Of a stretch of DNA of 64,000 bases, positions 1 to 64,000 are shown one piece after another. Origin of the DNA: Bryobacteraceae bacterium (lineage in GTDB: Bacteria > Acidobacteriota > Terriglobia > Bryobacterales > Bryobacteraceae); the NCBI GenBank assembly GCA_049522755.1, contig JBEKNN010000005.1, positions 15,768 to 79,767 on the forward strand. The letters run 5' to 3'. Each line of letters opens with the position of its first letter. Position 1 is the first letter of the stretch. The position numbers and the translations under genes are program-made. A model generated the notes under the pieces. It made no database searches. It had not been told where the DNA came from and saw only the letters and a list, made by a program, of their open reading frames with translations.

Positions 1-219
1 AGCTACTCTACCGCAATTCGAATGAGAATCAGATAGATCTATCACGCGTTGTCGATCCGGGTGAACTGTCTCTGAGAAGTCTTCGGACAATGTGGACGAT
101 GAGCCGCCATTATCGCGGCGCTCGATGAAGCGGCGGTCCACACGAAGAAGTTCACGCGCAGAGTATGGGCGTGATCGACATGATTCGCGTCCTATCGCGG
201 GTTATCCTGTGGCTGGCGC

Positions 220-262
220 TTGACGCGGCTCCCCTAGAGCGTTACCCTAGCATACTAGGGTA
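220..262 (+). promoter_or_regulatory. Putative padR promoter (TTGACG, 17-nt spacer, TACCCT) overlapped by the inverted repeat TACCCTAG-cata-CTAGGGTA (243-262). Candidate PadR autoregulatory operator.
   Basis: Read directly from the sequence. A -35-like hexamer lies at 220-225 and a TAnnnT -10-like hexamer at 243-248. A perfect 8-bp-arm inverted repeat ends 5 nt before the padR ATG, and a third CCCTAG half-site lies at 232-237. Confidence 0.35.
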
Positions 263-266
263 AAAG

Positions 267-596
267 ATGACGCCGCCTTCCGCCGCTTTGCAGGGCGCAC
301 TCGACCTGCTCATCCTCAAAACGCTTGCGCGCGAGCCCAATCACGGCTTCTCCATTGCGTTGCACATCCAGAGCGCCTCGCAGGGTTTGTTGCGCGTGGA
401 GGAAGGCTCGCTCTACCCGGCGCTGCATCGCCTGGAGCGCGACAAACTGGTGGCGGGCGAATGGAAAATTACCGACAGGGGCCGGCGTGCGCGCTATTAC
501 AAGCTCATGCCGGCGGGCCGCAAACGGCTTGCCGAAGCCGAACAACAGTGGTCCACCCTGGCGAAGGGCGTGACCAGAGTACTGAGGTTCGCATGA
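267..596 (+). CDS. PadR-family transcriptional regulator (acidobacterial PadR subgroup)
   Basis: 109 aa. Winged-helix PadR signature LDLLILKTLAREPNHGFSI...EEGSLYPALHRLERDKLV...RRARYYKLMPAGRKRL. Its stop overlaps the start of the downstream permease (ATGA). Confidence 0.9.
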   Translation: MTPPSAALQGALDLLILKTLAREPNHGFSIALHIQSASQGLLRVEEGSLYPALHRLERDKLVAGEWKITDRGRRARYYKLMPAGRKRLAEAEQQWSTLAKGVTRVLRFA

Positions 597-3247
597 AGCG
601 CGCTGCCGAAGCGTTGCGCCGCGCGCTGCACCGCCGCCATCGCATCGACGCGGAGCTGGCCGAAGAGTTGCGGTCGCATCTGGAGATGCGGGCGGAAATG
701 AATCGCGAGCGCGGCATGACGCCCAGCGAAGCCCGGGCCGCCGCGTACAAGCAGTTCGGCAGCGCAACTTTGATCCAGGAGGAAGCCCGCCGCATGCACG
801 TCAACGAATTTCTGGAGAGCGCAGTTCAGGATCTGCGCTACGCCTTCCGCAGCTTCCTGCGCAGCCCGGCGTTTGCGCTTAGCGCTACGCTGGCCCTGGC
901 GCTGGGAATTGGCGCATCCACGGCTGTATTCAGCGCCGTCGACCGCATCCTCTTCCGCAATCTTCCTTACCCGGAACCGGACCGTCTGGTTTCGGTCGGC
1001 ATCATGACGCCGCTCGACGCCACGGAGCTCATGTTCAGCGCTTCGTATGTGGATTGGCAGAAGGCGCAGGCGCCCTTCGAGGGGATGACCTCATGGAATG
1101 GCGTTGTGGATTGCGACCTTACGGACCGCGATCCGGTGCGGCTGGGCTGCGCGCAGGTGGAATCGAATTTCCTGCCGGTGTTTGGGATTCAGCCCATCCT
1201 CGGGCGCAACTTCACACCCGAGGAAGATGTTCCGAACGCGCCCATGACGGCGCTGCTGACGTATGGCCTCTGGCAGAGCCGCTTCGCCGGGAGCCGCAAT
1301 ATCGTTGGCGCGACTATCTCGCTGAACGGATCGCCAGCCCGGATTGTGGGCGTATTGCCCGATGGCTTCGAACTGCCGCGCTTGTATCGGGCCGATGTAC
1401 TGACGCCGCAGCGACTGAATCGCAGTTTCGCGCCCGGCGCTACGGGCCGCGATATCCGCGCCTTTGCCCGGCTCAAGGCGGGCGTCTCCATTACCCAGGC
1501 GCACGCCGCGCTGGAGCCTCTGTTCGCGCAATTTCTGCCCACCGTTCCGGCGCCCTTCCGCAAGCAAGTCTCGCTGCGAGTCCGCTCGGTGCGCGACCTG
1601 CAAACGCAGGATTCGCGCCTGGCATCGTGGCTGCTGCTGGGCGCGGTGGCCGCACTGCTGCTGCTGGCGTGCGCCAATGTGGCCAACCTGATGCTGGCGC
1701 GCGCGGCCAGGCGGCAGAGCGAATTTGCGGTGCGCGCAGCCATTGGGGCCACGCGCGGCCGGCTCTTCCGCCAGGCGCTGACGGAAAGCGCGCTGATTGC
1801 CGTAATGGGCGCGGCTGCCGGATGCGCTGTGGCGTGGGCGCTGCTGCGGATCTTCGTCGCCATCGCGCCCGCGGGCATCCTGCGTCTGGAACAGGCGCGG
1901 CTGGACGTTCGCGTGCTGCTGTTCACTCTCGCCGCGATGGCGCTCTCGGGCGTCTTGTTCGGCATCGTGCCCGCGCTCGAGATTCCACGCTGCGAAGCGC
2001 TCACGGGGTCGCGGATCGCCGGCGGCGGGCGCAGCTTTTTCCGCCACGCGCTGGTGGCTGCGCAGATGGCCATCTCCCTGGTCTTACTCAGCGGCGCCAC
2101 CTTGCTTCTGCGGAGCCTGTGGAACCTGGAAAACGCGCCGCTCGGCTTCGAAGGCGGCCGGGTGATTGCCGCTTCGTTTGTGCTTAGCCCGCACGCCTAT
2201 GCGGCGGCGCAGCGGCAGCAGGCGTTCTTCGAGGAACTGGAAACGCGCGCCGCCCAAATTCCCGGCGTCAGCGCGGCCGCTATCAGCGATTCCATTCCAC
2301 CCAGCGGGCGCGTTCGGTCGCGGCCATACACTTCGCTTCAAGCCGAAGGCCATGCGCGCTATACGCAGGATTCCGGCGGGATGATCGCGTGGCGATTCGT
2401 GACGCCCGGCTACTTCGCGGCGATGCGCGTGCCCATCCTACGCGGCCGTGGTTTTGTGGAGCGGGATCGCGATCCGGGCAACGCCGCCGTGGTGCTGAGC
2501 CAATCGCTGGCGCGCCGCCTTTTTCCGGGTGAAGACGCGGCCGGCAAGCGCGTCAGCTTCGGGGCCGGCGAGCCCTGGTACACGGTGGTGGGAGTCGCCG
2601 CCGACGTGAAGAACGCCGGCCTGACCGAGCGGCCCGACCCCGAGTATTACCTGGTGCGCGGCCACGGCAAAGATCCGGTCTATGCGGCGCAGGTGCTGCC
2701 GTTCGGGTGGCGCGCAGGCTCGGTGGTGGTCCGCACGTCGCTCGACGCGCACGCGGTCGCGGAATCGCTGCGGTCCATGGTGGCGGCGCTCGATCCAACC
2801 GTGCCGGTGACTGTGGAGACTATGGTGCAGCACACCGGCAGCCTGGCTCAGCGGCCCCGTTTCAACGCGATCCTGCTGACCATATTCGCCGCTATGGGAC
2901 TGCTTCTGGCAGCCATCGGCCTATACGGAGTGATGGCATTTCTGGTGGCGCAGCGCACGCGGGAGATCGGAGTGCGGATGGCGCTGGGCGCTTCTTCCGG
3001 AGCCATCGCCCGCATGGTGCTGGCGAATGCGGTGCGATGGACCGGCGCGGGAGCGGCTGCCGGGATCGCCGGCTCGCTGTTTGCGGAGCGGGCGCTGGGC
3101 AGCATGTTGTTCGGCATTCCTCCGCACGACCCTGCGACGCTGGCGTGCGCGGTCGCGATTTTAGGAACGGTGGCCGCGATTGCGGCGTGGCTGCCCGCGC
3201 GGCAGGCGGCGGCGGTGGATCCGATGGCGGCCTTGCGAAGCGAGTAG
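593..3247 (+). CDS. ADOP-type (acidobacterial duplicated orphan permease) MacB/FtsX-family permease, with an N-terminal cytoplasmic extension of about 75 aa
   Basis: The start was chosen at the ATG overlapping the padR stop; the track ORF from 461 runs through padR. It has two FtsX-like 4-TM modules (LLLACANVANLMLARAARRQSEFAVRAAIGATRGRL and MALGASSGAIARMV) separated by MacB-like periplasmic domains. No ABC ATPase gene is adjacent. Confidence 0.9.
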   Translation: MKRAAEALRRALHRRHRIDAELAEELRSHLEMRAEMNRERGMTPSEARAAAYKQFGSATLIQEEARRMHVNEFLESAVQDLRYAFRSFLRSPAFALSATLALALGIGASTAVFSAVDRILFRNLPYPEPDRLVSVGIMTPLDATELMFSASYVDWQKAQAPFEGMTSWNGVVDCDLTDRDPVRLGCAQVESNFLPVFGIQPILGRNFTPEEDVPNAPMTALLTYGLWQSRFAGSRNIVGATISLNGSPARIVGVLPDGFELPRLYRADVLTPQRLNRSFAPGATGRDIRAFARLKAGVSITQAHAALEPLFAQFLPTVPAPFRKQVSLRVRSVRDLQTQDSRLASWLLLGAVAALLLLACANVANLMLARAARRQSEFAVRAAIGATRGRLFRQALTESALIAVMGAAAGCAVAWALLRIFVAIAPAGILRLEQARLDVRVLLFTLAAMALSGVLFGIVPALEIPRCEALTGSRIAGGGRSFFRHALVAAQMAISLVLLSGATLLLRSLWNLENAPLGFEGGRVIAASFVLSPHAYAAAQRQQAFFEELETRAAQIPGVSAAAISDSIPPSGRVRSRPYTSLQAEGHARYTQDSGGMIAWRFVTPGYFAAMRVPILRGRGFVERDRDPGNAAVVLSQSLARRLFPGEDAAGKRVSFGAGEPWYTVVGVAADVKNAGLTERPDPEYYLVRGHGKDPVYAAQVLPFGWRAGSVVVRTSLDAHAVAESLRSMVAALDPTVPVTVETMVQHTGSLAQRPRFNAILLTIFAAMGLLLAAIGLYGVMAFLVAQRTREIGVRMALGASSGAIARMVLANAVRWTGAGAAAGIAGSLFAERALGSMLFGIPPHDPATLACAVAILGTVAAIAAWLPARQAAAVDPMAALRSE
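3203..3247 (+). repeat. Direct repeat copy 1 (45 bp): the 3' end of the ADOP gene
   Basis: caggcggcggcggtggatccgatggcggccttgcgaagcgagtag recurs at 3565-3609 with 2 mismatches. Confidence 0.95.
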
Positions 3248-3285
3248 GCCGCGCATCAATGCGGTACGTTTGACGTCAAGAGACC

Positions 3286-3609
3286 ATGGCACGTACACCC
3301 ATTCGCCCCGGAGAAATCCTCGGCGACGAGCTGGAGGAAACGGGCCTTTCTGCCAAAAAGCCCGCCGATACTATCGGAGTGCCGCCGAGCCGCATGTATC
3401 AGCTTCTGGCGGGAAAGCGTAGCATGACGGCGGACACTGCCCTGCGCCTCGGCCGGTATTTCGGCATGTCGGCCGACTTCTGGATGAACCTTCAGAGCGC
3501 CTATGAGCTTGACCTGGCGCGCCGGCAGAACGGCAAGGCCACACAGCGAATCCCGAAGCGCAGCCAGGCGGCGGCGGTGGATCCCATGGCTGCCTTGCGA
3601 AGCGAGTAG
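3286..3609 (+). CDS. higA: HigA-family antitoxin-like XRE HTH protein. Orphan (no higB), with a C-terminal tail encoded by a duplicated permease 3' end.
   Basis: 107 aa. PIRPGEILGDELEETGLS...GVPPSRMYQLLAGKRSMTADTALRLGRYFGMSADFWMNLQSAYELD matches the HigA antidote pattern. The last 14 aa (AAAVDPMAALRSE) are identical to the ADOP C-terminus. Confidence 0.85.
   Translation: MARTPIRPGEILGDELEETGLSAKKPADTIGVPPSRMYQLLAGKRSMTADTALRLGRYFGMSADFWMNLQSAYELDLARRQNGKATQRIPKRSQAAAVDPMAALRSE
3565..3609 (+). repeat. Direct repeat copy 2 (45 bp, 43/45 identical to 3203-3247)
   Basis: Direct comparison of the two stretches. This copy supplies the in-frame 3' end and stop codon of the higA ORF. Confidence 0.95.
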
Positions 3610-3611
3610 AT

Positions 3612-3636
3612 CGACCGGCCGGGAGGCCGACGCTAC
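3612..3636 (-). repeat. REP-like element (minus-strand GTAGCGTCGGCCTCCCGGCCGGTCG)
   Basis: A GTAG head followed by an imperfect palindrome with a GGCC-TCCC-GGCC core. It is the same type as the copies at 20472, 42395 and 55491. Confidence 0.5.
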
Positions 3637-3651
3637 CTTAATCCCAGCTCA

Positions 3652-4932
3652 TTAATTCCGGTTCATCGCCGCCACGCGCCACAGCGGCTTATCCTTCTCA
3701 TCCGGGCTCTGCGCGAAATCCTGGGTGGTCTTGGCAAAATCGTAGTCGCGCCAAAGCCAGATCAGAGACTCGGGAAGCTCGGCCTTGCCTTGCGCCTGGT
3801 TGTGCGTGCCGGGGCCGAAGGAAAAATGATAATCGTACAGGCGCAGCTTCAAGGAGTTCGCCAGCTCGATGTTGGCCAGCGGCCAGCTTCCGGCGCGCGG
3901 GTTCTCCTGGTCTTCGGCGCCATCTTGCATCCACACGCGGATGTTGCGCTTGGGCTCCTGGCGCACGCGCAGTGGATACACAAATCCGCCAACCGGCTCG
4001 GCGGGGCTCCGCTGCAGCGCAGCGAAGCTGCCGATCCAGCTCAGTACGCGCGAAAACTGATCGGGCTTCAGAAAAGCCGCGTTGAAGGAACAGATGCCGC
4101 CGGAGCTTTCGCCTACCATCGCGCGGCTGTAGCCGTCGTGGCGAAGCTTGACGTGCTTTTCGATCTCCGGCAGAACTTCTTCCAGAAGATATCGCGCGTA
4201 GGCATCGTCCACGGTGTCGTACTCGATGGAGCGCATGGCCTTCTCGGCGGCCATGCCGGGCTGGATGAAGACGTTGACCATGGGCGGGATCTTCTTTTGC
4301 GCGATCAGATTGTCGAGCGCTTCGAAGACGTGGTAATCGGCCGGGTGCTCGACGTAGAATTGGCCATCGCCCCAGATCTGCACCGGCAGCGGCGTCGATC
4401 CGTCGTACTGCGCGGGCGTCCAATACCAGACGTTGGCGGTCATGCCCGGGTAGACGTGGCTCTCGATCACCAGCTTGTCACTGACCTTGCCCGTGGGCAC
4501 GCCCGGTTGCGCGTAGCTATCGGGGCCGTAGACGGCGAGATCGTTGGCGCCGCCGAAAACCTTGCCGTTGACGATCCATTGATAGCGGTACGCGGTTCCC
4601 ATGGGAAGCGAGCCTTGATACACCCAGAGCCCGCCTACTTTAACGGGGGTCACAGGAGGCATGGTTGCCGCGACGTTCCCTACCTGAAGCTGCGGCTGGC
4701 TCGCCGATTCGACGGCCCAGATGAATTCGCCGCGCTCTCCGGCGGCCGCGGCGCCTTTGGTCAGCGCATCGGCGGTGAACGTCTGGCGTAACGATTGTTC
4801 CAGCGCGGGGTCGTGGTTTCTGTACTGGTCGAGCAGGTCTTTGGTGGGTACTTTCTGGGCGAATGCCACGGAGATTGCGCACAACATCGTGCACAAGCTC
4901 GTGCACAAGCTCGTGCACAAAGACAGCGCCAT
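3652..4932 (-). CDS. Secreted esterase of the enterochelin-esterase-like alpha/beta hydrolase family
   Basis: Start chosen at MALSLCTSLCTS... (signal peptide), 4 nt after the upstream stop. It has an N-terminal Ig-like domain and then a hydrolase domain with the nucleophile motif GESSGG. Confidence 0.7.
   Translation of the reverse strand: MALSLCTSLCTSLCTMLCAISVAFAQKVPTKDLLDQYRNHDPALEQSLRQTFTADALTKGAAAAGERGEFIWAVESASQPQLQVGNVAATMPPVTPVKVGGLWVYQGSLPMGTAYRYQWIVNGKVFGGANDLAVYGPDSYAQPGVPTGKVSDKLVIESHVYPGMTANVWYWTPAQYDGSTPLPVQIWGDGQFYVEHPADYHVFEALDNLIAQKKIPPMVNVFIQPGMAAEKAMRSIEYDTVDDAYARYLLEEVLPEIEKHVKLRHDGYSRAMVGESSGGICSFNAAFLKPDQFSRVLSWIGSFAALQRSPAEPVGGFVYPLRVRQEPKRNIRVWMQDGAEDQENPRAGSWPLANIELANSLKLRLYDYHFSFGPGTHNQAQGKAELPESLIWLWRDYDFAKTTQDFAQSPDEKDKPLWRVAAMNRN
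4873..4920 (-). repeat. In-frame 12-nt tandem repeat, four units (two perfect, two diverged), inside the esterase signal peptide
   Basis: Minus strand reads TTGTGCACGAGC x2, then TTGTGCACGATG, then TTGTGCGCAATC. This encodes LCTS-LCTS-LCTM-LCAI. Confidence 0.9.
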
Positions 4933-4936
4933 CCGT

Positions 4937-5971
4937 TCACTGTTTCTTGACAGGCTCAGTTTTGTCGGCATTGGGATCGGCCTTCGCATCGGCCCTCGGC
5001 CCACGACGCGCGCGAACCACGGGCTGAGCGCTGGCGAGCTCGGTTAGCGCCTTGACGACGGCGCCGGTTTGCGCTTCATCGGGCATGAGCAGTTGATGCT
5101 TGCCCTGGGCGGAAGCGGTGAATTCAACGCCGGCGGCGCTTGCACGAAAGAGGCCGGGACCGGACAATTTGAAATAGCCCTTGTCGGGCCGAATCGCGTA
5201 GAGCGAGGCATCCATGATGGAAGTGGGCGCGTCGTAAGGCGCGCCATTTGCCGATGCAGATTCGAACGCGCGGTAGGCGTCGGCCACCGGATGCGCCTTC
5301 GACCAGGCGAAATCCTTCTCGATGCTGGAGGCGGGGAAGCGCACGGCGGCGCCGAGCTCCGCGCTGCACGCGTAAATGGGCGTGGGCCAATCGTCGAAGA
5401 CGCGCTGGGCGGCCTTGGCATCGGCCGCGATCCATGGGCCGGCGGCGATCGCCAGATAACGCACGTTGAGCGCGATCATCTCTTTGGAGCCGCGCAACTC
5501 CATCAAGCGCGCCAGGCTGGTCAACGGGCCCCCGGCGATCACGATCGTGTTGTGAGGCTGCGACGCGGTCAACGCGTTTCGCAGCACCGTCGCGGGGTCG
5601 GCGGTATCGTCGAAATTCTCAATCGCCGGTTTGTAGAGCAGGGCGCCATCGTCGCCGGTCTTTGCCAGAAGGGCAGGATACACCGCCAGCAGCTTCGGCT
5701 GGGGCTTACCTTGCGCCACGTCCGCGAGACCGACGGGGAACGATGCTCCAAACCCGAATCCGCCCGCGGCGCCCGTGTAGAAGCGCTTCACGATGTCGCA
5801 GAATTGAGCGGCGGCGAAATCGGGGCGGCTCACGGTGACCGCGCTCATGCGCATCTCGCCCTTGCCGTCAAGGCCGTAGAGCAAAGCTAAGGCGAGCAGG
5901 TCGTCGATGCGATCGAAGGCGCTATCGAAGAGCACGCCAACCGACGGGGGGGCTGCGCCTGGGAATTGCAT
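4937..5971 (-). CDS. Inosine-uridine nucleoside hydrolase-like protein (divergent) with a Lys/Pro/Asp-rich C-terminal tail
   Basis: GGPLTSLARL resembles the IUNH GPLTNLA motif. The N-terminal LFDSAFDRIDDLLAL is a degenerate version of the DxDxGxDD Asp cluster. Confidence 0.4.
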   Translation of the reverse strand: MQFPGAAPPSVGVLFDSAFDRIDDLLALALLYGLDGKGEMRMSAVTVSRPDFAAAQFCDIVKRFYTGAAGGFGFGASFPVGLADVAQGKPQPKLLAVYPALLAKTGDDGALLYKPAIENFDDTADPATVLRNALTASQPHNTIVIAGGPLTSLARLMELRGSKEMIALNVRYLAIAAGPWIAADAKAAQRVFDDWPTPIYACSAELGAAVRFPASSIEKDFAWSKAHPVADAYRAFESASANGAPYDAPTSIMDASLYAIRPDKGYFKLSGPGLFRASAAGVEFTASAQGKHQLLMPDEAQTGAVVKALTELASAQPVVRARRGPRADAKADPNADKTEPVKKQ

Positions 5972-6001
5972 TGGTTATGGAGCCTCGGTTAATAAGACGA
6001 G

Positions 6002-6043
6002 AGCCGGCTGAAAGCCGGCTGCAGCCAGGATTGGCTGCCCCAC
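6002..6043 (-). repeat. REP-like element: GTGG head plus two adjacent hairpins
   Basis: Minus strand reads GTGGGGCAGCCAATCCTGGCTGC AGCCGGCTTTCAGCCGGCT. It lies just downstream of the DUF1552 gene stop and may also act as a terminator. Confidence 0.55.
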
Positions 6044-6082
6044 AACTCTGTCTAAAATTGTCACCATATTAGGCGGAACACG

Positions 6083-7423
6083 CTAAGTCAGGTCGAGACC
6101 TTCCAGACGGCCGGTGGAATCGCCGAACTCTTCCATGCGCACGCCCATACGGTCCATCATCGTCAGGTGCAGGTTGCACATGGGCGTCTCCTTGCGAGCG
6201 ACGATGCGGCGGCCGGTCTTGAACGCCCCGCCCGCCTTGCCTGCAATCATCGTCGGCAGGTCTTCGTGCAGATGGCGGTTGCCGTCGGAAAGGCCCGCGC
6301 CGTAGACGATCATCGAGTTATCGAGCAGCGAGCGGTCGCCGTCGCGAGTGGCCTTCAACTTAGTCACCCACTGCGCGAACTGCTGCATGTGATAGGCGTT
6401 GATCTGCGACACTTTCTCGATGAGATCGGGCAGATTGCGGTGATGCGTGAGCGGGTGGTGCCCATCGGGAATGCCGATCTCGCGATAGGCGCGCGAGCTG
6501 CCTTCGCGAGTGACCAGGAACGTGACTACGCGCGTCATGTCGGCCTGGAACGCGATCGTGATCATGTCGGTCATCAGCTTGAAGTGCTCGGCGAAATCGG
6601 CGGGGATGCCGTAGGGCTTATCCATGTGCGGATCGATGCGCGCATTGGTCGCCTCGGAAGCTTCGATCTGGCGCTCGATCTCACGTATGGAGGATAGATA
6701 CTCGTCCAGTTTGCGCCGGTCGTCCGGGCCGAGCCTGGTTTCGAGAGTGCGCGTGGATTCGTTGACGAAATCGAGGATGCTGCGGCGGTAGAGCGCCTGG
6801 CGCGCGCGCGCCTGGGGACTCATCGGTATGCCATCGCCGAACAGGCGCTCGAACAGATCGCGCGGATTGAGCGTGGGCGGCAGCGGAACGGTTTCGCTCT
6901 TCCAGGCGAGGTTGTTGGTGTAGGCGCAGGAGTAGCCGGAATCGCAATCGCCCGCCTGGCGGCCGTCTTCCATGCCGATTTCGAGCGACGGAAAGCGCAT
7001 CTGGCTGTCGGCTTTAGAGGCAATGTGCTGGTCGAACGAGACCCCGGCGTGGATATCCGCCAGGGACTTTTTCACGTGTACGCCAGTGAGATACGTGCCG
7101 CAGCAGCGGCCGTGATCGCCGGCGCCATCGAGCAGCGCGCGGCCGGCGTTGTGGGTGAGGTTGCCAAGCAGCAGGATATCGTCCTTCAGCGGCTCCATCG
7201 ACTGCAGCGTGCGCGGCAGAGCTTGCAGAGGGCCCTCATACTCGGGATTCCACCCCTGCATGATGAGGCCGTTGGGCACGTAGACGATCGCCATGCGCAC
7301 CGGCGCCTTGGGCGTGGCCGCGAAGGCCGGCGCCATGGCATCCAGGAACGGAAGCGCCACGGCGGCGCCCATGCCGCGCAGAAATGTTCTGCGTCCAAGC
7401 GCCTTACGTTCGATCATCGTCAT
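6083..7423 (-). CDS. DUF1552-family protein with a twin-arginine signal
   Basis: 446 aa. N-terminal RRTFLRGMGAAVALPFLDAM. Its ATGA overlaps the upstream DUF1592-type gene, which is the usual partner of DUF1552. Confidence 0.7.
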   Translation of the reverse strand: MTMIERKALGRRTFLRGMGAAVALPFLDAMAPAFAATPKAPVRMAIVYVPNGLIMQGWNPEYEGPLQALPRTLQSMEPLKDDILLLGNLTHNAGRALLDGAGDHGRCCGTYLTGVHVKKSLADIHAGVSFDQHIASKADSQMRFPSLEIGMEDGRQAGDCDSGYSCAYTNNLAWKSETVPLPPTLNPRDLFERLFGDGIPMSPQARARQALYRRSILDFVNESTRTLETRLGPDDRRKLDEYLSSIREIERQIEASEATNARIDPHMDKPYGIPADFAEHFKLMTDMITIAFQADMTRVVTFLVTREGSSRAYREIGIPDGHHPLTHHRNLPDLIEKVSQINAYHMQQFAQWVTKLKATRDGDRSLLDNSMIVYGAGLSDGNRHLHEDLPTMIAGKAGGAFKTGRRIVARKETPMCNLHLTMMDRMGVRMEEFGDSTGRLEGLDLT

Positions 7424-9762
7424 TTTGGGGACTCCTTTAAATTGGTTTTAGCGGCCACGGTTGGCCGCGGCGCCGGCGCCTCGCCGCGGGATTGCTGGAA
7501 CGGCAGGCTGTGTACAATTCCGTAGATCAAAGTCTGGAAAGAATAGTTCGATTCCGTAAGCTGGCGCTCGATGTCGGCTTCGGTGCGCCGATCGAAGGGT
7601 TGCAGGCCGCGCTCCAGGGCGTAGGTCAGCATCTTCTGCGTGAGGCACTGCGAAAACTCGGGCAGGCCGGTAGTGAGTACGCTGCGCATTTCCGCGGGCG
7701 TCGCAAAGGCTTTGCCGCTGGGGAGCGTGCCGGTGGCATCCACGGGAAAATTGCCGTCCTGGGTGCGCCACTTGCCGATGGCGTTGTAATTCTCGAGACC
7801 AAAACCCAGCGGGTCCATTTTGTTATGGCAGGCGGCGCAGGCGGGGTCGGCGCGGTGCTTCTCCATCTGCTGGCGCAGCGAGGACGATTTTCCCACGGCG
7901 GCTTCATCGAGCGCCGGAACGTCCGGCGGCGGCGGCGGGACGGGCGAAGCCAGAATGTTATCGAGAATGAACTTGCCGCGGAGCACCACGGATGTGCGCG
8001 TGGGATAGCTGGAAACCGTGAGCACGGCCGCCTGGCCCAGGACGCCGCCGCGCTGGTCGGTGGTCAGGTCGATGCGCCGGAATTCGGGGCCTTTGACATC
8101 CGGAATGCCGTAAAATTTCGCCAGCGTTTCGTTCAGAAACGTGTAGCGCGCATCCAGAAAATCGGTGATGGGGCGGTTTTCGCGCAGCACATATTCGAAG
8201 AACATGCGCGTCTCGGTCTTCATAGCGTCGCGCAGATCCGAGTTCCATTCGGGAAACTTCTGCGGGTCTGGCTTCACCACGTCGAGATTGCGCGTTTCCA
8301 GCCATTGCCCGGCGAAATTCGACGCCAGCGCGCCGGAGCGGCTGTCCGCCAGCATGCGCTTCATCTGAGCGTCGAGAACGGCGGAGTCATGCAGCTTGCC
8401 CTGCGCGGCGAGAGAGAACAACTCATCGTCGGGCATGGAACTCCAGAGAAAATAGCTGAGGCGCGAAGCTAGCTCGTAGTCCGAAACAGGATGCGCGGCA
8501 ACGCTTCCATTTTCGATCTTAAAGAGAAAATTCGGCGACACCAGAATCGCCTGAATGGCGAGCTGGATTCCCTGCTCGACGGTTTGCCCCTGGGCGCGCG
8601 CAAAATCGACGAAATGCGCGATGGCGGCCGTTTCCTGAGTGGTGGCCGGGCGGCGATACGCGTGATTCGCCAGATTGGCGATAATTTTTTGCACGCAGGC
8701 GGCCCCGGATTTAGGATCGCAGATCAGAATCTTCTTGCGGCTGGCGCTTTCGCCGGCGGAGGCAAACGGCCCGATGAAGGTCAGGGCATCGATGTACTTG
8801 TTCTTCTTGCGGTTGGTGAAGTCCTTATCGGACAGAGCGGCGGCGAAATCGTCGTTGAGGAATTCCGCGCGAACGGTGTGCATGCCTTCGGTGAGATGCA
8901 CGGACATCTTTTCTTCGGAGTAAGGGTCGAAGTAGACCAGCTTCGAGGGCTTGGTTTCGACGCTCATGGTGTGCACCACGTTGCCGTCCACGGAAAGCTG
9001 GAGGTCGACCGGCTTTCCGTCCGGAGGGCGCTCGCCTTGCAAGCCGAAGCGGACCGTGTAATCGCCGTCGAAATCGATGCGGACCTGGGCTTCCACGACG
9101 CCGCGCTCGGGCTTAGTAGTGTTTTTGTTGCGGTTGGAGTACTCGGCCTCGACAGGCTTGGCGGGAAGCGGGTCGATGCCCATGGCGCGCGATGCGATCT
9201 TCTGCGCGGCGTTCATGTACTTCGACATCAGTAGCGGCGAGACAGTGAGAACGGAGGCAATGTTATCGAAGCCGTAGCCGGAATCGTCGGTGGGAAAGTT
9301 TTTGTCCGCCTGAAAATCGACCGCGAGCAGATCGTGCACGGTGTTCATGTATTCGTAGCGGTTCAGCCGGTGGGCCACCACGCGGCCCGGATCGGGCTTG
9401 ACGTTCTTGTCGATTTCATCGAGGCGGCTTTGGACGTAGGCGATCAGCGCATCCAGCTTGGCAGGCCGGGGAATTCCCGCCGGCGGCATCTCGCCAGCGC
9501 GCAGTTTTTGCAGAATAATGTCCCAGCCATCGCGGCTCTCCGTGAGCGACGTCGAATCGAGAAACGGCTGAATGTTCATTCCGCCGGAAGCGAGCTGCCG
9601 ATTGTGGCAGCCCAGGCATACGCCGCGAAACACGGGCTCAACAGCGGCTTGAAAGGCGGGGTCGGCAGCGCAATTAGCGGGCGGCAGGGCAAGCGACAAC
9701 CATGTAATGGAGCATACAAACGAAGCGATAGTGCCGATGCGCATCTTGTCTCCGGTTAACAC
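7420..9762 (-). CDS. DUF1587/DUF1592/DUF1595/DUF1588/DUF1585-type secreted protein with CxxCH motifs
   Basis: 780 aa with a signal peptide. CLGCHN lies near the N-terminus and CAACHNKMDPLGFGLENYNAIGKWR near the C-terminus. An alternative start is at 9744 (MRIG). Confidence 0.75.
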   Translation of the reverse strand: MLTGDKMRIGTIASFVCSITWLSLALPPANCAADPAFQAAVEPVFRGVCLGCHNRQLASGGMNIQPFLDSTSLTESRDGWDIILQKLRAGEMPPAGIPRPAKLDALIAYVQSRLDEIDKNVKPDPGRVVAHRLNRYEYMNTVHDLLAVDFQADKNFPTDDSGYGFDNIASVLTVSPLLMSKYMNAAQKIASRAMGIDPLPAKPVEAEYSNRNKNTTKPERGVVEAQVRIDFDGDYTVRFGLQGERPPDGKPVDLQLSVDGNVVHTMSVETKPSKLVYFDPYSEEKMSVHLTEGMHTVRAEFLNDDFAAALSDKDFTNRKKNKYIDALTFIGPFASAGESASRKKILICDPKSGAACVQKIIANLANHAYRRPATTQETAAIAHFVDFARAQGQTVEQGIQLAIQAILVSPNFLFKIENGSVAAHPVSDYELASRLSYFLWSSMPDDELFSLAAQGKLHDSAVLDAQMKRMLADSRSGALASNFAGQWLETRNLDVVKPDPQKFPEWNSDLRDAMKTETRMFFEYVLRENRPITDFLDARYTFLNETLAKFYGIPDVKGPEFRRIDLTTDQRGGVLGQAAVLTVSSYPTRTSVVLRGKFILDNILASPVPPPPPDVPALDEAAVGKSSSLRQQMEKHRADPACAACHNKMDPLGFGLENYNAIGKWRTQDGNFPVDATGTLPSGKAFATPAEMRSVLTTGLPEFSQCLTQKMLTYALERGLQPFDRRTEADIERQLTESNYSFQTLIYGIVHSLPFQQSRGEAPAPRPTVAAKTNLKESPK

Positions 9763-10102
9763 TTATTATACCGCGCCGCCAAAAGTTGTCACACATCGAT
9801 AGTTGGGCCTCAGGGTAATGAGTTAGCGGCAGAGACCAGCGCGGAGTTTGAATATTGGCTGGGGGTTGCGGATTGTCGCGGAACGAAGCTGAGGACGTGG
9901 AAGCGGTTTTGGATTGTTCGGGTTGGCGGGCATGTCGTCGGACTTCTTGCCGAGGAATGCGTGCCGGGTCGTGACGCCGCCGAATTGAATTTCGGAGTCG
10001 GAGATAACGGTATGCTGTGACGCTAATGTCCGCTTAGGTTTCAGATCGCGCATGTGCGTGCGGGGCTGAATGCTTCCCGACTGGATGTGCGGCTAAGTAC
10101 TT

Positions 10103-10147
10103 ATGGGTAGCGAACTGGTTATCGACGGCGGAATGAGCAACCTTTAA
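10103..10147 (+). pseudogene. Remnant of the 3' end of a short-chain dehydrogenase (SDR) gene
   Basis: Encodes MGSELVIDGGMSNL-stop, the typical SDR C-terminal (T)G..L.(V/I)DGG motif. An in-frame stop lies immediately upstream and no gene body is present. Confidence 0.35.
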
Positions 10148-10170
10148 AGAAGCGGCGCGTAGCTTCACAC

Positions 10171-10917
10171 TTACAATTGAGTGTCAGCCACCGCTATAAC
10201 GAGCTTGCCGCGATGGCTTCTGTGCACCGTGCCCGCGTACGCTTCCGGCGCTTGCTGCCAGGGAACCACCGCATCCACTACCGTCCGCAACCGGCCGTCC
10301 TGTAACATGTCCCCGATAGCCTTCAACTGAATTCCGCTCGGTTCTACGATGAAGAATGAATTCTTGACTCTCTCGTCGGTCGTGTCGCTACTCGCGACTG
10401 TCACCATCCGTCCCTTCGGCTTCAGGACGCCCCACGATCGTTCCAGAGTGTCGCCGCCCACCGTATCGAACACGATGTCCATGGGCTCGACCACCGCTTC
10501 GAAGCGCGCGGCTCGATAGTCGATGACTTGTTCGGCGCCGAGACCCTTCACGAACTCGGCGTTAGCGGCGGATGCGGTCGCGACGATGCGCGCTCCAGCG
10601 AGCCGGGCAATCTGGACCGCGAATATACCCACGGCCCCCGCGGCGCCGTGCACCAGGACGCGATCGCCCTGCGCAACTTTCGCTCGATCCATCAATCCCT
10701 GCCAGGCGGTCAACGCGGGGATTGGAACGGACGCTGCCTCGGCATAGCTCAACTGCGCCGGCTTCACGGCCAATGCGGTGGATGGCGCTGCACAGTATTC
10801 CGCCAAGGCGCCATCGCTATACCAATCGTTCATACCGAACACTTGCTGCCCTGCGGCGGACTCCGCGACGCCATCTGGCGCCCACCTTCGCGACCCGGCG
10901 GCGGTCGTGCCACAATC
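10171..10917 (-). pseudogene. 5'-truncated NADPH:quinone oxidoreductase / zinc-type alcohol dehydrogenase (MDR) family gene
   Basis: The Rossmann part is intact (VLVHGAAGAVGIFAVQIARLAGARIV). The roughly 85-aa N-terminal GroES-like domain is missing. The frame is open only back to 10917 and has no plausible start; the track M at 10842 is a GTG inside the conserved VFGM motif. Confidence 0.6.
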
Positions 10918-12183
10918 CTACTACCGCGGAGTTATCGTGGTATCCCACCACACATACAAAGTCAGGAGAAAGGGAGGGAGTGTTTTGCGCGTAGGCTAGC
11001 GACGTATTCGGAATAGGAGAAAACTGCGGCGCGCCGTCATACTGAACGTCGTTCTTCGCCTCGCTGCGCGAGACCTCGGCCGTTTGTGGAATTATGTTGT
11101 CCATCACCGCATCTTTCGCGCGGTCCTTGCCGGGAACGAAGGCGAGGCCGTTGGCCTTGGGCGAATCTTCCGGAATGTTCGCAAATGCCTTCGGCAGATT
11201 CTCGGGAGCGACAAAACTCCATGGGCCTTGGATTGAAGGCCTGCGAACCAGCGGCCCGACATCACAATAAAATGACGCTGCGTGGCGGTTTCCATAAAGA
11301 TGTCGCTGTCGGTATTCGTTACGTAGAGGATGTCGCCGCCTACCAGCGGACTGTATCTGGGCGCGCCCTGGGTGACGATCAACTCGGTCGGCTCGGTCGC
11401 CACGATGATTCGGGCGGCGCGGAGTTGACTCGGGGGAGCGGCTTTGCCCGCATCGTTTTGCGCCGAGTCCAGAGTCTCGGTGTCCTTTACCAGATCGGCT
11501 ACATTTGAGGGAGCCTTGTCAGTCGAGCTCCAACTGCCGTGCAGTAAGTCATTAGTTGAAAACCAGACGCTCGATCCATAGAACCAATATTGCTTGCTCT
11601 TCGGGTCGAAGATCGCGGGAAGGGCCGTGTTGACTACCTTCTGCAGACCTCCCGACCCTGCTTCCTGACGCCGGGGCTCGCCGTCGAGAAGCAACAGAAT
11701 AGCTGGAGAGTCGGCGACGATGATCCGCGGAGGATCGTTGCGATAATCGGCGTCGGGACCGCCTTGTGCGGGCTGGAGACTCGCTTTCAGGCGAGTCAGA
11801 GAGATGGAGAGATCCCACAGCGGCACATCCGCCTCCAGGAATTGAACCAGCGATTGAACGTCGCTATCCGGAACGCCGGCGAAACGCGTGCGGTCGACTT
11901 TAATGGATACAACGCGAGCCAGGTCGCGATCCCGATCGACGCTCAGTGTGGCGATCACCCATAGGGCGCCGAACAGCGGCGCTTTGTCCTCGGGTCTCTT
12001 GACGGAAATCGCCACGCGGCTCTGGAGCGTTACGCCGTCGAGAGAATCGGGCTGAGGCTGATAGACGACGATCTGCGTATTGCGGTCGTTCACCACTCTG
12101 GGCCATCCGGCATCCTGGCCCCACGCGATGCCGGCCGTCAGGCTCACAGTAGTCAAAATCAGAAAGGGCATCGTTAGTTTCAT
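10817..12183 (-). pseudogene. Secreted repeat protein of unknown function, frameshifted near 11225-11229 and 3'-truncated
   Basis: Signal peptide MKLTMPFLILTTVSLTAGIAWGQ. The track ORF 11104-12237 degenerates into an Arg/Pro-rich tail after SGRWFAGLQSK. The neighbouring frame continues sensibly (GPWSFVAPENLPKAFANIPEDSPKANGLAFVPGK...YDGAPQFSPIPNTSLAYAQNT). That stretch repeats the earlier motif QGAPRYSPLVGGDILYVTNT. Confidence 0.55.
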
Positions 12184-12764
12184 ACATTCACCTCGATTGG
12201 ACTTGGCTGACTTAGCCGGCAGCAGTAACCGAGACAAGAGTTGTCTGCGTTCCGATCCGGATCGTCATTAGAGCCAGGGCACATGTCGATCCAAACGCGC
12301 AGAGATGCCCGGGGAAAACCCGCGCCGCCTTTTCAATCCGTTAGGGCGCGATGACGGATCAAGACGATTCAGCAGCCGAACTCCATGGCGTAGGCTTGCG
12401 ACGCGATGACCGCTCCCCGACACGATGGTTGACCTGAAAGGTCGCTTTCCCCAGCCGGCCAGCAGGCATTGAGCGCGGCCGGTCTTTCGGGCGCAGGGTT
12501 CCTTGCAACTGAGTAATAGCCTGATTCTTCAGGATGAAAGGCTCGATGGCCGAAGGCCGCCGGCAGACTCGATGCAGCGGGAATGCCCTGCTGGCGTACA
12601 ATCGGCCTGGCGCGAATTGCGATGGACAGGCACTTGCATGTATGCGCAATGAAGGGGGCGGCCGACGCGCTTGGGAACAAGATGCTCCGATCGCAAGCAA
12701 CCCCGGCCTGCAAATAAGTCACTCTACAACCCGGGCAAGATGCCCGATTAACCAAGGAGGTTAT

Positions 12765-13721
12765 ATGAACGAATATCGATTGCCACGCAAAGCGCTCGCC
12801 ATCATGACATATGTGTTGACGAGTGCGTGTTTCTTGAACGCACAGACTCCGGCGCCGACCGTTCCCGTCCAAATGACGGTGACGGTGGACGTCGTGGGCG
12901 AGGGTAAGCGGATGCCCGAAGTAAGCCGCGACGATGTAAGAGTCAACCAGGGCAGGGAGAGCCGGAGTGTGACGGATTGGGTCGCCGCCTGCGACGATCG
13001 GGCGGGGCTTGATCTATTCATCCTGATCGATGACGCTTCCGACACAAGTCTGGGAGGGCAACTTGCCGACTTACGCGCTTTCGTCAACTCTCAGCCCTCG
13101 ACTACGGCAGTAGGGATAGGATACATGCGAAATGCCGTCGTTCAAATTGCTCAGAATTTCACCACCGACCACGCCGCGGCCGCCAAGGCCCTACGCCTGC
13201 CGACCGGTTCAACGGGAGCCTATGGGAGTCCGTATCTCTCCGTTATCGATCTTATGAAGCGATGGCCTCAAAACGCGAACCGCCGCGAGGTAGTGATGGT
13301 AACGGATGGAATAGATCGCGCCCGGGGCGGCCCGCGTCCCCACGGCCTCAGTCTGATCAGCCCGGACGTTGATACCGCGGGCACAGTCGCTCAGCGCACC
13401 GGAACTATCATTCATACCATCTACGCTCCTGGCGTGGGTCGCTTACACCATAACTTTTGGGAGGCGACGAATGGCCAGAATGGCATTGCCAAGCTGTCTG
13501 ACGAGACTGGGGGTGAGTCGTTTTTCCTCGGCCTGGAATCGGCGGTGAGCTTCAAGCCGTATCTGGATCGGATACAGAAGATACTCGAGAATCAGTATAT
13601 ACTGACGTTCGAGGCCAAGCCTGGCAAGAAAGCCGGATTGCAGGCCGTGAGGATTACCACTCCGGTCGCGGGCGTAGAATTGGCGTCGGCTGACAATGCC
13701 TGGGTTCCCGCGGCGAAATAG
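12765..13721 (+). CDS. VWFA-related acidobacterial domain protein (secreted von Willebrand A-like)
   Basis: Start chosen at an ATG with the AAGGAGG RBS 5 nt upstream, followed by a signal peptide. MIDAS-like LFILIDDASDTS. The track ORF start at 12534 has no support. Confidence 0.65.
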   Translation: MNEYRLPRKALAIMTYVLTSACFLNAQTPAPTVPVQMTVTVDVVGEGKRMPEVSRDDVRVNQGRESRSVTDWVAACDDRAGLDLFILIDDASDTSLGGQLADLRAFVNSQPSTTAVGIGYMRNAVVQIAQNFTTDHAAAAKALRLPTGSTGAYGSPYLSVIDLMKRWPQNANRREVVMVTDGIDRARGGPRPHGLSLISPDVDTAGTVAQRTGTIIHTIYAPGVGRLHHNFWEATNGQNGIAKLSDETGGESFFLGLESAVSFKPYLDRIQKILENQYILTFEAKPGKKAGLQAVRITTPVAGVELASADNAWVPAAK

Positions 13722-14194
13722 TTGTCGAAACTGGTGCTGGGGGTTGCGAGTAGCGGCATGGCCGCGGGCGCAATCCTCTTGCCATGCGGTAATTCGCAAG
13801 GCGGCTATCATTGCCCGCGAAATCGAATGCGGCGTCTCCGGCCGATGACCCATCGCTGTTCGTCATCCGTGCCGTCCATGCCAGCCATGCCGGCCAAAAG
13901 CAATATCCTCTGAAATTCCCGCCGAACTGGCTGACCATGCCGCTGAGGACGACTTATCCTCGCCAAGCTCGGCGCCAATCATCGAAGTTTAGCCCCTGAA
14001 ATGGAAGAGCATCGCAATCCAGAGCGCAAGTCAAGTTCTTACCTCTCTCTAAAGTGGTAGTAGGCAATCTTATTATCCAGTGAACCAGCCAGCCCCCATC
14101 TGGAGGTTGTCAGAAGGCGGAAATTGTTCCACAATCAGTCAGAATACCGAATCAGAGCGGACAGAAGGGCTTCAGGACCCCAGCGGAGGACCCA

Positions 14195-14395
14195 ATGACC
14201 AAGAATGTACTGACTCGATTTCGAGCCGCGCTATCTGCAAAGATTGCTGAGCTGGAACGCCTCACCAGCCAACCCGGTGCGATCGCGGTTGAGGAGGGCG
14301 CCAATCAACCGGAGGAGATCTGGGCAGAAAGGGGACATTTCTACTTTGCCTTGACACGGATGTCACCGCAGATTGACATCGAGCCTGAGATCTGA
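14195..14395 (+). pseudogene. Possible truncated DksA/TraR-like remnant
   Basis: The N-terminal 45 aa (TRFRAALSAKIAELERL...AIAVEEGANQPEE) resemble the coiled-coil start of DksA/TraR proteins. The C4 zinc finger is absent. Confidence 0.25.
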
Positions 14396-14490
14396 TATAT
14401 GCTCTGTAAAATTTTCGCAATGATAATTTCGTGTTACGCACCATCCGGTTCGGAGTTGATGGAGGGTTGGGAGCCGCAGGAGAAACTCAT

Positions 14491-16368
14491 ATGAACGTTG
14501 GCTTTCGTATCCTGACTATAACCTTGGCCACACTGCTATTGGCCGCGTTGGCTCGGGCACAGCGGCTGTCGGAAAGCACCGGCCTCAACCTGTTCCAGAA
14601 CAACTGCACGAACTGTCATGGAGTTACTCCAGTCGAGCACGCTCCAACCGAGGCCACCATCAAGACGATGACTCCCGAGGCCATCCACGAAGCCATTACC
14701 ACCGGTTTGATGAAAAATATGGCGGCGAGCCTCACCGACGACGAGAAGCGCTTGCTCGCCGAGTATCTGGGAGGCCGCAAGCTCGATAAGGACGATGCCG
14801 GAGATGCGAAGAACATGCCCAACGCTTGCGCCAGCCGTCCGCCGGTGCGAGACTTGAACGCTCCCTCATGGAATGGATGGGGCGATCTCTCGAATACGCG
14901 CTTCCAAGGCGCCAAGGCCGCGGGCCTCACGGCCGGCAAAGTGTCGAGGTTGAAACTCAAATGGGCTTTCGGATTCCCGGGAGCGACGGCGCTCTATGGA
15001 CAGACAATCGTGGACGGAAGAGTCTTCGTCAGCAGCAATGCGGGTTACGTTTACGCGCTGGACGCCGAAACCGGTTGTGTCCAGTGGTCCTTCAAATCGC
15101 CGGCGGTTGTGCGTAGCGGCATCACCATCGGGCCGCTGAAACCGGGTTCCACCAGGATCGCCGCCTTCTTCGGCGACATCCGCGGATTTGCTTACGCCCT
15201 CGACGCCTCCACCGGCGCCTTGATCTGGAGAGCCGCCGCCGACAATCATCCGCTTGCCCGAGTCACCGGTAACCCCAGGCTCTACGAAGGCCGGCTTTAT
15301 GTGCCGCTGGCCTCGCTTGAGGAAGATGAATCGCGCACTCCCCAGCATATTTGCTGTACCTTCAGGGGCGCGGTGACGGCGCTCGATTCCGAGACCGGCC
15401 GTCAAGTCTGGAAGAGTTACACGATCCCGCAGGAGCCGAAAGTTATCAAAAGGAATTCCGTGGGCGTGGACTATATGGGGCCGTCCGGCGCCGGGGTCTG
15501 GACCACGCCAATCGTCGATACCAAGCGCAGAGCGTTATATTTCGGCACCGGGAACAGCTTTTCCGAGCCGGCGACAACGTCCGATTCGATCATGGCCATG
15601 GACATGGACACCGGCAAGATCCTCTGGTGGCGGCAGGCCTTGGCAAATGATGTATGGCATGGAGGCTGTGCCCAGAGCATTCCCGGACGTCCGCCGGCCG
15701 CGAACCAGGGCGGGCGAGGCCGCGGCGGGAACCAGCCTCCGTATCCCGCCGACAATTGCGTGGAGAAAACCGGGCCGGATTGGGACTACGCCGCATCTCC
15801 CAATTTGGCGACAATGCCGGATGGACGCACCGTCATCATCGCCTCGCCCAAGCAAGCCGTTGTGCGGGCCCTCGATCCCGACAAGAACGGCGCCACGATC
15901 TGGGAACAGGACATCGCCCGAGGAATCGGCGGCGGCGCGGGAGAGACTGTCTTTGGCGGCGCCATCGACGGTCAGACAATATACTTCGGATTGCAACTCG
16001 GCAACGGGTTGGTTGCCATGGATCTGGCGACCGGCGTCGAGAAGTGGTTCCGGCCATTGCAGAATCCGGAAGCCATGGCAACGCATCGCGGAATTGTTGC
16101 CGCTGTCAGCGTGATTCCCGGAGTGTTCTTCGCGGCAGGTATGGACGGCATACTTCGAGCGGTGTCCCCTACGGATGGAAGTCCTATCTGGGAATTCAAC
16201 ACCGCTCAGGAATTCAAAACCGTGAACGGCGTCCCGGCCAAGGGCGGTTCCATTGGAGCGGGCGGACCCACGATCGCCAACGGCATGGTCTTCGTCGGTT
16301 CGGGATACGTCGGATTCCAGAACGGGGTTCCGGGCAACGTGTTGCTCGCCTTCGCGCCGGCATTTTAG
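14491..16368 (+). CDS. PQQ-dependent quinohemoprotein dehydrogenase with an N-terminal cytochrome c domain (polyvinyl-alcohol dehydrogenase (cytochrome)-like architecture)
   Basis: Start at the ATG at 14491 with AGGAG 8 nt upstream. Signal peptide, then CTNCHG heme motif at about aa 39, then PQQ beta-propeller repeats (YALDAETGCVQW, YALDASTGALIW, TALDSETGRQVW, MAMDMDTGKILW). Confidence 0.65.
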   Translation: MNVGFRILTITLATLLLAALARAQRLSESTGLNLFQNNCTNCHGVTPVEHAPTEATIKTMTPEAIHEAITTGLMKNMAASLTDDEKRLLAEYLGGRKLDKDDAGDAKNMPNACASRPPVRDLNAPSWNGWGDLSNTRFQGAKAAGLTAGKVSRLKLKWAFGFPGATALYGQTIVDGRVFVSSNAGYVYALDAETGCVQWSFKSPAVVRSGITIGPLKPGSTRIAAFFGDIRGFAYALDASTGALIWRAAADNHPLARVTGNPRLYEGRLYVPLASLEEDESRTPQHICCTFRGAVTALDSETGRQVWKSYTIPQEPKVIKRNSVGVDYMGPSGAGVWTTPIVDTKRRALYFGTGNSFSEPATTSDSIMAMDMDTGKILWWRQALANDVWHGGCAQSIPGRPPAANQGGRGRGGNQPPYPADNCVEKTGPDWDYAASPNLATMPDGRTVIIASPKQAVVRALDPDKNGATIWEQDIARGIGGGAGETVFGGAIDGQTIYFGLQLGNGLVAMDLATGVEKWFRPLQNPEAMATHRGIVAAVSVIPGVFFAAGMDGILRAVSPTDGSPIWEFNTAQEFKTVNGVPAKGGSIGAGGPTIANGMVFVGSGYVGFQNGVPGNVLLAFAPAF

Positions 16369-16380
16369 AGGACGCCGCTC

Positions 16381-17973
16381 TTACCGGGCTGGCTGCTCTG
16401 CGACGGTGAACGCCATCAGACTTCTGCCCGCCGTAACTGCGAGGTACTGCCTGCCCTCGAACTCGTAGCTGATGGGGCCGGCATAAACAGGCGCGCCAGC
16501 TTGAAAATCCCACAGAGGTTTCCCGCTGACGGCGTCCAGCGCAAAAAGGTTGCCCTCGTTCGTGCCGCTGAATACCAGCCTTCCCGCGGTGGACAGCACG
16601 CCCGCCCACGGCGGAGAATGCAGCGGGAATTCCCAGCGCTGCTCGCCCGTCAGCGGGTCCAGCGCCTTTATCGAGCCGGACGGCTCCACGCCTGGGATTC
16701 CGCGCATCCCGCCGGCGCTGAAGTAACTACCCGCCTTGTATTCGGCCGTCGCGCGGTAGAAGACGGTCCCTTCCTCTCTCGCCGCCACATACATCAGCCG
16801 CGTATCCGGACTATATGAGGGGCTGTTCCAGTTAGTCGCGCCGTGTACGCCGGGAAACACCAGCTTGCCTTCGGGCGCCGGTTCCGTTGCGGGAATCACG
16901 ATTGGGCGTCCCCTCGGATCGAGTCCCTTAGCCCAAGTCTGTTTGGCGTATTGCCGCCCGAGGAGATACTCTCCAGTCTGACGGTCGAATAGATAGAAGA
17001 AGCCGTTTCGATTGGCAACCGCCACTAACTTCCGCGACTTACCCTGGAAGACCGCATCGATGAGGACGGGCACGTGATTCGCGTCCCAATCGTGAGTGTC
17101 ATGAGGCGTGAATTGGAAATACCATTTCAACTTACCAGTGGAGGCATCAAGAGCCAGCAGAGAGGTGGAGTAAAGATTGTCGCCGGCGCGCCCTTCGCCG
17201 TTGTAGTTGGGTCCGGGATTACCGGCGCCCCAGTAAAGAAGGTTCAGCGCCGGATCGATTGAACCCGTCAACCATGTGGCCGCGGAACCGGTTTTCCACG
17301 AATCGCCTTCCCAAGTATCGTGCCCCGCCTCACCCGGTCCCGGCACCGTCCAGAACCGCCATAGCCGCTCACCGGACTTGGCGTCATAGGCGTCCAGAAA
17401 TCCGCGGATTCCATATTCGCCGCCGGAGACCCCCACGATCACCTTGTCCTTCAGCGCGAGCGGCGCCACGGTGATCGAGTACCCGTTCTGGTAATCGGCC
17501 ATGGCTCTGTCCCAAAGCAGGTGGCCGGTTTTGGCGTCGAGCGCCAACAGGTGGCCATCCAGCGTGCCCAGAAAAACCCGGTCGCCGAGCAGCGCGACGC
17601 CGCGGTTCACCTGTCCGCAGCAGACGCCCACGGGGCCCGGCAGCGCCCGCCGGAAAATCCAAATCGGCCGGCCCGTACGCAGATCCAGCGCGGCGGCGTT
17701 GCTGGGCGGCTCCGAGATATACATCACGCCGTCGGCGACGATGGGCGTGGCCTCGAAATTGTTCAGGTCGTTGGTCTGATAGATCCACGCCGGACGCAGT
17801 TGCGCGACATTGCCGCGGTTTATGCGCTTCAGGGCCGAGTAGCGATGGCCCGCATAGCCGCCGGAATAAGTCAGCCAATTGCCAGGTTCGGAAGCCGCCG
17901 CCGCAATCCGCTCATAGGTGACTTGCGCGGCGAGCGTGAATCCAATCAGACACAGAATAAGAAGGGCCTTCAT
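16381..17973 (-). CDS. PQQ-dependent alcohol/methanol dehydrogenase family quinoprotein
   Basis: 530 aa with a signal peptide. NWLTYSGGYAGHRYS, FEATPIVADGVMY, vicinal disulfide motif VCCGQVNRG, and the catalytic-region motif HDWDAN. Its ATGA overlaps the upstream cytochrome c gene. Confidence 0.85.
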   Translation of the reverse strand: MKALLILCLIGFTLAAQVTYERIAAAASEPGNWLTYSGGYAGHRYSALKRINRGNVAQLRPAWIYQTNDLNNFEATPIVADGVMYISEPPSNAAALDLRTGRPIWIFRRALPGPVGVCCGQVNRGVALLGDRVFLGTLDGHLLALDAKTGHLLWDRAMADYQNGYSITVAPLALKDKVIVGVSGGEYGIRGFLDAYDAKSGERLWRFWTVPGPGEAGHDTWEGDSWKTGSAATWLTGSIDPALNLLYWGAGNPGPNYNGEGRAGDNLYSTSLLALDASTGKLKWYFQFTPHDTHDWDANHVPVLIDAVFQGKSRKLVAVANRNGFFYLFDRQTGEYLLGRQYAKQTWAKGLDPRGRPIVIPATEPAPEGKLVFPGVHGATNWNSPSYSPDTRLMYVAAREEGTVFYRATAEYKAGSYFSAGGMRGIPGVEPSGSIKALDPLTGEQRWEFPLHSPPWAGVLSTAGRLVFSGTNEGNLFALDAVSGKPLWDFQAGAPVYAGPISYEFEGRQYLAVTAGRSLMAFTVAEQPAR

Positions 17974-18734
17974 GGCGCGCCCTGCAGCGACATAAGATAA
18001 GCGATTATGTCCTGGATCTCAGAATCCGAGAGTACGCCGCGGTAACTGGGCATAGGTGACTTGCCCCAATCCTTGTGTAACTCACGAAGCTCATCCTTGC
18101 GGAACGAGTATATGCGGTCCGAAGAGTCGCGGATCTGAATGGTGAACGTGTCCTCGTTGACGCGGGCGCCCGTGATCTGGCGCCCGTCGCGCGTAGTGAC
18201 GCGAACCTGCAGGAAGTTATCGGGCATGAAGATGACGCGGCGGTAAGACGTGAACGTATCGGGGACATCTGCCTCGGGATTGAGAAGCGACTCTCGCAAG
18301 TGATCGGGCCCCCGGGCCGTCCCGATAGTGGTGAGATCAGGCCCCAGGCGTCCGCCGCGAGGCCCCACGGTGTGGCACTGGCCGCAGTTGGCTTTGGACC
18401 AGAAGAGGCGCTCGCCATTGGCGCGGTCACCCTGGATCGGCGCCGTCTGCGCGGGGGCGAGACCTCGAATATACAATACGAGCCGCCGATTCTCAGCGGC
18501 CGTCATACGCGTACCGGGCATCTGCGTTCCCGGAATCCCCAGCGAGATCACGCTGGCCAGCGCGTCATCGTCCGGCGCGCGGGGAAGCTTGCGAACCGCG
18601 AGATTCGGTCCGCGTCCGCCCGCGCCGTCGAGACCGTGGCAAGGCGCGCAATGGACACGGAAGAGGTCTTGCCCGCTATCGGCCGCCCGCAACGCGCACG
18701 CCCCGAGCAGCAGCCATCCCGCAACTGTCCACAT
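17970..18734 (-). CDS. Di-heme c-type cytochrome, likely electron acceptor of the PQQ dehydrogenase
   Basis: Start chosen at MWTVAGWLLLGACALRA (signal peptide). Two CxxCH motifs (CAPCHG, CGQCHT). The second lies in a planctomycete-type heme-binding domain pattern (GPDLTTIG...ESLLNP). Confidence 0.8.
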   Translation of the reverse strand: MWTVAGWLLLGACALRAADSGQDLFRVHCAPCHGLDGAGGRGPNLAVRKLPRAPDDDALASVISLGIPGTQMPGTRMTAAENRRLVLYIRGLAPAQTAPIQGDRANGERLFWSKANCGQCHTVGPRGGRLGPDLTTIGTARGPDHLRESLLNPEADVPDTFTSYRRVIFMPDNFLQVRVTTRDGRQITGARVNEDTFTIQIRDSSDRIYSFRKDELRELHKDWGKSPMPSYRGVLSDSEIQDIIAYLMSLQGAP

Positions 18735-18907
18735 ACTGTCCGATATTGAATCATACTTGCGCGGGTATGGGGGCTCAAGGTTCCATCGACGTTTTGCCGA
18801 CCGAGCGCTACGAGCGGCTCGGAACATCGCAGGCCATGGGCCCGCGCCACGGCTTTCAACAAATTGTATTGTGGGTCCGTTATCATGATTGGTTTGGCAG
18901 CCTTACT

Positions 18908-20386
18908 ATGAAAATACCAGCCGATTCCGAAACACGACCGATGCCGGCGAGACTGACGCGCCGCCGGCTCCTCAAAAGCGCTGCGGGGATGGCCGCGGCC
19001 GCGGCGGCGACGCTCATGCCTCCGAATGTGCGGCGCGTACTGGCGCAGCAACAACCCAGGCTCAGCTCATTCCGCGACATTAAACATGTAGTCATTCTGA
19101 TGCAGGAGAACCGGTCATTCGATCACTACTTCGGGACACTGGCCGGCGTGCGCGGTTTTGACGATCCGGAAGCGCTGAAGCTTGCCGGCGGCCGGCCGGT
19201 ATTTTACCAGCCCGATGCGGAAAATCCGGATGGATATATGCTGCCATTCCATCTGGACACGCATGCCACCAGCGCGCAGAAGATACCTTCCACCAGTCAT
19301 GCCTGGGCGGTGCAGCACGAGGCATGGAACGGAGGGAAAATGGACCGGTGGCTGCCGGCCCATCGCAAGGCGGATGGAGTGAAAGGTCCGTATGTGATGG
19401 GCTATTACACTCGAGCGGATATTCCCTTTCAGTTCGCGCTGGCGGAATCGTTTACTATCTGTGACTCATACTACTGTTCTCTTATGGGACCCACATGGCC
19501 AAACCGTATGTATCTGATGACGGGTACGATCGATCCGGACGGGCTCAATGGAGGGCCGATCGTCAGTAACAAGGTTCCGCCCGGCGGATACACATGGACT
19601 ACTTATCCGGAACGGCTGGAGAAAGCCGGAGTGACATGGAAAGTGTACGAGCAGCAGGACAGCTATGGTTGTAACATGCTGAAGAACTTCAGGGTCTTCC
19701 AGCAGGCGGAGAAGGGCTCGTCACTCTATGCGAGGGGAATGCAGGTGGATCCGGAGGGGCAGTTTGAGTACGACGCAGCGCATGACAAGCTGCCGGCAGT
19801 TTCCTGGATTATTCCGACCAGTTTTCAATCCGAACATCCCGATTACATGCCCGCCGATGGAGCGGCGTTTGTGGCCAGTAAGATCGACGCCATTGCGGCG
19901 AATCCGGACGTGTGGACGAAGACCGCGTTCATCCTGAACTACGATGAGAATGACGGGCTTTTCGACCATGTGGCGCCGCCATTTCCTGTGGAGGGTACGC
20001 CGCAGGAATTTGTGGGCGGCCTTCCCATAGGCGCCGGGTTCCGGGTGCCCTGCATCATTGTCTCGCCCTGGACCGCCGGTGGTTGGGTAAGCAGCCAGAG
20101 GTTCGACCATACATCCGTCCTGCAGTTCCTGGAGACGTTTACGGGAGTCCGCGAACCTAACATCAGCGAGTGGCGCAGACACACGTTCGGCGACCTGACG
20201 TCGGCCTTCCGTTTCGGAGAGACTGGAATCAAGCCTCCGACACTGCCGGATACGAGCGGGCCTCTGATCTTAGCCAGATATGGCGCCGGCAATCTACCTA
20301 AGCCAACGTTCCCTAACAACGATCAGCAGCCGCCGAAGCAGGAGAAAGGCAGCCGTAGCCGGGTTGCGACGAGTGTGACTAAATAG
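18908..20386 (+). CDS. Phosphoesterase-family phospholipase C / acid phosphatase (PlcN/AcpA-like) with a Tat signal
   Basis: Tat signal RLTRRRLLKSAAGMAAAAAA. IKHVVILMQENRSFDHYFGTLAGVRGF is the hallmark N-terminal phosphoesterase motif. An alternative start is at 18941. Confidence 0.8.
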   Translation: MKIPADSETRPMPARLTRRRLLKSAAGMAAAAAATLMPPNVRRVLAQQQPRLSSFRDIKHVVILMQENRSFDHYFGTLAGVRGFDDPEALKLAGGRPVFYQPDAENPDGYMLPFHLDTHATSAQKIPSTSHAWAVQHEAWNGGKMDRWLPAHRKADGVKGPYVMGYYTRADIPFQFALAESFTICDSYYCSLMGPTWPNRMYLMTGTIDPDGLNGGPIVSNKVPPGGYTWTTYPERLEKAGVTWKVYEQQDSYGCNMLKNFRVFQQAEKGSSLYARGMQVDPEGQFEYDAAHDKLPAVSWIIPTSFQSEHPDYMPADGAAFVASKIDAIAANPDVWTKTAFILNYDENDGLFDHVAPPFPVEGTPQEFVGGLPIGAGFRVPCIIVSPWTAGGWVSSQRFDHTSVLQFLETFTGVREPNISEWRRHTFGDLTSAFRFGETGIKPPTLPDTSGPLILARYGAGNLPKPTFPNNDQQPPKQEKGSRSRVATSVTK

Positions 20387-20456
20387 AGAACGAAAACCGG
20401 AGTGGGGTTAACAACCTGCCCCACAAAGCAGGAGGCTTTCTGGCTCAGAGCACCGG

Positions 20457-23345
20457 CTAAAAGCTGGCAGAGACAGGCCGGGAGGCCTGTCCTACTACTC
20501 GCGAACCCGACCCCGGTGTGGCTGCGGTGTATGTCACCTCTTGGCCCGGAGTTGCCGCAAGCGCCCGTAGCGCCGGGTCGGAAACGCGCGGCGAGCCATC
20601 GGCCGGAATGAAGTTGCCGGCAGCCGGATCGTACAGGAAACCCGTAATGCGGCCATTCTGGACTACTTGCGCCACCAGGTCGCACTCCATCACCGATCCG
20701 TTCAACACCTTGGATACGAACGGCGCGGAGGCTCGCTGGATTAGTAAGTCGATCCGCGGGCCGACGGACGCGGCGTTGGCGCTGGTCAAAGTGACCTGCT
20801 GGCCGACGATGGGCGCGAGGTCGCTATCGAATGCGAGCATATACTGCTCCACATCGCGGCGCGTGGCGTCCGGATTGGTCTGTGGGAAGCCCGAGTTTGA
20901 AGTGGGATTGAACACACTGGCGGTGAAGAAGCGGAACAGGGTATCGACGCTGCCGTCGCCCGTGAATCCAAAGCCGCGGATTTGATTGCCCATTAACCCG
21001 CTGTCGGGCGCGCCGAATAAGTTGATGCCCGGATCGCCGAACATGCCGATCTTGGCGTACAGGTTGCGCAAATGAGGGATCTTGACAATCTGAGGGAGGT
21101 CCTCGAAGCTTTGGTTGCCGCCGGTGCCAAACTGTCCGTTCGCCGAATTCAACACATGGCAGCCCGCGCAGGTGAAGGACGACTGGCCAAAAATCTGATT
21201 GAGAGTCGCCGAGACAATGCCGTCGGACGGACGCGCGCCGGAATGAAACGCCTGGCCATTCTGTTGCGATGCGGTCAGCGAGTTATCCAGATTACGCACG
21301 GGGTTGGGCGGCGGCACAACCTGCAATTGAAAGTTCGCGAAGGTCTGTATCTGGCCTTGCGACGGCTGATACACGCTGCCGATCAAACTCTGGAAAGCGA
21401 CCACAAAATTGATGAAAGACAAGTTGGAATCGAACGGATCGGTTCCAAAGAATCCCGTGGAGCGGTCGCCGCGCCAGTGCATGGCCCCTGAGTTAGCCAG
21501 GCCGCGCAAGGTCTGCGTGGTAAACGGCCCTTTCATGGGATGGAAATCGGTAGGGTTATTACTGCCGTTGAGGGGCGTTGTGACGTTGGTCTGCCCGATT
21601 GCGATCAGCACCGGAATCAGGTTGCCGAAGTTGATCGGTATCGGGCTCTTAGTGACAGGGTTATCGGGGTTGCCCAAGTCCCAAGCCAGGTCGTCCATGT
21701 CGCCGAAGATGTGGCAGCTGGCGCAGGCCGCCTCGCCATTACCCGAGAACCGCGTAGCATCGTAGAGCATGGGCCGGCCCTCAATCACCGAATCGGGCTC
21801 CGGGTTGGGCATGGGAAATCCCGCGACTTCCTGACTCGCTTTCAGATTGATAACCTTCAGTGAGTTGTCAAAGCGCGTCATGGCATATAGCAGACCGCGC
21901 GCCTCGTCCAAAACCAACCCACTTACGCCGCCTCCACTGACTGGGATGTAGTTCGCGCTGGCTGTTACTGGATTGAACGTGTCGTTCTCAATCGAGCTGG
22001 TATCGAACACGCCGATCTTACTGGAACCGAACGCGGCGACGTAGAGTGTCTTACCGTCGGCGGTGACCGCGATATCTAACGGCATGGACAAGCTATGATC
22101 CTTCGCGGTGGGGTCAAAACCGGGCGATCCCGCGAGCTTGGTGTAATCGATATGTTTATTCAAGTGACGCGGCGCCACAGTCGATCCCGAGATCACTGTG
22201 ATACGCGCTTCGGCAAGATGACCCTGCACGGTGTGGCCGGCGAAAATCCCCGGCCCCTCAAAACGGACATTGTTAATCGCGTCGGTGTTGGAAACGTAGA
22301 GTGTCCCACTAACTGGATTAGTGGCCATGTTGAACAACGTGGTACCAACATGCGCGAACGCGGCGGTCTGCGTCAGGGCGTTGGCATCGACGGCGAACAC
22401 ATCCGTATCGGGCAGATTGAAGCGCACGGAATTGTCCCAAACCCGTTGTAACTCATCCTCCCAGTGACCGTCGCTGTTGTTGTATTTCACGATCAGACCG
22501 ACTTCCGGCGCTGGCTCGCCGATGGAATCGGTGGGCGGACCCGGATTGCCGCCGGGACTCACCGTGCCATCGGGTAGAGTGCATGGCTTATAGGGCTGGA
22601 ACCCCGCGCAAACCCTTTGTTGAAATATGGTGGTGGTCTGATTGCCGGTCTTAAAACCGGCGACATACACTGTGTTCTTATCGGGACTCACGGCCAGAGC
22701 GCGCGGCGTATCGGTGAAGAAGCTCAGGATAGTCAGCGGCGTTCCGCCCATAGTGGCGCCCAGATTCGCCGGGTCGAACACCCACACGTCCGCGCGCGGA
22801 ATGCCCGGTGTGGTCATCTGCGGATCGCCGGCGCCCGGCACGTTGGCGATGGAGGGATCGGTGCGCTGCTGTCCGCGATGAGCCGTAGTGATGAAGGCGC
22901 GCACAGGGTTCCCGGCGAACACTATGTCGCGCGGTTCATCGCCCACGATCAGAGTTTGCGCCACGTGCGGCGTCCCGGTAAGAGTGACGACGCTCACGCT
23001 ATCGGAAAGTTGATTGGTCACCCAAACTTCGGTATTAGTTCGCGCCGCGACGGCCACCGGCTCGAGGCCAACCGGGACGCGATACTCGAACACCGGCATG
23101 CCCGAAGTAAGCGTATAGACTTCCAGCGTGCCATTGGGAATATTGACGGAAAACAACGTGTTCCCATCCGGCGAAATGGCGACTGGACGCACGGGTCCGC
23201 TTTCAAACTCGACGAAGGAAGATCCGGCGGAAGAAGCGGAAACGGACTTGCGGTTGACGAGGCCGATGGCGAGCGAGGCGAGAAGGCCGAGCGCGGCGAA
23301 ACTGACGATTCGCCGGCGCGTGGGTTGGTGCAGCATTCGACGCAT
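20457..23345 (-). CDS. Secreted YVTN-type beta-propeller protein fused to a di-heme cytochrome c peroxidase-like domain
   Basis: 962 aa with a signal/TM anchor. The N-terminal half has propeller-like repeats (ISPDGNTLFSVN, VSPDKNTVYVAG, VTADGKTLYVAAFG). The C-terminal half has CASCHIFGD and CAGCHV plus KIPHLRNLYAKIGMFG, which resembles the CCP/MauG KTPxLRN motif. Confidence 0.6.
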   Translation of the reverse strand: MRRMLHQPTRRRIVSFAALGLLASLAIGLVNRKSVSASSAGSSFVEFESGPVRPVAISPDGNTLFSVNIPNGTLEVYTLTSGMPVFEYRVPVGLEPVAVAARTNTEVWVTNQLSDSVSVVTLTGTPHVAQTLIVGDEPRDIVFAGNPVRAFITTAHRGQQRTDPSIANVPGAGDPQMTTPGIPRADVWVFDPANLGATMGGTPLTILSFFTDTPRALAVSPDKNTVYVAGFKTGNQTTTIFQQRVCAGFQPYKPCTLPDGTVSPGGNPGPPTDSIGEPAPEVGLIVKYNNSDGHWEDELQRVWDNSVRFNLPDTDVFAVDANALTQTAAFAHVGTTLFNMATNPVSGTLYVSNTDAINNVRFEGPGIFAGHTVQGHLAEARITVISGSTVAPRHLNKHIDYTKLAGSPGFDPTAKDHSLSMPLDIAVTADGKTLYVAAFGSSKIGVFDTSSIENDTFNPVTASANYIPVSGGGVSGLVLDEARGLLYAMTRFDNSLKVINLKASQEVAGFPMPNPEPDSVIEGRPMLYDATRFSGNGEAACASCHIFGDMDDLAWDLGNPDNPVTKSPIPINFGNLIPVLIAIGQTNVTTPLNGSNNPTDFHPMKGPFTTQTLRGLANSGAMHWRGDRSTGFFGTDPFDSNLSFINFVVAFQSLIGSVYQPSQGQIQTFANFQLQVVPPPNPVRNLDNSLTASQQNGQAFHSGARPSDGIVSATLNQIFGQSSFTCAGCHVLNSANGQFGTGGNQSFEDLPQIVKIPHLRNLYAKIGMFGDPGINLFGAPDSGLMGNQIRGFGFTGDGSVDTLFRFFTASVFNPTSNSGFPQTNPDATRRDVEQYMLAFDSDLAPIVGQQVTLTSANAASVGPRIDLLIQRASAPFVSKVLNGSVMECDLVAQVVQNGRITGFLYDPAAGNFIPADGSPRVSDPALRALAATPGQEVTYTAATPGSGSRVVGQASRPVSASF
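20472..20495 (-). repeat. REP-like element (GTAGGACAGGCCTCCCGGCCTGTC) embedded in the last codons of the 962-aa gene
   Basis: The minus strand reads cga GTA GTA GGA CAG GCC TCC CGG CCT GTC tct gcc agc ttt tag, giving ...RVVGQASRPVSASF-stop. Confidence 0.6.
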
Positions 23346-23897
23346 GAATTCGTGTATCCAGTATAGGAGAATTCGCGATCTCTACTGCGGGGAATCTGTG
23401 GTCACTTCTGTGGTCGCGGCGACTGTCCGATTATGGGATTAGGTTCGTTTGGAAATTTGGCTTTTGGGGCGAAAAGCGCGTCCGATGCATGGGACCGCCC
23501 ATTCCAAGGGTTCACCCGCCGGTTCGCGAACCATCACAAAGTTCACTGCAAGGAAAAGGAGTTATCCGCGTAAACCGCCGGGTGGCCGGGCGCCGGCGGC
23601 TTGCTTTGCAACAGCGAGAGATGCAGGAGAGCGGGCCATGGGCCCACTCCACTGGCTGATGTCGATATGTGCAGTTGTCAAAGATCCGAGGCGCGGGGAA
23701 CGGCAAGATAAAGACGAGCCGCGGGCGCAAGAGCCTGGCGCAAGAATTTATGGAAGCCCTGCGCGAGTGTCGCCTAAACGGCACATTCGGGTGACGCGAG
23801 AACCCCTGAATCCATTATACAGGAAGGAAAAAAGCGTATTCGGCGTTTGATGATTGTTTTCATGGAGATGCGGCCTGTGACTGATAAAGCTTGCAAT

Positions 23898-24689
23898 TCA
23901 CCGTTCGAACCGCAGGCAGGCTCGGCCCAGGTAGATTTCGTCGCCGGGGCGGAGCTTTTCGCCGCGGCGGTTGCCGGCGGGGACTTCAATGGCGCGGCCG
24001 TCGCGGAAGACGCGCGTGCCGAATTCGCTTTCGTCGTCGCAGAGACGGTAGTCGCCGTCGTCCAGGCGGATGTGGGCGTGACGGCGCGATACCGTGGCGT
24101 TGGCTTCGTCGGCGCCCTCTTCGAAGACGATGTCGTTGCGGCGGATTACGCGGTGCTCGGAGTCGGTCAGCTCCGCCATCCGGCCGATGTTGGTGCGCGC
24201 CTTTTCCAGCAGGTATTCGGGGCGATCCGTCTTGCCCTTCATCACGGCTAGACGCGCGGGGGCGGCGGGTTCGGCCGGCGCGACCGGTGCGGCCGCCGGC
24301 GTGGCGGATGCGGCCGCTGGCGTGGCGTAGGCGATCTCGAACGGGTTGGGACCGGATTCAACAGCGCGCACTTCGATGGAAAATCCGCGGGGCGCCTCGC
24401 AGGCGGCGGCTTCGAGCGCCTCGCGAATGTCGGCCTCCAGGCGCTCGCCGAAGGCGGTCTCCAGGACGGCGCGGCGGTTGGCGTCGGCGGAAACCAGCGT
24501 GACGGTGAGATGCGCGAAGGGGAAGACGCGGCGGCCGCGCGCGAGGGTCTCGATTTTGCCCTCGACCTCTTCCAGAATGGCACGATGCGTCATCATCAAC
24601 TCGCTGGCATCGGCGGCGCCGAAGAGGCGCTCGGTCCAGCGCCGGAAGCCGCGCTCGATGCTCTTTTCGATGCCGGAGAACAGGCTCAT
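23898..24689 (-). CDS. FhaA-like protein: DUF3662 N-terminal domain plus C-terminal FHA domain
   Basis: 263 aa. MSLFSGIEKSIERGFRRWTERLFG matches the FhaA N-terminus. An Ala/Pro linker follows. The FHA core is NIGRM...NDIVF...VSRRHAHIRLDDGDYRLCDDESEFGTRV. Confidence 0.8.
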   Translation of the reverse strand: MSLFSGIEKSIERGFRRWTERLFGAADASELMMTHRAILEEVEGKIETLARGRRVFPFAHLTVTLVSADANRRAVLETAFGERLEADIREALEAAACEAPRGFSIEVRAVESGPNPFEIAYATPAAASATPAAAPVAPAEPAAPARLAVMKGKTDRPEYLLEKARTNIGRMAELTDSEHRVIRRNDIVFEEGADEANATVSRRHAHIRLDDGDYRLCDDESEFGTRVFRDGRAIEVPAGNRRGEKLRPGDEIYLGRACLRFER

Positions 24690-24710
24690 GGTTGAAGGCT
24701 CATGGTTGAA
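24683..24710 (-). repeat. Perfect 14-bp tandem duplication (ggctcatggttgaa x2) at the SEDS-PBP/fhaA junction
   Basis: Read directly. The minus strand is TTCAACCATGAGCC TTCAACCATGAGCC. Confidence 0.95.
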
Positions 24711-27700
24711 TCAGTCCCAGTTTGACGGCGGCGTTCACGATCTCGGCGGCCGCAGGGGCGGCGGCGGTGCCGCCGTACACTCCATTTTCCACCAGCACGG
24801 ATAAGGCGACGCGGTGCGCGGCCGTGCCGTACGGAGCAAAGCCGATGAACCAGGCGTGCGAGGCCGCGTCCTGCAATTCGGCGGTGCCGGTTTTACCAGC
24901 CATGGGCACGCTGGCGGCGGCGCGGCGGCCGGTGCCTGAGGTTACCACTTCGCGCATGAACCTGGCGAGCGTCTGCGCCTGATCGGCAGTCAGCACGGCT
25001 TCCGCCGTAGCGGTGCGAGTGTTGGTTTCATCCACGATCCATCGGCCCTGCGGCATCTGGCCGGCGTTGGCGACTGTCGCCGCGACGCGCGCCATCTGGA
25101 ACGGCGAGGCGACCACTTGTCCCTGTCCGTAGGAGGATTGCGGCAGGCTCTTCTTCAACTGCGCAGCGGTGTTGGGTTCGGCGGCGGCGATGCCGAGCAG
25201 GTTGGCGGTATCGAGCAGGGGCTGGGCGCCTACGTCGTAGGCTCCGAGCTGCGCGAAGTAGGCGTTGCAGGAGACTATGATGCCACGCTCCATGTCGACT
25301 GTGCCGTGGGGCGACTTGTCCTCTATGTCGTCGCGAATGGGGCGCGAGGAGCCTTTGATGTAGTTACCGACGCGCCCGTCCGGGAGGCGGATGCATTCGT
25401 AGGTTTTGTGCGTCAACTGCTGGTCTTTGCGGAGCGCGGCCATGGCGGTGACCACTTTGAAGGTGGAGCCGGGCGGATAGAGGCCGTAGCGCGCGCGATC
25501 GAGATAGGGGTTGGAATCGGAGTCGGGGTTGGCGGCGGGGTTGGCAGGCGGAAGCGCCTGCCCCACATTGGCAGGGGATAGGGTATTGGGTTGGGCAATT
25601 TGTTCAATGGCGGGCTGGGGGAAGCTGACGGCGGCTAGCAGGTCGCCGGTGGCGGGGTCCATCACCACGGCCGCGCCTTTGTCGAGCTGCGTCTGCTGCA
25701 ACTGCTTGCGCAGAATGTTGGCCACTTGAACCTGCAGGCGGGCGTCGATGGACATGCGGACGTTGCGCGCGCGGTCGAGCACGCGGCGTACGGCGGGGTT
25801 CTGCGGATCGTAGCGGTAGCGCAGAAGCGGCACCAGCTCGCGGTAATCGTAACGGAGGACGCGCTCGGCGGCGTGAGTCTTGGGGTTCTTGACTTCGACC
25901 AGCGTGGGCCGGTCGTCGTATCCGCGCAGGCGGCGGGCGGAATCGCGCTCCACGAACGATGTGTTGCTGGCGGCCCAGCGGGTGCGCGTGCGGAGATCGC
26001 CCAGCAGATCGAAGGTGAGGCCGCCGAAGGGATAGTGGCGCGATTCGGTGCGGGAACAGGCGCGGTCGATATCGATGCCGAGCTGCTGAAAATCGGCGCG
26101 GTGCTTTTCGAGCTCGGCCCAATCGCTGGTGGCGAGCGGCAGGCCGTTGCGGTCGTAAATGGAGCCCATGGGGATTTCACGGATCACGAACTGGAAGCGC
26201 GGATTGTATTGATAGCGGCGCGCGCCATCGGCCTGCACCACCAGCGTGCCTTCGCCCATGACGGCGCTGCTGTGGAGCACCTGGATGTAGGCGGCCTTGG
26301 CCACAACGGCTGCGCCCGCGATTCCAAGGACCACTCCGAGCGCGCCGGTGGGCATGCGGAACGGGGCGTTGCGTTTGCCGTCCGCGGGGCGCGCGGAGAT
26401 GGAAAGCAGAATCGCGATCACGGCGAAGTTGGCGAGCATCGAGGTGCGGCCATAGCTGAGGAACGGCGTGACCACGCCCGAGAGCGGCGTGACGCCCAGC
26501 GCGCCGCCGGAGATGAGCAGGATTTGCAACGCGGTGGCTGCGGCCAATCCCGTGGCGAGGAAATATTCGTAATCGGAGCGGGCGCGCAGGGCGATGCGCA
26601 GGGCGCGATACACGATAAACGCGAAGAGCGCGAAGACGGCGGCGACGCCGAGGAATCCCCATTCTTCGCCGAGCGCGGAGAGAATCAGATCGGTGTGAAC
26701 GGCGGGAACCACTTGCGAGTCGCCCAGACCGATGCCCGTGCCGGTGGCGCCGCCGGTGGCGAAAGCCCAAAGCGATTGCGCAAGCTGGTCGCCGCCGTGA
26801 ATCATGTTGTTCCAGGGCGACAGCCACATGGAGACGCGCTCGCCGACGGTGTGCGGGACGCCGAGGACGTATCCGCTCACGAACGCCGCGACGACGAGCG
26901 CCAGGCCGAGGGCGGGCACGAAGAGGCTGCCGCGCGCGATGCCGTAGAGCGCGAGGAAGAGACAGGCGAAGATGAGCGCGGGGCCCATGTCCTTCTGCAG
27001 AAAGAAAAACGCCACCGAGAGCGCCACGGAAACCAGCGCGGGCAGGGTGTACTCGACGGGCGGAATATCGAAGCGGCGGGTGAGCGCGGAGAGCGAGGCG
27101 CGCGTTTCGCGAGCGTGGCGGAGCACGTCCCAGCGGCTGGCGAAGTAGCCGGCGAGGAAGAAGACCAGCAGGATGCGGACGATCTCAACGGGTTGAAAGC
27201 CGAAGAGGTTGACCTTGGCGTCGCTGGTTCCGGGGCCGGAGCCGAACGCGATCAGCAGCGCGGAGAGCACGAAGCTGACGAGCAGCGGCACGAAGCTGAG
27301 ATTGCCCATGAGGCGCTGATAATCGAGCGCGCTGAGCGCGGCCAGCAAGACGCAGCCGACGACGACGCCTTGCGCGAAATCGGCGAAGAGCAGGTTGTCG
27401 CGGAGCGGGTCGCGCAGGCTCACCATAAGGATGAAGCCGATGCCGGTGAGCAGAAGGACGGGGGGCAGCAGGGTTTGGTCGCCAGGGAAGCGGCGGAGGC
27501 TCCAGAAGATGTGCGCGGCGAAAAAGGCGGCGAAGAAGAGGACGGTCCACAGAAGGAATGCGCGGCGGAATCGGGTCGGCTCACGGACGATGTAGAGCGG
27601 CTTCAACTGGCGGAACTGATCGGCAGTGAGCAGCGGGATGGAGGAGTGACCGGCGAGGCGGTCGCGGAATGGTTTGAGGGCGCGCGCGCCGGCGACTTCG

Positions 27701-28053
27701 TCGGCCGTGACGCGGATGCGCGCCAAGGCGCCGACATTGGCGAGGGCGCCGGAGACGTCGTAGAATTTGCGCGCAACGAAATCGCGCGTGGCGGGGTCGG
27801 GGAAAAGCGGAGTGAGCGATGGGAGGAGATCTTCGCGGGCGTTGAGGGCGTTTAGATTCAGGAGCGGCGTGGTTGCGGGAGTGGGCTTCCTGGCTTGATA
27901 GACCAGGGAGAATCCGGCGGCGATTAAGAGACTTGCGGCTAGGGTCCAGATTAGCTCGGTGGTGCGCCAGGTGAAAGAACCGGCGGCAAGACCGCCGGCG
28001 CTACCGCGGCTGGCGCTACTGCGGGTCGCTGTGGTGCTGCGGGTGACGGCCAT
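24700..28053 (-). CDS. Fusion protein: N-terminal extension, then SEDS (FtsW/RodA) glycosyltransferase, then class B penicillin-binding protein transpeptidase
   Basis: 1117 aa. Polytopic SEDS region (FQPVEIVRILLVFFLAGYF etc.), an extra TM, a PBP pedestal region (IYDRNGLPLA), and a transpeptidase with an intact STFK, SCN and KTGTA triad. Confidence 0.9.
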   Translation of the reverse strand: MAVTRSTTATRSSASRGSAGGLAAGSFTWRTTELIWTLAASLLIAAGFSLVYQARKPTPATTPLLNLNALNAREDLLPSLTPLFPDPATRDFVARKFYDVSGALANVGALARIRVTADEVAGARALKPFRDRLAGHSSIPLLTADQFRQLKPLYIVREPTRFRRAFLLWTVLFFAAFFAAHIFWSLRRFPGDQTLLPPVLLLTGIGFILMVSLRDPLRDNLLFADFAQGVVVGCVLLAALSALDYQRLMGNLSFVPLLVSFVLSALLIAFGSGPGTSDAKVNLFGFQPVEIVRILLVFFLAGYFASRWDVLRHARETRASLSALTRRFDIPPVEYTLPALVSVALSVAFFFLQKDMGPALIFACLFLALYGIARGSLFVPALGLALVVAAFVSGYVLGVPHTVGERVSMWLSPWNNMIHGGDQLAQSLWAFATGGATGTGIGLGDSQVVPAVHTDLILSALGEEWGFLGVAAVFALFAFIVYRALRIALRARSDYEYFLATGLAAATALQILLISGGALGVTPLSGVVTPFLSYGRTSMLANFAVIAILLSISARPADGKRNAPFRMPTGALGVVLGIAGAAVVAKAAYIQVLHSSAVMGEGTLVVQADGARRYQYNPRFQFVIREIPMGSIYDRNGLPLATSDWAELEKHRADFQQLGIDIDRACSRTESRHYPFGGLTFDLLGDLRTRTRWAASNTSFVERDSARRLRGYDDRPTLVEVKNPKTHAAERVLRYDYRELVPLLRYRYDPQNPAVRRVLDRARNVRMSIDARLQVQVANILRKQLQQTQLDKGAAVVMDPATGDLLAAVSFPQPAIEQIAQPNTLSPANVGQALPPANPAANPDSDSNPYLDRARYGLYPPGSTFKVVTAMAALRKDQQLTHKTYECIRLPDGRVGNYIKGSSRPIRDDIEDKSPHGTVDMERGIIVSCNAYFAQLGAYDVGAQPLLDTANLLGIAAAEPNTAAQLKKSLPQSSYGQGQVVASPFQMARVAATVANAGQMPQGRWIVDETNTRTATAEAVLTADQAQTLARFMREVVTSGTGRRAAASVPMAGKTGTAELQDAASHAWFIGFAPYGTAAHRVALSVLVENGVYGGTAAAPAAAEIVNAAVKLGLIQP

Positions 28054-29987
28054 TAGTGGATTTCCTGGAGGCGGGTGTTGGCGCTTTCCAGGCTCGCCTG
28101 CACGCGCTTGATCTGCACGTTGGAATTGCCGTAGGGCACGACGCTTTGGTAGAGGTTTAGAGCGTGCTGGTAATCGCCGGCGGCGCGGCTGATCTGGTCC
28201 CTTTCCTGTGGAAGACCTTGAATATTGATCGCATCCAGGCGGAGGCGGTCGCCGCGGTCGCGGTAGCCGTCGGCGAGCTCCAGCTTCTCCCGGTTGCCCA
28301 ATTGATAGCCGAAGCGGGCGGCCTGCTGTAGCGCGGCGTCGGCTTTATCGACGTCCTTGAGGCCGTAGATATCGACGAGCGCGAGGCCAAGTTGCGGATC
28401 GGGCGATTGCGGCAGGAGCTGTTGCGCCTGGTTGAACTTTTCGGCAGCCAGCGTCAATTGCCCGGCATCGCGGTGGCGCAAGCCTTCGATGCGCGCGATG
28501 TGGCCTTCGCTGAGACGGTATTCGCCGCGCGCGGTTTCATCGTCGGGATTCACGGCGAGAGCGTGGGAAAGCAGCGTCTGCGCGCGCTCCCAATCCTTTT
28601 CATAGACGGCCTGCGTGTCGTTGCGGTAGCGCGCGATCACGATGTTGGCGGCGTCCAGGAATCGGCGATCGACCAAACCGCGGACGCCCCACAATGCAGA
28701 AGACGAGGGAGCGGTCTTGGAAAGTTCCGTCCATTTCGTCCAGATCTGATCGGGATCGGTGAGCTGTTCCGACTTGATTTCGCGTTCGAGGCCCTGGCCG
28801 GCGTCATGCAGTCGAAACCAGGAGAAGATGGAGGAGCCGCCGTAGAGTACGCAGCCAACCGCGAGAGCCGCAACCACGCGCGTGACATTACGGAAAAGTC
28901 TGGAGCGCAGCGTTGGCTTGGAACCGGGCTTTGGCCAAGCTTGCTTCGATGGGGCGGGCGCGGGCGGCGTGGTGCGGCGCGTGGCGTCGCTGGACGACTG
29001 GCCGAATAAGCGGCCGGACGAGGGATCGGGCACGTGCCGGGCGGTGCGGCGGGTGGCGTCGGGATCGGCAGCGGGGGCGCCACGCGTTGCGGTGCTCGAA
29101 GCGGCGATTGGGGCGGCGCTTGGAGCAACAATGGGGCCGCCGGTGCGAAACAGAATAAGGTCGTTGGCGAAATCGCGCGCAGTGTGATAGCGGACGGCCG
29201 GATCGTTGGCAAGCGCCTTCATCAGAATGCGGCGCAGGGGATCGGGGCACGGGTCGGGCGCGGGCGGCGGAGGAATGCGCGAACGGATCATGCGCTCCAG
29301 GCGCTCGGTGCTCTCGGCGTGATAGGGCGTCATGCCGGTGAGCATTTCGTAGAGCATGACGGCGAGCGACCAAAGGTCGGACTGGGCGTTGACGTCGCCG
29401 GTATCGAGGCGTTCGGGCGAGGCGTAGGGCACGCTGCCGAATTCGTTGCGGGTGAGGCGGCGCGAGAGCGAGAGAGCTTTGGCGATGCCGAAATCGAGCA
29501 CGCGCACTTCGCCGTGCGCGTCGATGCGGACGTTCTTGGGCTTGATGTCGCCGTGGACGATGCCGCGGAAATTCTTGCCGCCGATGGTGGTCTGGAAGTT
29601 GTGCGCGTTCTCCAAAGTCTCGGCGACGGCGATGGCGGCGTCGGCGGCGAATTCGCACTCCAGCGGGCCGTGGCGCATCAACTCGGCGAGATCCTGACCG
29701 TCGATGTATTCCATGGCGACGAAGAAGAAGGTTTCCACGTCGCCGTATTCGAAGACGCCCACGACGTGCGATTCGACGGCGGCGAGGCGCGCCTGCAATT
29801 CGGCGCCGCGGCGCTCGGCTTCGATGGCGTCGCGCGAATCGGCGTCGCCGCAGTGCTCGATGAGCTTGAGGGCTACGGTGCGATTGGCTTCGGTATCCTG
29901 CGCGAGATAGACGTCGGCCATGCCGCCGCGGCCGAGCTTGCGGAGAATCTCATATTTGCCGAGCTTGCGGCTGGCGGGGGCGATCAT
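28053..29987 (-). CDS. Hanks-type Ser/Thr protein kinase with a single TM and a TPR-like extracytoplasmic domain
   Basis: Start chosen at MIAPASRKLGKYEILRKLGRGGMADVY, whose ATGA overlaps the PP2C stop. Catalytic motifs HGDIKPKNV and DFGIAK. A Pro-rich linker and a TM follow, then about 260 aa of helical-repeat region. No PASTA repeats. Confidence 0.9.
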   Translation of the reverse strand: MIAPASRKLGKYEILRKLGRGGMADVYLAQDTEANRTVALKLIEHCGDADSRDAIEAERRGAELQARLAAVESHVVGVFEYGDVETFFFVAMEYIDGQDLAELMRHGPLECEFAADAAIAVAETLENAHNFQTTIGGKNFRGIVHGDIKPKNVRIDAHGEVRVLDFGIAKALSLSRRLTRNEFGSVPYASPERLDTGDVNAQSDLWSLAVMLYEMLTGMTPYHAESTERLERMIRSRIPPPPAPDPCPDPLRRILMKALANDPAVRYHTARDFANDLILFRTGGPIVAPSAAPIAASSTATRGAPAADPDATRRTARHVPDPSSGRLFGQSSSDATRRTTPPAPAPSKQAWPKPGSKPTLRSRLFRNVTRVVAALAVGCVLYGGSSIFSWFRLHDAGQGLEREIKSEQLTDPDQIWTKWTELSKTAPSSSALWGVRGLVDRRFLDAANIVIARYRNDTQAVYEKDWERAQTLLSHALAVNPDDETARGEYRLSEGHIARIEGLRHRDAGQLTLAAEKFNQAQQLLPQSPDPQLGLALVDIYGLKDVDKADAALQQAARFGYQLGNREKLELADGYRDRGDRLRLDAINIQGLPQERDQISRAAGDYQHALNLYQSVVPYGNSNVQIKRVQASLESANTRLQEIH

Positions 29988-31534
29988 TTCTTCTTGCCTC
30001 CGTGGGCCGGCGGTTTGGCATCGACCATAAAATTGTGTTCGCGGATGGCGTCGGGCGCGATATTGGGCGGCAATTCGAGCACGGCGGTCCACGGAACTTG
30101 CGCCGCGCTTCTTTCGAAGACGTTGCCGACGAGCTCCGGGGTGGCGCCGTCGCGCGCGGCGATGGACGGGCCTTTGATGCGCTGGAACGTGTTGTGCGTG
30201 ACTAAGGGCGAAGAGGCGCCCGCGATCAGCAGGCCCTCGGCGATGCAATCGTGGATGGCGTTGCCGCGCAAGGTGGGGCTGGCGGCGCCGCGGATCTCGA
30301 TGCCCACGTTGGCGCCTTCGATATCGACGCCTTCGATATCGACGCTGGAATTGTCGAGCAGAATGCCGGAGGAGAGCGGAGTTTGCGCGTCGCCTTGAAT
30401 GAGGAAGCCGGTGACCCGGGCGGTGTGGACATCTTTGGCTACGATGGCGGGGCCGCCGCCAACGGAGGCGACCAGACGGGCTTCGCGCAGAACGCGGCTG
30501 CGCAAGGTGACGCCGGATTTCAGAGTCACCTGCTCGCGATATTCGCCGGCGAGGACTTCGACGGTGTCGTTGGGGCGCGCCTGGGCGAGAGCGGCGGCGA
30601 TGGTGTCGAAGCGCGCGCCGTGGCCGGCGGAGAGCACGCGCGGCTCAATGACGACGGGCAGCGGAACGAAATAGGGGCGCGCGAACCAGGCTGCGGCCAG
30701 CGCCAGCGCGAGGCCGTAGACGAAAACCGCGGGGCGGCTGGCGAAGGGGTTGCCGGATGGAGCGGGCGCGTGGGGCGCGGCGGGCGCGGTGAACTGATCG
30801 CCTTCCACCACTACGATGGTGATGTTGTCTTTGCCGCCGGCGCGGTTGGCGGCGTCGATGAGCTCGCGGATGGCGGCGTCGGGGTCGCCCGCGCGGCGCT
30901 CGACGGCGCGCTGAATTTCGGCGGCGGGGACCAGATCGGACAGGCCGTCGCTGCAGAGGAGGAGGGCGCTTTCGGCGTCGAAGGGGATGCGCTGAATCTC
31001 GATGAAGTTGGCGTCGTCGGGCTCGTGTTCCTCGGAGCCGACATCGCGGAAGACCTCATTGCGGCGCGGGTGGCGCATGGCTTCCGTTTCGCCGATCTCG
31101 CCCTTGTCTTCGCGCTCGCCGACGGGGGAATGATCGTGGGTGATTTTGCGAATTTCGCCGCGGCGGATCTGGTAGAGGCGCGAATCGCCCACATGGCCGA
31201 CGACGGCCGATCCATTCTCAAGCACCACCACGGTGAGGACGCAGGCCATGCCTTCCCATTCGGGATTGGCGCGCGCGGCCTTGAGGATTTCGTTATTGGC
31301 GATGGCGATGGCTTCGCGGATGCGCTGTTCGGTGGCGCCGGTCTGACGCTCCAGGCGGGCGCGGAGGCGCTCGACGGCGATGGCGGCGGCTTTCTCGCCG
31401 GCAGCCTGGCCGCCGATGCCGTCGACGACGAGGAAGATACCGCGGTCGGCGTCGATGTGGAAGGCGTCCTCATTGTTGCGGCGAACGCGGCCGGGGTCGG
31501 TGCGGCCGGAGAATTTGATGGCGGTCTTCACCAT
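29984..31534 (-). CDS. PP2C-family Ser/Thr phosphatase with a TM and an extracytoplasmic right-handed beta-helix (PbH1-like) domain
   Basis: Start chosen at MVKTAIKFSGRTDPGRVRRNNEDAF. PP2C motifs VVDGIGG, DGLSD and GGKDNITIVVV. The TM is VFVYGLALALAAAWF. Repetitive G-x-I/V segments then follow (ILLDNSSVDIEGVDIEGANVGIEIRGAASPTLRGNAIHDC). Confidence 0.9.
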   Translation of the reverse strand: MVKTAIKFSGRTDPGRVRRNNEDAFHIDADRGIFLVVDGIGGQAAGEKAAAIAVERLRARLERQTGATEQRIREAIAIANNEILKAARANPEWEGMACVLTVVVLENGSAVVGHVGDSRLYQIRRGEIRKITHDHSPVGEREDKGEIGETEAMRHPRRNEVFRDVGSEEHEPDDANFIEIQRIPFDAESALLLCSDGLSDLVPAAEIQRAVERRAGDPDAAIRELIDAANRAGGKDNITIVVVEGDQFTAPAAPHAPAPSGNPFASRPAVFVYGLALALAAAWFARPYFVPLPVVIEPRVLSAGHGARFDTIAAALAQARPNDTVEVLAGEYREQVTLKSGVTLRSRVLREARLVASVGGGPAIVAKDVHTARVTGFLIQGDAQTPLSSGILLDNSSVDIEGVDIEGANVGIEIRGAASPTLRGNAIHDCIAEGLLIAGASSPLVTHNTFQRIKGPSIAARDGATPELVGNVFERSAAQVPWTAVLELPPNIAPDAIREHNFMVDAKPPAHGGKKK

Positions 31535-31799
31535 GGGAACCCCGTGCGGCGCAAGAATGACGGAACGAAGCCAATTCGGGGTGAAAGGCAATGGAATGAA
31601 CAGGTTGCCAGGGTGCGGCGAGGGGCAATCTGGTTATTGGCCATGGACGGCATAACTGGCTCAACTGATTTTAGCAGTGGGAGGACTCGGATTTCGACGC
31701 TGAGACGCGGAGGCGCTGAGATCGGAAAGACTAAGAGTATGAGGATTGGGAGAAGCGCTTCGCGGGCGGCGGGCCTATTGGACTTTTCGTCGTGTGTGT

Positions 31800-31829
31800 C
31801 CACCGCGATACATACCACCGCGATACATA
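31800..31829. repeat. Perfect 15-bp tandem direct repeat (ccaccgcgatacata x2) in a divergent intergenic region
   Basis: Read directly. It lies about 270 bp upstream of the PP2C operon start and about 130 bp upstream of the promoter-like element at 31961. Confidence 0.9.
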
Positions 31830-31960
31830 TACGTCAAAAACTGCTGAGAGGTTCAGTCCGGCGGGTAGAGCGACGCGGCAGTTGCCGACAGGCCGCTGGA
31901 CGACCGGAATCGTGGATTCGGTCTTGCTTTCGATTCTTCAGACATGGAGGATAAAAGGGC

Positions 31961-31988
31961 TTGACAAGGGCTCCGGCCCGTTTAAAAT
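31961..31988 (+). promoter_or_regulatory. Near-consensus sigma70-like promoter: TTGACA, 16 nt, TAAAAT
   Basis: TTGACA lies at 31961-31966 and TAAAAT at 31983-31988. A small ORF ATG follows at 32011. Confidence 0.4.
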
Positions 31989-32010
31989 AAACTTCAGCTA
32001 AGCGCTGAAT

Positions 32011-32151
32011 ATGTCGACTGCGTGCGATCACACCCGTACCCAGATTATTGCCCGCCGGGATGGCGTCGATTATCTCGAATGCCTGGATTGTCGTCAGATA
32101 TTTGAGGCCGAAGACCTGGAACCAGTCAAAGTGGAGGACGACGAAGAGTAG
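32011..32151 (+). CDS. Candidate small (46 aa) zinc-ribbon-like protein with an acidic tail. Not in the ORF track.
   Basis: MSTACDHTRTQIIARRDGVDYLECLDCRQIFEAEDLEPVKVEDDEE, with C-x-H ... C-x-x-C spacing. It is preceded by the promoter-like element. No SD sequence, and GC3 is lower than in neighbouring genes. Confidence 0.3.
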   Translation: MSTACDHTRTQIIARRDGVDYLECLDCRQIFEAEDLEPVKVEDDEE

Positions 32152-32230
32152 GCCAGGCTCCGCAATTTCGCGCAACTTCAAGGGTTCGCCCCATTACTAT
32201 GCGAAGGCTGGCTCTTGAGGCTCCCAAGGT

Positions 32231-34456
32231 ATGAGGGCAGCTCCCTTTGGGCTTCCACTGGCAATCGCCGCGGCCGGTTTGAGCGCGTGGGCGCAGGTCT
32301 CCGCCACCATCGATATCAACACCGCGCAGACTACGCCGCTTAACGCCAATTTCAGTGGGTTCAACGACGAGGTGGTTTTTCCGGCAGAGTTCTTCGACTA
32401 CCGGCTGAACGCGATCGCGGCTGAGTTAGCGCCGGGTTGGGTGAGGTACCCAAGCGGCAGCTTTAGCGACGCGTTCAACAGGCAGACCGGCCTGATGGCG
32501 TCCTCATGGGCGGCGCAGTTTCAGGGTACGAATATCGCCACGCTGCTGACCGAGGCGGTTCCATGGGTCAACGGGAAAGGAGGCGGCTCGTTTGTGGATG
32601 GGGCGAACCGGGCGAATTTTCTGGGCGCGAAACTGATTGTCTGCGTCTACGGTTTCACGGATACCGCCCAGTCGGCCGGCCAGATGGCTGCATTCGCCAA
32701 GGCCAATAATATTCCCGTGGCGGTGTGGGAGCTATCCAACGAGCCTTATTTGTATCCAAGCTTTTTCACTTCGGGCGCCGACTATGTCACCAAGATGAAG
32801 CCGTATCGCGACGCCATCAAGGCGGCCGACGCCAACGCCGTCGTGGCTATCTTTTTCATCGACGCCGGCGACGCTACTCCCAATCCAACCTGGAACCAAT
32901 CGATCATAAGCTATGGGACGCCTTACTGGGACGCGGTAACTTACCATCACTATCCGCCGCAGAGTACCGGCGCCTTCAGCCAGTGGATGGCGGATGAGAA
33001 TGCCGTGCTGGCGACTAAGACATCGGCGTATGTTACCGGCTATCTCGCGCCGCTGAATCCGCCCGGTACGAAGTTCCTCATCTCGGAGTTTCTTCCCTCC
33101 AACGACGGATTGGGCACAGGCACTTCATTGACCGACGGGACGCTCTATGGCGCTATCTACGCGGCTGAATACACGATGCGGATGTCGAGCGTGCCCGCCA
33201 TGTTGTATGTAGGAATGCACGCACTCACGGGTACTACGGGCGTGTATGCGGTGAACGCTCATTACACCGACGTACAGAATGCGTATGACGCGGGGACAAC
33301 CATTGACACTCTGACGCTCGATTTCGGCTATTACCTCACGGCGCAGCCCCTGGGATTAGCGGTGTTGAACGGCGTTCTGCAAAACACGACTTCCGTGGAT
33401 GCGACCACTGTCACCGGCGGCGCGACTGTGCCCGCTACAGGTCTGGGTACAATTCCAGCTCTCTACGCGCAGGCGTACACCACTGCCACCGGTCGGCAAA
33501 GCGTGGTGATCGCGAACAAGGGCGCGACGGCCAATCAGGTGACGATTCGGGTCAACGGCACGCCGGCGATCGGGCCGCTGCCCGTCACATTCATCGCTGG
33601 GTCAGACCCCGCTACGCAGAACACGGCGGACAGCCAGAATGCCGTCGCGGTGCAGACATCCACCTTGTTTAACCCTGTCACTGTGCCCGCTTATAGCGTG
33701 GTGCGGGTGGATCTGAATCCCTCATTTGTCGCGTCAGCGGTTAACAGCGCCAGTTACGCATCGAGTGTGGTGGCGCCGCAGGAGATTGTGTCGCTGTTCG
33801 GATCGGAAATAGCCTTGCAGACGGCCAGCGCGTCACTGCCTCCTCCCACGGTTCTCGGAGCGCCTCGGTTCAGATCACCGACAGCGCAGGCAACAGTCAG
33901 CTGGCGCCGCTGTTCTCGGTCTCTTACTCCCAGGCGAACATTCTGATTCCGTCGGGTCTCGCAGCCGGCCAGGCGAGCTTCACAACGCTGCACGGGCCGC
34001 CGACGCCAGCGGCGCAACCGGTGTCGCTGACCGGGTCGATGACCATCGCGTCATCCGCGCCGGGACTCTACAGCGCGAACGCGGACGGCGCGGGCGTCGC
34101 CGCTGCCGTCGCTTTTCGCATTACCGCGGCCCAATCAGACAGTGAGTGAGACAGCGTTCACCTGCAATCCGCCCGCGGTGCGTAGCTGTCTGGCATCGCC
34201 ACTGAGCCTGGGCGCGGCGACTGACACGCTGTATGTGGAACTTTATGGCACGGGAATCCGCGGCGCCGCGTCGGTTCAATGTTATGTGGGCGGGCTGAGC
34301 GTGCCGGTGCTCTACGCCGGGCCGGTAGCGGCGAACGCGGGCCTGGATCAAGTGAATATCTCGATCCCGAAGAGTCTGGCGGGCACGGGCGATGTGCGGG
34401 TATATCTGGTTGCGGATGGAGCGATCTCGAACGTGGTCGGCTTGAACGTGCAGTGA
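32231..34456 (+). pseudogene. Secreted clan GH-A-like glycoside hydrolase with a Solibacter-type C-terminal Ig-like domain, interrupted by two frameshifts
   Basis: Signal peptide, then WELSNEPY (acid/base) and FLISEF (nucleophile-like). The C-terminal domain begins NSASYASSVVAPQEIVSLFG. It continues only in another frame from about 33859 (SASVQITDSAGNSQLAPLFSVSYSQANILIP...APGLYSAN...) and in a third frame from 34142 (TAFTCNPP...LYGTGIRG...YAGPVAANAGLDQVNISIPKSLAGTGDV). Confidence 0.6.
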
Positions 34457-34475
34457 GCCTTCGCCATGACGGCAG

Positions 34476-35381
34476 TTACTGCTTGCTCTGCGGCGTCTGG
34501 TTAGTACTTAGTGGTCCAACTGGACTTACTAACTCCGTCCGCCAGATGGGGCAGCCATCACAGAACGGACCCTCCGATTTTACAAAGGCCGGCGGGCTTC
34601 CATCGAGAATCCAAACACGGGTGTCGGGCGGCTGCTTGCCCACTAACGGGGCGACTACTCCACGAACGCCGCCGATGTCAACTTTGACAACATACCTTGT
34701 GGCCTTATGGCGGGCGCCGCCGGTCAAGAACCAGTCTTCGCCTTCGGCGCTAATGGCAAGTTTTACCAGTAGAGGCTTGGGCGCGGCCACTACCATGGAT
34801 GCGGCGGCCGATTGTGCGCCAGGGGCAATATTCTTAAGGAGGACGGGCACTATGCCGTTGGCAAGGTTTGGCGGAGGCTCCAGGCGGTCAGTGACTGCTT
34901 TCTCGCTTCCGTCGCTATCGGCATAACGGACCGCGACCAGACCGGTGGAACCGTTGACTGAGACATCCATCTGGCGTTTGAATACCGGACCCTTTTGCAC
35001 CAGGTGATCGGAGAGAATGTGGAAACTGCCTTTCTGCGAAAAAACCGTGGTTTCGTCCTGTAGCGAGCCATCTTTGAAATGAAAGACCAGCCGGCTGGTA
35101 ACTGCGCCGCCGTGGGTCGCCTGGGTCGAGTCACCATCGGCAATAATTGCACCGTCTAACGTGCGTAAGGTCAGGAAGCCGTGGATTTCGCCCTCCACAT
35201 AGCGTACCGCGATGGGCTCGATAGGGATAGTGGACGTATGGCATACAGCCGCACAGCACAGCGCGAAGGCAAGAAATCCAAACCACCGGGAACGTCCGCC
35301 GGTGAGAAGCGCGAAAGACCGGGATTTGCGGCCATGGCGCTGCGAACTGCAATTCTGAGTGAGCTGTTTCACCACCGACAT
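34476..35381 (-). CDS. Hypothetical membrane-anchored or secreted protein
   Basis: Long ORF with a hydrophobic N-terminal segment (WFGFLAFALCCAAVC). No recognisable motif. Start chosen at MSVVKQ, but 35483 is possible. Confidence 0.45.
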   Translation of the reverse strand: MSVVKQLTQNCSSQRHGRKSRSFALLTGGRSRWFGFLAFALCCAAVCHTSTIPIEPIAVRYVEGEIHGFLTLRTLDGAIIADGDSTQATHGGAVTSRLVFHFKDGSLQDETTVFSQKGSFHILSDHLVQKGPVFKRQMDVSVNGSTGLVAVRYADSDGSEKAVTDRLEPPPNLANGIVPVLLKNIAPGAQSAAASMVVAAPKPLLVKLAISAEGEDWFLTGGARHKATRYVVKVDIGGVRGVVAPLVGKQPPDTRVWILDGSPPAFVKSEGPFCDGCPIWRTELVSPVGPLSTNQTPQSKQ

Positions 35382-35559
35382 CGGCTTGGTCTCCGGAATG
35401 GCAGTAGCAATTAAACGACCGAAGTGGGAAGTGCTCGCAACGAGGCCGATTCGTTGAAACTTACTTCCGGGTTCAGAATGCAATTGCTGCTAAGGTTTAA
35501 TCCGGACTAATGACTTCCCATCTCGCCATCCGAATTCTTATTCTATTTCTCGCTACGGC

Positions 35560-36269
35560 TGGAGTGGCGGCGAAGTAACCGATCGGGACGGTCAGCCATT
35601 GCGTGGAGTGAACGTGCGGCTCGCAGCGTACGCATCGTGGGCGGTATGAGGCAAACCAACGCCGACCGTACGGCTACCACCGACGACCGGGGAATTTTTC
35701 GCGTCTGGAATCTTTTGCCGGGTAAGTACTACGTTGAGGTGGCCGGCCGCAGTGGAGGCGCCAATTTGTATGCAGGCGATTCACCGCCGCAATACAATGC
35801 GGATCAGGCTTTTCTTCCGGGCTACTTCGGCGGCGGCAGAAGCCTGGAGTCGGCGGCCCCCGTCGAGATCGAGGCTGGAACCGAAGCCACGGCCGATGCC
35901 GCCCTGAAGCTTGAGCCTTCCAACAAGATTCGCGGCTCCCTGGCGAATTTCGTTCCCCGGCGGACCGTCAAGTTCGAACTCTTTGCGGCCGATGAGGATG
36001 TCTCCGCGAGCCGAGTAAGCGTCAATGGGAACACCGGACGGTTCGAGATTCAGGACGTAGTGGCTGGCGCCTACACTTTGCGCGCGACCCAGGGCGAGAG
36101 TGTCGCTGAGGTTGGCGTTAGCGTCAATGGCAATGACGTGGATGGAATATTGGCGCAGCTTATGCCGGGCGTAGACATCAAGATTGTCACTCGTTTCGCC
36201 GGCGTACAGGGGCACAATCCGCCGGCGGCCTATGCCAAGCGGTTCCCGCGGCAAAACTGGATTAGCTAG
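35560..36269 (+). pseudogene. Fragment of a carboxypeptidase-regulatory-like (CarboxypepD_reg) repeat protein. It lacks a start and is frameshifted near 35640.
   Basis: One frame gives GEVTDRDGQPLRGVNVRLAAY before it stops at 35647. The next frame gives TTDDRGIFRVWNLLPGKYYVEV and GRFEIQDVVAGAYTLRA, both typical of this domain. There is no signal peptide or start context. Confidence 0.4.
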
Positions 36270-36350
36270 CTAACTGAAGTTACTCGCGCCGTTAGTGAGC
36301 TCAGTAAGTTAGCTACAACACTGGTCACTAACGCCTCGATTGTAAAACGC

Positions 36351-36389
36351 GTTCACACGAGTGTGAACGCTGCACGCAAAAGTGCGTGC
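36351..36389 (-). terminator. Conserved double hairpin downstream of ADOP paralog A (gttcacacGAgtgtgaac and gcacgcaAAAGtgcgtgc)
   Basis: Two perfect stems (8 and 7 bp) lie 15-50 nt past the stop codon. A near-identical copy lies at 39097-39134. There is no U-tract, so terminator function is uncertain. Confidence 0.35.
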
Positions 36390-36403
36390 GCCACGGCCAA
36401 GCC

Positions 36404-39046
36404 CTATTCCGAACGCAGCATACTAACCGGATCGATCCGCACCGCGTGAATCACCGCCGGCAGCGCGGCCAGCAGCGCCGCCGCCAGAATGGCGAACAAC
36501 GGCAGCGCCAGCATGGCCGGGTCGGTGGCCTTCACCTGGAAGAACAGCGATTCGATGTATCGCACCGATGCTAAACCAAGCGCCATTCCCGCTAGCGCGC
36601 CCGCGGCCACCATTGCCAACACGTCCACCGCCACCAGCCGCGCGATGCCGCCGGCCTGCGCGCCGATCGCCATCCGAATGCCAATCTCCTTCCGCCGCTG
36701 CAGCACCGAATAGTCCAGCACGCCAAACAGTCCGATACCCGCGAGCAACAGCGCCACCGCCGCGAAGAACAGCGTCAACATCGCCAGCAGGCGCTCGCTG
36801 ACTGTATGTTGCTGAACGAGTGCGGCCTGTGTCCGGATGTTACTGACGCGGAATCCCGGACGCGCCCGTGACGCCTCGCGGCGCAGAACTGCCGCCAGTT
36901 CCAGCGGGTTTCGGCTGGATGTGCGCACTATGAATGTCCCGCGGCTGTAGTTCGCTTGGAAAGGGAAATAAGCAATGGGCTGCATTGGCTCGCGCATGTC
37001 CTTGTAACGGGTGTCCGCCACCAAACCCACCACCTGATATCTGGTACGCCGGCCTTCATTGGCAACAACCTCAAACGACTTGCCGACTGGGCTCTCGATT
37101 CCGAAGTACTGCTTCGCGAATGTCTGGTTGACCATGGCCGACCCCGGCAGCGCATCGCTTGCGCCAAAATCCCTGCCTTTGAGCAAAGGAATTTTCATCA
37201 CCTGTCGCCACTCGGGCGAGATACTTAGAAAATAGGATGCGACCGCACCCGGAGCGGCTCCGTTCACTGAGATGAATCCGTTCCAGCTCTCTCCGGTCAT
37301 CAACGGCCACTCGCACATCGCCACCGCCTCGACGCCCTGCACCGTGCGCAGATGTTCCGCGACCTGCTGCCATGCAGCCGGCGGCTGCGGAAGCGCCGTC
37401 AGCGTCTCCAGCGTGAGAAGCCGCTCGACGGAAAATCCAGTAGCTTGATGGGAAAGCCGCCCGGACGTCGCGACGCAGAGTCCCGCGACGAAAAGTACGA
37501 GAAAGCAGAAGGCAACCTGGACTGCGATCAGCGCTTGCATCAGGCGCGGCCGCGAGTGCGGACGGTCTCCACCCTTGAGCGCACTCGCGGGCTTCACCCC
37601 TGACGCGCGCAGAGCCGGCGCCAGGCCAAACAGGCAGGTCACGCCAAGGGCTAATGCCAAGCCGAATCCCAGCACTCTCCAATCCGCTGCAAGAACCAGG
37701 CGCGTCGGGTTCTCGCTCGTACCGATCATGCTGACGACGAATGGCGCGGACCACCAGGCGAAGCAGGCGCCGATGCCTGCCGCCAGTAACGTCAGCCATG
37801 CGCACTCCACCAGCAGCAGTTGGACCAGGCGCCCCCGCCCGGCGCCGATGGACACTCGCAGAGCCATCTCGCGCTGCCGCGCCGCCGCCTGCGCCGTCAT
37901 CAGATTGGCGACGTTGGCGCACGCGATCAGAAGCACCAGCGCTACCAGCAAACCAAGCGCCATGAGCGGCATTCCGTACTCTTTCTGCATCCCTGACACG
38001 CCGGCCGGCGCGGGGCTTACCAGCAATTTCTGGCTCAGGTATCCGTCCATTTCCTGCTTCGGTATTGCGGCGAAACCCTTCGCGCTTTCCTCCAGGAATC
38101 CTCGAAACACGGCGCGCAGTCTCTCATGAACGGGTGAGACGTCGACGCCCGGCTTCAACTCGACGAACGTCCGGAACCAGCGATAATCCGAACGCACAAT
38201 CGCGTTATGCTTTGCCATCATGGTGGGAACGAAAATGTCCGTTACGGTTCCCGGCGCGGTTCCGGTAAACTTTGCCTGTGCAACGCCGATGATCCGATAG
38301 AGGTCATCGCCCGTCCGAAAGGTCCGCCCGATCACGCTGTGGTCCTGTCCAAAACGCCGCGTCCAATAATCGTAAGACAGCACGGCGTAGGGATGTGCGC
38401 CCGGCGTCACGTCGTCACTTTCCGTAAATAGCCGGCCCAGCGCGGGGCGAACTCCGAACGAGCCGAACATCCAACCCGAGACGTACTGTTGATAGGCTTT
38501 TTCCATCTCCGGATCCGACCGGTAAGTCAGATCGATTCGGGCGGCATTCGAGATAGCGATCAACTCGGCTTGGTCCCTTACCACGGCGCGCATCTGCCGG
38601 AACATAGGATAGGCACACGCGTCACCAGTGGCGATTTTGCCGTCCGGGCCGGTGGATTGATGGGACAAAACGTAGAGCCGCTCAGACCCGGCGACTGGCA
38701 ATGGCCGCCATAGCGTGGCGTCGATGAGCCGGAATGCCGAGGTGCATGCGCCAATCGCAAGCGCGAGTGAAAGGATGGCCGCTGCGGAGGTCACCTTTCG
38801 CTTCATAAGTTGCCGCCATCCAAAGACAGCGTCGGCGCGGAGCGAATCGAGCCACGGGATGAGATGGATGTCGCGGCTCTCTTCGCTATGCCGTAGCGCG
38901 GAGCCGAACGCTCTGCGGGCTTCGGCGGCGTCGCGCCCCTGCTCGATGGCGTCTTCGATATGCGACTGTAGCTCTTCCTCGATTTCGCGGGCGACACTGT
39001 CAGAGCGAATGAGATTGGCGATGCGTGACCAAAGCGACATATTCAA
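36404..39046 (-). CDS. ADOP-type MacB/FtsX permease (tandem paralog A) with an N-terminal cytoplasmic extension
   Basis: 880 aa. MSLWSRIANLIRSDSVAREIEEELQSHIEDAIEQGRDAAEARRAFG, then duplicated FtsX modules. Ends IDPVSMLRSE. Confidence 0.9.
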   Translation of the reverse strand: MNMSLWSRIANLIRSDSVAREIEEELQSHIEDAIEQGRDAAEARRAFGSALRHSEESRDIHLIPWLDSLRADAVFGWRQLMKRKVTSAAAILSLALAIGACTSAFRLIDATLWRPLPVAGSERLYVLSHQSTGPDGKIATGDACAYPMFRQMRAVVRDQAELIAISNAARIDLTYRSDPEMEKAYQQYVSGWMFGSFGVRPALGRLFTESDDVTPGAHPYAVLSYDYWTRRFGQDHSVIGRTFRTGDDLYRIIGVAQAKFTGTAPGTVTDIFVPTMMAKHNAIVRSDYRWFRTFVELKPGVDVSPVHERLRAVFRGFLEESAKGFAAIPKQEMDGYLSQKLLVSPAPAGVSGMQKEYGMPLMALGLLVALVLLIACANVANLMTAQAAARQREMALRVSIGAGRGRLVQLLLVECAWLTLLAAGIGACFAWWSAPFVVSMIGTSENPTRLVLAADWRVLGFGLALALGVTCLFGLAPALRASGVKPASALKGGDRPHSRPRLMQALIAVQVAFCFLVLFVAGLCVATSGRLSHQATGFSVERLLTLETLTALPQPPAAWQQVAEHLRTVQGVEAVAMCEWPLMTGESWNGFISVNGAAPGAVASYFLSISPEWRQVMKIPLLKGRDFGASDALPGSAMVNQTFAKQYFGIESPVGKSFEVVANEGRRTRYQVVGLVADTRYKDMREPMQPIAYFPFQANYSRGTFIVRTSSRNPLELAAVLRREASRARPGFRVSNIRTQAALVQQHTVSERLLAMLTLFFAAVALLLAGIGLFGVLDYSVLQRRKEIGIRMAIGAQAGGIARLVAVDVLAMVAAGALAGMALGLASVRYIESLFFQVKATDPAMLALPLFAILAAALLAALPAVIHAVRIDPVSMLRSE

Positions 39047-39096
39047 GAACCTCCTAACCCTTCATGGGAACGCATTTTCCCAGCCGCCAACAGCGC

Positions 39097-39134
39097 GTTC
39101 ACACGAGTGTGAACGCTGCACGCAGAGTGCGTGC
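39097..39134 (-). terminator. Second copy of the conserved double hairpin, between the tandem ADOP genes
   Basis: gttcacacgagtgtgaac and gcacgcagagtgcgtgc, a duplicate of 36351-36389. Confidence 0.35.
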
Positions 39135-39148
39135 GCCACGGCCAAGCC

Positions 39149-41809
39149 CTACTCCGAACGCAGCATAATGACTGGATCGATATGCACCGCGTGGATCACC
39201 GCCGGCAGCGCGGCCAGCAGCGCCGCCGCCACAATGGTCAGCGAGGGTATCGCCAGCATCGCCGGGTCGGTGGCCTTCACCTGGAAGAACAGCGATTCAA
39301 TGTATCGCGCCGACGCCAGACCGAGCGCTACGCCTCCCAGCGCCCCGGCCGCCACCATCGACAGGACATCCACCGCCACCAGCCGCGCGATGCCGCCGGC
39401 TTGCGCGCCGATCGCCATGCGAATGCCGATCTCCTTCCTCCGCAGCAACACCGAGTAGTCCAGCACGCCGTACAACCCCACCCCTGCCAGCAGCAGCGCG
39501 ATTCCCGCGAAGAATACGCCCAGCATCGCCAGCAGCCGCTCACGCACCGTGTGCGCCTGGTCGATCTCGGTTTGTGTGCGTATGTTGCTCACACGAAATT
39601 CCGCGCGTGCATTCGGCACTTCCCGGCGAAGTATCGACGCGAGGGCGAGCGGATTCGCACTGGACGTGCGGACCACGAATGTGCCGCGGCTCATCGGCAG
39701 AAACGCTCCCTTGGCATCGATCGCTTGAAACGGAACGTAGGCCGTCGGCCGGATGGGCCGTCGCATGTCGTCTCTTGAGCGGGCGTCGCCGACGAAGCCC
39801 ACCACCTGAAAACGAGACCGCGAATCGCCGGGCCCGACTCTCTCGAACCACTTCCCAATTGGATTTTCACCGTCGAAATACTGCTTCGCGAAACTCTGAT
39901 TGACTATTGCTACCGCCGGACTGGCATCGCCCGGGACAAAGTCTCTGCCGCCGAGGAGAGGAATCCGCATCGTATCCATCCAGCCCGGCGAAACATTCAG
40001 AAAATCGGAAAAGACTTCGGATGGCGCTCCGCCGTTAATCGAAATATCGCCGACCGCGCTCTCGCCGCTCATCAGCGGCCATACCGTTAACGCGGCCGTC
40101 TCCACGCCGGGGACCCCGCGCAGATGCTCGAGCACCTGCTGCCAATAGACCGGCAGCTGCGGACGCCGCGGCAGTGTTTCCAGGTTGAGAATCCGCTGCG
40201 CGGAGAACCCTGTGGGCTGATGCGACAGCCGGTCGAACGTGCTTGAGAACAGGCCTGCCGCGAAGTGCACCACAAAACAGAAAGCAATCTGGACCGCGAT
40301 CAGCGCGTGCATCAGCCTGCGGCGCGAGTGCGGATCTTCGCCGCCCTTCAGCACGCCGGCCGGCCTGACTGCCGAGGCGCGCAGCGCAGGCCCGAGACCA
40401 AGCACAAAGGTCACCACTAGAGCCAGCGCCAGGCCGAATCCGAGAACCCGCCAGTCCGCCGGAAGTATCAGGCGCGCGGGGTTATCCGGCGAGTCGATCA
40501 TGCCGACGATAAACGGCGCGGCCCACCACGCGAATAACCCGCCAATGACCGTGGCGATAAACGCCAGCCAGATGCTTTCCATCAGCAGCAACTGTGTCAG
40601 ACGCCATCGCGTGGCGCCGATCGAGATGCGGAGCGCCATTTCACGCGCCCGCGCCGCCGCCTGCGCCGTCATCAGGTTGGCGACGTTGGCGCACGCAATC
40701 AGCAGCACCAGCGCCACCAGGATTCCGAGAGCGGTGAGCGCGCTGCGGTAATACCTCTGCAGATTGGAGCGTCCGCTGCCCGCGGGCTCCAGCAACAGCT
40801 TTTCTTGACGGGCTTCCTCCCGCCGCCGGTCGATGGCGGAAAAACTCTTCGCCCGCTCCTCCTCGACCGCGCGATAGGTTACGCTCAGCATCTGGTGAAC
40901 GGGCTCGGGCGCAATGCCCGGCCGCAATGCCACCATTGTCCGCAGCCAGAAGTTGTTGGAGCTGGCGAGCGTGCGTGGATTCTTCATCGCCATGGGAAGG
41001 AAGATGTCGGTTACCGTACCGGTTTCCGTGCCGGTAAAGCCCTCCGGGGCCACGCCGGCGATCTCAAAGTGGGTATCGCCCATGCGAAAGGTTCGGCCGA
41101 TCACGTTCCGGTCCTGTCCGAAGCGGCGCGTCCAATACTCGTAAGAGAGCACGGCGTAGGGGCTCGCGCCGACCTTGTCATCGTCGTTCTCGGTAAGCAG
41201 CCGCCCTGCAGCCGGGTGCAGTCCGAACGCGCCGAACATCCAGCCGGAAACGAATTGCCGGTATGCTTTCTCCATCTCCTGGTCTGAGCCATAGGTCAAA
41301 TCGCTGCGTTCCGCGTATGAGATCGCGATCAGCTCGGCCTCCCCCCGCGCCGTGGAGCGCATCTGGAGGAACATCGGATACGAGCAGCTATCGTATACAA
41401 AGGTCTTGCCATCGGCGCCGATGTCCTCAAAAGCGACCACGTACAGCCGCTCCGGGTTCGCAACCGGCAATGGCCGCAGCAGCAGGGCGTCGATGAGCCG
41501 GAATGCCGACGTGCATGACCCGATCGCCAGAGCCAGCGACAGGATGGCCGCCGCGGACGTCGCCTTGCGCTTCATAATCTGCCGCCAGCCGAAGACGGCG
41601 TCGGCGCGCAGCGAATCGATCCACGGGATAAGCCGGATGTCGCGGCTCTCTTCGCGCCGCCGTAGCGCGGAGCCAAACGCTCTGCGGGCTTCAGCGGGGT
41701 CGCGGCCTAGCTCGATCGCTTCCTCAATATGCGCGTGGAGCTCTTCATCGATTTCACGGTTCAAGCCGTCGCCGCGAAGGACATTTGCGATGCGCGACCA
41801 AAGCGACAT
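39149..41809 (-). CDS. ADOP-type MacB/FtsX permease (tandem paralog B) with an N-terminal cytoplasmic extension
   Basis: 886 aa. MSLWSRIANVLRGDGLNREIDEELHAHIEEAIELGRDPAEARRAFG. Its start lies 2 nt after the padR stop. Confidence 0.9.
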   Translation of the reverse strand: MSLWSRIANVLRGDGLNREIDEELHAHIEEAIELGRDPAEARRAFGSALRRREESRDIRLIPWIDSLRADAVFGWRQIMKRKATSAAAILSLALAIGSCTSAFRLIDALLLRPLPVANPERLYVVAFEDIGADGKTFVYDSCSYPMFLQMRSTARGEAELIAISYAERSDLTYGSDQEMEKAYRQFVSGWMFGAFGLHPAAGRLLTENDDDKVGASPYAVLSYEYWTRRFGQDRNVIGRTFRMGDTHFEIAGVAPEGFTGTETGTVTDIFLPMAMKNPRTLASSNNFWLRTMVALRPGIAPEPVHQMLSVTYRAVEEERAKSFSAIDRRREEARQEKLLLEPAGSGRSNLQRYYRSALTALGILVALVLLIACANVANLMTAQAAARAREMALRISIGATRWRLTQLLLMESIWLAFIATVIGGLFAWWAAPFIVGMIDSPDNPARLILPADWRVLGFGLALALVVTFVLGLGPALRASAVRPAGVLKGGEDPHSRRRLMHALIAVQIAFCFVVHFAAGLFSSTFDRLSHQPTGFSAQRILNLETLPRRPQLPVYWQQVLEHLRGVPGVETAALTVWPLMSGESAVGDISINGGAPSEVFSDFLNVSPGWMDTMRIPLLGGRDFVPGDASPAVAIVNQSFAKQYFDGENPIGKWFERVGPGDSRSRFQVVGFVGDARSRDDMRRPIRPTAYVPFQAIDAKGAFLPMSRGTFVVRTSSANPLALASILRREVPNARAEFRVSNIRTQTEIDQAHTVRERLLAMLGVFFAGIALLLAGVGLYGVLDYSVLLRRKEIGIRMAIGAQAGGIARLVAVDVLSMVAAGALGGVALGLASARYIESLFFQVKATDPAMLAIPSLTIVAAALLAALPAVIHAVHIDPVIMLRSE

Positions 41810-41811
41810 AG

Positions 41812-42141
41812 TTAAGCCATCCTCAGGACGCGATTCACGGCCGAAGTGACCGCTTGCCAGCGCGACTCTTCCGCGGCAAGCTGCCTCTTGCCCCCCGCCG
41901 TCAATTCATAGATACGCGCCCTGCGCCCGGTGTCTTTCACGATCCACTCGGCGCGAATCCAGCCGGCTTCTTCCATCCGATGGAGCGCCGGATAGAGCGA
42001 GCCTTCCTCGACGCGGAGCACTTCCGCGGACATGCCCTGGATGGCGGACATGATGGCGTAGCCGTGAAGGCGCGGCCGCCGCGAGAGGATCTTCAACACC
42101 AGCAGATCGAGCGAGCCTTGCAGCGAATCGGGTTTGGGCAT
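41812..42141 (-). CDS. PadR-family transcriptional regulator
   Basis: 109 aa. LDLLVLKILSRRPRLHGYAI...EEGSLYPALHRMEEAGWI...RRARIYELTAGGKRQL. Confidence 0.9.
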   Translation of the reverse strand: MPKPDSLQGSLDLLVLKILSRRPRLHGYAIMSAIQGMSAEVLRVEEGSLYPALHRMEEAGWIRAEWIVKDTGRRARIYELTAGGKRQLAAEESRWQAVTSAVNRVLRMA

Positions 42142-42143
42142 AC

Positions 42144-42155
42144 TCAGACGTCTGA
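42144..42155. promoter_or_regulatory. Perfect 12-bp palindrome TCAGACGTCTGA, 2 nt upstream of the padR start codon. Candidate operator.
   Basis: Read directly. An adjacent 8-bp palindrome ATACGTAT lies at 42156-42163. Confidence 0.3.
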
Positions 42156-42201
42156 ATACGTATACTGGCGAGCGGCAAAAAGGTTACGACACATTCATCC
42201 T

Positions 42202-42307
42202 GTAGGGCGGACCCCCTGGACCCGCTCTTCGACCAGCCAAATCAGTCGGACGCGATCCTGAAAGGCCGACCGGGGGGTCGGCCGCGGACCAGGGGGTCCG
42301 CCCTACA
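42202..42307. repeat. Composite REP-like element: an 18-bp perfect inverted repeat (gtagggcggaccccctgg / ccagggggtccgccctac) flanking 70 bp that contain the hairpin ggccgaccGGGGggtcggcc
   Basis: Read directly. The minus-strand end reads GTAGGGC-GGACCCCCTGGTCC-GC-GGCCGACCCCCCGGTCGGCC, which is the same head plus two-hairpin layout as 6002 and 53694. Confidence 0.6.
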
Positions 42308-42380
42308 AGTTGTAAGTGACATTGGGTTGCCGACCGGCGGCCGATTATCAATCGGCCCAGTTTCGCTACTTGGAACGCCA

Positions 42381-42418
42381 GCCTGTCACCGTTTGACAGG
42401 CCAGGAGGCCTGTCCCAC
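42381..42418 (-). repeat. REP-like element (GTGGGACAGGCCTCCTGGCCTGTC plus an overlapping alternative stem GCCTGTCA/TGACAGGC)
   Basis: It lies 5 nt downstream of the PRTase stop codon. Confidence 0.55.
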
Positions 42419-42423
42419 TAGCG

Positions 42424-43038
42424 CTAAATCCAGACCTTCACCAGCGGCGTCCCGTTCTTGCACCACTCGCAATGGTCGCTATCTACTGCATAGCTGGCAT
42501 CCAGCTTCGCCAGGTAGTAAAGCGGCAGATTCCCGAAATCCGCGCAGCCGGGTTGCGGCTGGTAGATCACCACCGCCAGCCCCACCACCATTGCGCCGCG
42601 CGATTCCAGCAGCTTTCGCAGCTCGGAAAGCTTGCTCCCGGTGCGCAGGATATCGTCCACCAGAACCACCGGCTCGCCGGGCTGCGGGTCCAGGAACTGA
42701 CGAAAGCGCAGGGGATCCTTGGCGTTATCGCGCTCCGCCCAGTAAACCTGTTTGGCGCGCAACGCCTCGCACACGCCGAATGCCACAGGCAGGCCGCCCG
42801 TTATGGGCGTGACGATGGAAAGATCCTGCGTGATGGCGCGGATCTCGGGATTGGCGCGCAATAGCCGCGCCAGGCCTACCGATAGCAAACGCTGGTATTG
42901 GTAGTGACGCAGGGCAAGGGGAACCTGCAGGTATTCGTTCGAGTGCAAGCCCTTTGGATCTTCAAAGTGCCCGTCGCGTAGCGCGCCCGTTTCGCGCAGC
43001 ACGCCGACAACTTCTTCTTGAGTGGGAAGCAGGTGCAT
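42424..43038 (-). CDS. Type I phosphoribosyltransferase (orotate PRTase-like) protein
   Basis: Start chosen at [10 protein letters not shown], 2 nt after the upstream stop. PRPP-binding loop [14 protein letters not shown]-terminal HCEWC. Confidence 0.7.
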
Positions 43039-43040
43039 AT

Positions 43041-44453
43041 TCAGTTGGCTCCGTGGCCCGTCAGAACCCGTGGAATTGTGCGCAGCAAAATGTTCCAATC
43101 GAGCGCGAGCGACCAGTTATCAATGTACTGCATGTCCATTTTCATCCAGGTTTCAAAATCCACCTGGTCGCGTCCGCAGACCGCCCACAGGCACGTGAGT
43201 CCGGGGCGCATGCGCAGCCGGCGGCGCTGCCAGCGCTTGTATCGCTCCACCTCGCTCGGCACCGCCGGCCGCGGACCCACCATCGACATATCGCCCCGCA
43301 GTACGTTCCACAACTGCGGCCACTCGTCGATGGAAAACTTGCGCAGAACCCGCCCCACGCGCGTCTGCCGCGGGTCGTCGGGCATCTTGAACGCGGTTTC
43401 GCGCGTGCTCAAGTGCGCCAGCGCGGGCTTCAGCTCCTCGGCGTTCTGCACCATCGAGCGGAATTTGTAGAACACAAACTGGCGGCCGTTCAAACCGCAG
43501 CGAACCTGGCGGAAGATGGCCGGCCCGGGCGACGTCAGGCGGATCAGAATGGCGACGGCTGCCATCAACGGCGAGAGCGCGATCAGGGCGGCGCCGGCTA
43601 TCGTCATATCGATGACCCGCTTCACCAGCAGGCGAATTTCATCGTAGGGGGCGGCGGAAAAAGTCAACAGCGGCGTCGCGCCCAACCGGTCGAGCGAGAT
43701 GGTGCTATTGACATGCGGGAAGAAATCCACGGCGATGCGCGTGCGCACGCCCTCTTCGTCGCAGAGCAAAAATACCTCTTCCAGCCCGGCTATGCTTTCG
43801 CTGCCCACGGCGAAGACGATTTCGTCGATCACATGTTCGCGCAGCAGGGCCGGCAATTCGCGGATGGGATAGACCGGGTACGTGGCGCCCAGCGCGATCT
43901 CTGCCGGGGCCGTCTCCAGCCGTTCGCTCAGGAATCCGCGCAAGCGCACGCCGTACTCCACCGAATCCTCCAACGCCTTCGCCAATTGGCGGGCGCGGTC
44001 TCCGGTACCCACCACCATTAAATAGTGCGGCCGGGTGAAGCCGCGGCGCAGAGCTCCAGAGACGCGTCCGGCTGTGAGGCGAAAAGTCAGCAGCAGGATC
44101 CACGCGAGACCGGCGAACAGCAATACAAAGAAGCGGCTCAACTCGAGCCGCACTACGTACTCCATCACCACCAGGCATAGCGCGCCGTAGACGCATTGTT
44201 TCGAGGCGTCGCGAAGAATCACGCGCGGGTGGCCGGAATCCAGCTTTTCGTAGATTTCGAGCCACCATGCGATGGCTACCCAGGCCAGCAGCGCCGAGCC
44301 TAGCACCAGCGCCATCTGCTCCGGGGTGAGAAAGAAGATGTGCTCCAGGTGGAGGATGGAACGCGTCCGATAGGCTATTACAAATGCCAGGGAGACCAGC
44401 AGGATGTCCGATATTCCAAACAAAACACGGGCTTTACGTGGCCGACTGAACAT
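43041..44453 (-). CDS. Polyprenyl (undecaprenyl)-phosphate glycosylphosphotransferase, exopolysaccharide initiating enzyme (WbaP/EpsB-like)
   Basis: 470 aa with N-terminal TMs. The C-terminal bacterial sugar transferase domain has [20 protein letters not shown]...FYKFRSM...[21 protein letters not shown]. Confidence 0.85.
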
Positions 44454-44653
44454 CCGGATTCAGCATAACATGCTTAAGGGGCAGGCAATCCCGTGGCAAG
44501 CCGGCTTGCATCCCGGCGCGCCAATGCGCGATTTTTCGCGCGTCGGCTTGAGCCGCCCGCCGAACTCCGGCTCGGGAATCCCCGTCGCCACTTAATGCGA
44601 AAACCGGGCGAACCGGATCCGTATTCAGTCGATTCCTAAACTTTCCGGGCGCC

Positions 44654-46672
44654 ATGGCCGATACGAAGCATAGGTGTTTTAGAGAAGAGATGCTGCAGGT
44701 GACACACAGACTCGCCCTCCTGACCGCGCTCGCGACTGCGGCCGCATGGGGGCAATCCAGCCTGGCCGATGCCAGCCTCGAGCAGTTGCTGAACACGCAG
44801 GTAACCTCCGTCTCCAAGAAGGAGGAGAAACTTGCCCGCGCGGCTGCCTCCGTCTTCGTCATCAGCCAGGACGATATCCGCCATTCCGGCGCCACCAACA
44901 TTCCCGACTTGTTGCGCATGGTTCCGGGCGTGGAAGTCGCGCAGATCAATAGCAACGCTTGGGCGGTGACCATCCGCGGCTTCAACCAGCGCTATAGCAA
45001 CAAGGTGCTGGTGCTGGTGGATGGCCGTTCGGTGTATGCGCCGGGCTTTTCAGGGGTCTACTGGGACCAGATCGATACCCCGCTTGAGGATATCGAACGG
45101 ATCGAAGTCATCCGCGGGCCAGGCGCCAGCGTCTGGGGCGCCAACGCTATGAACGGCGTCATCAATATCATCACGAAATCGTCCAAAGCCACCAAAGGAG
45201 GGCTGGCTTCGGCTACCGCGAGTACGCAAGGGGATGCATCGGGCATGGTCCGGTACGGCGGCGATATCGGCGCCGACGGCAGTTACCGCGCCTTCGCAAA
45301 AACCTCCACCTACGCCAGCTCCCAGTTACCCGACGGCTCGCCTGGGCACGACGGCTGGTCCAGCCTGCACTCCGGGTTCCGGTCCGATTGGGACCTTACG
45401 CCCGCCGACACGCTGACGGTGCAAGGCGATCTGTTCTCTAATAGCGAGTCGGAGCTGCGTAATCGCTGGTTCATTAACGAACCCTCCGACCCGGCTTTCG
45501 CTCAGAGTCTGGATGCGGCTGGCGGCAACCTTTTGGCCAGGTGGACGCATACGTTTGCGAACGGATCGGATACTTCCGTGCAAGCCTATTACGACCAGTT
45601 TCAGCGCAACGACGCGGAACAGCCGGATCGGGAGCGCACCCTCGACATAGACTTTCATCATCACTTCGCCGTGGGAAGCCGCCAGGATATCGTCTGGGGC
45701 CTTGGCTACCGCTCGGAAACCACCTATTTGCCGGTTGGATACGAGATTACTGCCACGCCTCCCAGAAGAGTCGACCCTCTATACAGCGCGTTCTTCCAGG
45801 ATGAGATCCAAATCGGCAGCAACGTATGGCTCACCCTGGGCTCCAAGATCGAGAAAAATGCCTACACGGGATTCGAGTATGAGCCCAATGCCCGCATCGC
45901 ATGGGCGCCGGACGCCCGACAAACTCTGTGGGCATCGGCTTCGAAGGCCATCCGGCAGCCGTCGCGCCTCGAAACCGGAGTGGGTCTGGAACTCGGATCG
46001 GCGCCGATTGGGCCGGGACTCGCGGAATCGGTCCAATTGATCCCCAACCCGAATTTCCTGTCCGAGCAGGTTCGAGACTATGAAGTGGGCTATCGTCGCC
46101 AATGGAACAAACGGGTATCGCTCGATGCCGACGTGTTCCTCAGCTTTTACCGCGACCTGGCCACTTTCGAACCGCAAGCGCCGGTGATCGTTCCCGGATT
46201 GGTGACCGTTTTTGAGATCCCGGTAATGTATGGCAATAAGGGCCGCGCCAACGACTATGGCGGGGAATTATCGCTCAACTATAGCGTGAACTCGCGCTGG
46301 CGCATTAGCCCGGGGTACTCCCTGGTGCACATTAACTATTGGCTCGAGCCCTCTTCAGGCGATACGTTGACCGTGTCGCTGGCGGGGAACACGCCCCGGA
46401 ACATGGTTCAGATGCGGTCGGTCATCAATCTTACCAAGCGTCTCGAATGGGATCAAACCGTTTACTGGTCGCAGGCCTTTGCCAATGGAACTATACCCAG
46501 CCACGCGCGTGTGGATTCCAGGCTGGCATGGAAAGCCAGCGAATCGGTGGAGCTGAGTCTGACCGGGCAGAATCTGCTGCGCCCCGAATTTCTGGAGTTT
46601 GGCGATTTCGAAGAGGTCGTGGGAACAGAGGCTCCGCGCAGTCTGATCGGAAAGATCGTATGGCGCTTTTAA
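44654..46672 (+). CDS. TonB-dependent outer-membrane receptor
   Basis: Plug domain (VFVISQDDIRHSGATNIPDLLRMVPGVEV...IRGF...VLVLVDGRSVY), a long beta-barrel, and a terminal aromatic residue (VWRF). An alternative start is at 44690. Confidence 0.85.
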   Translation: MADTKHRCFREEMLQVTHRLALLTALATAAAWGQSSLADASLEQLLNTQVTSVSKKEEKLARAAASVFVISQDDIRHSGATNIPDLLRMVPGVEVAQINSNAWAVTIRGFNQRYSNKVLVLVDGRSVYAPGFSGVYWDQIDTPLEDIERIEVIRGPGASVWGANAMNGVINIITKSSKATKGGLASATASTQGDASGMVRYGGDIGADGSYRAFAKTSTYASSQLPDGSPGHDGWSSLHSGFRSDWDLTPADTLTVQGDLFSNSESELRNRWFINEPSDPAFAQSLDAAGGNLLARWTHTFANGSDTSVQAYYDQFQRNDAEQPDRERTLDIDFHHHFAVGSRQDIVWGLGYRSETTYLPVGYEITATPPRRVDPLYSAFFQDEIQIGSNVWLTLGSKIEKNAYTGFEYEPNARIAWAPDARQTLWASASKAIRQPSRLETGVGLELGSAPIGPGLAESVQLIPNPNFLSEQVRDYEVGYRRQWNKRVSLDADVFLSFYRDLATFEPQAPVIVPGLVTVFEIPVMYGNKGRANDYGGELSLNYSVNSRWRISPGYSLVHINYWLEPSSGDTLTVSLAGNTPRNMVQMRSVINLTKRLEWDQTVYWSQAFANGTIPSHARVDSRLAWKASESVELSLTGQNLLRPEFLEFGDFEEVVGTEAPRSLIGKIVWRF

Positions 46673-47202
46673 GATGCCGGCCGCTGGCCCTCGCGCTGGC
46701 TCTGGCGTTGGCGATGCCCGCCTCCATTCCTGCGCAGGCGGCCAACGAATATGAAGTCAAGGCGGCATTCCTTTTTAACTTCACGCGGTTTGTGGATTGG
46801 CCGCAGTCTTCGGCTAGCGGTCTGTTTTGCATTGGAATAGCCGGGGCCGACCCATTCGGAAGCGCTTTGGAGGAAGCCGTCAAAGGGCGATCCGCGGGCG
46901 GCCATGCAATCGCGGTCAAACACTTCAAACCCGGCGAGGAATCGGCCGCCTGCGAGATAGTGTTCATCTCCGGAGCGGATGCCAGGAAGATGCGCGCGGC
47001 GCTCGGCCGGCTACAACACGCCGCCGTGCTGACGGTGGGAGAAGGGCCTGGTTTCTGCCACAGCGGCGGGGTGATCGCATTTGAAATCGAGGACAACAAG
47101 GTCAGATTAGAGATCAACCCCGAAGCGGCTCAACGGGCGCGCCTGCAGATCAGCTCCAAGCTCCTTAGCCTGGCCACTCTGGTGCGGGATACAGGCGAAT
47201 GA
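46660..47202 (+). CDS. YfiR-family (DUF4154) periplasmic protein
   Basis: The start ATG overlaps the receptor gene by 13 nt. Signal peptide [46 protein letters not shown] is the DUF4154 signature. Confidence 0.65.
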
Positions 47203-47203
47203 A

Positions 47204-49195
<1,992 letters not shown>

Positions 49196-49206
49196 AACCG
49201 CCCCGC

Positions 49207-52200
49207 CTATTGGTTCACCTTGACCGCCGGCGCCTGCACCGCCGGAATATTCTGATCGTGGATCAACTTATTGAAAGCGGCCAGATCCGTAGTCAGCAAT
49301 CCGTTCAACGTCTTCATCTCGCCGTTTACCTTAGTGGCGACGTCTTCATAGACCATGTACGATTGCGCGGTGGGTTGATTATCCGAGCTCTCCACCACGC
49401 CCATCACATAGGCCAGCTTGTTGTTGAGCTTGATTGGATAATTCAGCGGATCTTCGCTGGCGCGGTTCTTAGTCTGGTAAAGCTCTTCTTCCACCGCGGT
49501 CAGCTTGCCGATCAGCGCCTTGGCCGCATCGGCGACGCGCTTATCGTCGCGCTTGGCGTATTCGTCCAATTGCTTGCGCAGCTCGCGGATACGGATCACG
49601 CCTTCGTTGGTCTCCGATAGCTTATCGCGAACCTGCAGCGCCAGCGTCAACTGCTTGGCGTAATCTTCAGGCGTGGTGTCGAGGCGCGGGTCCTTCTTGA
49701 TCGCGAAGCTTTGCGTCTGCGTCTTGCCATCCACGGTGAGACGCACCTGATAAGTTCCCGGCGCCGCCAGCGGTCCGGTCATGCTGCCCGCCCAGAGAAT
49801 GATTCCGGGAAAGGTAGTCGCATCCGGATACCGCATGTTCCATACGAAGCGGTTCATGCCGGCCTGCGCGGAAACGCGCGCGGGCGGACCGCCGCCGCGT
49901 CCACCGCCGGCGTTAGCTTCTGCGCCTTCGGCCGGCGGTGCTGGCTCGGGCGCCCTGCTCGAAAATTCGTGGACCAGTTTGCCGGTGGAATCGAGGAACT
50001 CCAGCTTCACGTCGCCCTGCGGCCGGGCCTTCAGCCAATAGCTGACCACGGCGCCCGCAGGCGGATTTTCGCCGACAGCCGGACCGCCGCCGCGCCCGCC
50101 GCCGCCGAATCCGCGGCCCCCGCCGACGCGGTACGTATCCTTGGGTTTGAACAGGTGCGCATCTTCACTCTGCACGCTGGGGCTATTCTGGGGGGTAATC
50201 TGATAGAGCAACGGCAGGTCGTCGAAGATATAGAACGATCGGCCCTGCGTGGCCACCAGCAGCTCCTGCTCGCGTTTATGGAACGCCACGTCGGCGATGG
50301 GCACGATGGGCAGATTCAATTGGAAAGATTTCCAGTTCGCGCCATCGTCGAACGAAATGTAGAGGCCGAACTCGGTGCCCGCCACCAGCAGCCCGCGATG
50401 GTTCGGATCTTCCTTGACCACCCGCGTGAAGTGCCGGTCCGGGATGCCGTTGACGATCTTCGTCCACGTCTTGCCATAGTCGGCTGTCTTGAAAAGGTAC
50501 GGATGGAAATCGTCGAGCTTGTATGCCGTAACCGCTACGTAGGCCGTGCCGGCGTCGAAACTCGACGCGTCGATGGAGTTGACCTGGCTCCATTCGGGGA
50601 AGCCTTTAGGCGTCACATTGTCCCAATGCTTGCCGCCATCGCGCGTGAGCTGCACCAGCCCGTCGTCCGTGCCGGCCCAGATGAGGCCCTTGGTAACCGG
50701 CGATTCGGTGAAGGTGAAAATGGTGTCGTAATATTCGATGGACGTGTTGTCCTGCGTGACCGGGCCACCCGACGATAACTGCTTCGACTTATCGTTGCGC
50801 GTCAGATCGGGGCTGATCGTCTCCCAGCTCTGGCCTTCGTTCACGGTCTTCATCAGCACGTTCGAGCCGATGTAGAGCGTCTTCGGATCGTGCGGCGAAA
50901 ACTCGATCGGGAAGCTCCACTGGAAGCGATACTTCAGCGTATCGGCGCCGTACCCCATCGGGTTATCGGGCCACGCGTTGATGTTGCGCATCTGCCCGGT
51001 GCGATGATCCTGGCGCGTAATCAGGTTGCCGTAGGAGCCCGCATAGACTATCTCGGAATTGCGCGGGTCGGGCGCGATCCATCCGCTCTCGCCGCCGCCC
51101 ACATCGTAAAAATCGGCCGCGGTGATGCCCCCGGCGAGCGTACGGCTGGCGATCCGGACCGTCGAGTTGTCCTGCTGCGCGCCGTAAACGTGATACGGGA
51201 AATCTTCATCCAGCGCGACGCGGTAGAACTGGGCGGTGGGCTGATTGTCTTCCGTGGACCAGGTCTCGCCGCCATCGGCGGTTATGGTGGCCCCGCCGTC
51301 ATTGCTCAGGATCATGCGCTGCGGGTTTTCCGGCGCGATCCACAGATCGTGGTTGTCGCCATGCGGTGGGCGCATCTGCTGGAACGTGCGCCCGCCGTCG
51401 ATGGATCTCCACATCCCCACGTTGTTGACGTAAACCGTATCGGCGCTTTTGGGATCGGCGAAAATGTGCGAGTAATACCAGGCGCGCTGGCGCAGATCGT
51501 TCTCGGTATTGAGCCTGGTCCAGGTGCGGCCGCCGTTGTCCGAGCGGAACACGCCGCCGTCGGCCGCTTCCACAATGGCCCAGACGCGCTCGGGATTCGC
51601 CGGGGAAACGGTGATGCCGATGCGGCCTTCGACGCCGCGCGGCAATCCGGGGGCGTGCGAAAGATCCTGCCACGTATCGCCCCCGTCGGTGGATTTCCAG
51701 ATGCCGCTCCCAGGTCCTCCGCTATCGAGGCGCCAAGGCTTGCGGCTCGCTTCCCAGAAGCCGGCGTAGAGCACCCGCGGATTCGAAGGGTCCATGGCGA
51801 TATCGGCGGCGCCCGTATCCGGCCCGCGCGTGAGCACCTGTTTCCAGGTTTGTCCGCCGTCCGTCGAACGGTAGACGCCGCGCTCGGCGTTTGGTCCCCA
51901 CAGGTGGCCTAGAGCCGCGACGTAAACGATATCGGGATTCCTGGGGTGAACCACCACCGCGCCGATATGGTAGGTCTGCTCCAGACCCACGTTGCGCCAG
52001 GTGCGCCCGGCATCGATGGATTTGTAGACGCCGTCGCCATTCGAGGCATTGCCGCGAACGCAAGCTTCGCCCATGCCAACGTAGATGGTGTTCGGGTCCG
52101 AAGCCGCAACGGCGATCGCGCCGACAGAGCCGGTCTTGAAGAAGGCGTCGGATATGGGCAGCCAGCTCAAGCCTGCGTCGGCAGTCTTCCAAACGCCGCC

Positions 52201-52392
52201 GCCGGTCGCGCCAAAGTAGTAGGTCTTAGGATCGGATGGCACGCCCGCCACAGCCACCGAGCGGCCGCCGCGGAACGGGCCGATCAGACGGAAACGGAGA
52301 TCGCGTAGAAGTGGATCGCCCTGCTGCGCGGCCAGCAGGAGGGGGACAACAGCAAAGAGTAAACGGCGTACGAGCTTCATACTATGTGGCAT
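49207..52392 (-). CDS. Secreted BNR/Asp-box repeat protein of the sortilin/VPS10-like double-propeller family
   Basis: 1061 aa with a signal peptide. Repeated SxDxGxTW boxes (SIDAGRTW, STDGGQTW, STDGGDTW, SDNGGRTW, TADGGETW). An alternative start is at 52380. Confidence 0.8.
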   Translation of the reverse strand: MPHSMKLVRRLLFAVVPLLLAAQQGDPLLRDLRFRLIGPFRGGRSVAVAGVPSDPKTYYFGATGGGVWKTADAGLSWLPISDAFFKTGSVGAIAVAASDPNTIYVGMGEACVRGNASNGDGVYKSIDAGRTWRNVGLEQTYHIGAVVVHPRNPDIVYVAALGHLWGPNAERGVYRSTDGGQTWKQVLTRGPDTGAADIAMDPSNPRVLYAGFWEASRKPWRLDSGGPGSGIWKSTDGGDTWQDLSHAPGLPRGVEGRIGITVSPANPERVWAIVEAADGGVFRSDNGGRTWTRLNTENDLRQRAWYYSHIFADPKSADTVYVNNVGMWRSIDGGRTFQQMRPPHGDNHDLWIAPENPQRMILSNDGGATITADGGETWSTEDNQPTAQFYRVALDEDFPYHVYGAQQDNSTVRIASRTLAGGITAADFYDVGGGESGWIAPDPRNSEIVYAGSYGNLITRQDHRTGQMRNINAWPDNPMGYGADTLKYRFQWSFPIEFSPHDPKTLYIGSNVLMKTVNEGQSWETISPDLTRNDKSKQLSSGGPVTQDNTSIEYYDTIFTFTESPVTKGLIWAGTDDGLVQLTRDGGKHWDNVTPKGFPEWSQVNSIDASSFDAGTAYVAVTAYKLDDFHPYLFKTADYGKTWTKIVNGIPDRHFTRVVKEDPNHRGLLVAGTEFGLYISFDDGANWKSFQLNLPIVPIADVAFHKREQELLVATQGRSFYIFDDLPLLYQITPQNSPSVQSEDAHLFKPKDTYRVGGGRGFGGGGRGGGPAVGENPPAGAVVSYWLKARPQGDVKLEFLDSTGKLVHEFSSRAPEPAPPAEGAEANAGGGRGGGPPARVSAQAGMNRFVWNMRYPDATTFPGIILWAGSMTGPLAAPGTYQVRLTVDGKTQTQSFAIKKDPRLDTTPEDYAKQLTLALQVRDKLSETNEGVIRIRELRKQLDEYAKRDDKRVADAAKALIGKLTAVEEELYQTKNRASEDPLNYPIKLNNKLAYVMGVVESSDNQPTAQSYMVYEDVATKVNGEMKTLNGLLTTDLAAFNKLIHDQNIPAVQAPAVKVNQ

Positions 52393-52618
52393 AGTAGCAG
52401 AAGTTCCCCGCCCTGTTCAGGCGAGCGCTACAGACCCGCCGATTTGGAACAAGTTTCGGGATTGAGAGGACTCGGCTGGAGTTGTAACGGGTCTGGCAGG
52501 AGGAAAAAATTGATAAATGGCGCGGGCCGGCGCTTCTTTGTGGACGCGCGCATTCAGCGCGATGAGCATTTCCGGTTCTGTCGAGGCGCCGCGCCCGCGA
52601 ATCTACCGAACCGGTGGA

Positions 52619-53650
52619 CTAATTCAGGAAATACGTCCGGTACAACGTATCCCGTTGCTTGGGCACAAATCCGGCGTCCCGAATGATCCGCCGCAGCTCC
52701 TCTTCACTGGCGCGATGATGCGCCCCGGCGGCCGACACCACATTCTCTTCGATCATAATGCTGCCCACGTCGTTGCCGCCAAACCGCAGGCCCAACTGGC
52801 ACGTCTTCAGCCCCTGCGTTACCCATGACGATTGCACATTTTCGAAATTGTCGAGGTAAATCCGCGAAATCGCCAACGTTTGCAGGTACTCCACTGCGGT
52901 GGCTTCTTCCTTGACAAACCGCCCGAGCGAGGTATTTTCCCGCTGAAACGTCCACGGGATAAACGCCGTAAATCCGCCGGTCTCCGCCTGAAGATTCCGC
53001 ACCAGCTCCAAATGGTTCATGCGCTGCTCGATGGTCTCGCCGCAGCCGAACATCATGGTGGCCGTGGTCCGCATGCCAAGCTGGTGCGCGGTGCGGTGTA
53101 CATCCACCCATTCCTGCACGGAGCATTTCAAGCGGCTGATGCGGTGGCGCACGGCGTCGTCCAACACTTCCGCGCCGCCGCCGGGGATGGAATCGAGCCC
53201 GGAATCCCGCAAGCGCTGGATGGTATCGTGCAGGGTAAGCCCGCTTACTTCGGCGATATTAGTCACCTCGGGCGCGGAGAGGCAATGCAGATGGATCCGG
53301 AACCGCTCCTTGATGCCGCGGAACAGATCCTCATACCATTCGATCTTGAGGTCCGGATGCAGACCACCCTGCATCAACAGGCCGGTGCCGCCCAAGTCGA
53401 GCGTCTCCTGAATTTTGGCGTAGATGGTTTCCTTGGGCAGAATGTAGCCTTCGGCGTGGCCCAGCGGGCGGTAGAAGGCGCAGAAGCTGCAATATTCGGT
53501 GCAGAAATTGGTGTAGTTGATATTGCGGTCTATGATGTAGGAGACGATGCCCTCGGGATGCCACTTGCGGCGCATGGCGTCCGCCTCCATGCCAATGCCG
53601 ATGAGGTCGTCCGAACGGAACAGATCGAGCGCTTCTTCGCGAGAGATCAT
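52619..53650 (-). CDS. mqnC: Radical SAM enzyme of the futalosine menaquinone pathway, most like cyclic dehypoxanthinyl futalosine synthase
   Basis: 343 aa. SYIIDRNINYTNFCTEYCSFCAFYR carries the CxxxCxxC cluster in the MqnC-type context. The MqnC versus MqnE assignment is made from memory of the IDRNINYTN motif. Confidence 0.65.
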   Translation of the reverse strand: MISREEALDLFRSDDLIGIGMEADAMRRKWHPEGIVSYIIDRNINYTNFCTEYCSFCAFYRPLGHAEGYILPKETIYAKIQETLDLGGTGLLMQGGLHPDLKIEWYEDLFRGIKERFRIHLHCLSAPEVTNIAEVSGLTLHDTIQRLRDSGLDSIPGGGAEVLDDAVRHRISRLKCSVQEWVDVHRTAHQLGMRTTATMMFGCGETIEQRMNHLELVRNLQAETGGFTAFIPWTFQRENTSLGRFVKEEATAVEYLQTLAISRIYLDNFENVQSSWVTQGLKTCQLGLRFGGNDVGSIMIEENVVSAAGAHHRASEEELRRIIRDAGFVPKQRDTLYRTYFLN

Positions 53651-53693
53651 AAATGAATAGGAGACTGCTCTCCTATTCTACGCGGTTTCCGGA

Positions 53694-53734
53694 GGCGGAT
53701 TCACAATCCGCCGCAGATTAACAATCTGCCCTAC
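53694..53734 (-). repeat. REP-like element: GTAG head plus two hairpins (GTAGGGCAGATTGTTAATCTGC GGCGGATTGTGAATCCGCC)
   Basis: Lies between the hypothetical gene stop (53750) and the mqnC start. Same layout as 6002-6043. Confidence 0.55.
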
Positions 53735-53749
53735 ACTACCTGCCCCACA

Positions 53750-54133
53750 TTACGCGCTCGCGGCGGCAAGTTGGCGGTCGGTGGTTTCCAGCAGCAGGTA
53801 CACGGTGAAGAGCGGCTGGCCGGGGACCCCGCTCCAACGGCTTACTTCCCAACCCGCGCGGAGGTACTTGACGTCGGGCCGCCGCGTGAGATCGACCGGC
53901 ATCTGGTAGACGCCGCAGTAGAATTTCTGAGGGTAGGCGAGCAAGGGAACTCGTCCCCAATCGACACCGTCGGCTGAACCCCAGATGCTAATTTCGATGC
54001 TTTCTTTTTCGACGATGCGGGTTATGCCAAGAGTGAGAAACAGCATCCCACCCCGCTCCTCGCGGAGATCGATTGCGGGACTGGTTCCCGCATCGCGCAC
54101 TGTAGTCTCGGGCAATAAGAATTCCGGATACAT
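53750..54133 (-). CDS. Hypothetical protein (127 aa), likely co-transcribed with the aminotransferase
   Basis: ORF on the same strand, 27 nt after the aminotransferase stop. No recognisable motif. Confidence 0.45.
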   Translation of the reverse strand: MYPEFLLPETTVRDAGTSPAIDLREERGGMLFLTLGITRIVEKESIEISIWGSADGVDWGRVPLLAYPQKFYCGVYQMPVDLTRRPDVKYLRAGWEVSRWSGVPGQPLFTVYLLLETTDRQLAAASA

Positions 54134-54160
54134 GAGCGCCTTCCTGTCCGGGTAAACAGC

Positions 54161-55345
54161 CTAGCTATTAAGACGGCTAAGTTTCTCCCGGGCTGCCTCC
54201 AGAGTCTCATACTTCTTACAAAAACAAAAGCGCACAAAATGTGCCCCGTCGGCCGGATGTAAGAAAAAGCTCGATCCGGGAACCGCGGCGATTCCAACGT
54301 TTTCAATTAAGTGACGGACAAATGACACATCGTCATGGAAGCCGGTGCGAGAGATATCGGCCATCACGTAATATGCGCCGTGCGGGATAGAACACTTGAG
54401 TCCGGCGCCTTCCAGCGAGGCCACAATGTGATCGCGCTTCCCGGAGTATTCGGCGGCGAGTGCGGCGTAGTATTCGTCGGGCATCCCGAGAGCCATCACT
54501 CCGGCCTGCTGGAGCGGAGACGCGGCGCCGACGGTGATGAAGTCGTGAACCTTGCGGATGGAATCGGTCAAATCCGGCGGCGCCAGCACCCAGCCCACGC
54601 GCCACCCGGTGACCGAATAAGTCTTACTCATGCTATTCACCAGGATGGAGCGCTCGCGCATGCCCGGCAGCGAAATGATGGGAATGTGCGCTGCGCCGTC
54701 GTATACGATGTGCTCGTAGATTTCATCGGTGATGGCGAGCGTATCGAACTCCTGGCACAGCCCGGCGATGAACTCGAGCTCGTCGCGCGTGAAGACCTTG
54801 CCGGTGGGGTTATTCGGCGAATTGAGGATGATGGCTTTGGTGCGCGGCGTAAAGGCGCGGCGCAGCTCATCGCGGTCGAAGCTCCAATCCGGAGCCCGCA
54901 GGGAAACGAAGCGCGTGCGGGCGCCGCAGAGCTCAGAATCGGGCCGGTAGTTTTCGTAAAACGGCTCGAAGAGAACGATTTCATCGCCCGCATCGAGCAC
55001 GGCCAGCATAGTCGAAATCATGCCCTCGGTGGCGCCGCAGCAGACGGTGATCTCGCGTTCCGGATCGAACTGCATCGCATAATGGCGCGCATACTTTTCG
55101 GCGATGGCGTCGCGGAACGGCTTCGCGCCCCAAGTGATGGAGTACTGGTTGATATCGGCAGCGATGGCTTCGGCGGCGGCGCGCTTGAGCGCTTCCGGCG
55201 CGGGGAAATCCGGGAAACCCTGGGCGAGGTTGGTGGCGCCGTGGCGCATGGCCAGGCGCGTCATCTCGCGGATGACTGACTCAGTGAAGTTGGCGATGCG
55301 CTGGCTGCGAAAGCGTGTGCGCAAAGAGGCGACAGGCGACGACAT
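54161..55345 (-). CDS. Class I/II PLP-dependent aminotransferase (YbdL / kynurenine-oxoglutarate transaminase-like)
   Basis: 394 aa. LAQGFPDFP, NSPNNPTGKVF, and the PLP-lysine motif NSMSKTYSVTGWRVGW. Confidence 0.85.
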   Translation of the reverse strand: MSSPVASLRTRFRSQRIANFTESVIREMTRLAMRHGATNLAQGFPDFPAPEALKRAAAEAIAADINQYSITWGAKPFRDAIAEKYARHYAMQFDPEREITVCCGATEGMISTMLAVLDAGDEIVLFEPFYENYRPDSELCGARTRFVSLRAPDWSFDRDELRRAFTPRTKAIILNSPNNPTGKVFTRDELEFIAGLCQEFDTLAITDEIYEHIVYDGAAHIPIISLPGMRERSILVNSMSKTYSVTGWRVGWVLAPPDLTDSIRKVHDFITVGAASPLQQAGVMALGMPDEYYAALAAEYSGKRDHIVASLEGAGLKCSIPHGAYYVMADISRTGFHDDVSFVRHLIENVGIAAVPGSSFFLHPADGAHFVRFCFCKKYETLEAAREKLSRLNS

Positions 55346-55490
55346 TCTTCGAGATTAGCAGTAAATCCGGAAGGGTCCGGCGCGGATCGATGCGCCAGAC
55401 CCAGTTAATACGAGGAACGTTGGGTTAAAGATAGCAGCGGCGGACGGGGCGGAATACATACGATTTGGTTAACGCCCGGCTAATATCCGT

Positions 55491-55515
55491 GTAGGACAGG
55501 CCTCCCCGGCCTGTC
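55491..55515 (+). repeat. REP-like element (GTAGGACAGGCCTCCCCGGCCTGTC)
   Basis: GTAG head plus an 8-bp stem GACAGGCC/GGCCTGTC. Intergenic. Confidence 0.55.
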
Positions 55516-55654
55516 GTTTGCAGTGCGCAGCCTTGTTTCGCAATCGACGCCGGCGCAATGGTGACGCCACCAATTGTTACGGAAAGATTCGACTGGCGCC
55601 TGCGGAAGGCCGGCTGGCCAAGCTTCTGACGTCGGTTCGGTGGTTGGCAGTTTA

Positions 55655-57499
55655 ATGCGCCGGTTCGACGAGTCGCCAAAGCCATCTATGATGATGGCGT
55701 GGCCGCTCACCGAGGTACTTATCCAATACGAAGGCAGATTGCAGGAATTACAAGCGGGCCTGGCACAGGTGCGAATGCAGCACATGGCGGCCGCCGCCGT
55801 GACACTGGTTGCCATCGCGATATTCCTGTTGCTCGGCGTCTATGCGCTGAAGCGGCGCGTCCCGCTCTGGCTGCCGGCGCTGCCTGTCCCAATAGCCGCA
55901 GCTTCAGCGCTGCACTACAGACGCCTCGGGCTGGCGGGGTCGCGGATACGGCGATTGCAGCGTTTCTATCAACGGGCCGGCGAGCGCGTAAAGGGGCTCT
56001 GGCCGGGGGAGGGCTTCGCGGGAGATGAATTCGACGGCGGCGATCACGTATATGCGAGGGACCTCGGCATCTTCGGAGAAGGCTCGCTGTTTGAGCTGCT
56101 GTGTATTGCGCGCACCGCCATTGGGCGGCGAGGCCTGGCGAACTATCTGCTGGAAGCTCCTGCGCTCGATGAGACGCGGGGGCGGCAGGAAGCTGTCCGG
56201 GAGCTGCGGAGCCGCGCGGATCTTCGCGAAGCGGTTGCTTTGCTCGGCGAGTTCGAATTTTCCGAATCCAAGTGGGAGACGTTCACGGAGTGGCTGAATT
56301 CGCCGGCCGTGCAGTTCAGCGGGGCCCTCCCGGTAGCAGCCGCCATGACTTCGGCGCTGGCTTTGGGCATCGTTCTGGCCACAGCGGCGGGGCTGCTGTC
56401 TTGGACTCACGCGGCGATTTGGATTCTTCCGCTGGTCTTGTTTCACTCCGCGGCCGGACTGGCGTGCCGAGACAGGGTGAAGCGGATGATGGAATCGCTC
56501 CGCTCGGCAGCGGTTGAAATTCGAGTGCTGCGGGAGGGAATGCAAGTATTGGAATCGCAGCGATTCCAATCCGCGAAGCTGCGCGAAATTACGGCGCGGG
56601 TGCAAAACAGTTCGAAGGCGGTTCGTAAGCTGGAACACCTGCTTGACGCTCTCCACCTGCGGAACAAGGAGTATTTCTATCAGGCCGCGCTGCTGCTGAT
56701 AGCTACCACGCAATTGTGTATGGCCGTGGAGCGGTGGCGAAAGCAATATGGGGCCGCGCTTCGAGACTGGCTGCAAGCGTGGTCGGAATTCGAGGCGCTC
56801 AACGCCTTGGCGAACTATGCTCAAGAGAACCCGGACAGCGCGTTTCCCTTGTTTTCCAATGGGTTTTCCCATGGAGAAGCCCGCTTCGAAGCGGTAGCGC
56901 TGGGACACCCGTTATTGCCGGACGAAACCTGCGTCCGCAACGACGTGCGTCTGAACTCCGCGACCCGCTTTTACATTGTCAGTGGATCGAATATGTCCGG
57001 CAAGAGTTCGCTCTTGCGGGCGATCGGCCTCAACGCGGTTCTGGCATTCGCGGGCGCCCCGGTGCGGGCGCAAGCCATGCAACTCTCGCAACTGTCGGTT
57101 TGCGCCTCGATGGCCGTGGTGGATTCTCTACTGAACGGCAAATCGAAATTCCTGGCCGAGGTGGACCGCGTGCGCCAAACCATCGAGTTGGCCGGCAGCG
57201 GGAAAGCGGTGCTTTTTCTCATCGATGAGATCTTCAGTGGAACCAATTCCCGCGACCGCCATGTGGCTGCCGAAGCCGTAGTTCGAACACTGGTCGGCCG
57301 CGGCGCGGTTGGAGCGCTGTCAACTCACGACATGTCACTCACCGCGATCGCAGCTGCCGAAGGACTCTGCGGCGCCAACGTACACATGTGCGCCAAGCAT
57401 GGAAACGACCCCATGGATTTCGATTACCGCCTCAAGCCTGGAGTTACCAGTGAGACCAACGCGCTGGCCATCGCCCGAATGGCGGGCGTGCCGGTCTAG
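55655..57499 (+). CDS. Membrane-anchored MutS-related ATPase (MutS domain V only)
   Basis: N-terminal TM helices, Walker A GSNMSGKSSLLRAIG, Walker B LFLIDEIFSGTNSRDR, then STHD. No mismatch-binding domain is seen. The start is uncertain (55655 or 55688). Confidence 0.75.
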   Translation: MRRFDESPKPSMMMAWPLTEVLIQYEGRLQELQAGLAQVRMQHMAAAAVTLVAIAIFLLLGVYALKRRVPLWLPALPVPIAAASALHYRRLGLAGSRIRRLQRFYQRAGERVKGLWPGEGFAGDEFDGGDHVYARDLGIFGEGSLFELLCIARTAIGRRGLANYLLEAPALDETRGRQEAVRELRSRADLREAVALLGEFEFSESKWETFTEWLNSPAVQFSGALPVAAAMTSALALGIVLATAAGLLSWTHAAIWILPLVLFHSAAGLACRDRVKRMMESLRSAAVEIRVLREGMQVLESQRFQSAKLREITARVQNSSKAVRKLEHLLDALHLRNKEYFYQAALLLIATTQLCMAVERWRKQYGAALRDWLQAWSEFEALNALANYAQENPDSAFPLFSNGFSHGEARFEAVALGHPLLPDETCVRNDVRLNSATRFYIVSGSNMSGKSSLLRAIGLNAVLAFAGAPVRAQAMQLSQLSVCASMAVVDSLLNGKSKFLAEVDRVRQTIELAGSGKAVLFLIDEIFSGTNSRDRHVAAEAVVRTLVGRGAVGALSTHDMSLTAIAAAEGLCGANVHMCAKHGNDPMDFDYRLKPGVTSETNALAIARMAGVPV

Positions 57500-57600
57500 C
57501 TTACGCCGGCGTAATCGATTTTCGGTATGTGGAAATTGGATCGCGGACGCAACAGGATGGGCTTCGCCGGAGAGAACCATCAACGCCTTGATGGAGCCCG

Positions 57601-57630
57601 ACGTCACTCATTCCAAGACTACGTCACTCA
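57601..57630 (+). promoter_or_regulatory. 10-bp perfect direct repeat acgtcactca, two copies spaced 20 bp start to start, ending 1 nt before the ADOP start codon
   Basis: Read directly. Confidence 0.2.
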
Positions 57631-57631
57631 G

Positions 57632-60064
57632 ATGGAATCCATGCTGCAAGACCTCCGCCACGCTGTGCGGGCGCTGCGGACGGCTCCTGCCTTTACTGCC
57701 ATCGCGGTCCTGACGCTGGCATTGGGAATCGGCGTCAACGCAGCGATCTTCAGCGTTGTGTATGCGGTGCTGCTGCGTCCGCTTCCCTACCACCAGCCCG
57801 AACAACTCGCACTGATCTCATCGGCCATCGAAAAACCGGGCGCCTCCCGCACCCCGATGCCCGGCGCTCTCTTCAACGAAATCAAGCAGCGCGCCAGGCT
57901 GTTGTCCGGCATCGCCGGCATTACCGTTACCAACGCCAGATTGGATACCGCGGAAGCCCCGGAACTAATCCGTAACGCGGGCGTCAGCTCCAATTTCTTC
58001 GATCTGCTCGGCGTCCGGGCCGTCCGCGGACGCGCCGTTGCGTCCGCCGAAGAATTGACGGCGCACAACCTGGTCGTCTTGAGTAATGGCTTCTGGCGCA
58101 GCCGCCTTGGAGGCGATCCGAATATTGCCGGCAAAGACATTCATCTTCAGGGAGGAGAGATCTTCACGGTCCTCGGCGTGCTGCCGGAAGATTTCCGCGT
58201 GTACTTTCCCCCCGATTCCGGCGTACTTTCAGAGGTCCAGCTCTTCTATCTTGCACCAGATTTTTCTTCCGCCTCGAACTATCTCGCGGCCCGCCTCAAG
58301 CCGGGTGTAACCTTCCCGCAGGCACAACAGGAAATGAACGCGATTGCAGCCAGGTTCGCCGCCAGGTTCACCCAAGCCAACGCAGAATTCGGCGCCGGCA
58401 GAAGGCTGAATATCGTCTCTATGCAGGGCGAAGCGGTGCGCGATCTCAAGCCGGCCTTGATCGCGCTGTTCGCCGGGGCCGCGTTCGTCCTGCTGATTTG
58501 CTGCGTCAACGTCGCCAATCTGCTGCTGGCGCGCGCCAACGGCCGGCGGAAAGAGGTCGCGATCCGCTCTGCGCTGGGCGCGTCGCAAGCGCGCATACTT
58601 CGCCAGTTGCTCACCGAAAGCCTGCTGTTGTGCTGTCTCGCGGGAACGGCGGGGCTGGCGCTCGGGTGGGCTGGCATCCGGCTGTTCCTTCGATTCCGGC
58701 CCGAATCGCTGGCCCGCATGGGAGACGTCGGTTTGAACTGGCGAGTGCTCGCGTTCGTAGCGGCAGTGTCGCTGGCCGCCGTGCTGCTATTCGGCCTGGC
58801 GCCCAGCGTCGAGTTCGCCAAGGTGGAATTAGTCCAGACTTTGCGCGAAGGCGGACGAACCTCGCTTACTTCGGGAAGCCGCGGCATCCGGGCGGCGTTA
58901 ATTGTGTGCGAGGTCACGCTGGGCTTTGTGCTGGTCGTTGGCGCCGGGCTAATGCTTCGGACTTTCGATCGGATTCAACGCGTCCGGCCGGGATTTGAGC
59001 CGCAAAATCTTCTGACCTTCCAATTGAATACCCCAGGGGGGCTCGGCGCAGGGGCGCTGTTCAGCTTCATCAAAGATTGGGAATCGCAGATTCAGGCGCT
59101 CCCCGGAGTGCTCGCAGTCGGCGAGACCACTCTTGTACCCTTGGATGACTCCCCGAATTGGTACAGACCGTACCGGCCCGAAGGCGCGCCCGCGCCCGAG
59201 AGCGCGCCCTTGATGGCCGACTATCGCAGCATCACTCCGGGATTCCTGCGAACCATGAGGACGCGGCTACTCGAAGGCCGCTATTTCGATGACCACGACC
59301 AAGCCGACAGCCCGCCGGTGGTCATCGTTGACGACGTCCTCGCCAACACCGCTTGGCCCGGACAGAGCGCCATCGGGAAGAGGATCGAATCCGAGCACCT
59401 TACCGAAGACGGCTTCCAGCCTTTGTGGGCCGAGGTTGTAGGCGTGGTCGAGTCTACCCGAAACTACTCTCTCTCCGAGAATCCGCGCAGTGAGATCTAC
59501 CTTCCGTTCGAGCAGAGCCCGCGGAGGCCGTATAGTTACACCGTGCGGACAAAGGGGGACCCATCAACGCTCGCCGGCCCAATTCGCCGATTGCTGTATA
59601 GGATGCAACCACACGCCGCCATGGGCAATATCCGTCCCATGAGAGAGTATGTGGAGCAAGCGCAGGCGCCCGTCGCGCTCACTGCGATGCTGGCTGGAGT
59701 CTTCGGCGCGCTAGCCCTGGCGCTGGCGGCAATCGGAATCTACGGAGTCATCGATTACTCCGTCTCGCGGCGCATGCATGAGATGGGCGTGCGCATGGCT
59801 CTCGGCGCCAACGGCTCCGACATCCTGCGGATGGTGATACGAGAAGGCCTGACACCGACTGTCGCGGGCATGACTCTGGGAGTTGCCGGCGCCCTGGCTG
59901 TCTCGCGTCAACTGCAAAGCTTCGTGTTTGGAATATCTTCCACCGATCCCCTGACCTATGCGCTGGCGATCGTTGTCATTCCATCCGCGGCGATGGTTGG
60001 ATGCTGGCGGCCTGCGGCAAGGGCGGCGGCCGCCAATCCGGTGGATGCAATCCGCTCCGAATAA
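57632..60064 (+). CDS. ADOP-type MacB/FtsX permease (short N-terminus, no PadR partner)
   Basis: Start chosen at MESMLQDLRHAVRALRTAPAFTAIAVLTLALGIG. Duplicated FtsX modules (LLICCVNVANLLLARANGRRKEVAIRSALGASQARI). Confidence 0.9.
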   Translation: MESMLQDLRHAVRALRTAPAFTAIAVLTLALGIGVNAAIFSVVYAVLLRPLPYHQPEQLALISSAIEKPGASRTPMPGALFNEIKQRARLLSGIAGITVTNARLDTAEAPELIRNAGVSSNFFDLLGVRAVRGRAVASAEELTAHNLVVLSNGFWRSRLGGDPNIAGKDIHLQGGEIFTVLGVLPEDFRVYFPPDSGVLSEVQLFYLAPDFSSASNYLAARLKPGVTFPQAQQEMNAIAARFAARFTQANAEFGAGRRLNIVSMQGEAVRDLKPALIALFAGAAFVLLICCVNVANLLLARANGRRKEVAIRSALGASQARILRQLLTESLLLCCLAGTAGLALGWAGIRLFLRFRPESLARMGDVGLNWRVLAFVAAVSLAAVLLFGLAPSVEFAKVELVQTLREGGRTSLTSGSRGIRAALIVCEVTLGFVLVVGAGLMLRTFDRIQRVRPGFEPQNLLTFQLNTPGGLGAGALFSFIKDWESQIQALPGVLAVGETTLVPLDDSPNWYRPYRPEGAPAPESAPLMADYRSITPGFLRTMRTRLLEGRYFDDHDQADSPPVVIVDDVLANTAWPGQSAIGKRIESEHLTEDGFQPLWAEVVGVVESTRNYSLSENPRSEIYLPFEQSPRRPYSYTVRTKGDPSTLAGPIRRLLYRMQPHAAMGNIRPMREYVEQAQAPVALTAMLAGVFGALALALAAIGIYGVIDYSVSRRMHEMGVRMALGANGSDILRMVIREGLTPTVAGMTLGVAGALAVSRQLQSFVFGISSTDPLTYALAIVVIPSAAMVGCWRPAARAAAANPVDAIRSE

Positions 60065-60168
60065 CATGGTTTGGAATAAGACTTGGTTTTTGTATAGGAA
60101 CTTCCGCCCTACATCCTCGTCTAATCTTCTAGCCGCGCGCGGCCACAAAAACCAGCGAGGAGCCATCC

Positions 60169-62625
60169 ATGGAAACACTCATAGCCGACCTTAAACAAGC
60201 CTTCCGCATGTTCCGTCAAAGCCCCGGCTTCACCGCTACGGCGGTTTCCGCGCTGGCCCTGGGAATCGGCGCCAACACGGCCATCTTCTCGGTCATCAAC
60301 ACGGTCCTGCTGATGCCGCTGCCGTTTCCCGCGCCAGAGCGCATCGTGGTGCTGATGAACAGCTCCCCACAGGGCAGCGGGCCGGCTGCGTCCGTGCCGA
60401 AATACAACCTCTGGCGGCGGCAGACCAGCGTGCTGGAAGACATCGCCGCGTACGACACCGGTGGACCCGGGCTGAATCTCAGCGGCGGCGACCGCCCCGA
60501 ACAGCTCAAGGGAATCCACGTCTCCTATGAATTCTTCCGTCTCTTCGGCGCCACGCCGGTTCTGGGCCGCACCTTCACCGCGGACGAAGACCGCCCCCGC
60601 GGCGGCCACCTCACCGTGCTCTCGAATGGACTCTGGCAGCGCCGCTTCGGCTCCGACCCCGCCATCATCGGCAAGACTCTCTCCATGGGCGGCGAACCCT
60701 ACACGGTGATCGGCGTCCTGGGCCCCGATTTCGCCTTCGATCCGCCCGCGGATCTCTACCTCCCATTCCAGGCCGACCCCAATAGCACCAATCAGGGGCA
60801 TTATTTCCGCGCGGCCGCCCGCCTCAAGCCGGGCGTCTCTTTGGGCTCCGCCAAGGCGGCTCTCAACCTGGCAGGCGAAGAGTTCCGGCGCATGTACCCG
60901 ACTGCCATCGGTCCCAACAACAGCTTCACCGTGGAACCCATGCAGCAGCTTATGGTTCGCAATGTGCGCACCGCTCTCTATGTTTTGCTGGGCGCCGTCG
61001 CCTTCGTGCTGCTGATCGCCTGCGCCAATGTCGCCAACCTGCTGCTGGCGCGCGCCAATTCCCGCTCGCGCGAAATCGCCATCCGCTCCGCCATCGGCGC
61101 CGGACGCGGCCGCATCGTCCGCCAACTGCTCACGGAAAGCCTGCTGCTCTCAGTGACCGGCGGCATTGCCGGGCTCGCTATCGGTGTTTTGGGAGTGCGC
61201 GCTTTGCTGGCCGTAAATCCGGGCGACATCCCGCGCATCGGTCCGGAGGGCGCCGCCGTCACGCTCGATTGGCGCATCCTCTGCTTCACGCTTCTGCTGT
61301 CTGTTGCCACCGGAATTCTCTTCGGTCTGGTTCCCGCGCTGCATGCCTCGCGCGTCGACCTGAATTCGACCCTCAAGGAAACCGGCGCGCGCTCCGGTTC
61401 CGGCCTGCGCCAAAACAAGATGCGCGGGCTGCTGGTGGTCACCGAAATTGCGCTCGCCATGGTGCTGCTGGTGGGCGCCGGACTGCTCATCCGCACTTTC
61501 GCCGCGCTGCATCACGTGGACCCCGGCTTCGATGCCCACAACGTCCTCACCATGGAAACCGCGCTTACCGGAACCCGCTTCGACCACACCGCCGCTATCG
61601 ACATCGTGACTCGCCAGATACTCGAACGCATCCAGGCGATACCGGGCGTGGAATGCGCCGCCGCCAGTTCCTACCTGCCGCTCGATGGCGGACTTGGCCT
61701 CGGCTTCATCATCGAAGGGCGCCCGCTTACCAAGGAACCCGAACACGGCGGCGCCGCGTGGAATTACGTTACGCCGCGCTTTTTCGACGTGTTCCGCATC
61801 CCCATCGTCGCCGGCCGCGCCTTCAATGAGCGCGACGACGCCGCGGGCCCTCCCGTGGTAATGATCAACCAGGCCATGGCCAAACGCTATTGGAAGAATG
61901 AAAACCCCATCGGCCAGCGGCTGATCATCGGGTCGGGCATGGGCCCCAACTTCGCGCAGGCCCCCCGGCAGATCATCGGCATTGTGGGCGATGCGCGCGA
62001 TGGCGGTCTCAATAGCGATCCCGACTCGGAGACGTTCGTGCCACTGTCCCAGGTCCGCGATTCCTACATGGAGCTTAACAATACGTTCATGCCGCTGCGC
62101 TGGCTGGTGCGCACGCGAGTGGCGCCTTTCTCGCTGAACGCGCCCATCCAGCGGGCATTTCAGGATGCGGCCGATCTGCCGGTGGCGCACGTGCGCAGCA
62201 TGGAGCAGATCGTGGCGCAATCCACCGCCGGCAATCAGTTTAATACGCTGCTGCTGGGCATTTTCGCCTTTTTCGCGATTCTGCTGGCGTCGATCGGCCT
62301 CTACGGTCTCATGGCTTATTCCGTGGAGCAGCGCACGCTGGAGTTCGGCATCCGCCTGGCGCTGGGCGCCGATTTCCCCCTGCTGCGAAACATGATCGTG
62401 CGCCAGGCGATGACGCTGGCCCTGATCGGCATCGGAATCGGACTCGCGGCCGCGTATGGGCTCACGCGCCTGATGGCGTCGCTGCTATTCGACGTCAAGC
62501 CGAACGATCCGGTGATTTTTGCGGCGGTAGCGGTTCTGCTGGGCGCCATCGCTTCGCTTGCCAGCTATATCCCCGCACGCCGCGCCCTTCGGATAGACCC
62601 GGTGGTGGCGCTGCGGTATCAGTAG
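60169..62625 (+). CDS. ADOP-type MacB/FtsX permease (short N-terminus)
   Basis: 818 aa. METLIADLKQAFRMFRQSPGFTATAVSALALGIG, then LLIACANVANLLLARANSRSREIAIRSAIGAGRGRI. Confidence 0.9.
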   Translation: METLIADLKQAFRMFRQSPGFTATAVSALALGIGANTAIFSVINTVLLMPLPFPAPERIVVLMNSSPQGSGPAASVPKYNLWRRQTSVLEDIAAYDTGGPGLNLSGGDRPEQLKGIHVSYEFFRLFGATPVLGRTFTADEDRPRGGHLTVLSNGLWQRRFGSDPAIIGKTLSMGGEPYTVIGVLGPDFAFDPPADLYLPFQADPNSTNQGHYFRAAARLKPGVSLGSAKAALNLAGEEFRRMYPTAIGPNNSFTVEPMQQLMVRNVRTALYVLLGAVAFVLLIACANVANLLLARANSRSREIAIRSAIGAGRGRIVRQLLTESLLLSVTGGIAGLAIGVLGVRALLAVNPGDIPRIGPEGAAVTLDWRILCFTLLLSVATGILFGLVPALHASRVDLNSTLKETGARSGSGLRQNKMRGLLVVTEIALAMVLLVGAGLLIRTFAALHHVDPGFDAHNVLTMETALTGTRFDHTAAIDIVTRQILERIQAIPGVECAAASSYLPLDGGLGLGFIIEGRPLTKEPEHGGAAWNYVTPRFFDVFRIPIVAGRAFNERDDAAGPPVVMINQAMAKRYWKNENPIGQRLIIGSGMGPNFAQAPRQIIGIVGDARDGGLNSDPDSETFVPLSQVRDSYMELNNTFMPLRWLVRTRVAPFSLNAPIQRAFQDAADLPVAHVRSMEQIVAQSTAGNQFNTLLLGIFAFFAILLASIGLYGLMAYSVEQRTLEFGIRLALGADFPLLRNMIVRQAMTLALIGIGIGLAAAYGLTRLMASLLFDVKPNDPVIFAAVAVLLGAIASLASYIPARRALRIDPVVALRYQ

Positions 62626-62667
62626 GAGGGCAGTCGATCGTCCCGGTGTCACCCGCGAATGTTCCTG

Positions 62668-62696
62668 TTGCTTTAATTTAGCCAAATAGCTAAATT
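62668..62696 (+). promoter_or_regulatory. Putative arsR-like promoter (TTGCTT, 17 nt, TAAATT) containing the inverted repeat AATTTAGC-caaata-GCTAAATT. Candidate operator.
   Basis: Read directly. The inverted repeat spans 62675-62696 and covers the -10. The predicted transcription start is within a few nt of the ATG at 62704, so the mRNA may be leaderless. Confidence 0.35.
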
Positions 62697-62703
62697 GAAA
62701 ATA

Positions 62704-63003
62704 ATGAAAGCCACGGCCAAGATTTTCCGCGCCCTTGCCGACCCCACCCGCCGTCAAATCCTGGAGGAGCTCAAACACGGCCCGCTCCCCGCCGGCGAAA
62801 TCGCCAGCCGCTTCCCGGTCTCCGCGCCAACTATTTCCCGCCACCTCTCGCTCCTTGAGGCCGCCGGACTGGTCTCGTATCGCCGCCAAGCCAACCGCCT
62901 CATCTACGAGGCCGAAACTGAAAGCCTGGCCAGCGCCCTGAACGGCTTTCTCAGCGCCGTTTGCCCCACGCAGATCTTAGAAAGAAAACGGAGGAAGAAA
63001 TGA
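62704..63003 (+). CDS. ArsR/SmtB-family transcriptional regulator
   Basis: FRALADPTRRQILEELKHGPLPAGEIASRFPVSAPTISRHLSLLEAAGLV. The track start at 62695 is a TTG, so the ATG at 62704 is preferred. Confidence 0.85.
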   Translation: MKATAKIFRALADPTRRQILEELKHGPLPAGEIASRFPVSAPTISRHLSLLEAAGLVSYRRQANRLIYEAETESLASALNGFLSAVCPTQILERKRRKK

Positions 63004-63944
63004 AAATCGCCATTACCGGCGGAACCGGTTTCGTTGGACGCCACCTCGCCCAGCATCTGATTTCCCTTGGCCACCAGCCGATCCTCCTCGCCCGCGGACG
63101 CGACCTCCGTCACGCACCCGTCGCCCCGGTCATCCACACCGATCTCTCGGACCCCGGCTTACTCGCGGAAGCCATCCGCGGATGCGATGCCATCGCCCAT
63201 TGCGCCGGAATCAATCGCGAAATCGGCTCGCAAACCTATCGGCGCATCCATGTTGAAGGCACACGCAACGTCATCGAAGCCGCCCGACTGGCCGGCATCC
63301 AGCGCCTTCTCATGCTCAGTTTCCTCCGCGCCCGTCCGGATTGCGGCTCGCCTTATCATGAATCGAAGTTTCAAGCTGAAGAGCTTTTGCGCCAATCCGG
63401 GCTGGACTACACCATTCTGAAAGCCGGCATGGTCTATGGCCGCGGCGACCACATGCTCGACCACTTGAGCCACACGCTCTTCACTCTATCCCTCTTCGCG
63501 ACGGTCGGATTCCGTGAGCAGCCCATCCGCCCCGTCGCCGTCAATGACGTGACACGCATTATGGCGGCCGCACTCACGGCCGGACGCCTCTCGCGCCAAA
63601 CCGTCTTCGTGCTCGGCCCCGAAACGCTCCTGCTCAGCGAAGCTGTCCGCCGCGTAGCCGCGACGCTGCATCGCCGCGTCTGGATACTCCCGGCGCCCGT
63701 CGTCTTCCATCGCATGCTGGCTGCCGTCTGTGAACGCACTATGGCGATCCCTCTGGTCGCACGCGCGCAAGTGCGGATGCTCGCGGAAGGATTCCTCGAA
63801 GCGGCCCCCGCCGCCGACGCTCTCCCGGACGACCTGAAGCCACAACTCCGATTCACCGCCAGCCAGATCTGCCAAGGTCTCCCCGATCCCGGCCCCTTCA
63901 CTTGCGCAGACCTCCGCGTCCATGTGTGCCAGCACGGCCGTTGA
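63000..63944 (+). CDS. NAD(P)-binding atypical SDR / NmrA-NDUFA9-like epimerase-family protein
   Basis: Its ATGA overlaps the arsR stop, and GGAGGA lies 5 nt upstream. MKIAITGGTGFVGRHLAQHL is a Rossmann GxxGxxG motif. Confidence 0.75.
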   Translation: MKIAITGGTGFVGRHLAQHLISLGHQPILLARGRDLRHAPVAPVIHTDLSDPGLLAEAIRGCDAIAHCAGINREIGSQTYRRIHVEGTRNVIEAARLAGIQRLLMLSFLRARPDCGSPYHESKFQAEELLRQSGLDYTILKAGMVYGRGDHMLDHLSHTLFTLSLFATVGFREQPIRPVAVNDVTRIMAAALTAGRLSRQTVFVLGPETLLLSEAVRRVAATLHRRVWILPAPVVFHRMLAAVCERTMAIPLVARAQVRMLAEGFLEAAPAADALPDDLKPQLRFTASQICQGLPDPGPFTCADLRVHVCQHGR

Positions 63945-64000
63945 CCTTCGCGGCCATGCACCAACCGGATTGCAAGTCTAATTCCCGGTCGGCACTTTCT

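Follow-up and report, generated by a model that had tools for sequence, protein, structure and literature searches.

Within the analysed stretch of 64 kb (hereafter the window), which derives from a soil acidobacterium of the Bryobacteraceae (Acidobacteriota), four minus-strand genes formed an operon in the order pp2c, stk, seds::bpbp and fhaA-like, accompanied by a short duplication and a promoter-like site:

29984-31534, minus strand: PP2C phosphatase ORF, 516 aa
28053-29987, minus strand: Hanks kinase ORF, 644 aa, start codon ATG
24700-28053, minus strand: SEDS::class B PBP (bPBP) fusion ORF, 1117 aa
23898-24689, minus strand: FhaA-like ORF, 263 aa
24682-24709, minus strand: exact 14-bp tandem duplication, TCAACCATGAGCCT twice (copies 24709-24696 and 24695-24682), covering the stop codon of the fusion and the start of the FHA gene, read directly
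31668-31697, minus strand: promoter-like site TCGAAA-18-TAAAAT with TG extension (consensus scan, 9/12 matches; weak evidence), about 130 nt upstream of the PP2C start

Gene calling on the ENA and JGI assemblies, which are public and independent of each other, returned the same four proteins. Direct reading of the junctions showed ATGA at 29984-29987 between the PP2C and kinase genes, with GGAGG approximately 10 nt upstream, TAATG at 28051-28055 between the kinase and fusion genes, and a 10-nt gap at 24690-24699 between the fusion and FHA genes, in agreement with the coordinates and overlaps that an earlier note on this DNA had given for four tightly packed genes. The 10-nt gap was caused by the 14-bp tandem duplication, which yields a 5-codon mini-ORF (MSLQP followed by a stop codon, 24703-24686) with an ATGA overlap at either end. 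The duplication copied an ancestral ATGA stop/start overlap, and an undisturbed 4-nt fusion/FHA overlap was retained in the relative L003. Pfam searches for the domains that the note had proposed matched SEDS, Transpeptidase, Pkinase, PP2C, Beta_helix, FHA and TPR domains, while PBP_dimer (E 0.18) and DUF3662/FhaA_N (E 0.038) remained below threshold.

The first gene encodes a membrane-anchored phosphatase with the following parts:

30803-31513, minus strand: PP2C catalytic domain, aa 8-244 (PP2C_2, 3.6e-17)
30665-30745, minus strand: single transmembrane (TM) helix, approximately aa 264-290 (hydropathy 1.55)
30110-30616, minus strand: periplasmic right-handed beta-helix domain, approximately aa 307-475 (Beta_helix, 1.4e-10)

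The catalytic domain scored 63.1 bits with PF13672 and 56.4 bits with PF00481. Among solved structures, the phosphatase matched cyanobacterial tPphA (6.7e-35) and M. tuberculosis PstP (1.6e-30), the latter being the third-ranked distinct protein, after tPphA. The metal-binding motifs of PP2C phosphatases, RxxNED (RNNEDA), DGxGG (DGIGG), GDSR, DGL and KDN, aligned with those of tPphA. The ectodomain also matched DUF1565 and NosD in Pfam and, together with the one TM helix, agreed with the beta-helix ectodomain described in the note; such ectodomains usually bind glycans.

The kinase was resolved into a catalytic domain, a disordered juxtamembrane linker (aa 291-362) carrying two short repeated motifs, a TM helix and an ectodomain:

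29145-29966, minus strand: Hanks Ser/Thr kinase domain, aa 8-281 (Pkinase, 8e-38)
29043-29054, minus strand: first TRRT motif, aa 312-315, in the context DATRRT (homologue alignment)
28971-28982, minus strand: second TRRT motif, aa 336-339, in the context DATRRT (homologue alignment)
28812-28886, minus strand: TM helix, approximately aa 368-392
28056-28775, minus strand: periplasmic all-alpha TPR-like domain, aa 405-644

The kinase domain reached 130.7 bits with PF00069, and its best match among solved structures was PknB (3f61, 3.6e-36); PknB, Stk1 and PknA were the top Foldseek matches of the kinase model, with TM-scores of 0.82-0.87 to PknB and Stk1. K41, H145-G-D147 and D165-F-G167 were invariant in 40 kinase homologues, such that the HRD of the RD subclass was replaced throughout by H145-G146-D147. 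The protein was therefore classified from its sequence as a PknB-like but non-RD (HGD) kinase. Its ectodomain, modelled with AF2 at a pLDDT of 86-97 (81 for the kinase), scored 26.8 bits with TPR_19 (cut-off 25), with TPR_11 and TPR_2 just under their cut-offs, and gave no PASTA match in the Pfam search, so that the TPR-like, non-PASTA ectodomain described earlier was confirmed as an all-alpha solenoid. Both the HGD signature and the TRRT motifs had been overlooked. T312, R313, R314 and T315 were invariant in the 40 homologues inside an otherwise variable linker, and the kinases of the window, L003 and L004 held two to three TRRT copies, against a background of 0.14 TR[RS]T per 1000 aa. These motifs are candidate autophosphorylation and FHA-docking sites; TRxT corresponds to no FHA consensus known to us.

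The third gene product combines two catalytic modules, for a peptidoglycan glycosyltransferase and a D,D-transpeptidase, in a single chain, with FTSW_RODA_SPOVE (2e-51) and Transpeptidase (1e-39) matches on the same 1117-aa protein. A hydropathy scan predicted 13 TM helices, in the order cytoplasmic tail, TM helix, periplasmic helix-hairpin-helix (HhH)-like domain, TM helix and ten SEDS helices, a cytoplasmic loop of 9 residues then leading to the bPBP anchor and, in the periplasm, to the pedestal-like region and the transpeptidase:

27955-28053, minus strand: cytoplasmic N-terminal tail, aa 1-33, starting MAVTRS (homologue alignment)
27571-27897, minus strand: periplasmic loop, aa 53-161, helical, HhH-like (topology)
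26383-27471, minus strand: SEDS glycosyltransferase core, aa 195-557, 10 TM helices (FTSW_RODA_SPOVE, aa 199-554)
25684-26355, minus strand: bPBP anchor, aa 567-590, and divergent pedestal-like region, aa 594-790 (topology, TM)
24736-25677, minus strand: transpeptidase domain, aa 793-1106 (Transpeptidase, 1e-39)

The N-terminal add-on (tail, HhH-like domain and the two extra TM helices at aa 34-52 and 162-187) was another feature that the earlier reading had missed. Its periplasmic loop was modelled with a pLDDT of 70-87 and was without a match in the Pfam search of the window protein; HHH_3 matched this loop in 4 of 32 family members (best 3.7e-11). For the fusion as a whole, AF2 gave a poor model (pLDDT 54).

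The SEDS core scored 175.5 bits with PF01098 (cut-off 26.4) over residues 199-554 but reached none of the equivalog thresholds of FtsW, RodA and SpoVE, and was therefore not assigned to any of these specifically. It aligned with P. aeruginosa FtsW (8bh1, 3.7e-22), including the HTD motif, whose catalytic D455 lies in the large 67-residue periplasmic loop (aa 400-466) between TM7 and TM8. D455 was invariant and E290 and D355 nearly so among 32 homologues down to 30% identity. The extra TM helix following the SEDS part, from which the note had argued that the topology fits, is the bPBP's own membrane anchor, internal to the chain after SEDS TM10 and the basic cytoplasmic loop, and the topology therefore works. 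In the pedestal-like region a G-S-I-Y-D-R-N-G-L-P-L-A motif was located at aa 630-641; PBP_dimer (PF03717), below detection in the window protein, was found in 10 and PBP_dimer_2 (PF21922) in 2 of the 32 family members. The transpeptidase domain (PF00905, 137 bits) had pbp2_mrdA as best family match (5e-48) and M. tuberculosis PbpA (3un7, 1.9e-20) as best PBP among solved structures. Its STFK (863-866), SCN (928-930) and KTGTA (1054-1058) motifs, which the note had described as intact, were invariant in the same 32 homologues, and proper alignment revealed no loss of catalytic residues; every catalytic motif of the fusion is intact.

The fourth gene encodes a soluble FhaA-like adaptor, a putative phosphothreonine binder, that consists of two domains joined by an Ala/Pro linker:

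24315-24689, minus strand: FhaA_N-like domain, aa 1-125 (hhalign)
23901-24242, minus strand: FHA domain, aa 150-263 (FHA, 4.5e-07)

Of its description as a DUF3662+FHA protein, the FHA part was confirmed by PF00498 (30.6 bits, cut-off 20.7) and by matches to the solved OdhI and GarA FHA domains. The N-terminal part was weak by Pfam (PF12401, 14.9 bits, cut-off 25) and without a match among solved structures, and drew its support from profile-profile comparison with actinobacterial FhaA N-domains (hhalign, 96.9%, E 1.6e-10 over 116 columns, with templates picked using the query profile). G169, R170, S201, R202 and H204 of the FHA domain, which include the Gly-Arg, Ser and His positions known for phosphothreonine binding, were invariant among homologues. 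The domain may bind in a different way, since it has SEFGT in place of the Asn typical of the NG motif and an unusual insertion separates its conserved GR and SR motifs. FhaB, or any second FHA gene, was absent from the 64-kb window; relatives with enough upstream sequence carried a second, upstream FHA gene.

The covalent fusion of SEDS and bPBP proposed in the note was well supported by comparison with relatives. The 1117-aa protein was identical on the ENA and JGI assemblies, with no frameshift or assembly error at the SEDS/PBP boundary, and the fusion formed one uninterrupted ORF in all 80 related metagenome loci. Full-length relatives at 69-92% identity numbered more than 120, more than 100 clusters at the 50% identity level were full-length fusions, and the two parts were joined by a conserved cytoplasmic loop of 9 residues and a conserved anchor helix. 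The protein is therefore a genuine, conserved natural SEDS::class B transpeptidase fusion.

The FHA gene followed the fusion directly in 75 of 80 loci, and PP2C and kinase genes directly preceded it in 29 of the 36 loci whose upstream sequence reached 4 kb or more. The genes flanking the cluster varied between relatives. Linkage to the partner genes persisted at 33-39% identity with shuffled gene order, and one protein was a PP2C-SEDS-bPBP triple fusion. A subgroup of 12 loci had the fusion and FHA genes with no kinase or phosphatase nearby and retained the MAVTRS tail, indicating that an adjacent kinase is not obligatory; partner genes were missing altogether around one relative at 30% identity. 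The constant core is the fusion with its downstream FHA gene, and the term "self-contained" that had been applied to the module was too strong, given this subgroup and a window without a second FHA gene.

The MAVTRS tail, likewise overlooked before, was near-universal: T4, S6 and R11 were invariant in 41 homologues, the motif was kept down to approximately 41% identity, and T4 and S6 were present in nearly all of approximately 73 readable tails. We propose T4 as a phospho-acceptor and FHA-binding site; the predicted topology places the tail on the membrane face shared by all cytoplasmic partner domains. From gene linkage and motif conservation we infer phospho-Thr control of the synthase. The fused enzyme would, within one polypeptide, polymerise lipid II and cross-link the new strand, with its activity or placement set through reversible threonine phosphorylation. 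A periplasmic cue would be sensed by the kinase via its TPR-like domain, and the kinase would phosphorylate the TRRT motifs of its disordered juxtamembrane linker and, most likely, also Thr4 of the synthase tail. Binding of the phosphothreonine by the FhaA-like protein would switch or recruit the synthase, and the PP2C would reverse the phosphorylation. In StkP, phosphorylated juxtamembrane threonines recruit division proteins (PMC12077195).

Overall, the data are likely best explained by a phospho-regulated operon with a single-chain synthase that is probably accessory or conditional rather than the housekeeping Rod or divisome pair. The 64-kb window contained no mre, dcw or other wall genes, and published fused proteins coexist with canonical pairs, intact FtsI/FtsW and MrdA/RodA being kept in Senegalimassilia and Pedobacter (PMC12516126). 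This coexistence argues against the fusion being the principal elongation synthase, equivalent to RodA-PBP2, with the kinase system tuning normal growth, as do the lack of linkage to mreBCD, rlmH or dcw genes, the variable flanks and a fusion codon signature unlike that of neighbouring genes in this lineage. Such a role would agree with the conservation of the gene throughout the Bryobacteraceae-like clade, with the strong constraint on catalytic residues and with SEDS and transpeptidase parts closest to RodA and PbpA of the actinobacterial cluster, the elongation pair there, but on balance we consider it unlikely.

We are also doubtful that the module is a back-up in which a low-affinity PBP with its own polymerase is switched on by the kinase upon wall damage, for instance by soil beta-lactams, comparable to PBP2a or PBP5 with SEDS partners and to IreK/IreP control in enterococci. 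The transpeptidase domain also matched PBP5, PBP2a and Mec families, with some alignments extending into the pedestal (e.g., 4bl3 at residues 632-1072), and the periplasmic sensors, the seemingly accessory location and a BlaR/BlaI-like pair approximately 6 kb from the cluster in L004 would suit this role. However, the best family match was pbp2_mrdA and not a resistance PBP, and the window, L003 and L005 had no such BlaR pair near the cluster.

There is little probability that the kinase, phosphatase and FHA genes have other regulatory targets and lie beside the synthase gene by co-inheritance alone. The 12 loci without kinase or phosphatase, the distant fused gene that stands alone and the usually multi-substrate nature of bacterial Hanks kinases would fit this, but it is disfavoured by linkage kept from 92% to 33% identity despite rearranged order, by the direct fusion of PP2C to the synthase tail in one protein, by the overlapping stop and start codons and by the functional linkage of the homologous actinobacterial locus (PMC6554272). 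That the 1117-aa ORF is an artefact of frameshift, misassembly or read-through of two separate genes was refuted by the independent assemblies, the 80/80 intact loci and the conserved loop and anchor helix; SEDS and transpeptidase were separate ORFs in one related contig (L089), but its PP2C/beta-helix gene was also broken and its PBP part lay in two pieces, the pattern left by long-read assembly indel errors.

The proposed phospho-regulated synthase operon shares five linked families with the actinobacterial locus fhaA-fhaB-pstP-rodA-pbpA-pknA-pknB (M. tuberculosis Rv0014c-Rv0020c; PMC6554272): a PP2C with TM helix and ectodomain, a SEDS protein, a class B PBP, a PknB-type kinase and an FhaA_N+FHA adaptor. 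The SEDS segment scored 1e-35 to 1e-48 against RodA of the actinobacterial cluster, compared to 1e-8 to 1e-24 against mrdB-type SEDS proteins; because of these scores and the PknB, PstP and PbpA structure matches, the likeness, which the note had described as mirroring, reflects homology and not only analogy. Nevertheless, the window did not hold the full actinobacterial gene set and order, and represents a homologous but different locus type. Here, SEDS and bPBP form one polypeptide with an extra N-terminal two-TM and HhH-like module; a single kinase, non-RD (HGD) and TPR-like instead of PASTA-bearing, replaces two; the phosphatase ectodomain is a beta-helix; the kinase gene precedes the synthase gene and the FhaA-like gene comes last; FhaB is missing from the window; and the organism is an acidobacterium, hence Gram-negative.

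Natural "bifunctional class B" SEDS-bPBP chimeras have been described from Senegalimassilia faecalis (931 aa), Rhodococcus jostii (947 aa) and Pedobacter ginsengisoli (1341 aa), within a set of 117 InterPro proteins; in S. faecalis and P. ginsengisoli, genes for Ser/Thr kinases and phosphatases flank the chimera gene (PMC12516126, Microlife 2025). Chimeras with such neighbours have thus been known since 2025, and the novelty implied in the earlier note was overstated. The domain order (SEDS, pedestal, transpeptidase) is the same, whereas the acidobacterial family is absent from that description, as are the obligatory FHA partner, the N-terminal module, the conserved tail and the TPR and beta-helix ectodomains. 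Fusions between PP2C and kinase genes also occurred in Eggerthella, Denitrobacterium and other Coriobacteriales; in Coriobacteriia the fusion is part of the classical cluster, and coriobacterial fusions lack the N-terminal extension of the acidobacterial one. Fusion relatives of 1300-1400 aa were encoded beside PP2C in a contig of 41.5% GC.

The same two catalytic modules make up the non-covalent complexes of T. thermophilus RodA-PBP2 (6pl5), E. coli RodA-PBP2 (8tj3) and P. aeruginosa FtsW-FtsI (8bh1), and engineered RodA-PBP2 and SpoVE-SpoVD fusions were active in vivo and in vitro (PMC6207328). Since the SEDS C-terminus and the start of the bPBP anchor are both cytoplasmic, an end-to-end fusion is topologically natural. 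Unlike these non-covalent and engineered pairs, the present fusion is natural, with a linker of only 9 residues and a divergent pedestal, and its control would be expected to involve phosphorylation and an FHA adaptor rather than MreC/MreD or FtsQLB/FtsN.

Co-transcribed PP2C and Hanks kinase genes also characterise the Firmicutes pairs PrkC/PrpC, StkP/PhpP and IreK/IreP, which control wall synthesis. The kinase scored 226.6 bits with the PASTA kinase family NF033483 (cut-off 450), the kinase half alone aligning and PASTA repeats being absent, and the phosphatase 205.8 bits with NF033484 (Stp1_PP2C_phos), just under the cut-off of 230. In contrast to the Firmicutes pairs, the acidobacterial system has no PASTA repeats, its phosphatase is membrane-anchored with an ectodomain, and its operon also encodes a dedicated synthase and an FHA adaptor.

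The four minus-strand ORFs described in the earlier note were recovered at the same coordinates, and the same four proteins were found in public gene calls from two independent assemblies:

29984-31534, minus strand: ORF of the PP2C phosphatase, 516 aa
28053-29987, minus strand: ORF of the kinase, 644 aa counted from the ATG
24700-28053, minus strand: ORF of the fusion of a SEDS glycosyltransferase with a class B PBP (SEDS::bPBP), 1117 aa
23898-24689, minus strand: ORF of the FHA protein, 263 aa

Base-by-base reading of the junctions confirmed the ATGA overlap at 29984-29987, with GGAGG approximately 10 nt upstream of it, the TAATG at 28051-28055 and the 10-nt gap at 24690-24699. The gap resulted from an exact 14-bp tandem duplication at the fusion/FHA junction, where TCAACCATGAGCCT occurs twice (24709-24682, minus strand). 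The duplicated unit is an ATGA stop/start overlap, undisturbed in the related locus L003, and the overlap that the duplication has split is the ancestral state. The duplication also created a 5-codon mini-ORF (MSLQP*, 24703-24686, minus strand), the ATG of which overlaps the fusion stop and the TGA of which overlaps the FHA start, giving an ATGA link on either side.

A 46-aa ORF, MSTACDHTRTQIIARRDGVDYLECLDCRQIFEAEDLEPVKVEDDEE, diverges from the operon at 32011-32151 (plus strand); its product has an acidic tail and three Cys residues, two of which form a CxxC pair, and the JGI gene calls include it on contig L002. Just upstream of it, at 31961-31988 (plus strand), lies the best sigma-70-like match of the region (TTGACA-16-TAAAAT, 11/12). 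Pfam gave no significant domain for the flanking ORFs at 20457-23345 (minus), 32231-33946 (plus) and 34476-35483 (minus), encoding 962, 571 and 335 aa, and these were not conserved beside the cluster in the related loci L003, L004 and L005. Further away, three paralogous double MacB_PCD/FtsX permease genes (461-3247, plus; 36404-39046, minus; 39149-41809, minus) are unrelated to the operon; multiple genes of this type are typical of Acidobacteriota. A DUF1552 (HXXSHH) gene together with a PSD/PSCyt multi-domain gene (DUF1585, 1587, 1588, 1592, 1595) occupies 6083-9762 (minus), a pairing best known from Planctomycetes.

The joining of SEDS and transpeptidase (TP) in a single chain proved to be genuine. 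An identical 1117-aa protein was present on one ENA and one JGI contig, and a 90%-cluster search returned over 120 relatives of full length, with identities of 69-92%, the named ones belonging to Bryobacteraceae, 'Ca. Sulfopaludibacter' and Acidobacteriia. Among 50%-identity representatives, an exhaustive search yielded well over 100 clusters of fused proteins, 1000-1400 aa in length and extending to approximately 30% identity; the distant ones carry almost no organism names, and their phylum range is derived from GC content and literature only. The N-terminal extension, SEDS, pedestal and TP were encoded in a single stop-to-stop ORF in all 80 related metagenome loci. Given the identity on two assemblies and these uninterrupted ORFs, the probability that the fusion is an artefact of a frameshift or assembly error is negligible. 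Two apparent split versions were rejected: in L089 (2597-11100) the PP2C/beta-helix gene was broken too and the SEDS/PBP gene lay in three pieces, probably through indel errors in a long-read assembly, and L090 was truncated by the contig end. The former calls for caution in any split-versus-fused survey.

Within the fusion, Pfam placed FTSW_RODA_SPOVE at residues 199-554 (2e-51) and Transpeptidase at 793-1106 (1e-39). The STFK, SCN and KTGTA motifs, previously described as intact, did not vary in any of 32 homologues, the most distant at 30% identity, and neither did D455 of HTD. The pedestal appears divergent; PBP_dimer was not significant in the window protein and was detected by Pfam in 10 of the 32 family members. 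A hydropathy scan predicted 13 transmembrane (TM) helices in the following arrangement:

Residues 1-33: cytoplasmic tail
Residues 34-52: first N-terminal TM helix
Residues 53-161: 109-residue loop
Residues 162-187: second N-terminal TM helix
Residues 195-557: ten SEDS helices
Between the SEDS helices and the bPBP anchor: basic loop of 9 residues
Residues 567-590: bPBP anchor, followed by the periplasmic remainder

The 'extra TM' reported earlier after the SEDS core is present and fits the topology, but it is the bPBP's own anchor and nothing extra. Since the C-terminus of a SEDS protein and the N-terminus of a bPBP both lie in the cytoplasm, an end-to-end fusion requires nothing further. The N-terminal module had been overlooked. 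Its loop (53-161) was predicted to be helical with fair confidence by AF2, and the N-terminal 195 residues of the window protein had no match in Pfam. The loop matched a ComEA-type helix-hairpin-helix in 4 of 32 diverse family members (HHH_3, best 3.7e-11), and its assignment to this fold in the window protein derives from those matches. Two longer relatives carried a CarboxypepD_reg-like domain in the N-terminal region, before the SEDS core. The AF2 model of the full fusion, based on 41 close homologues, had a pLDDT of 54 and was confident only in the N-terminal module and in part of the SEDS helices.

The phosphatase has a complete PPM catalytic domain (PP2C_2, 3.6e-17, Pfam), with cyanobacterial tPphA (6.7e-35) and M. 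tuberculosis PstP (1.6e-30) as its best solved relatives; the metal-binding motifs align. A single hydrophobic helix at residues approximately 264-290 is followed by a right-handed beta-helix (Beta_helix 1.4e-10; DUF1565 and NosD also matched), in agreement with the ectodomain proposed from the sequence. Ectodomains of this type typically bind glycans. The kinase is PknB-like (3f61 at 3.6e-36 in a profile search of solved structures), and Foldseek aligned its model with PknB, Stk1 and PknA at TM-scores of 0.82-0.87, the matches covering kinase domains only and leaving the ectodomain uninformed. A kinase 100% identical to it carries a Bryobacteraceae label. Among 40 aligned homologues, the catalytic Lys, Asp and DFG were invariant and HGD replaced HRD in every one, making it a non-RD kinase. 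Residues 291-362 were predicted to be disordered, and are followed by a TM helix and an all-alpha domain, for which AF2 gave a confident ten-helix prediction (pLDDT 86-97). TPR matches to this ectodomain lay at or just under the Pfam thresholds, TPR_19 was called in many homologues and PASTA repeats were not found by Pfam, which agrees with its earlier description as TPR-like rather than PASTA.

The FHA protein carries a C-terminal FHA domain with its Gly-Arg, Ser-Arg and His residues. The earlier designation as FhaA-like (DUF3662 plus FHA) held for this domain; FhaA_N was faint by Pfam (E 0.038), and the N-domain profile matched that of actinobacterial FhaA N-domains (probability 96.9%, E 1.6e-10), with templates that had been picked using the query profile. 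A profile search against solved structures returned FHA domains only (OdhI, GarA), with no N-domain match. The FhaA-like gene immediately followed the fusion gene in 75 of the 80 loci, the contigs of the other five ending there. The kinase was directly upstream in 55 loci, and PP2C and kinase were both present in 29 of the 36 loci having at least 4 kb upstream, while 12 loci for which at least 2.2 kb upstream was available had neither kinase nor phosphatase there. These 12, from the loci L091-L170 and at 65-69% identity, form a subgroup with fusion and FhaA-like gene only (L125, L132, L149, L150, L152, L153, L160 and L164 among them). It had no kinase or phosphatase within up to 8 kb upstream and nevertheless kept the MAVTRS tail at the fusion's N-terminus; in L150, the one locus checked, the upstream genes were on the opposite strand. 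The cognate kinase of this subgroup, if any, must be encoded elsewhere. Because the FHA linkage is constant and kinase and phosphatase are missing in some loci, the core unit is the synthase with its FHA adaptor, and kinase and phosphatase are usual but non-obligatory neighbours.

A second, different FHA gene preceded PP2C in 25 of 25 loci with a PP2C and at least 5 kb upstream; it was absent from the window, where no remnant was found, and also from L004. Distant relatives showed the orders STK-FHA-PP2C-fusion-FHA (39% identity), FHA-PP2C-STK-fusion (35%) and PP2C-fusion (33%), and one fused relative at 30% identity stood alone without partner genes. The 1389-aa protein P0134 (L085, 10001-14170; a single contig present in both ENA and NCBI) is a triple fusion of PP2C, SEDS and bPBP in one reading frame, in which a PP2C without TM helix and ectodomain is attached immediately ahead of an internal 'MATIYKR' tail. 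Upstream of its gene lie an FHA gene and an ORF of 41 aa, with no kinase nearby. ORFs of 30-41 aa were observed between the upstream FHA and PP2C genes in three distant loci (L085, 9847-9972; L089, 3442-3534; the P0210 locus, 5083-5184).

Candidate phosphosites were found in both synthase and kinase. The synthase tail has the consensus M-[A/P]-[V/I/L]-T-[R/H/Y]-S, with T4 and S6 invariant in 41 close homologues and kept in nearly all of approximately 73 readable tails, including loci without an adjacent kinase; the motif persists to approximately 41% identity. The kinase linker contains two or three [D/E]-x-T-R-R-T motifs in an otherwise variable, disordered stretch, and T312-R-R-T315 was invariant in 40 homologues. 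The synthase tail reads T-R-S-T, and the background frequency of TR[RS]T in the six-frame ORFs of the window was 0.14 per 1000 residues. In S. pneumoniae, StkP recruits division proteins through its phosphorylated juxtamembrane threonines (PMC12077195), and FhaA and FhaB of the mycobacterial locus are phosphothreonine readers (PMC6554272). In the proposed mechanism, the fused enzyme would polymerise and cross-link peptidoglycan as a single chain, the kinase would sense a periplasmic cue via its TPR-like domain and phosphorylate Thr4 of the synthase as well as the TRRT motifs of its own linker, the FhaA-like adaptor would bind these marks and switch or position the synthase, and the PP2C, with an ectodomain of a typically glycan-binding type, would reset the system. 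The parts, intact catalytic residues, membrane topology and conserved linkage are established at the level of sequence; a phospho-controlled single-chain synthase is the likely general model, and the specific phosphosites are put forward more tentatively.

The fusion module suggests a putative accessory role, since no other wall genes were found elsewhere in the 64-kb window, the cluster flanks differ among relatives, the four genes share a codon signature and published fused proteins coexist with canonical pairs (PMC12516126). In the signature, GC3 is 0.80-0.84 and C strongly predominates at third positions, where the G-minus-C skew is −0.39 to −0.53, compared to −0.23 to +0.12 in the other 25 window genes; it is common to the L004 cluster (6509-14059) and not seen in L003, L085 and L087. 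In view of this uneven distribution, recent horizontal transfer is no more than one candidate explanation of the GC and codon anomaly; transfer within the lineage and selection are both possible causes. A role as the principal elongation synthase, which the same observations would disfavour, is unlikely, and that of a back-up synthase triggered by damage or beta-lactams somewhat less likely still. It is very improbable that kinase, phosphatase and FHA protein are regulators unrelated to the synthase. A more far-reaching extension of the phospho-controlled model, which we consider doubtful, is that fusion and FhaA-like protein form a distinct class of single-chain synthase switched by phosphothreonine at Thr4, read by the adaptor, written by the non-RD TPR-like kinase and erased by the beta-helix PP2C, in a cassette that moves from genome to genome and across phyla (GC 41-62%, flanks that differ, a codon signature of its own). 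If so, Gram-negative soil bacteria would gain a conditional wall-building machine independent of the Rod complex and the divisome.

Even in Actinobacteria and Firmicutes, there is still little understanding of the route from Ser/Thr phosphorylation to SEDS-bPBP synthases. Here, one operon combines the enzyme pair in one chain with a presumed writer, eraser and reader and a short conserved candidate phosphosite, and therefore offers a small defined system for reconstitution in vitro and for structural studies of a natural SEDS-bPBP fusion. Its value as a compact model of phospho-control is moderate, the architecture having already been catalogued and the function being inferred. The natural SEDS-bPBP chimeras described in PMC12516126 (Microlife 2025), comprising 117 InterPro proteins, are listed there as putative 'bifunctional class B' synthases; Ser/Thr kinase and phosphatase genes flank the fusion genes of S. 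faecalis (931 aa) and P. ginsengisoli (1341 aa), and future study was called for. The novelty claimed in the earlier note was thus overstated, although its interpretation was supported. RodA-PBP2 and SpoVE-SpoVD have been engineered as functional fusions (PMC6207328). Our literature search found no paper combining Acidobacteria with this kind of SEDS-bPBP system. As far as we found, the size of the acidobacterial family, the obligatory FHA partner, the N-terminal module and conserved tail of the fusion, the TRRT linker motifs, the non-RD kinase and the two non-PASTA ectodomains are apparently new.

Among the matches listed in a survey of species-representative genomes (at least one Bryobacteraceae locus included), most Actinomycetota encoded PP2C, SEDS, bPBP, kinase and kinase as separate genes; SEDS and TP shared one ORF between PP2C and kinase in Eggerthella, Denitrobacterium and two other Coriobacteriales. 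The window SEDS segment matched actinobacterial cluster RodA at 1e-35 to 1e-48, compared to 1e-8 to 1e-24 for SEDS genes preceded by a bPBP gene (order mrdA-mrdB), which came from Nitrospirales, Ignavibacteriota, Chloroflexota and other groups, and the best solved transpeptidase relative was M. tuberculosis PbpA. Because of these scores, the likeness to the actinobacterial cluster noted earlier is homology. Gram-negative Acidobacteriota thus possess relatives of the 'actinobacterial' wall-signalling locus in which the periplasmic sensors are different, so that wall-linked Hanks kinase signalling is not tied to PASTA domains. Compared to the actinobacterial locus, the window differs in gene order, in the number and type of kinases and in both ectodomains; it is without FhaB, and has the N-terminal module and the SEDS-bPBP fusion.
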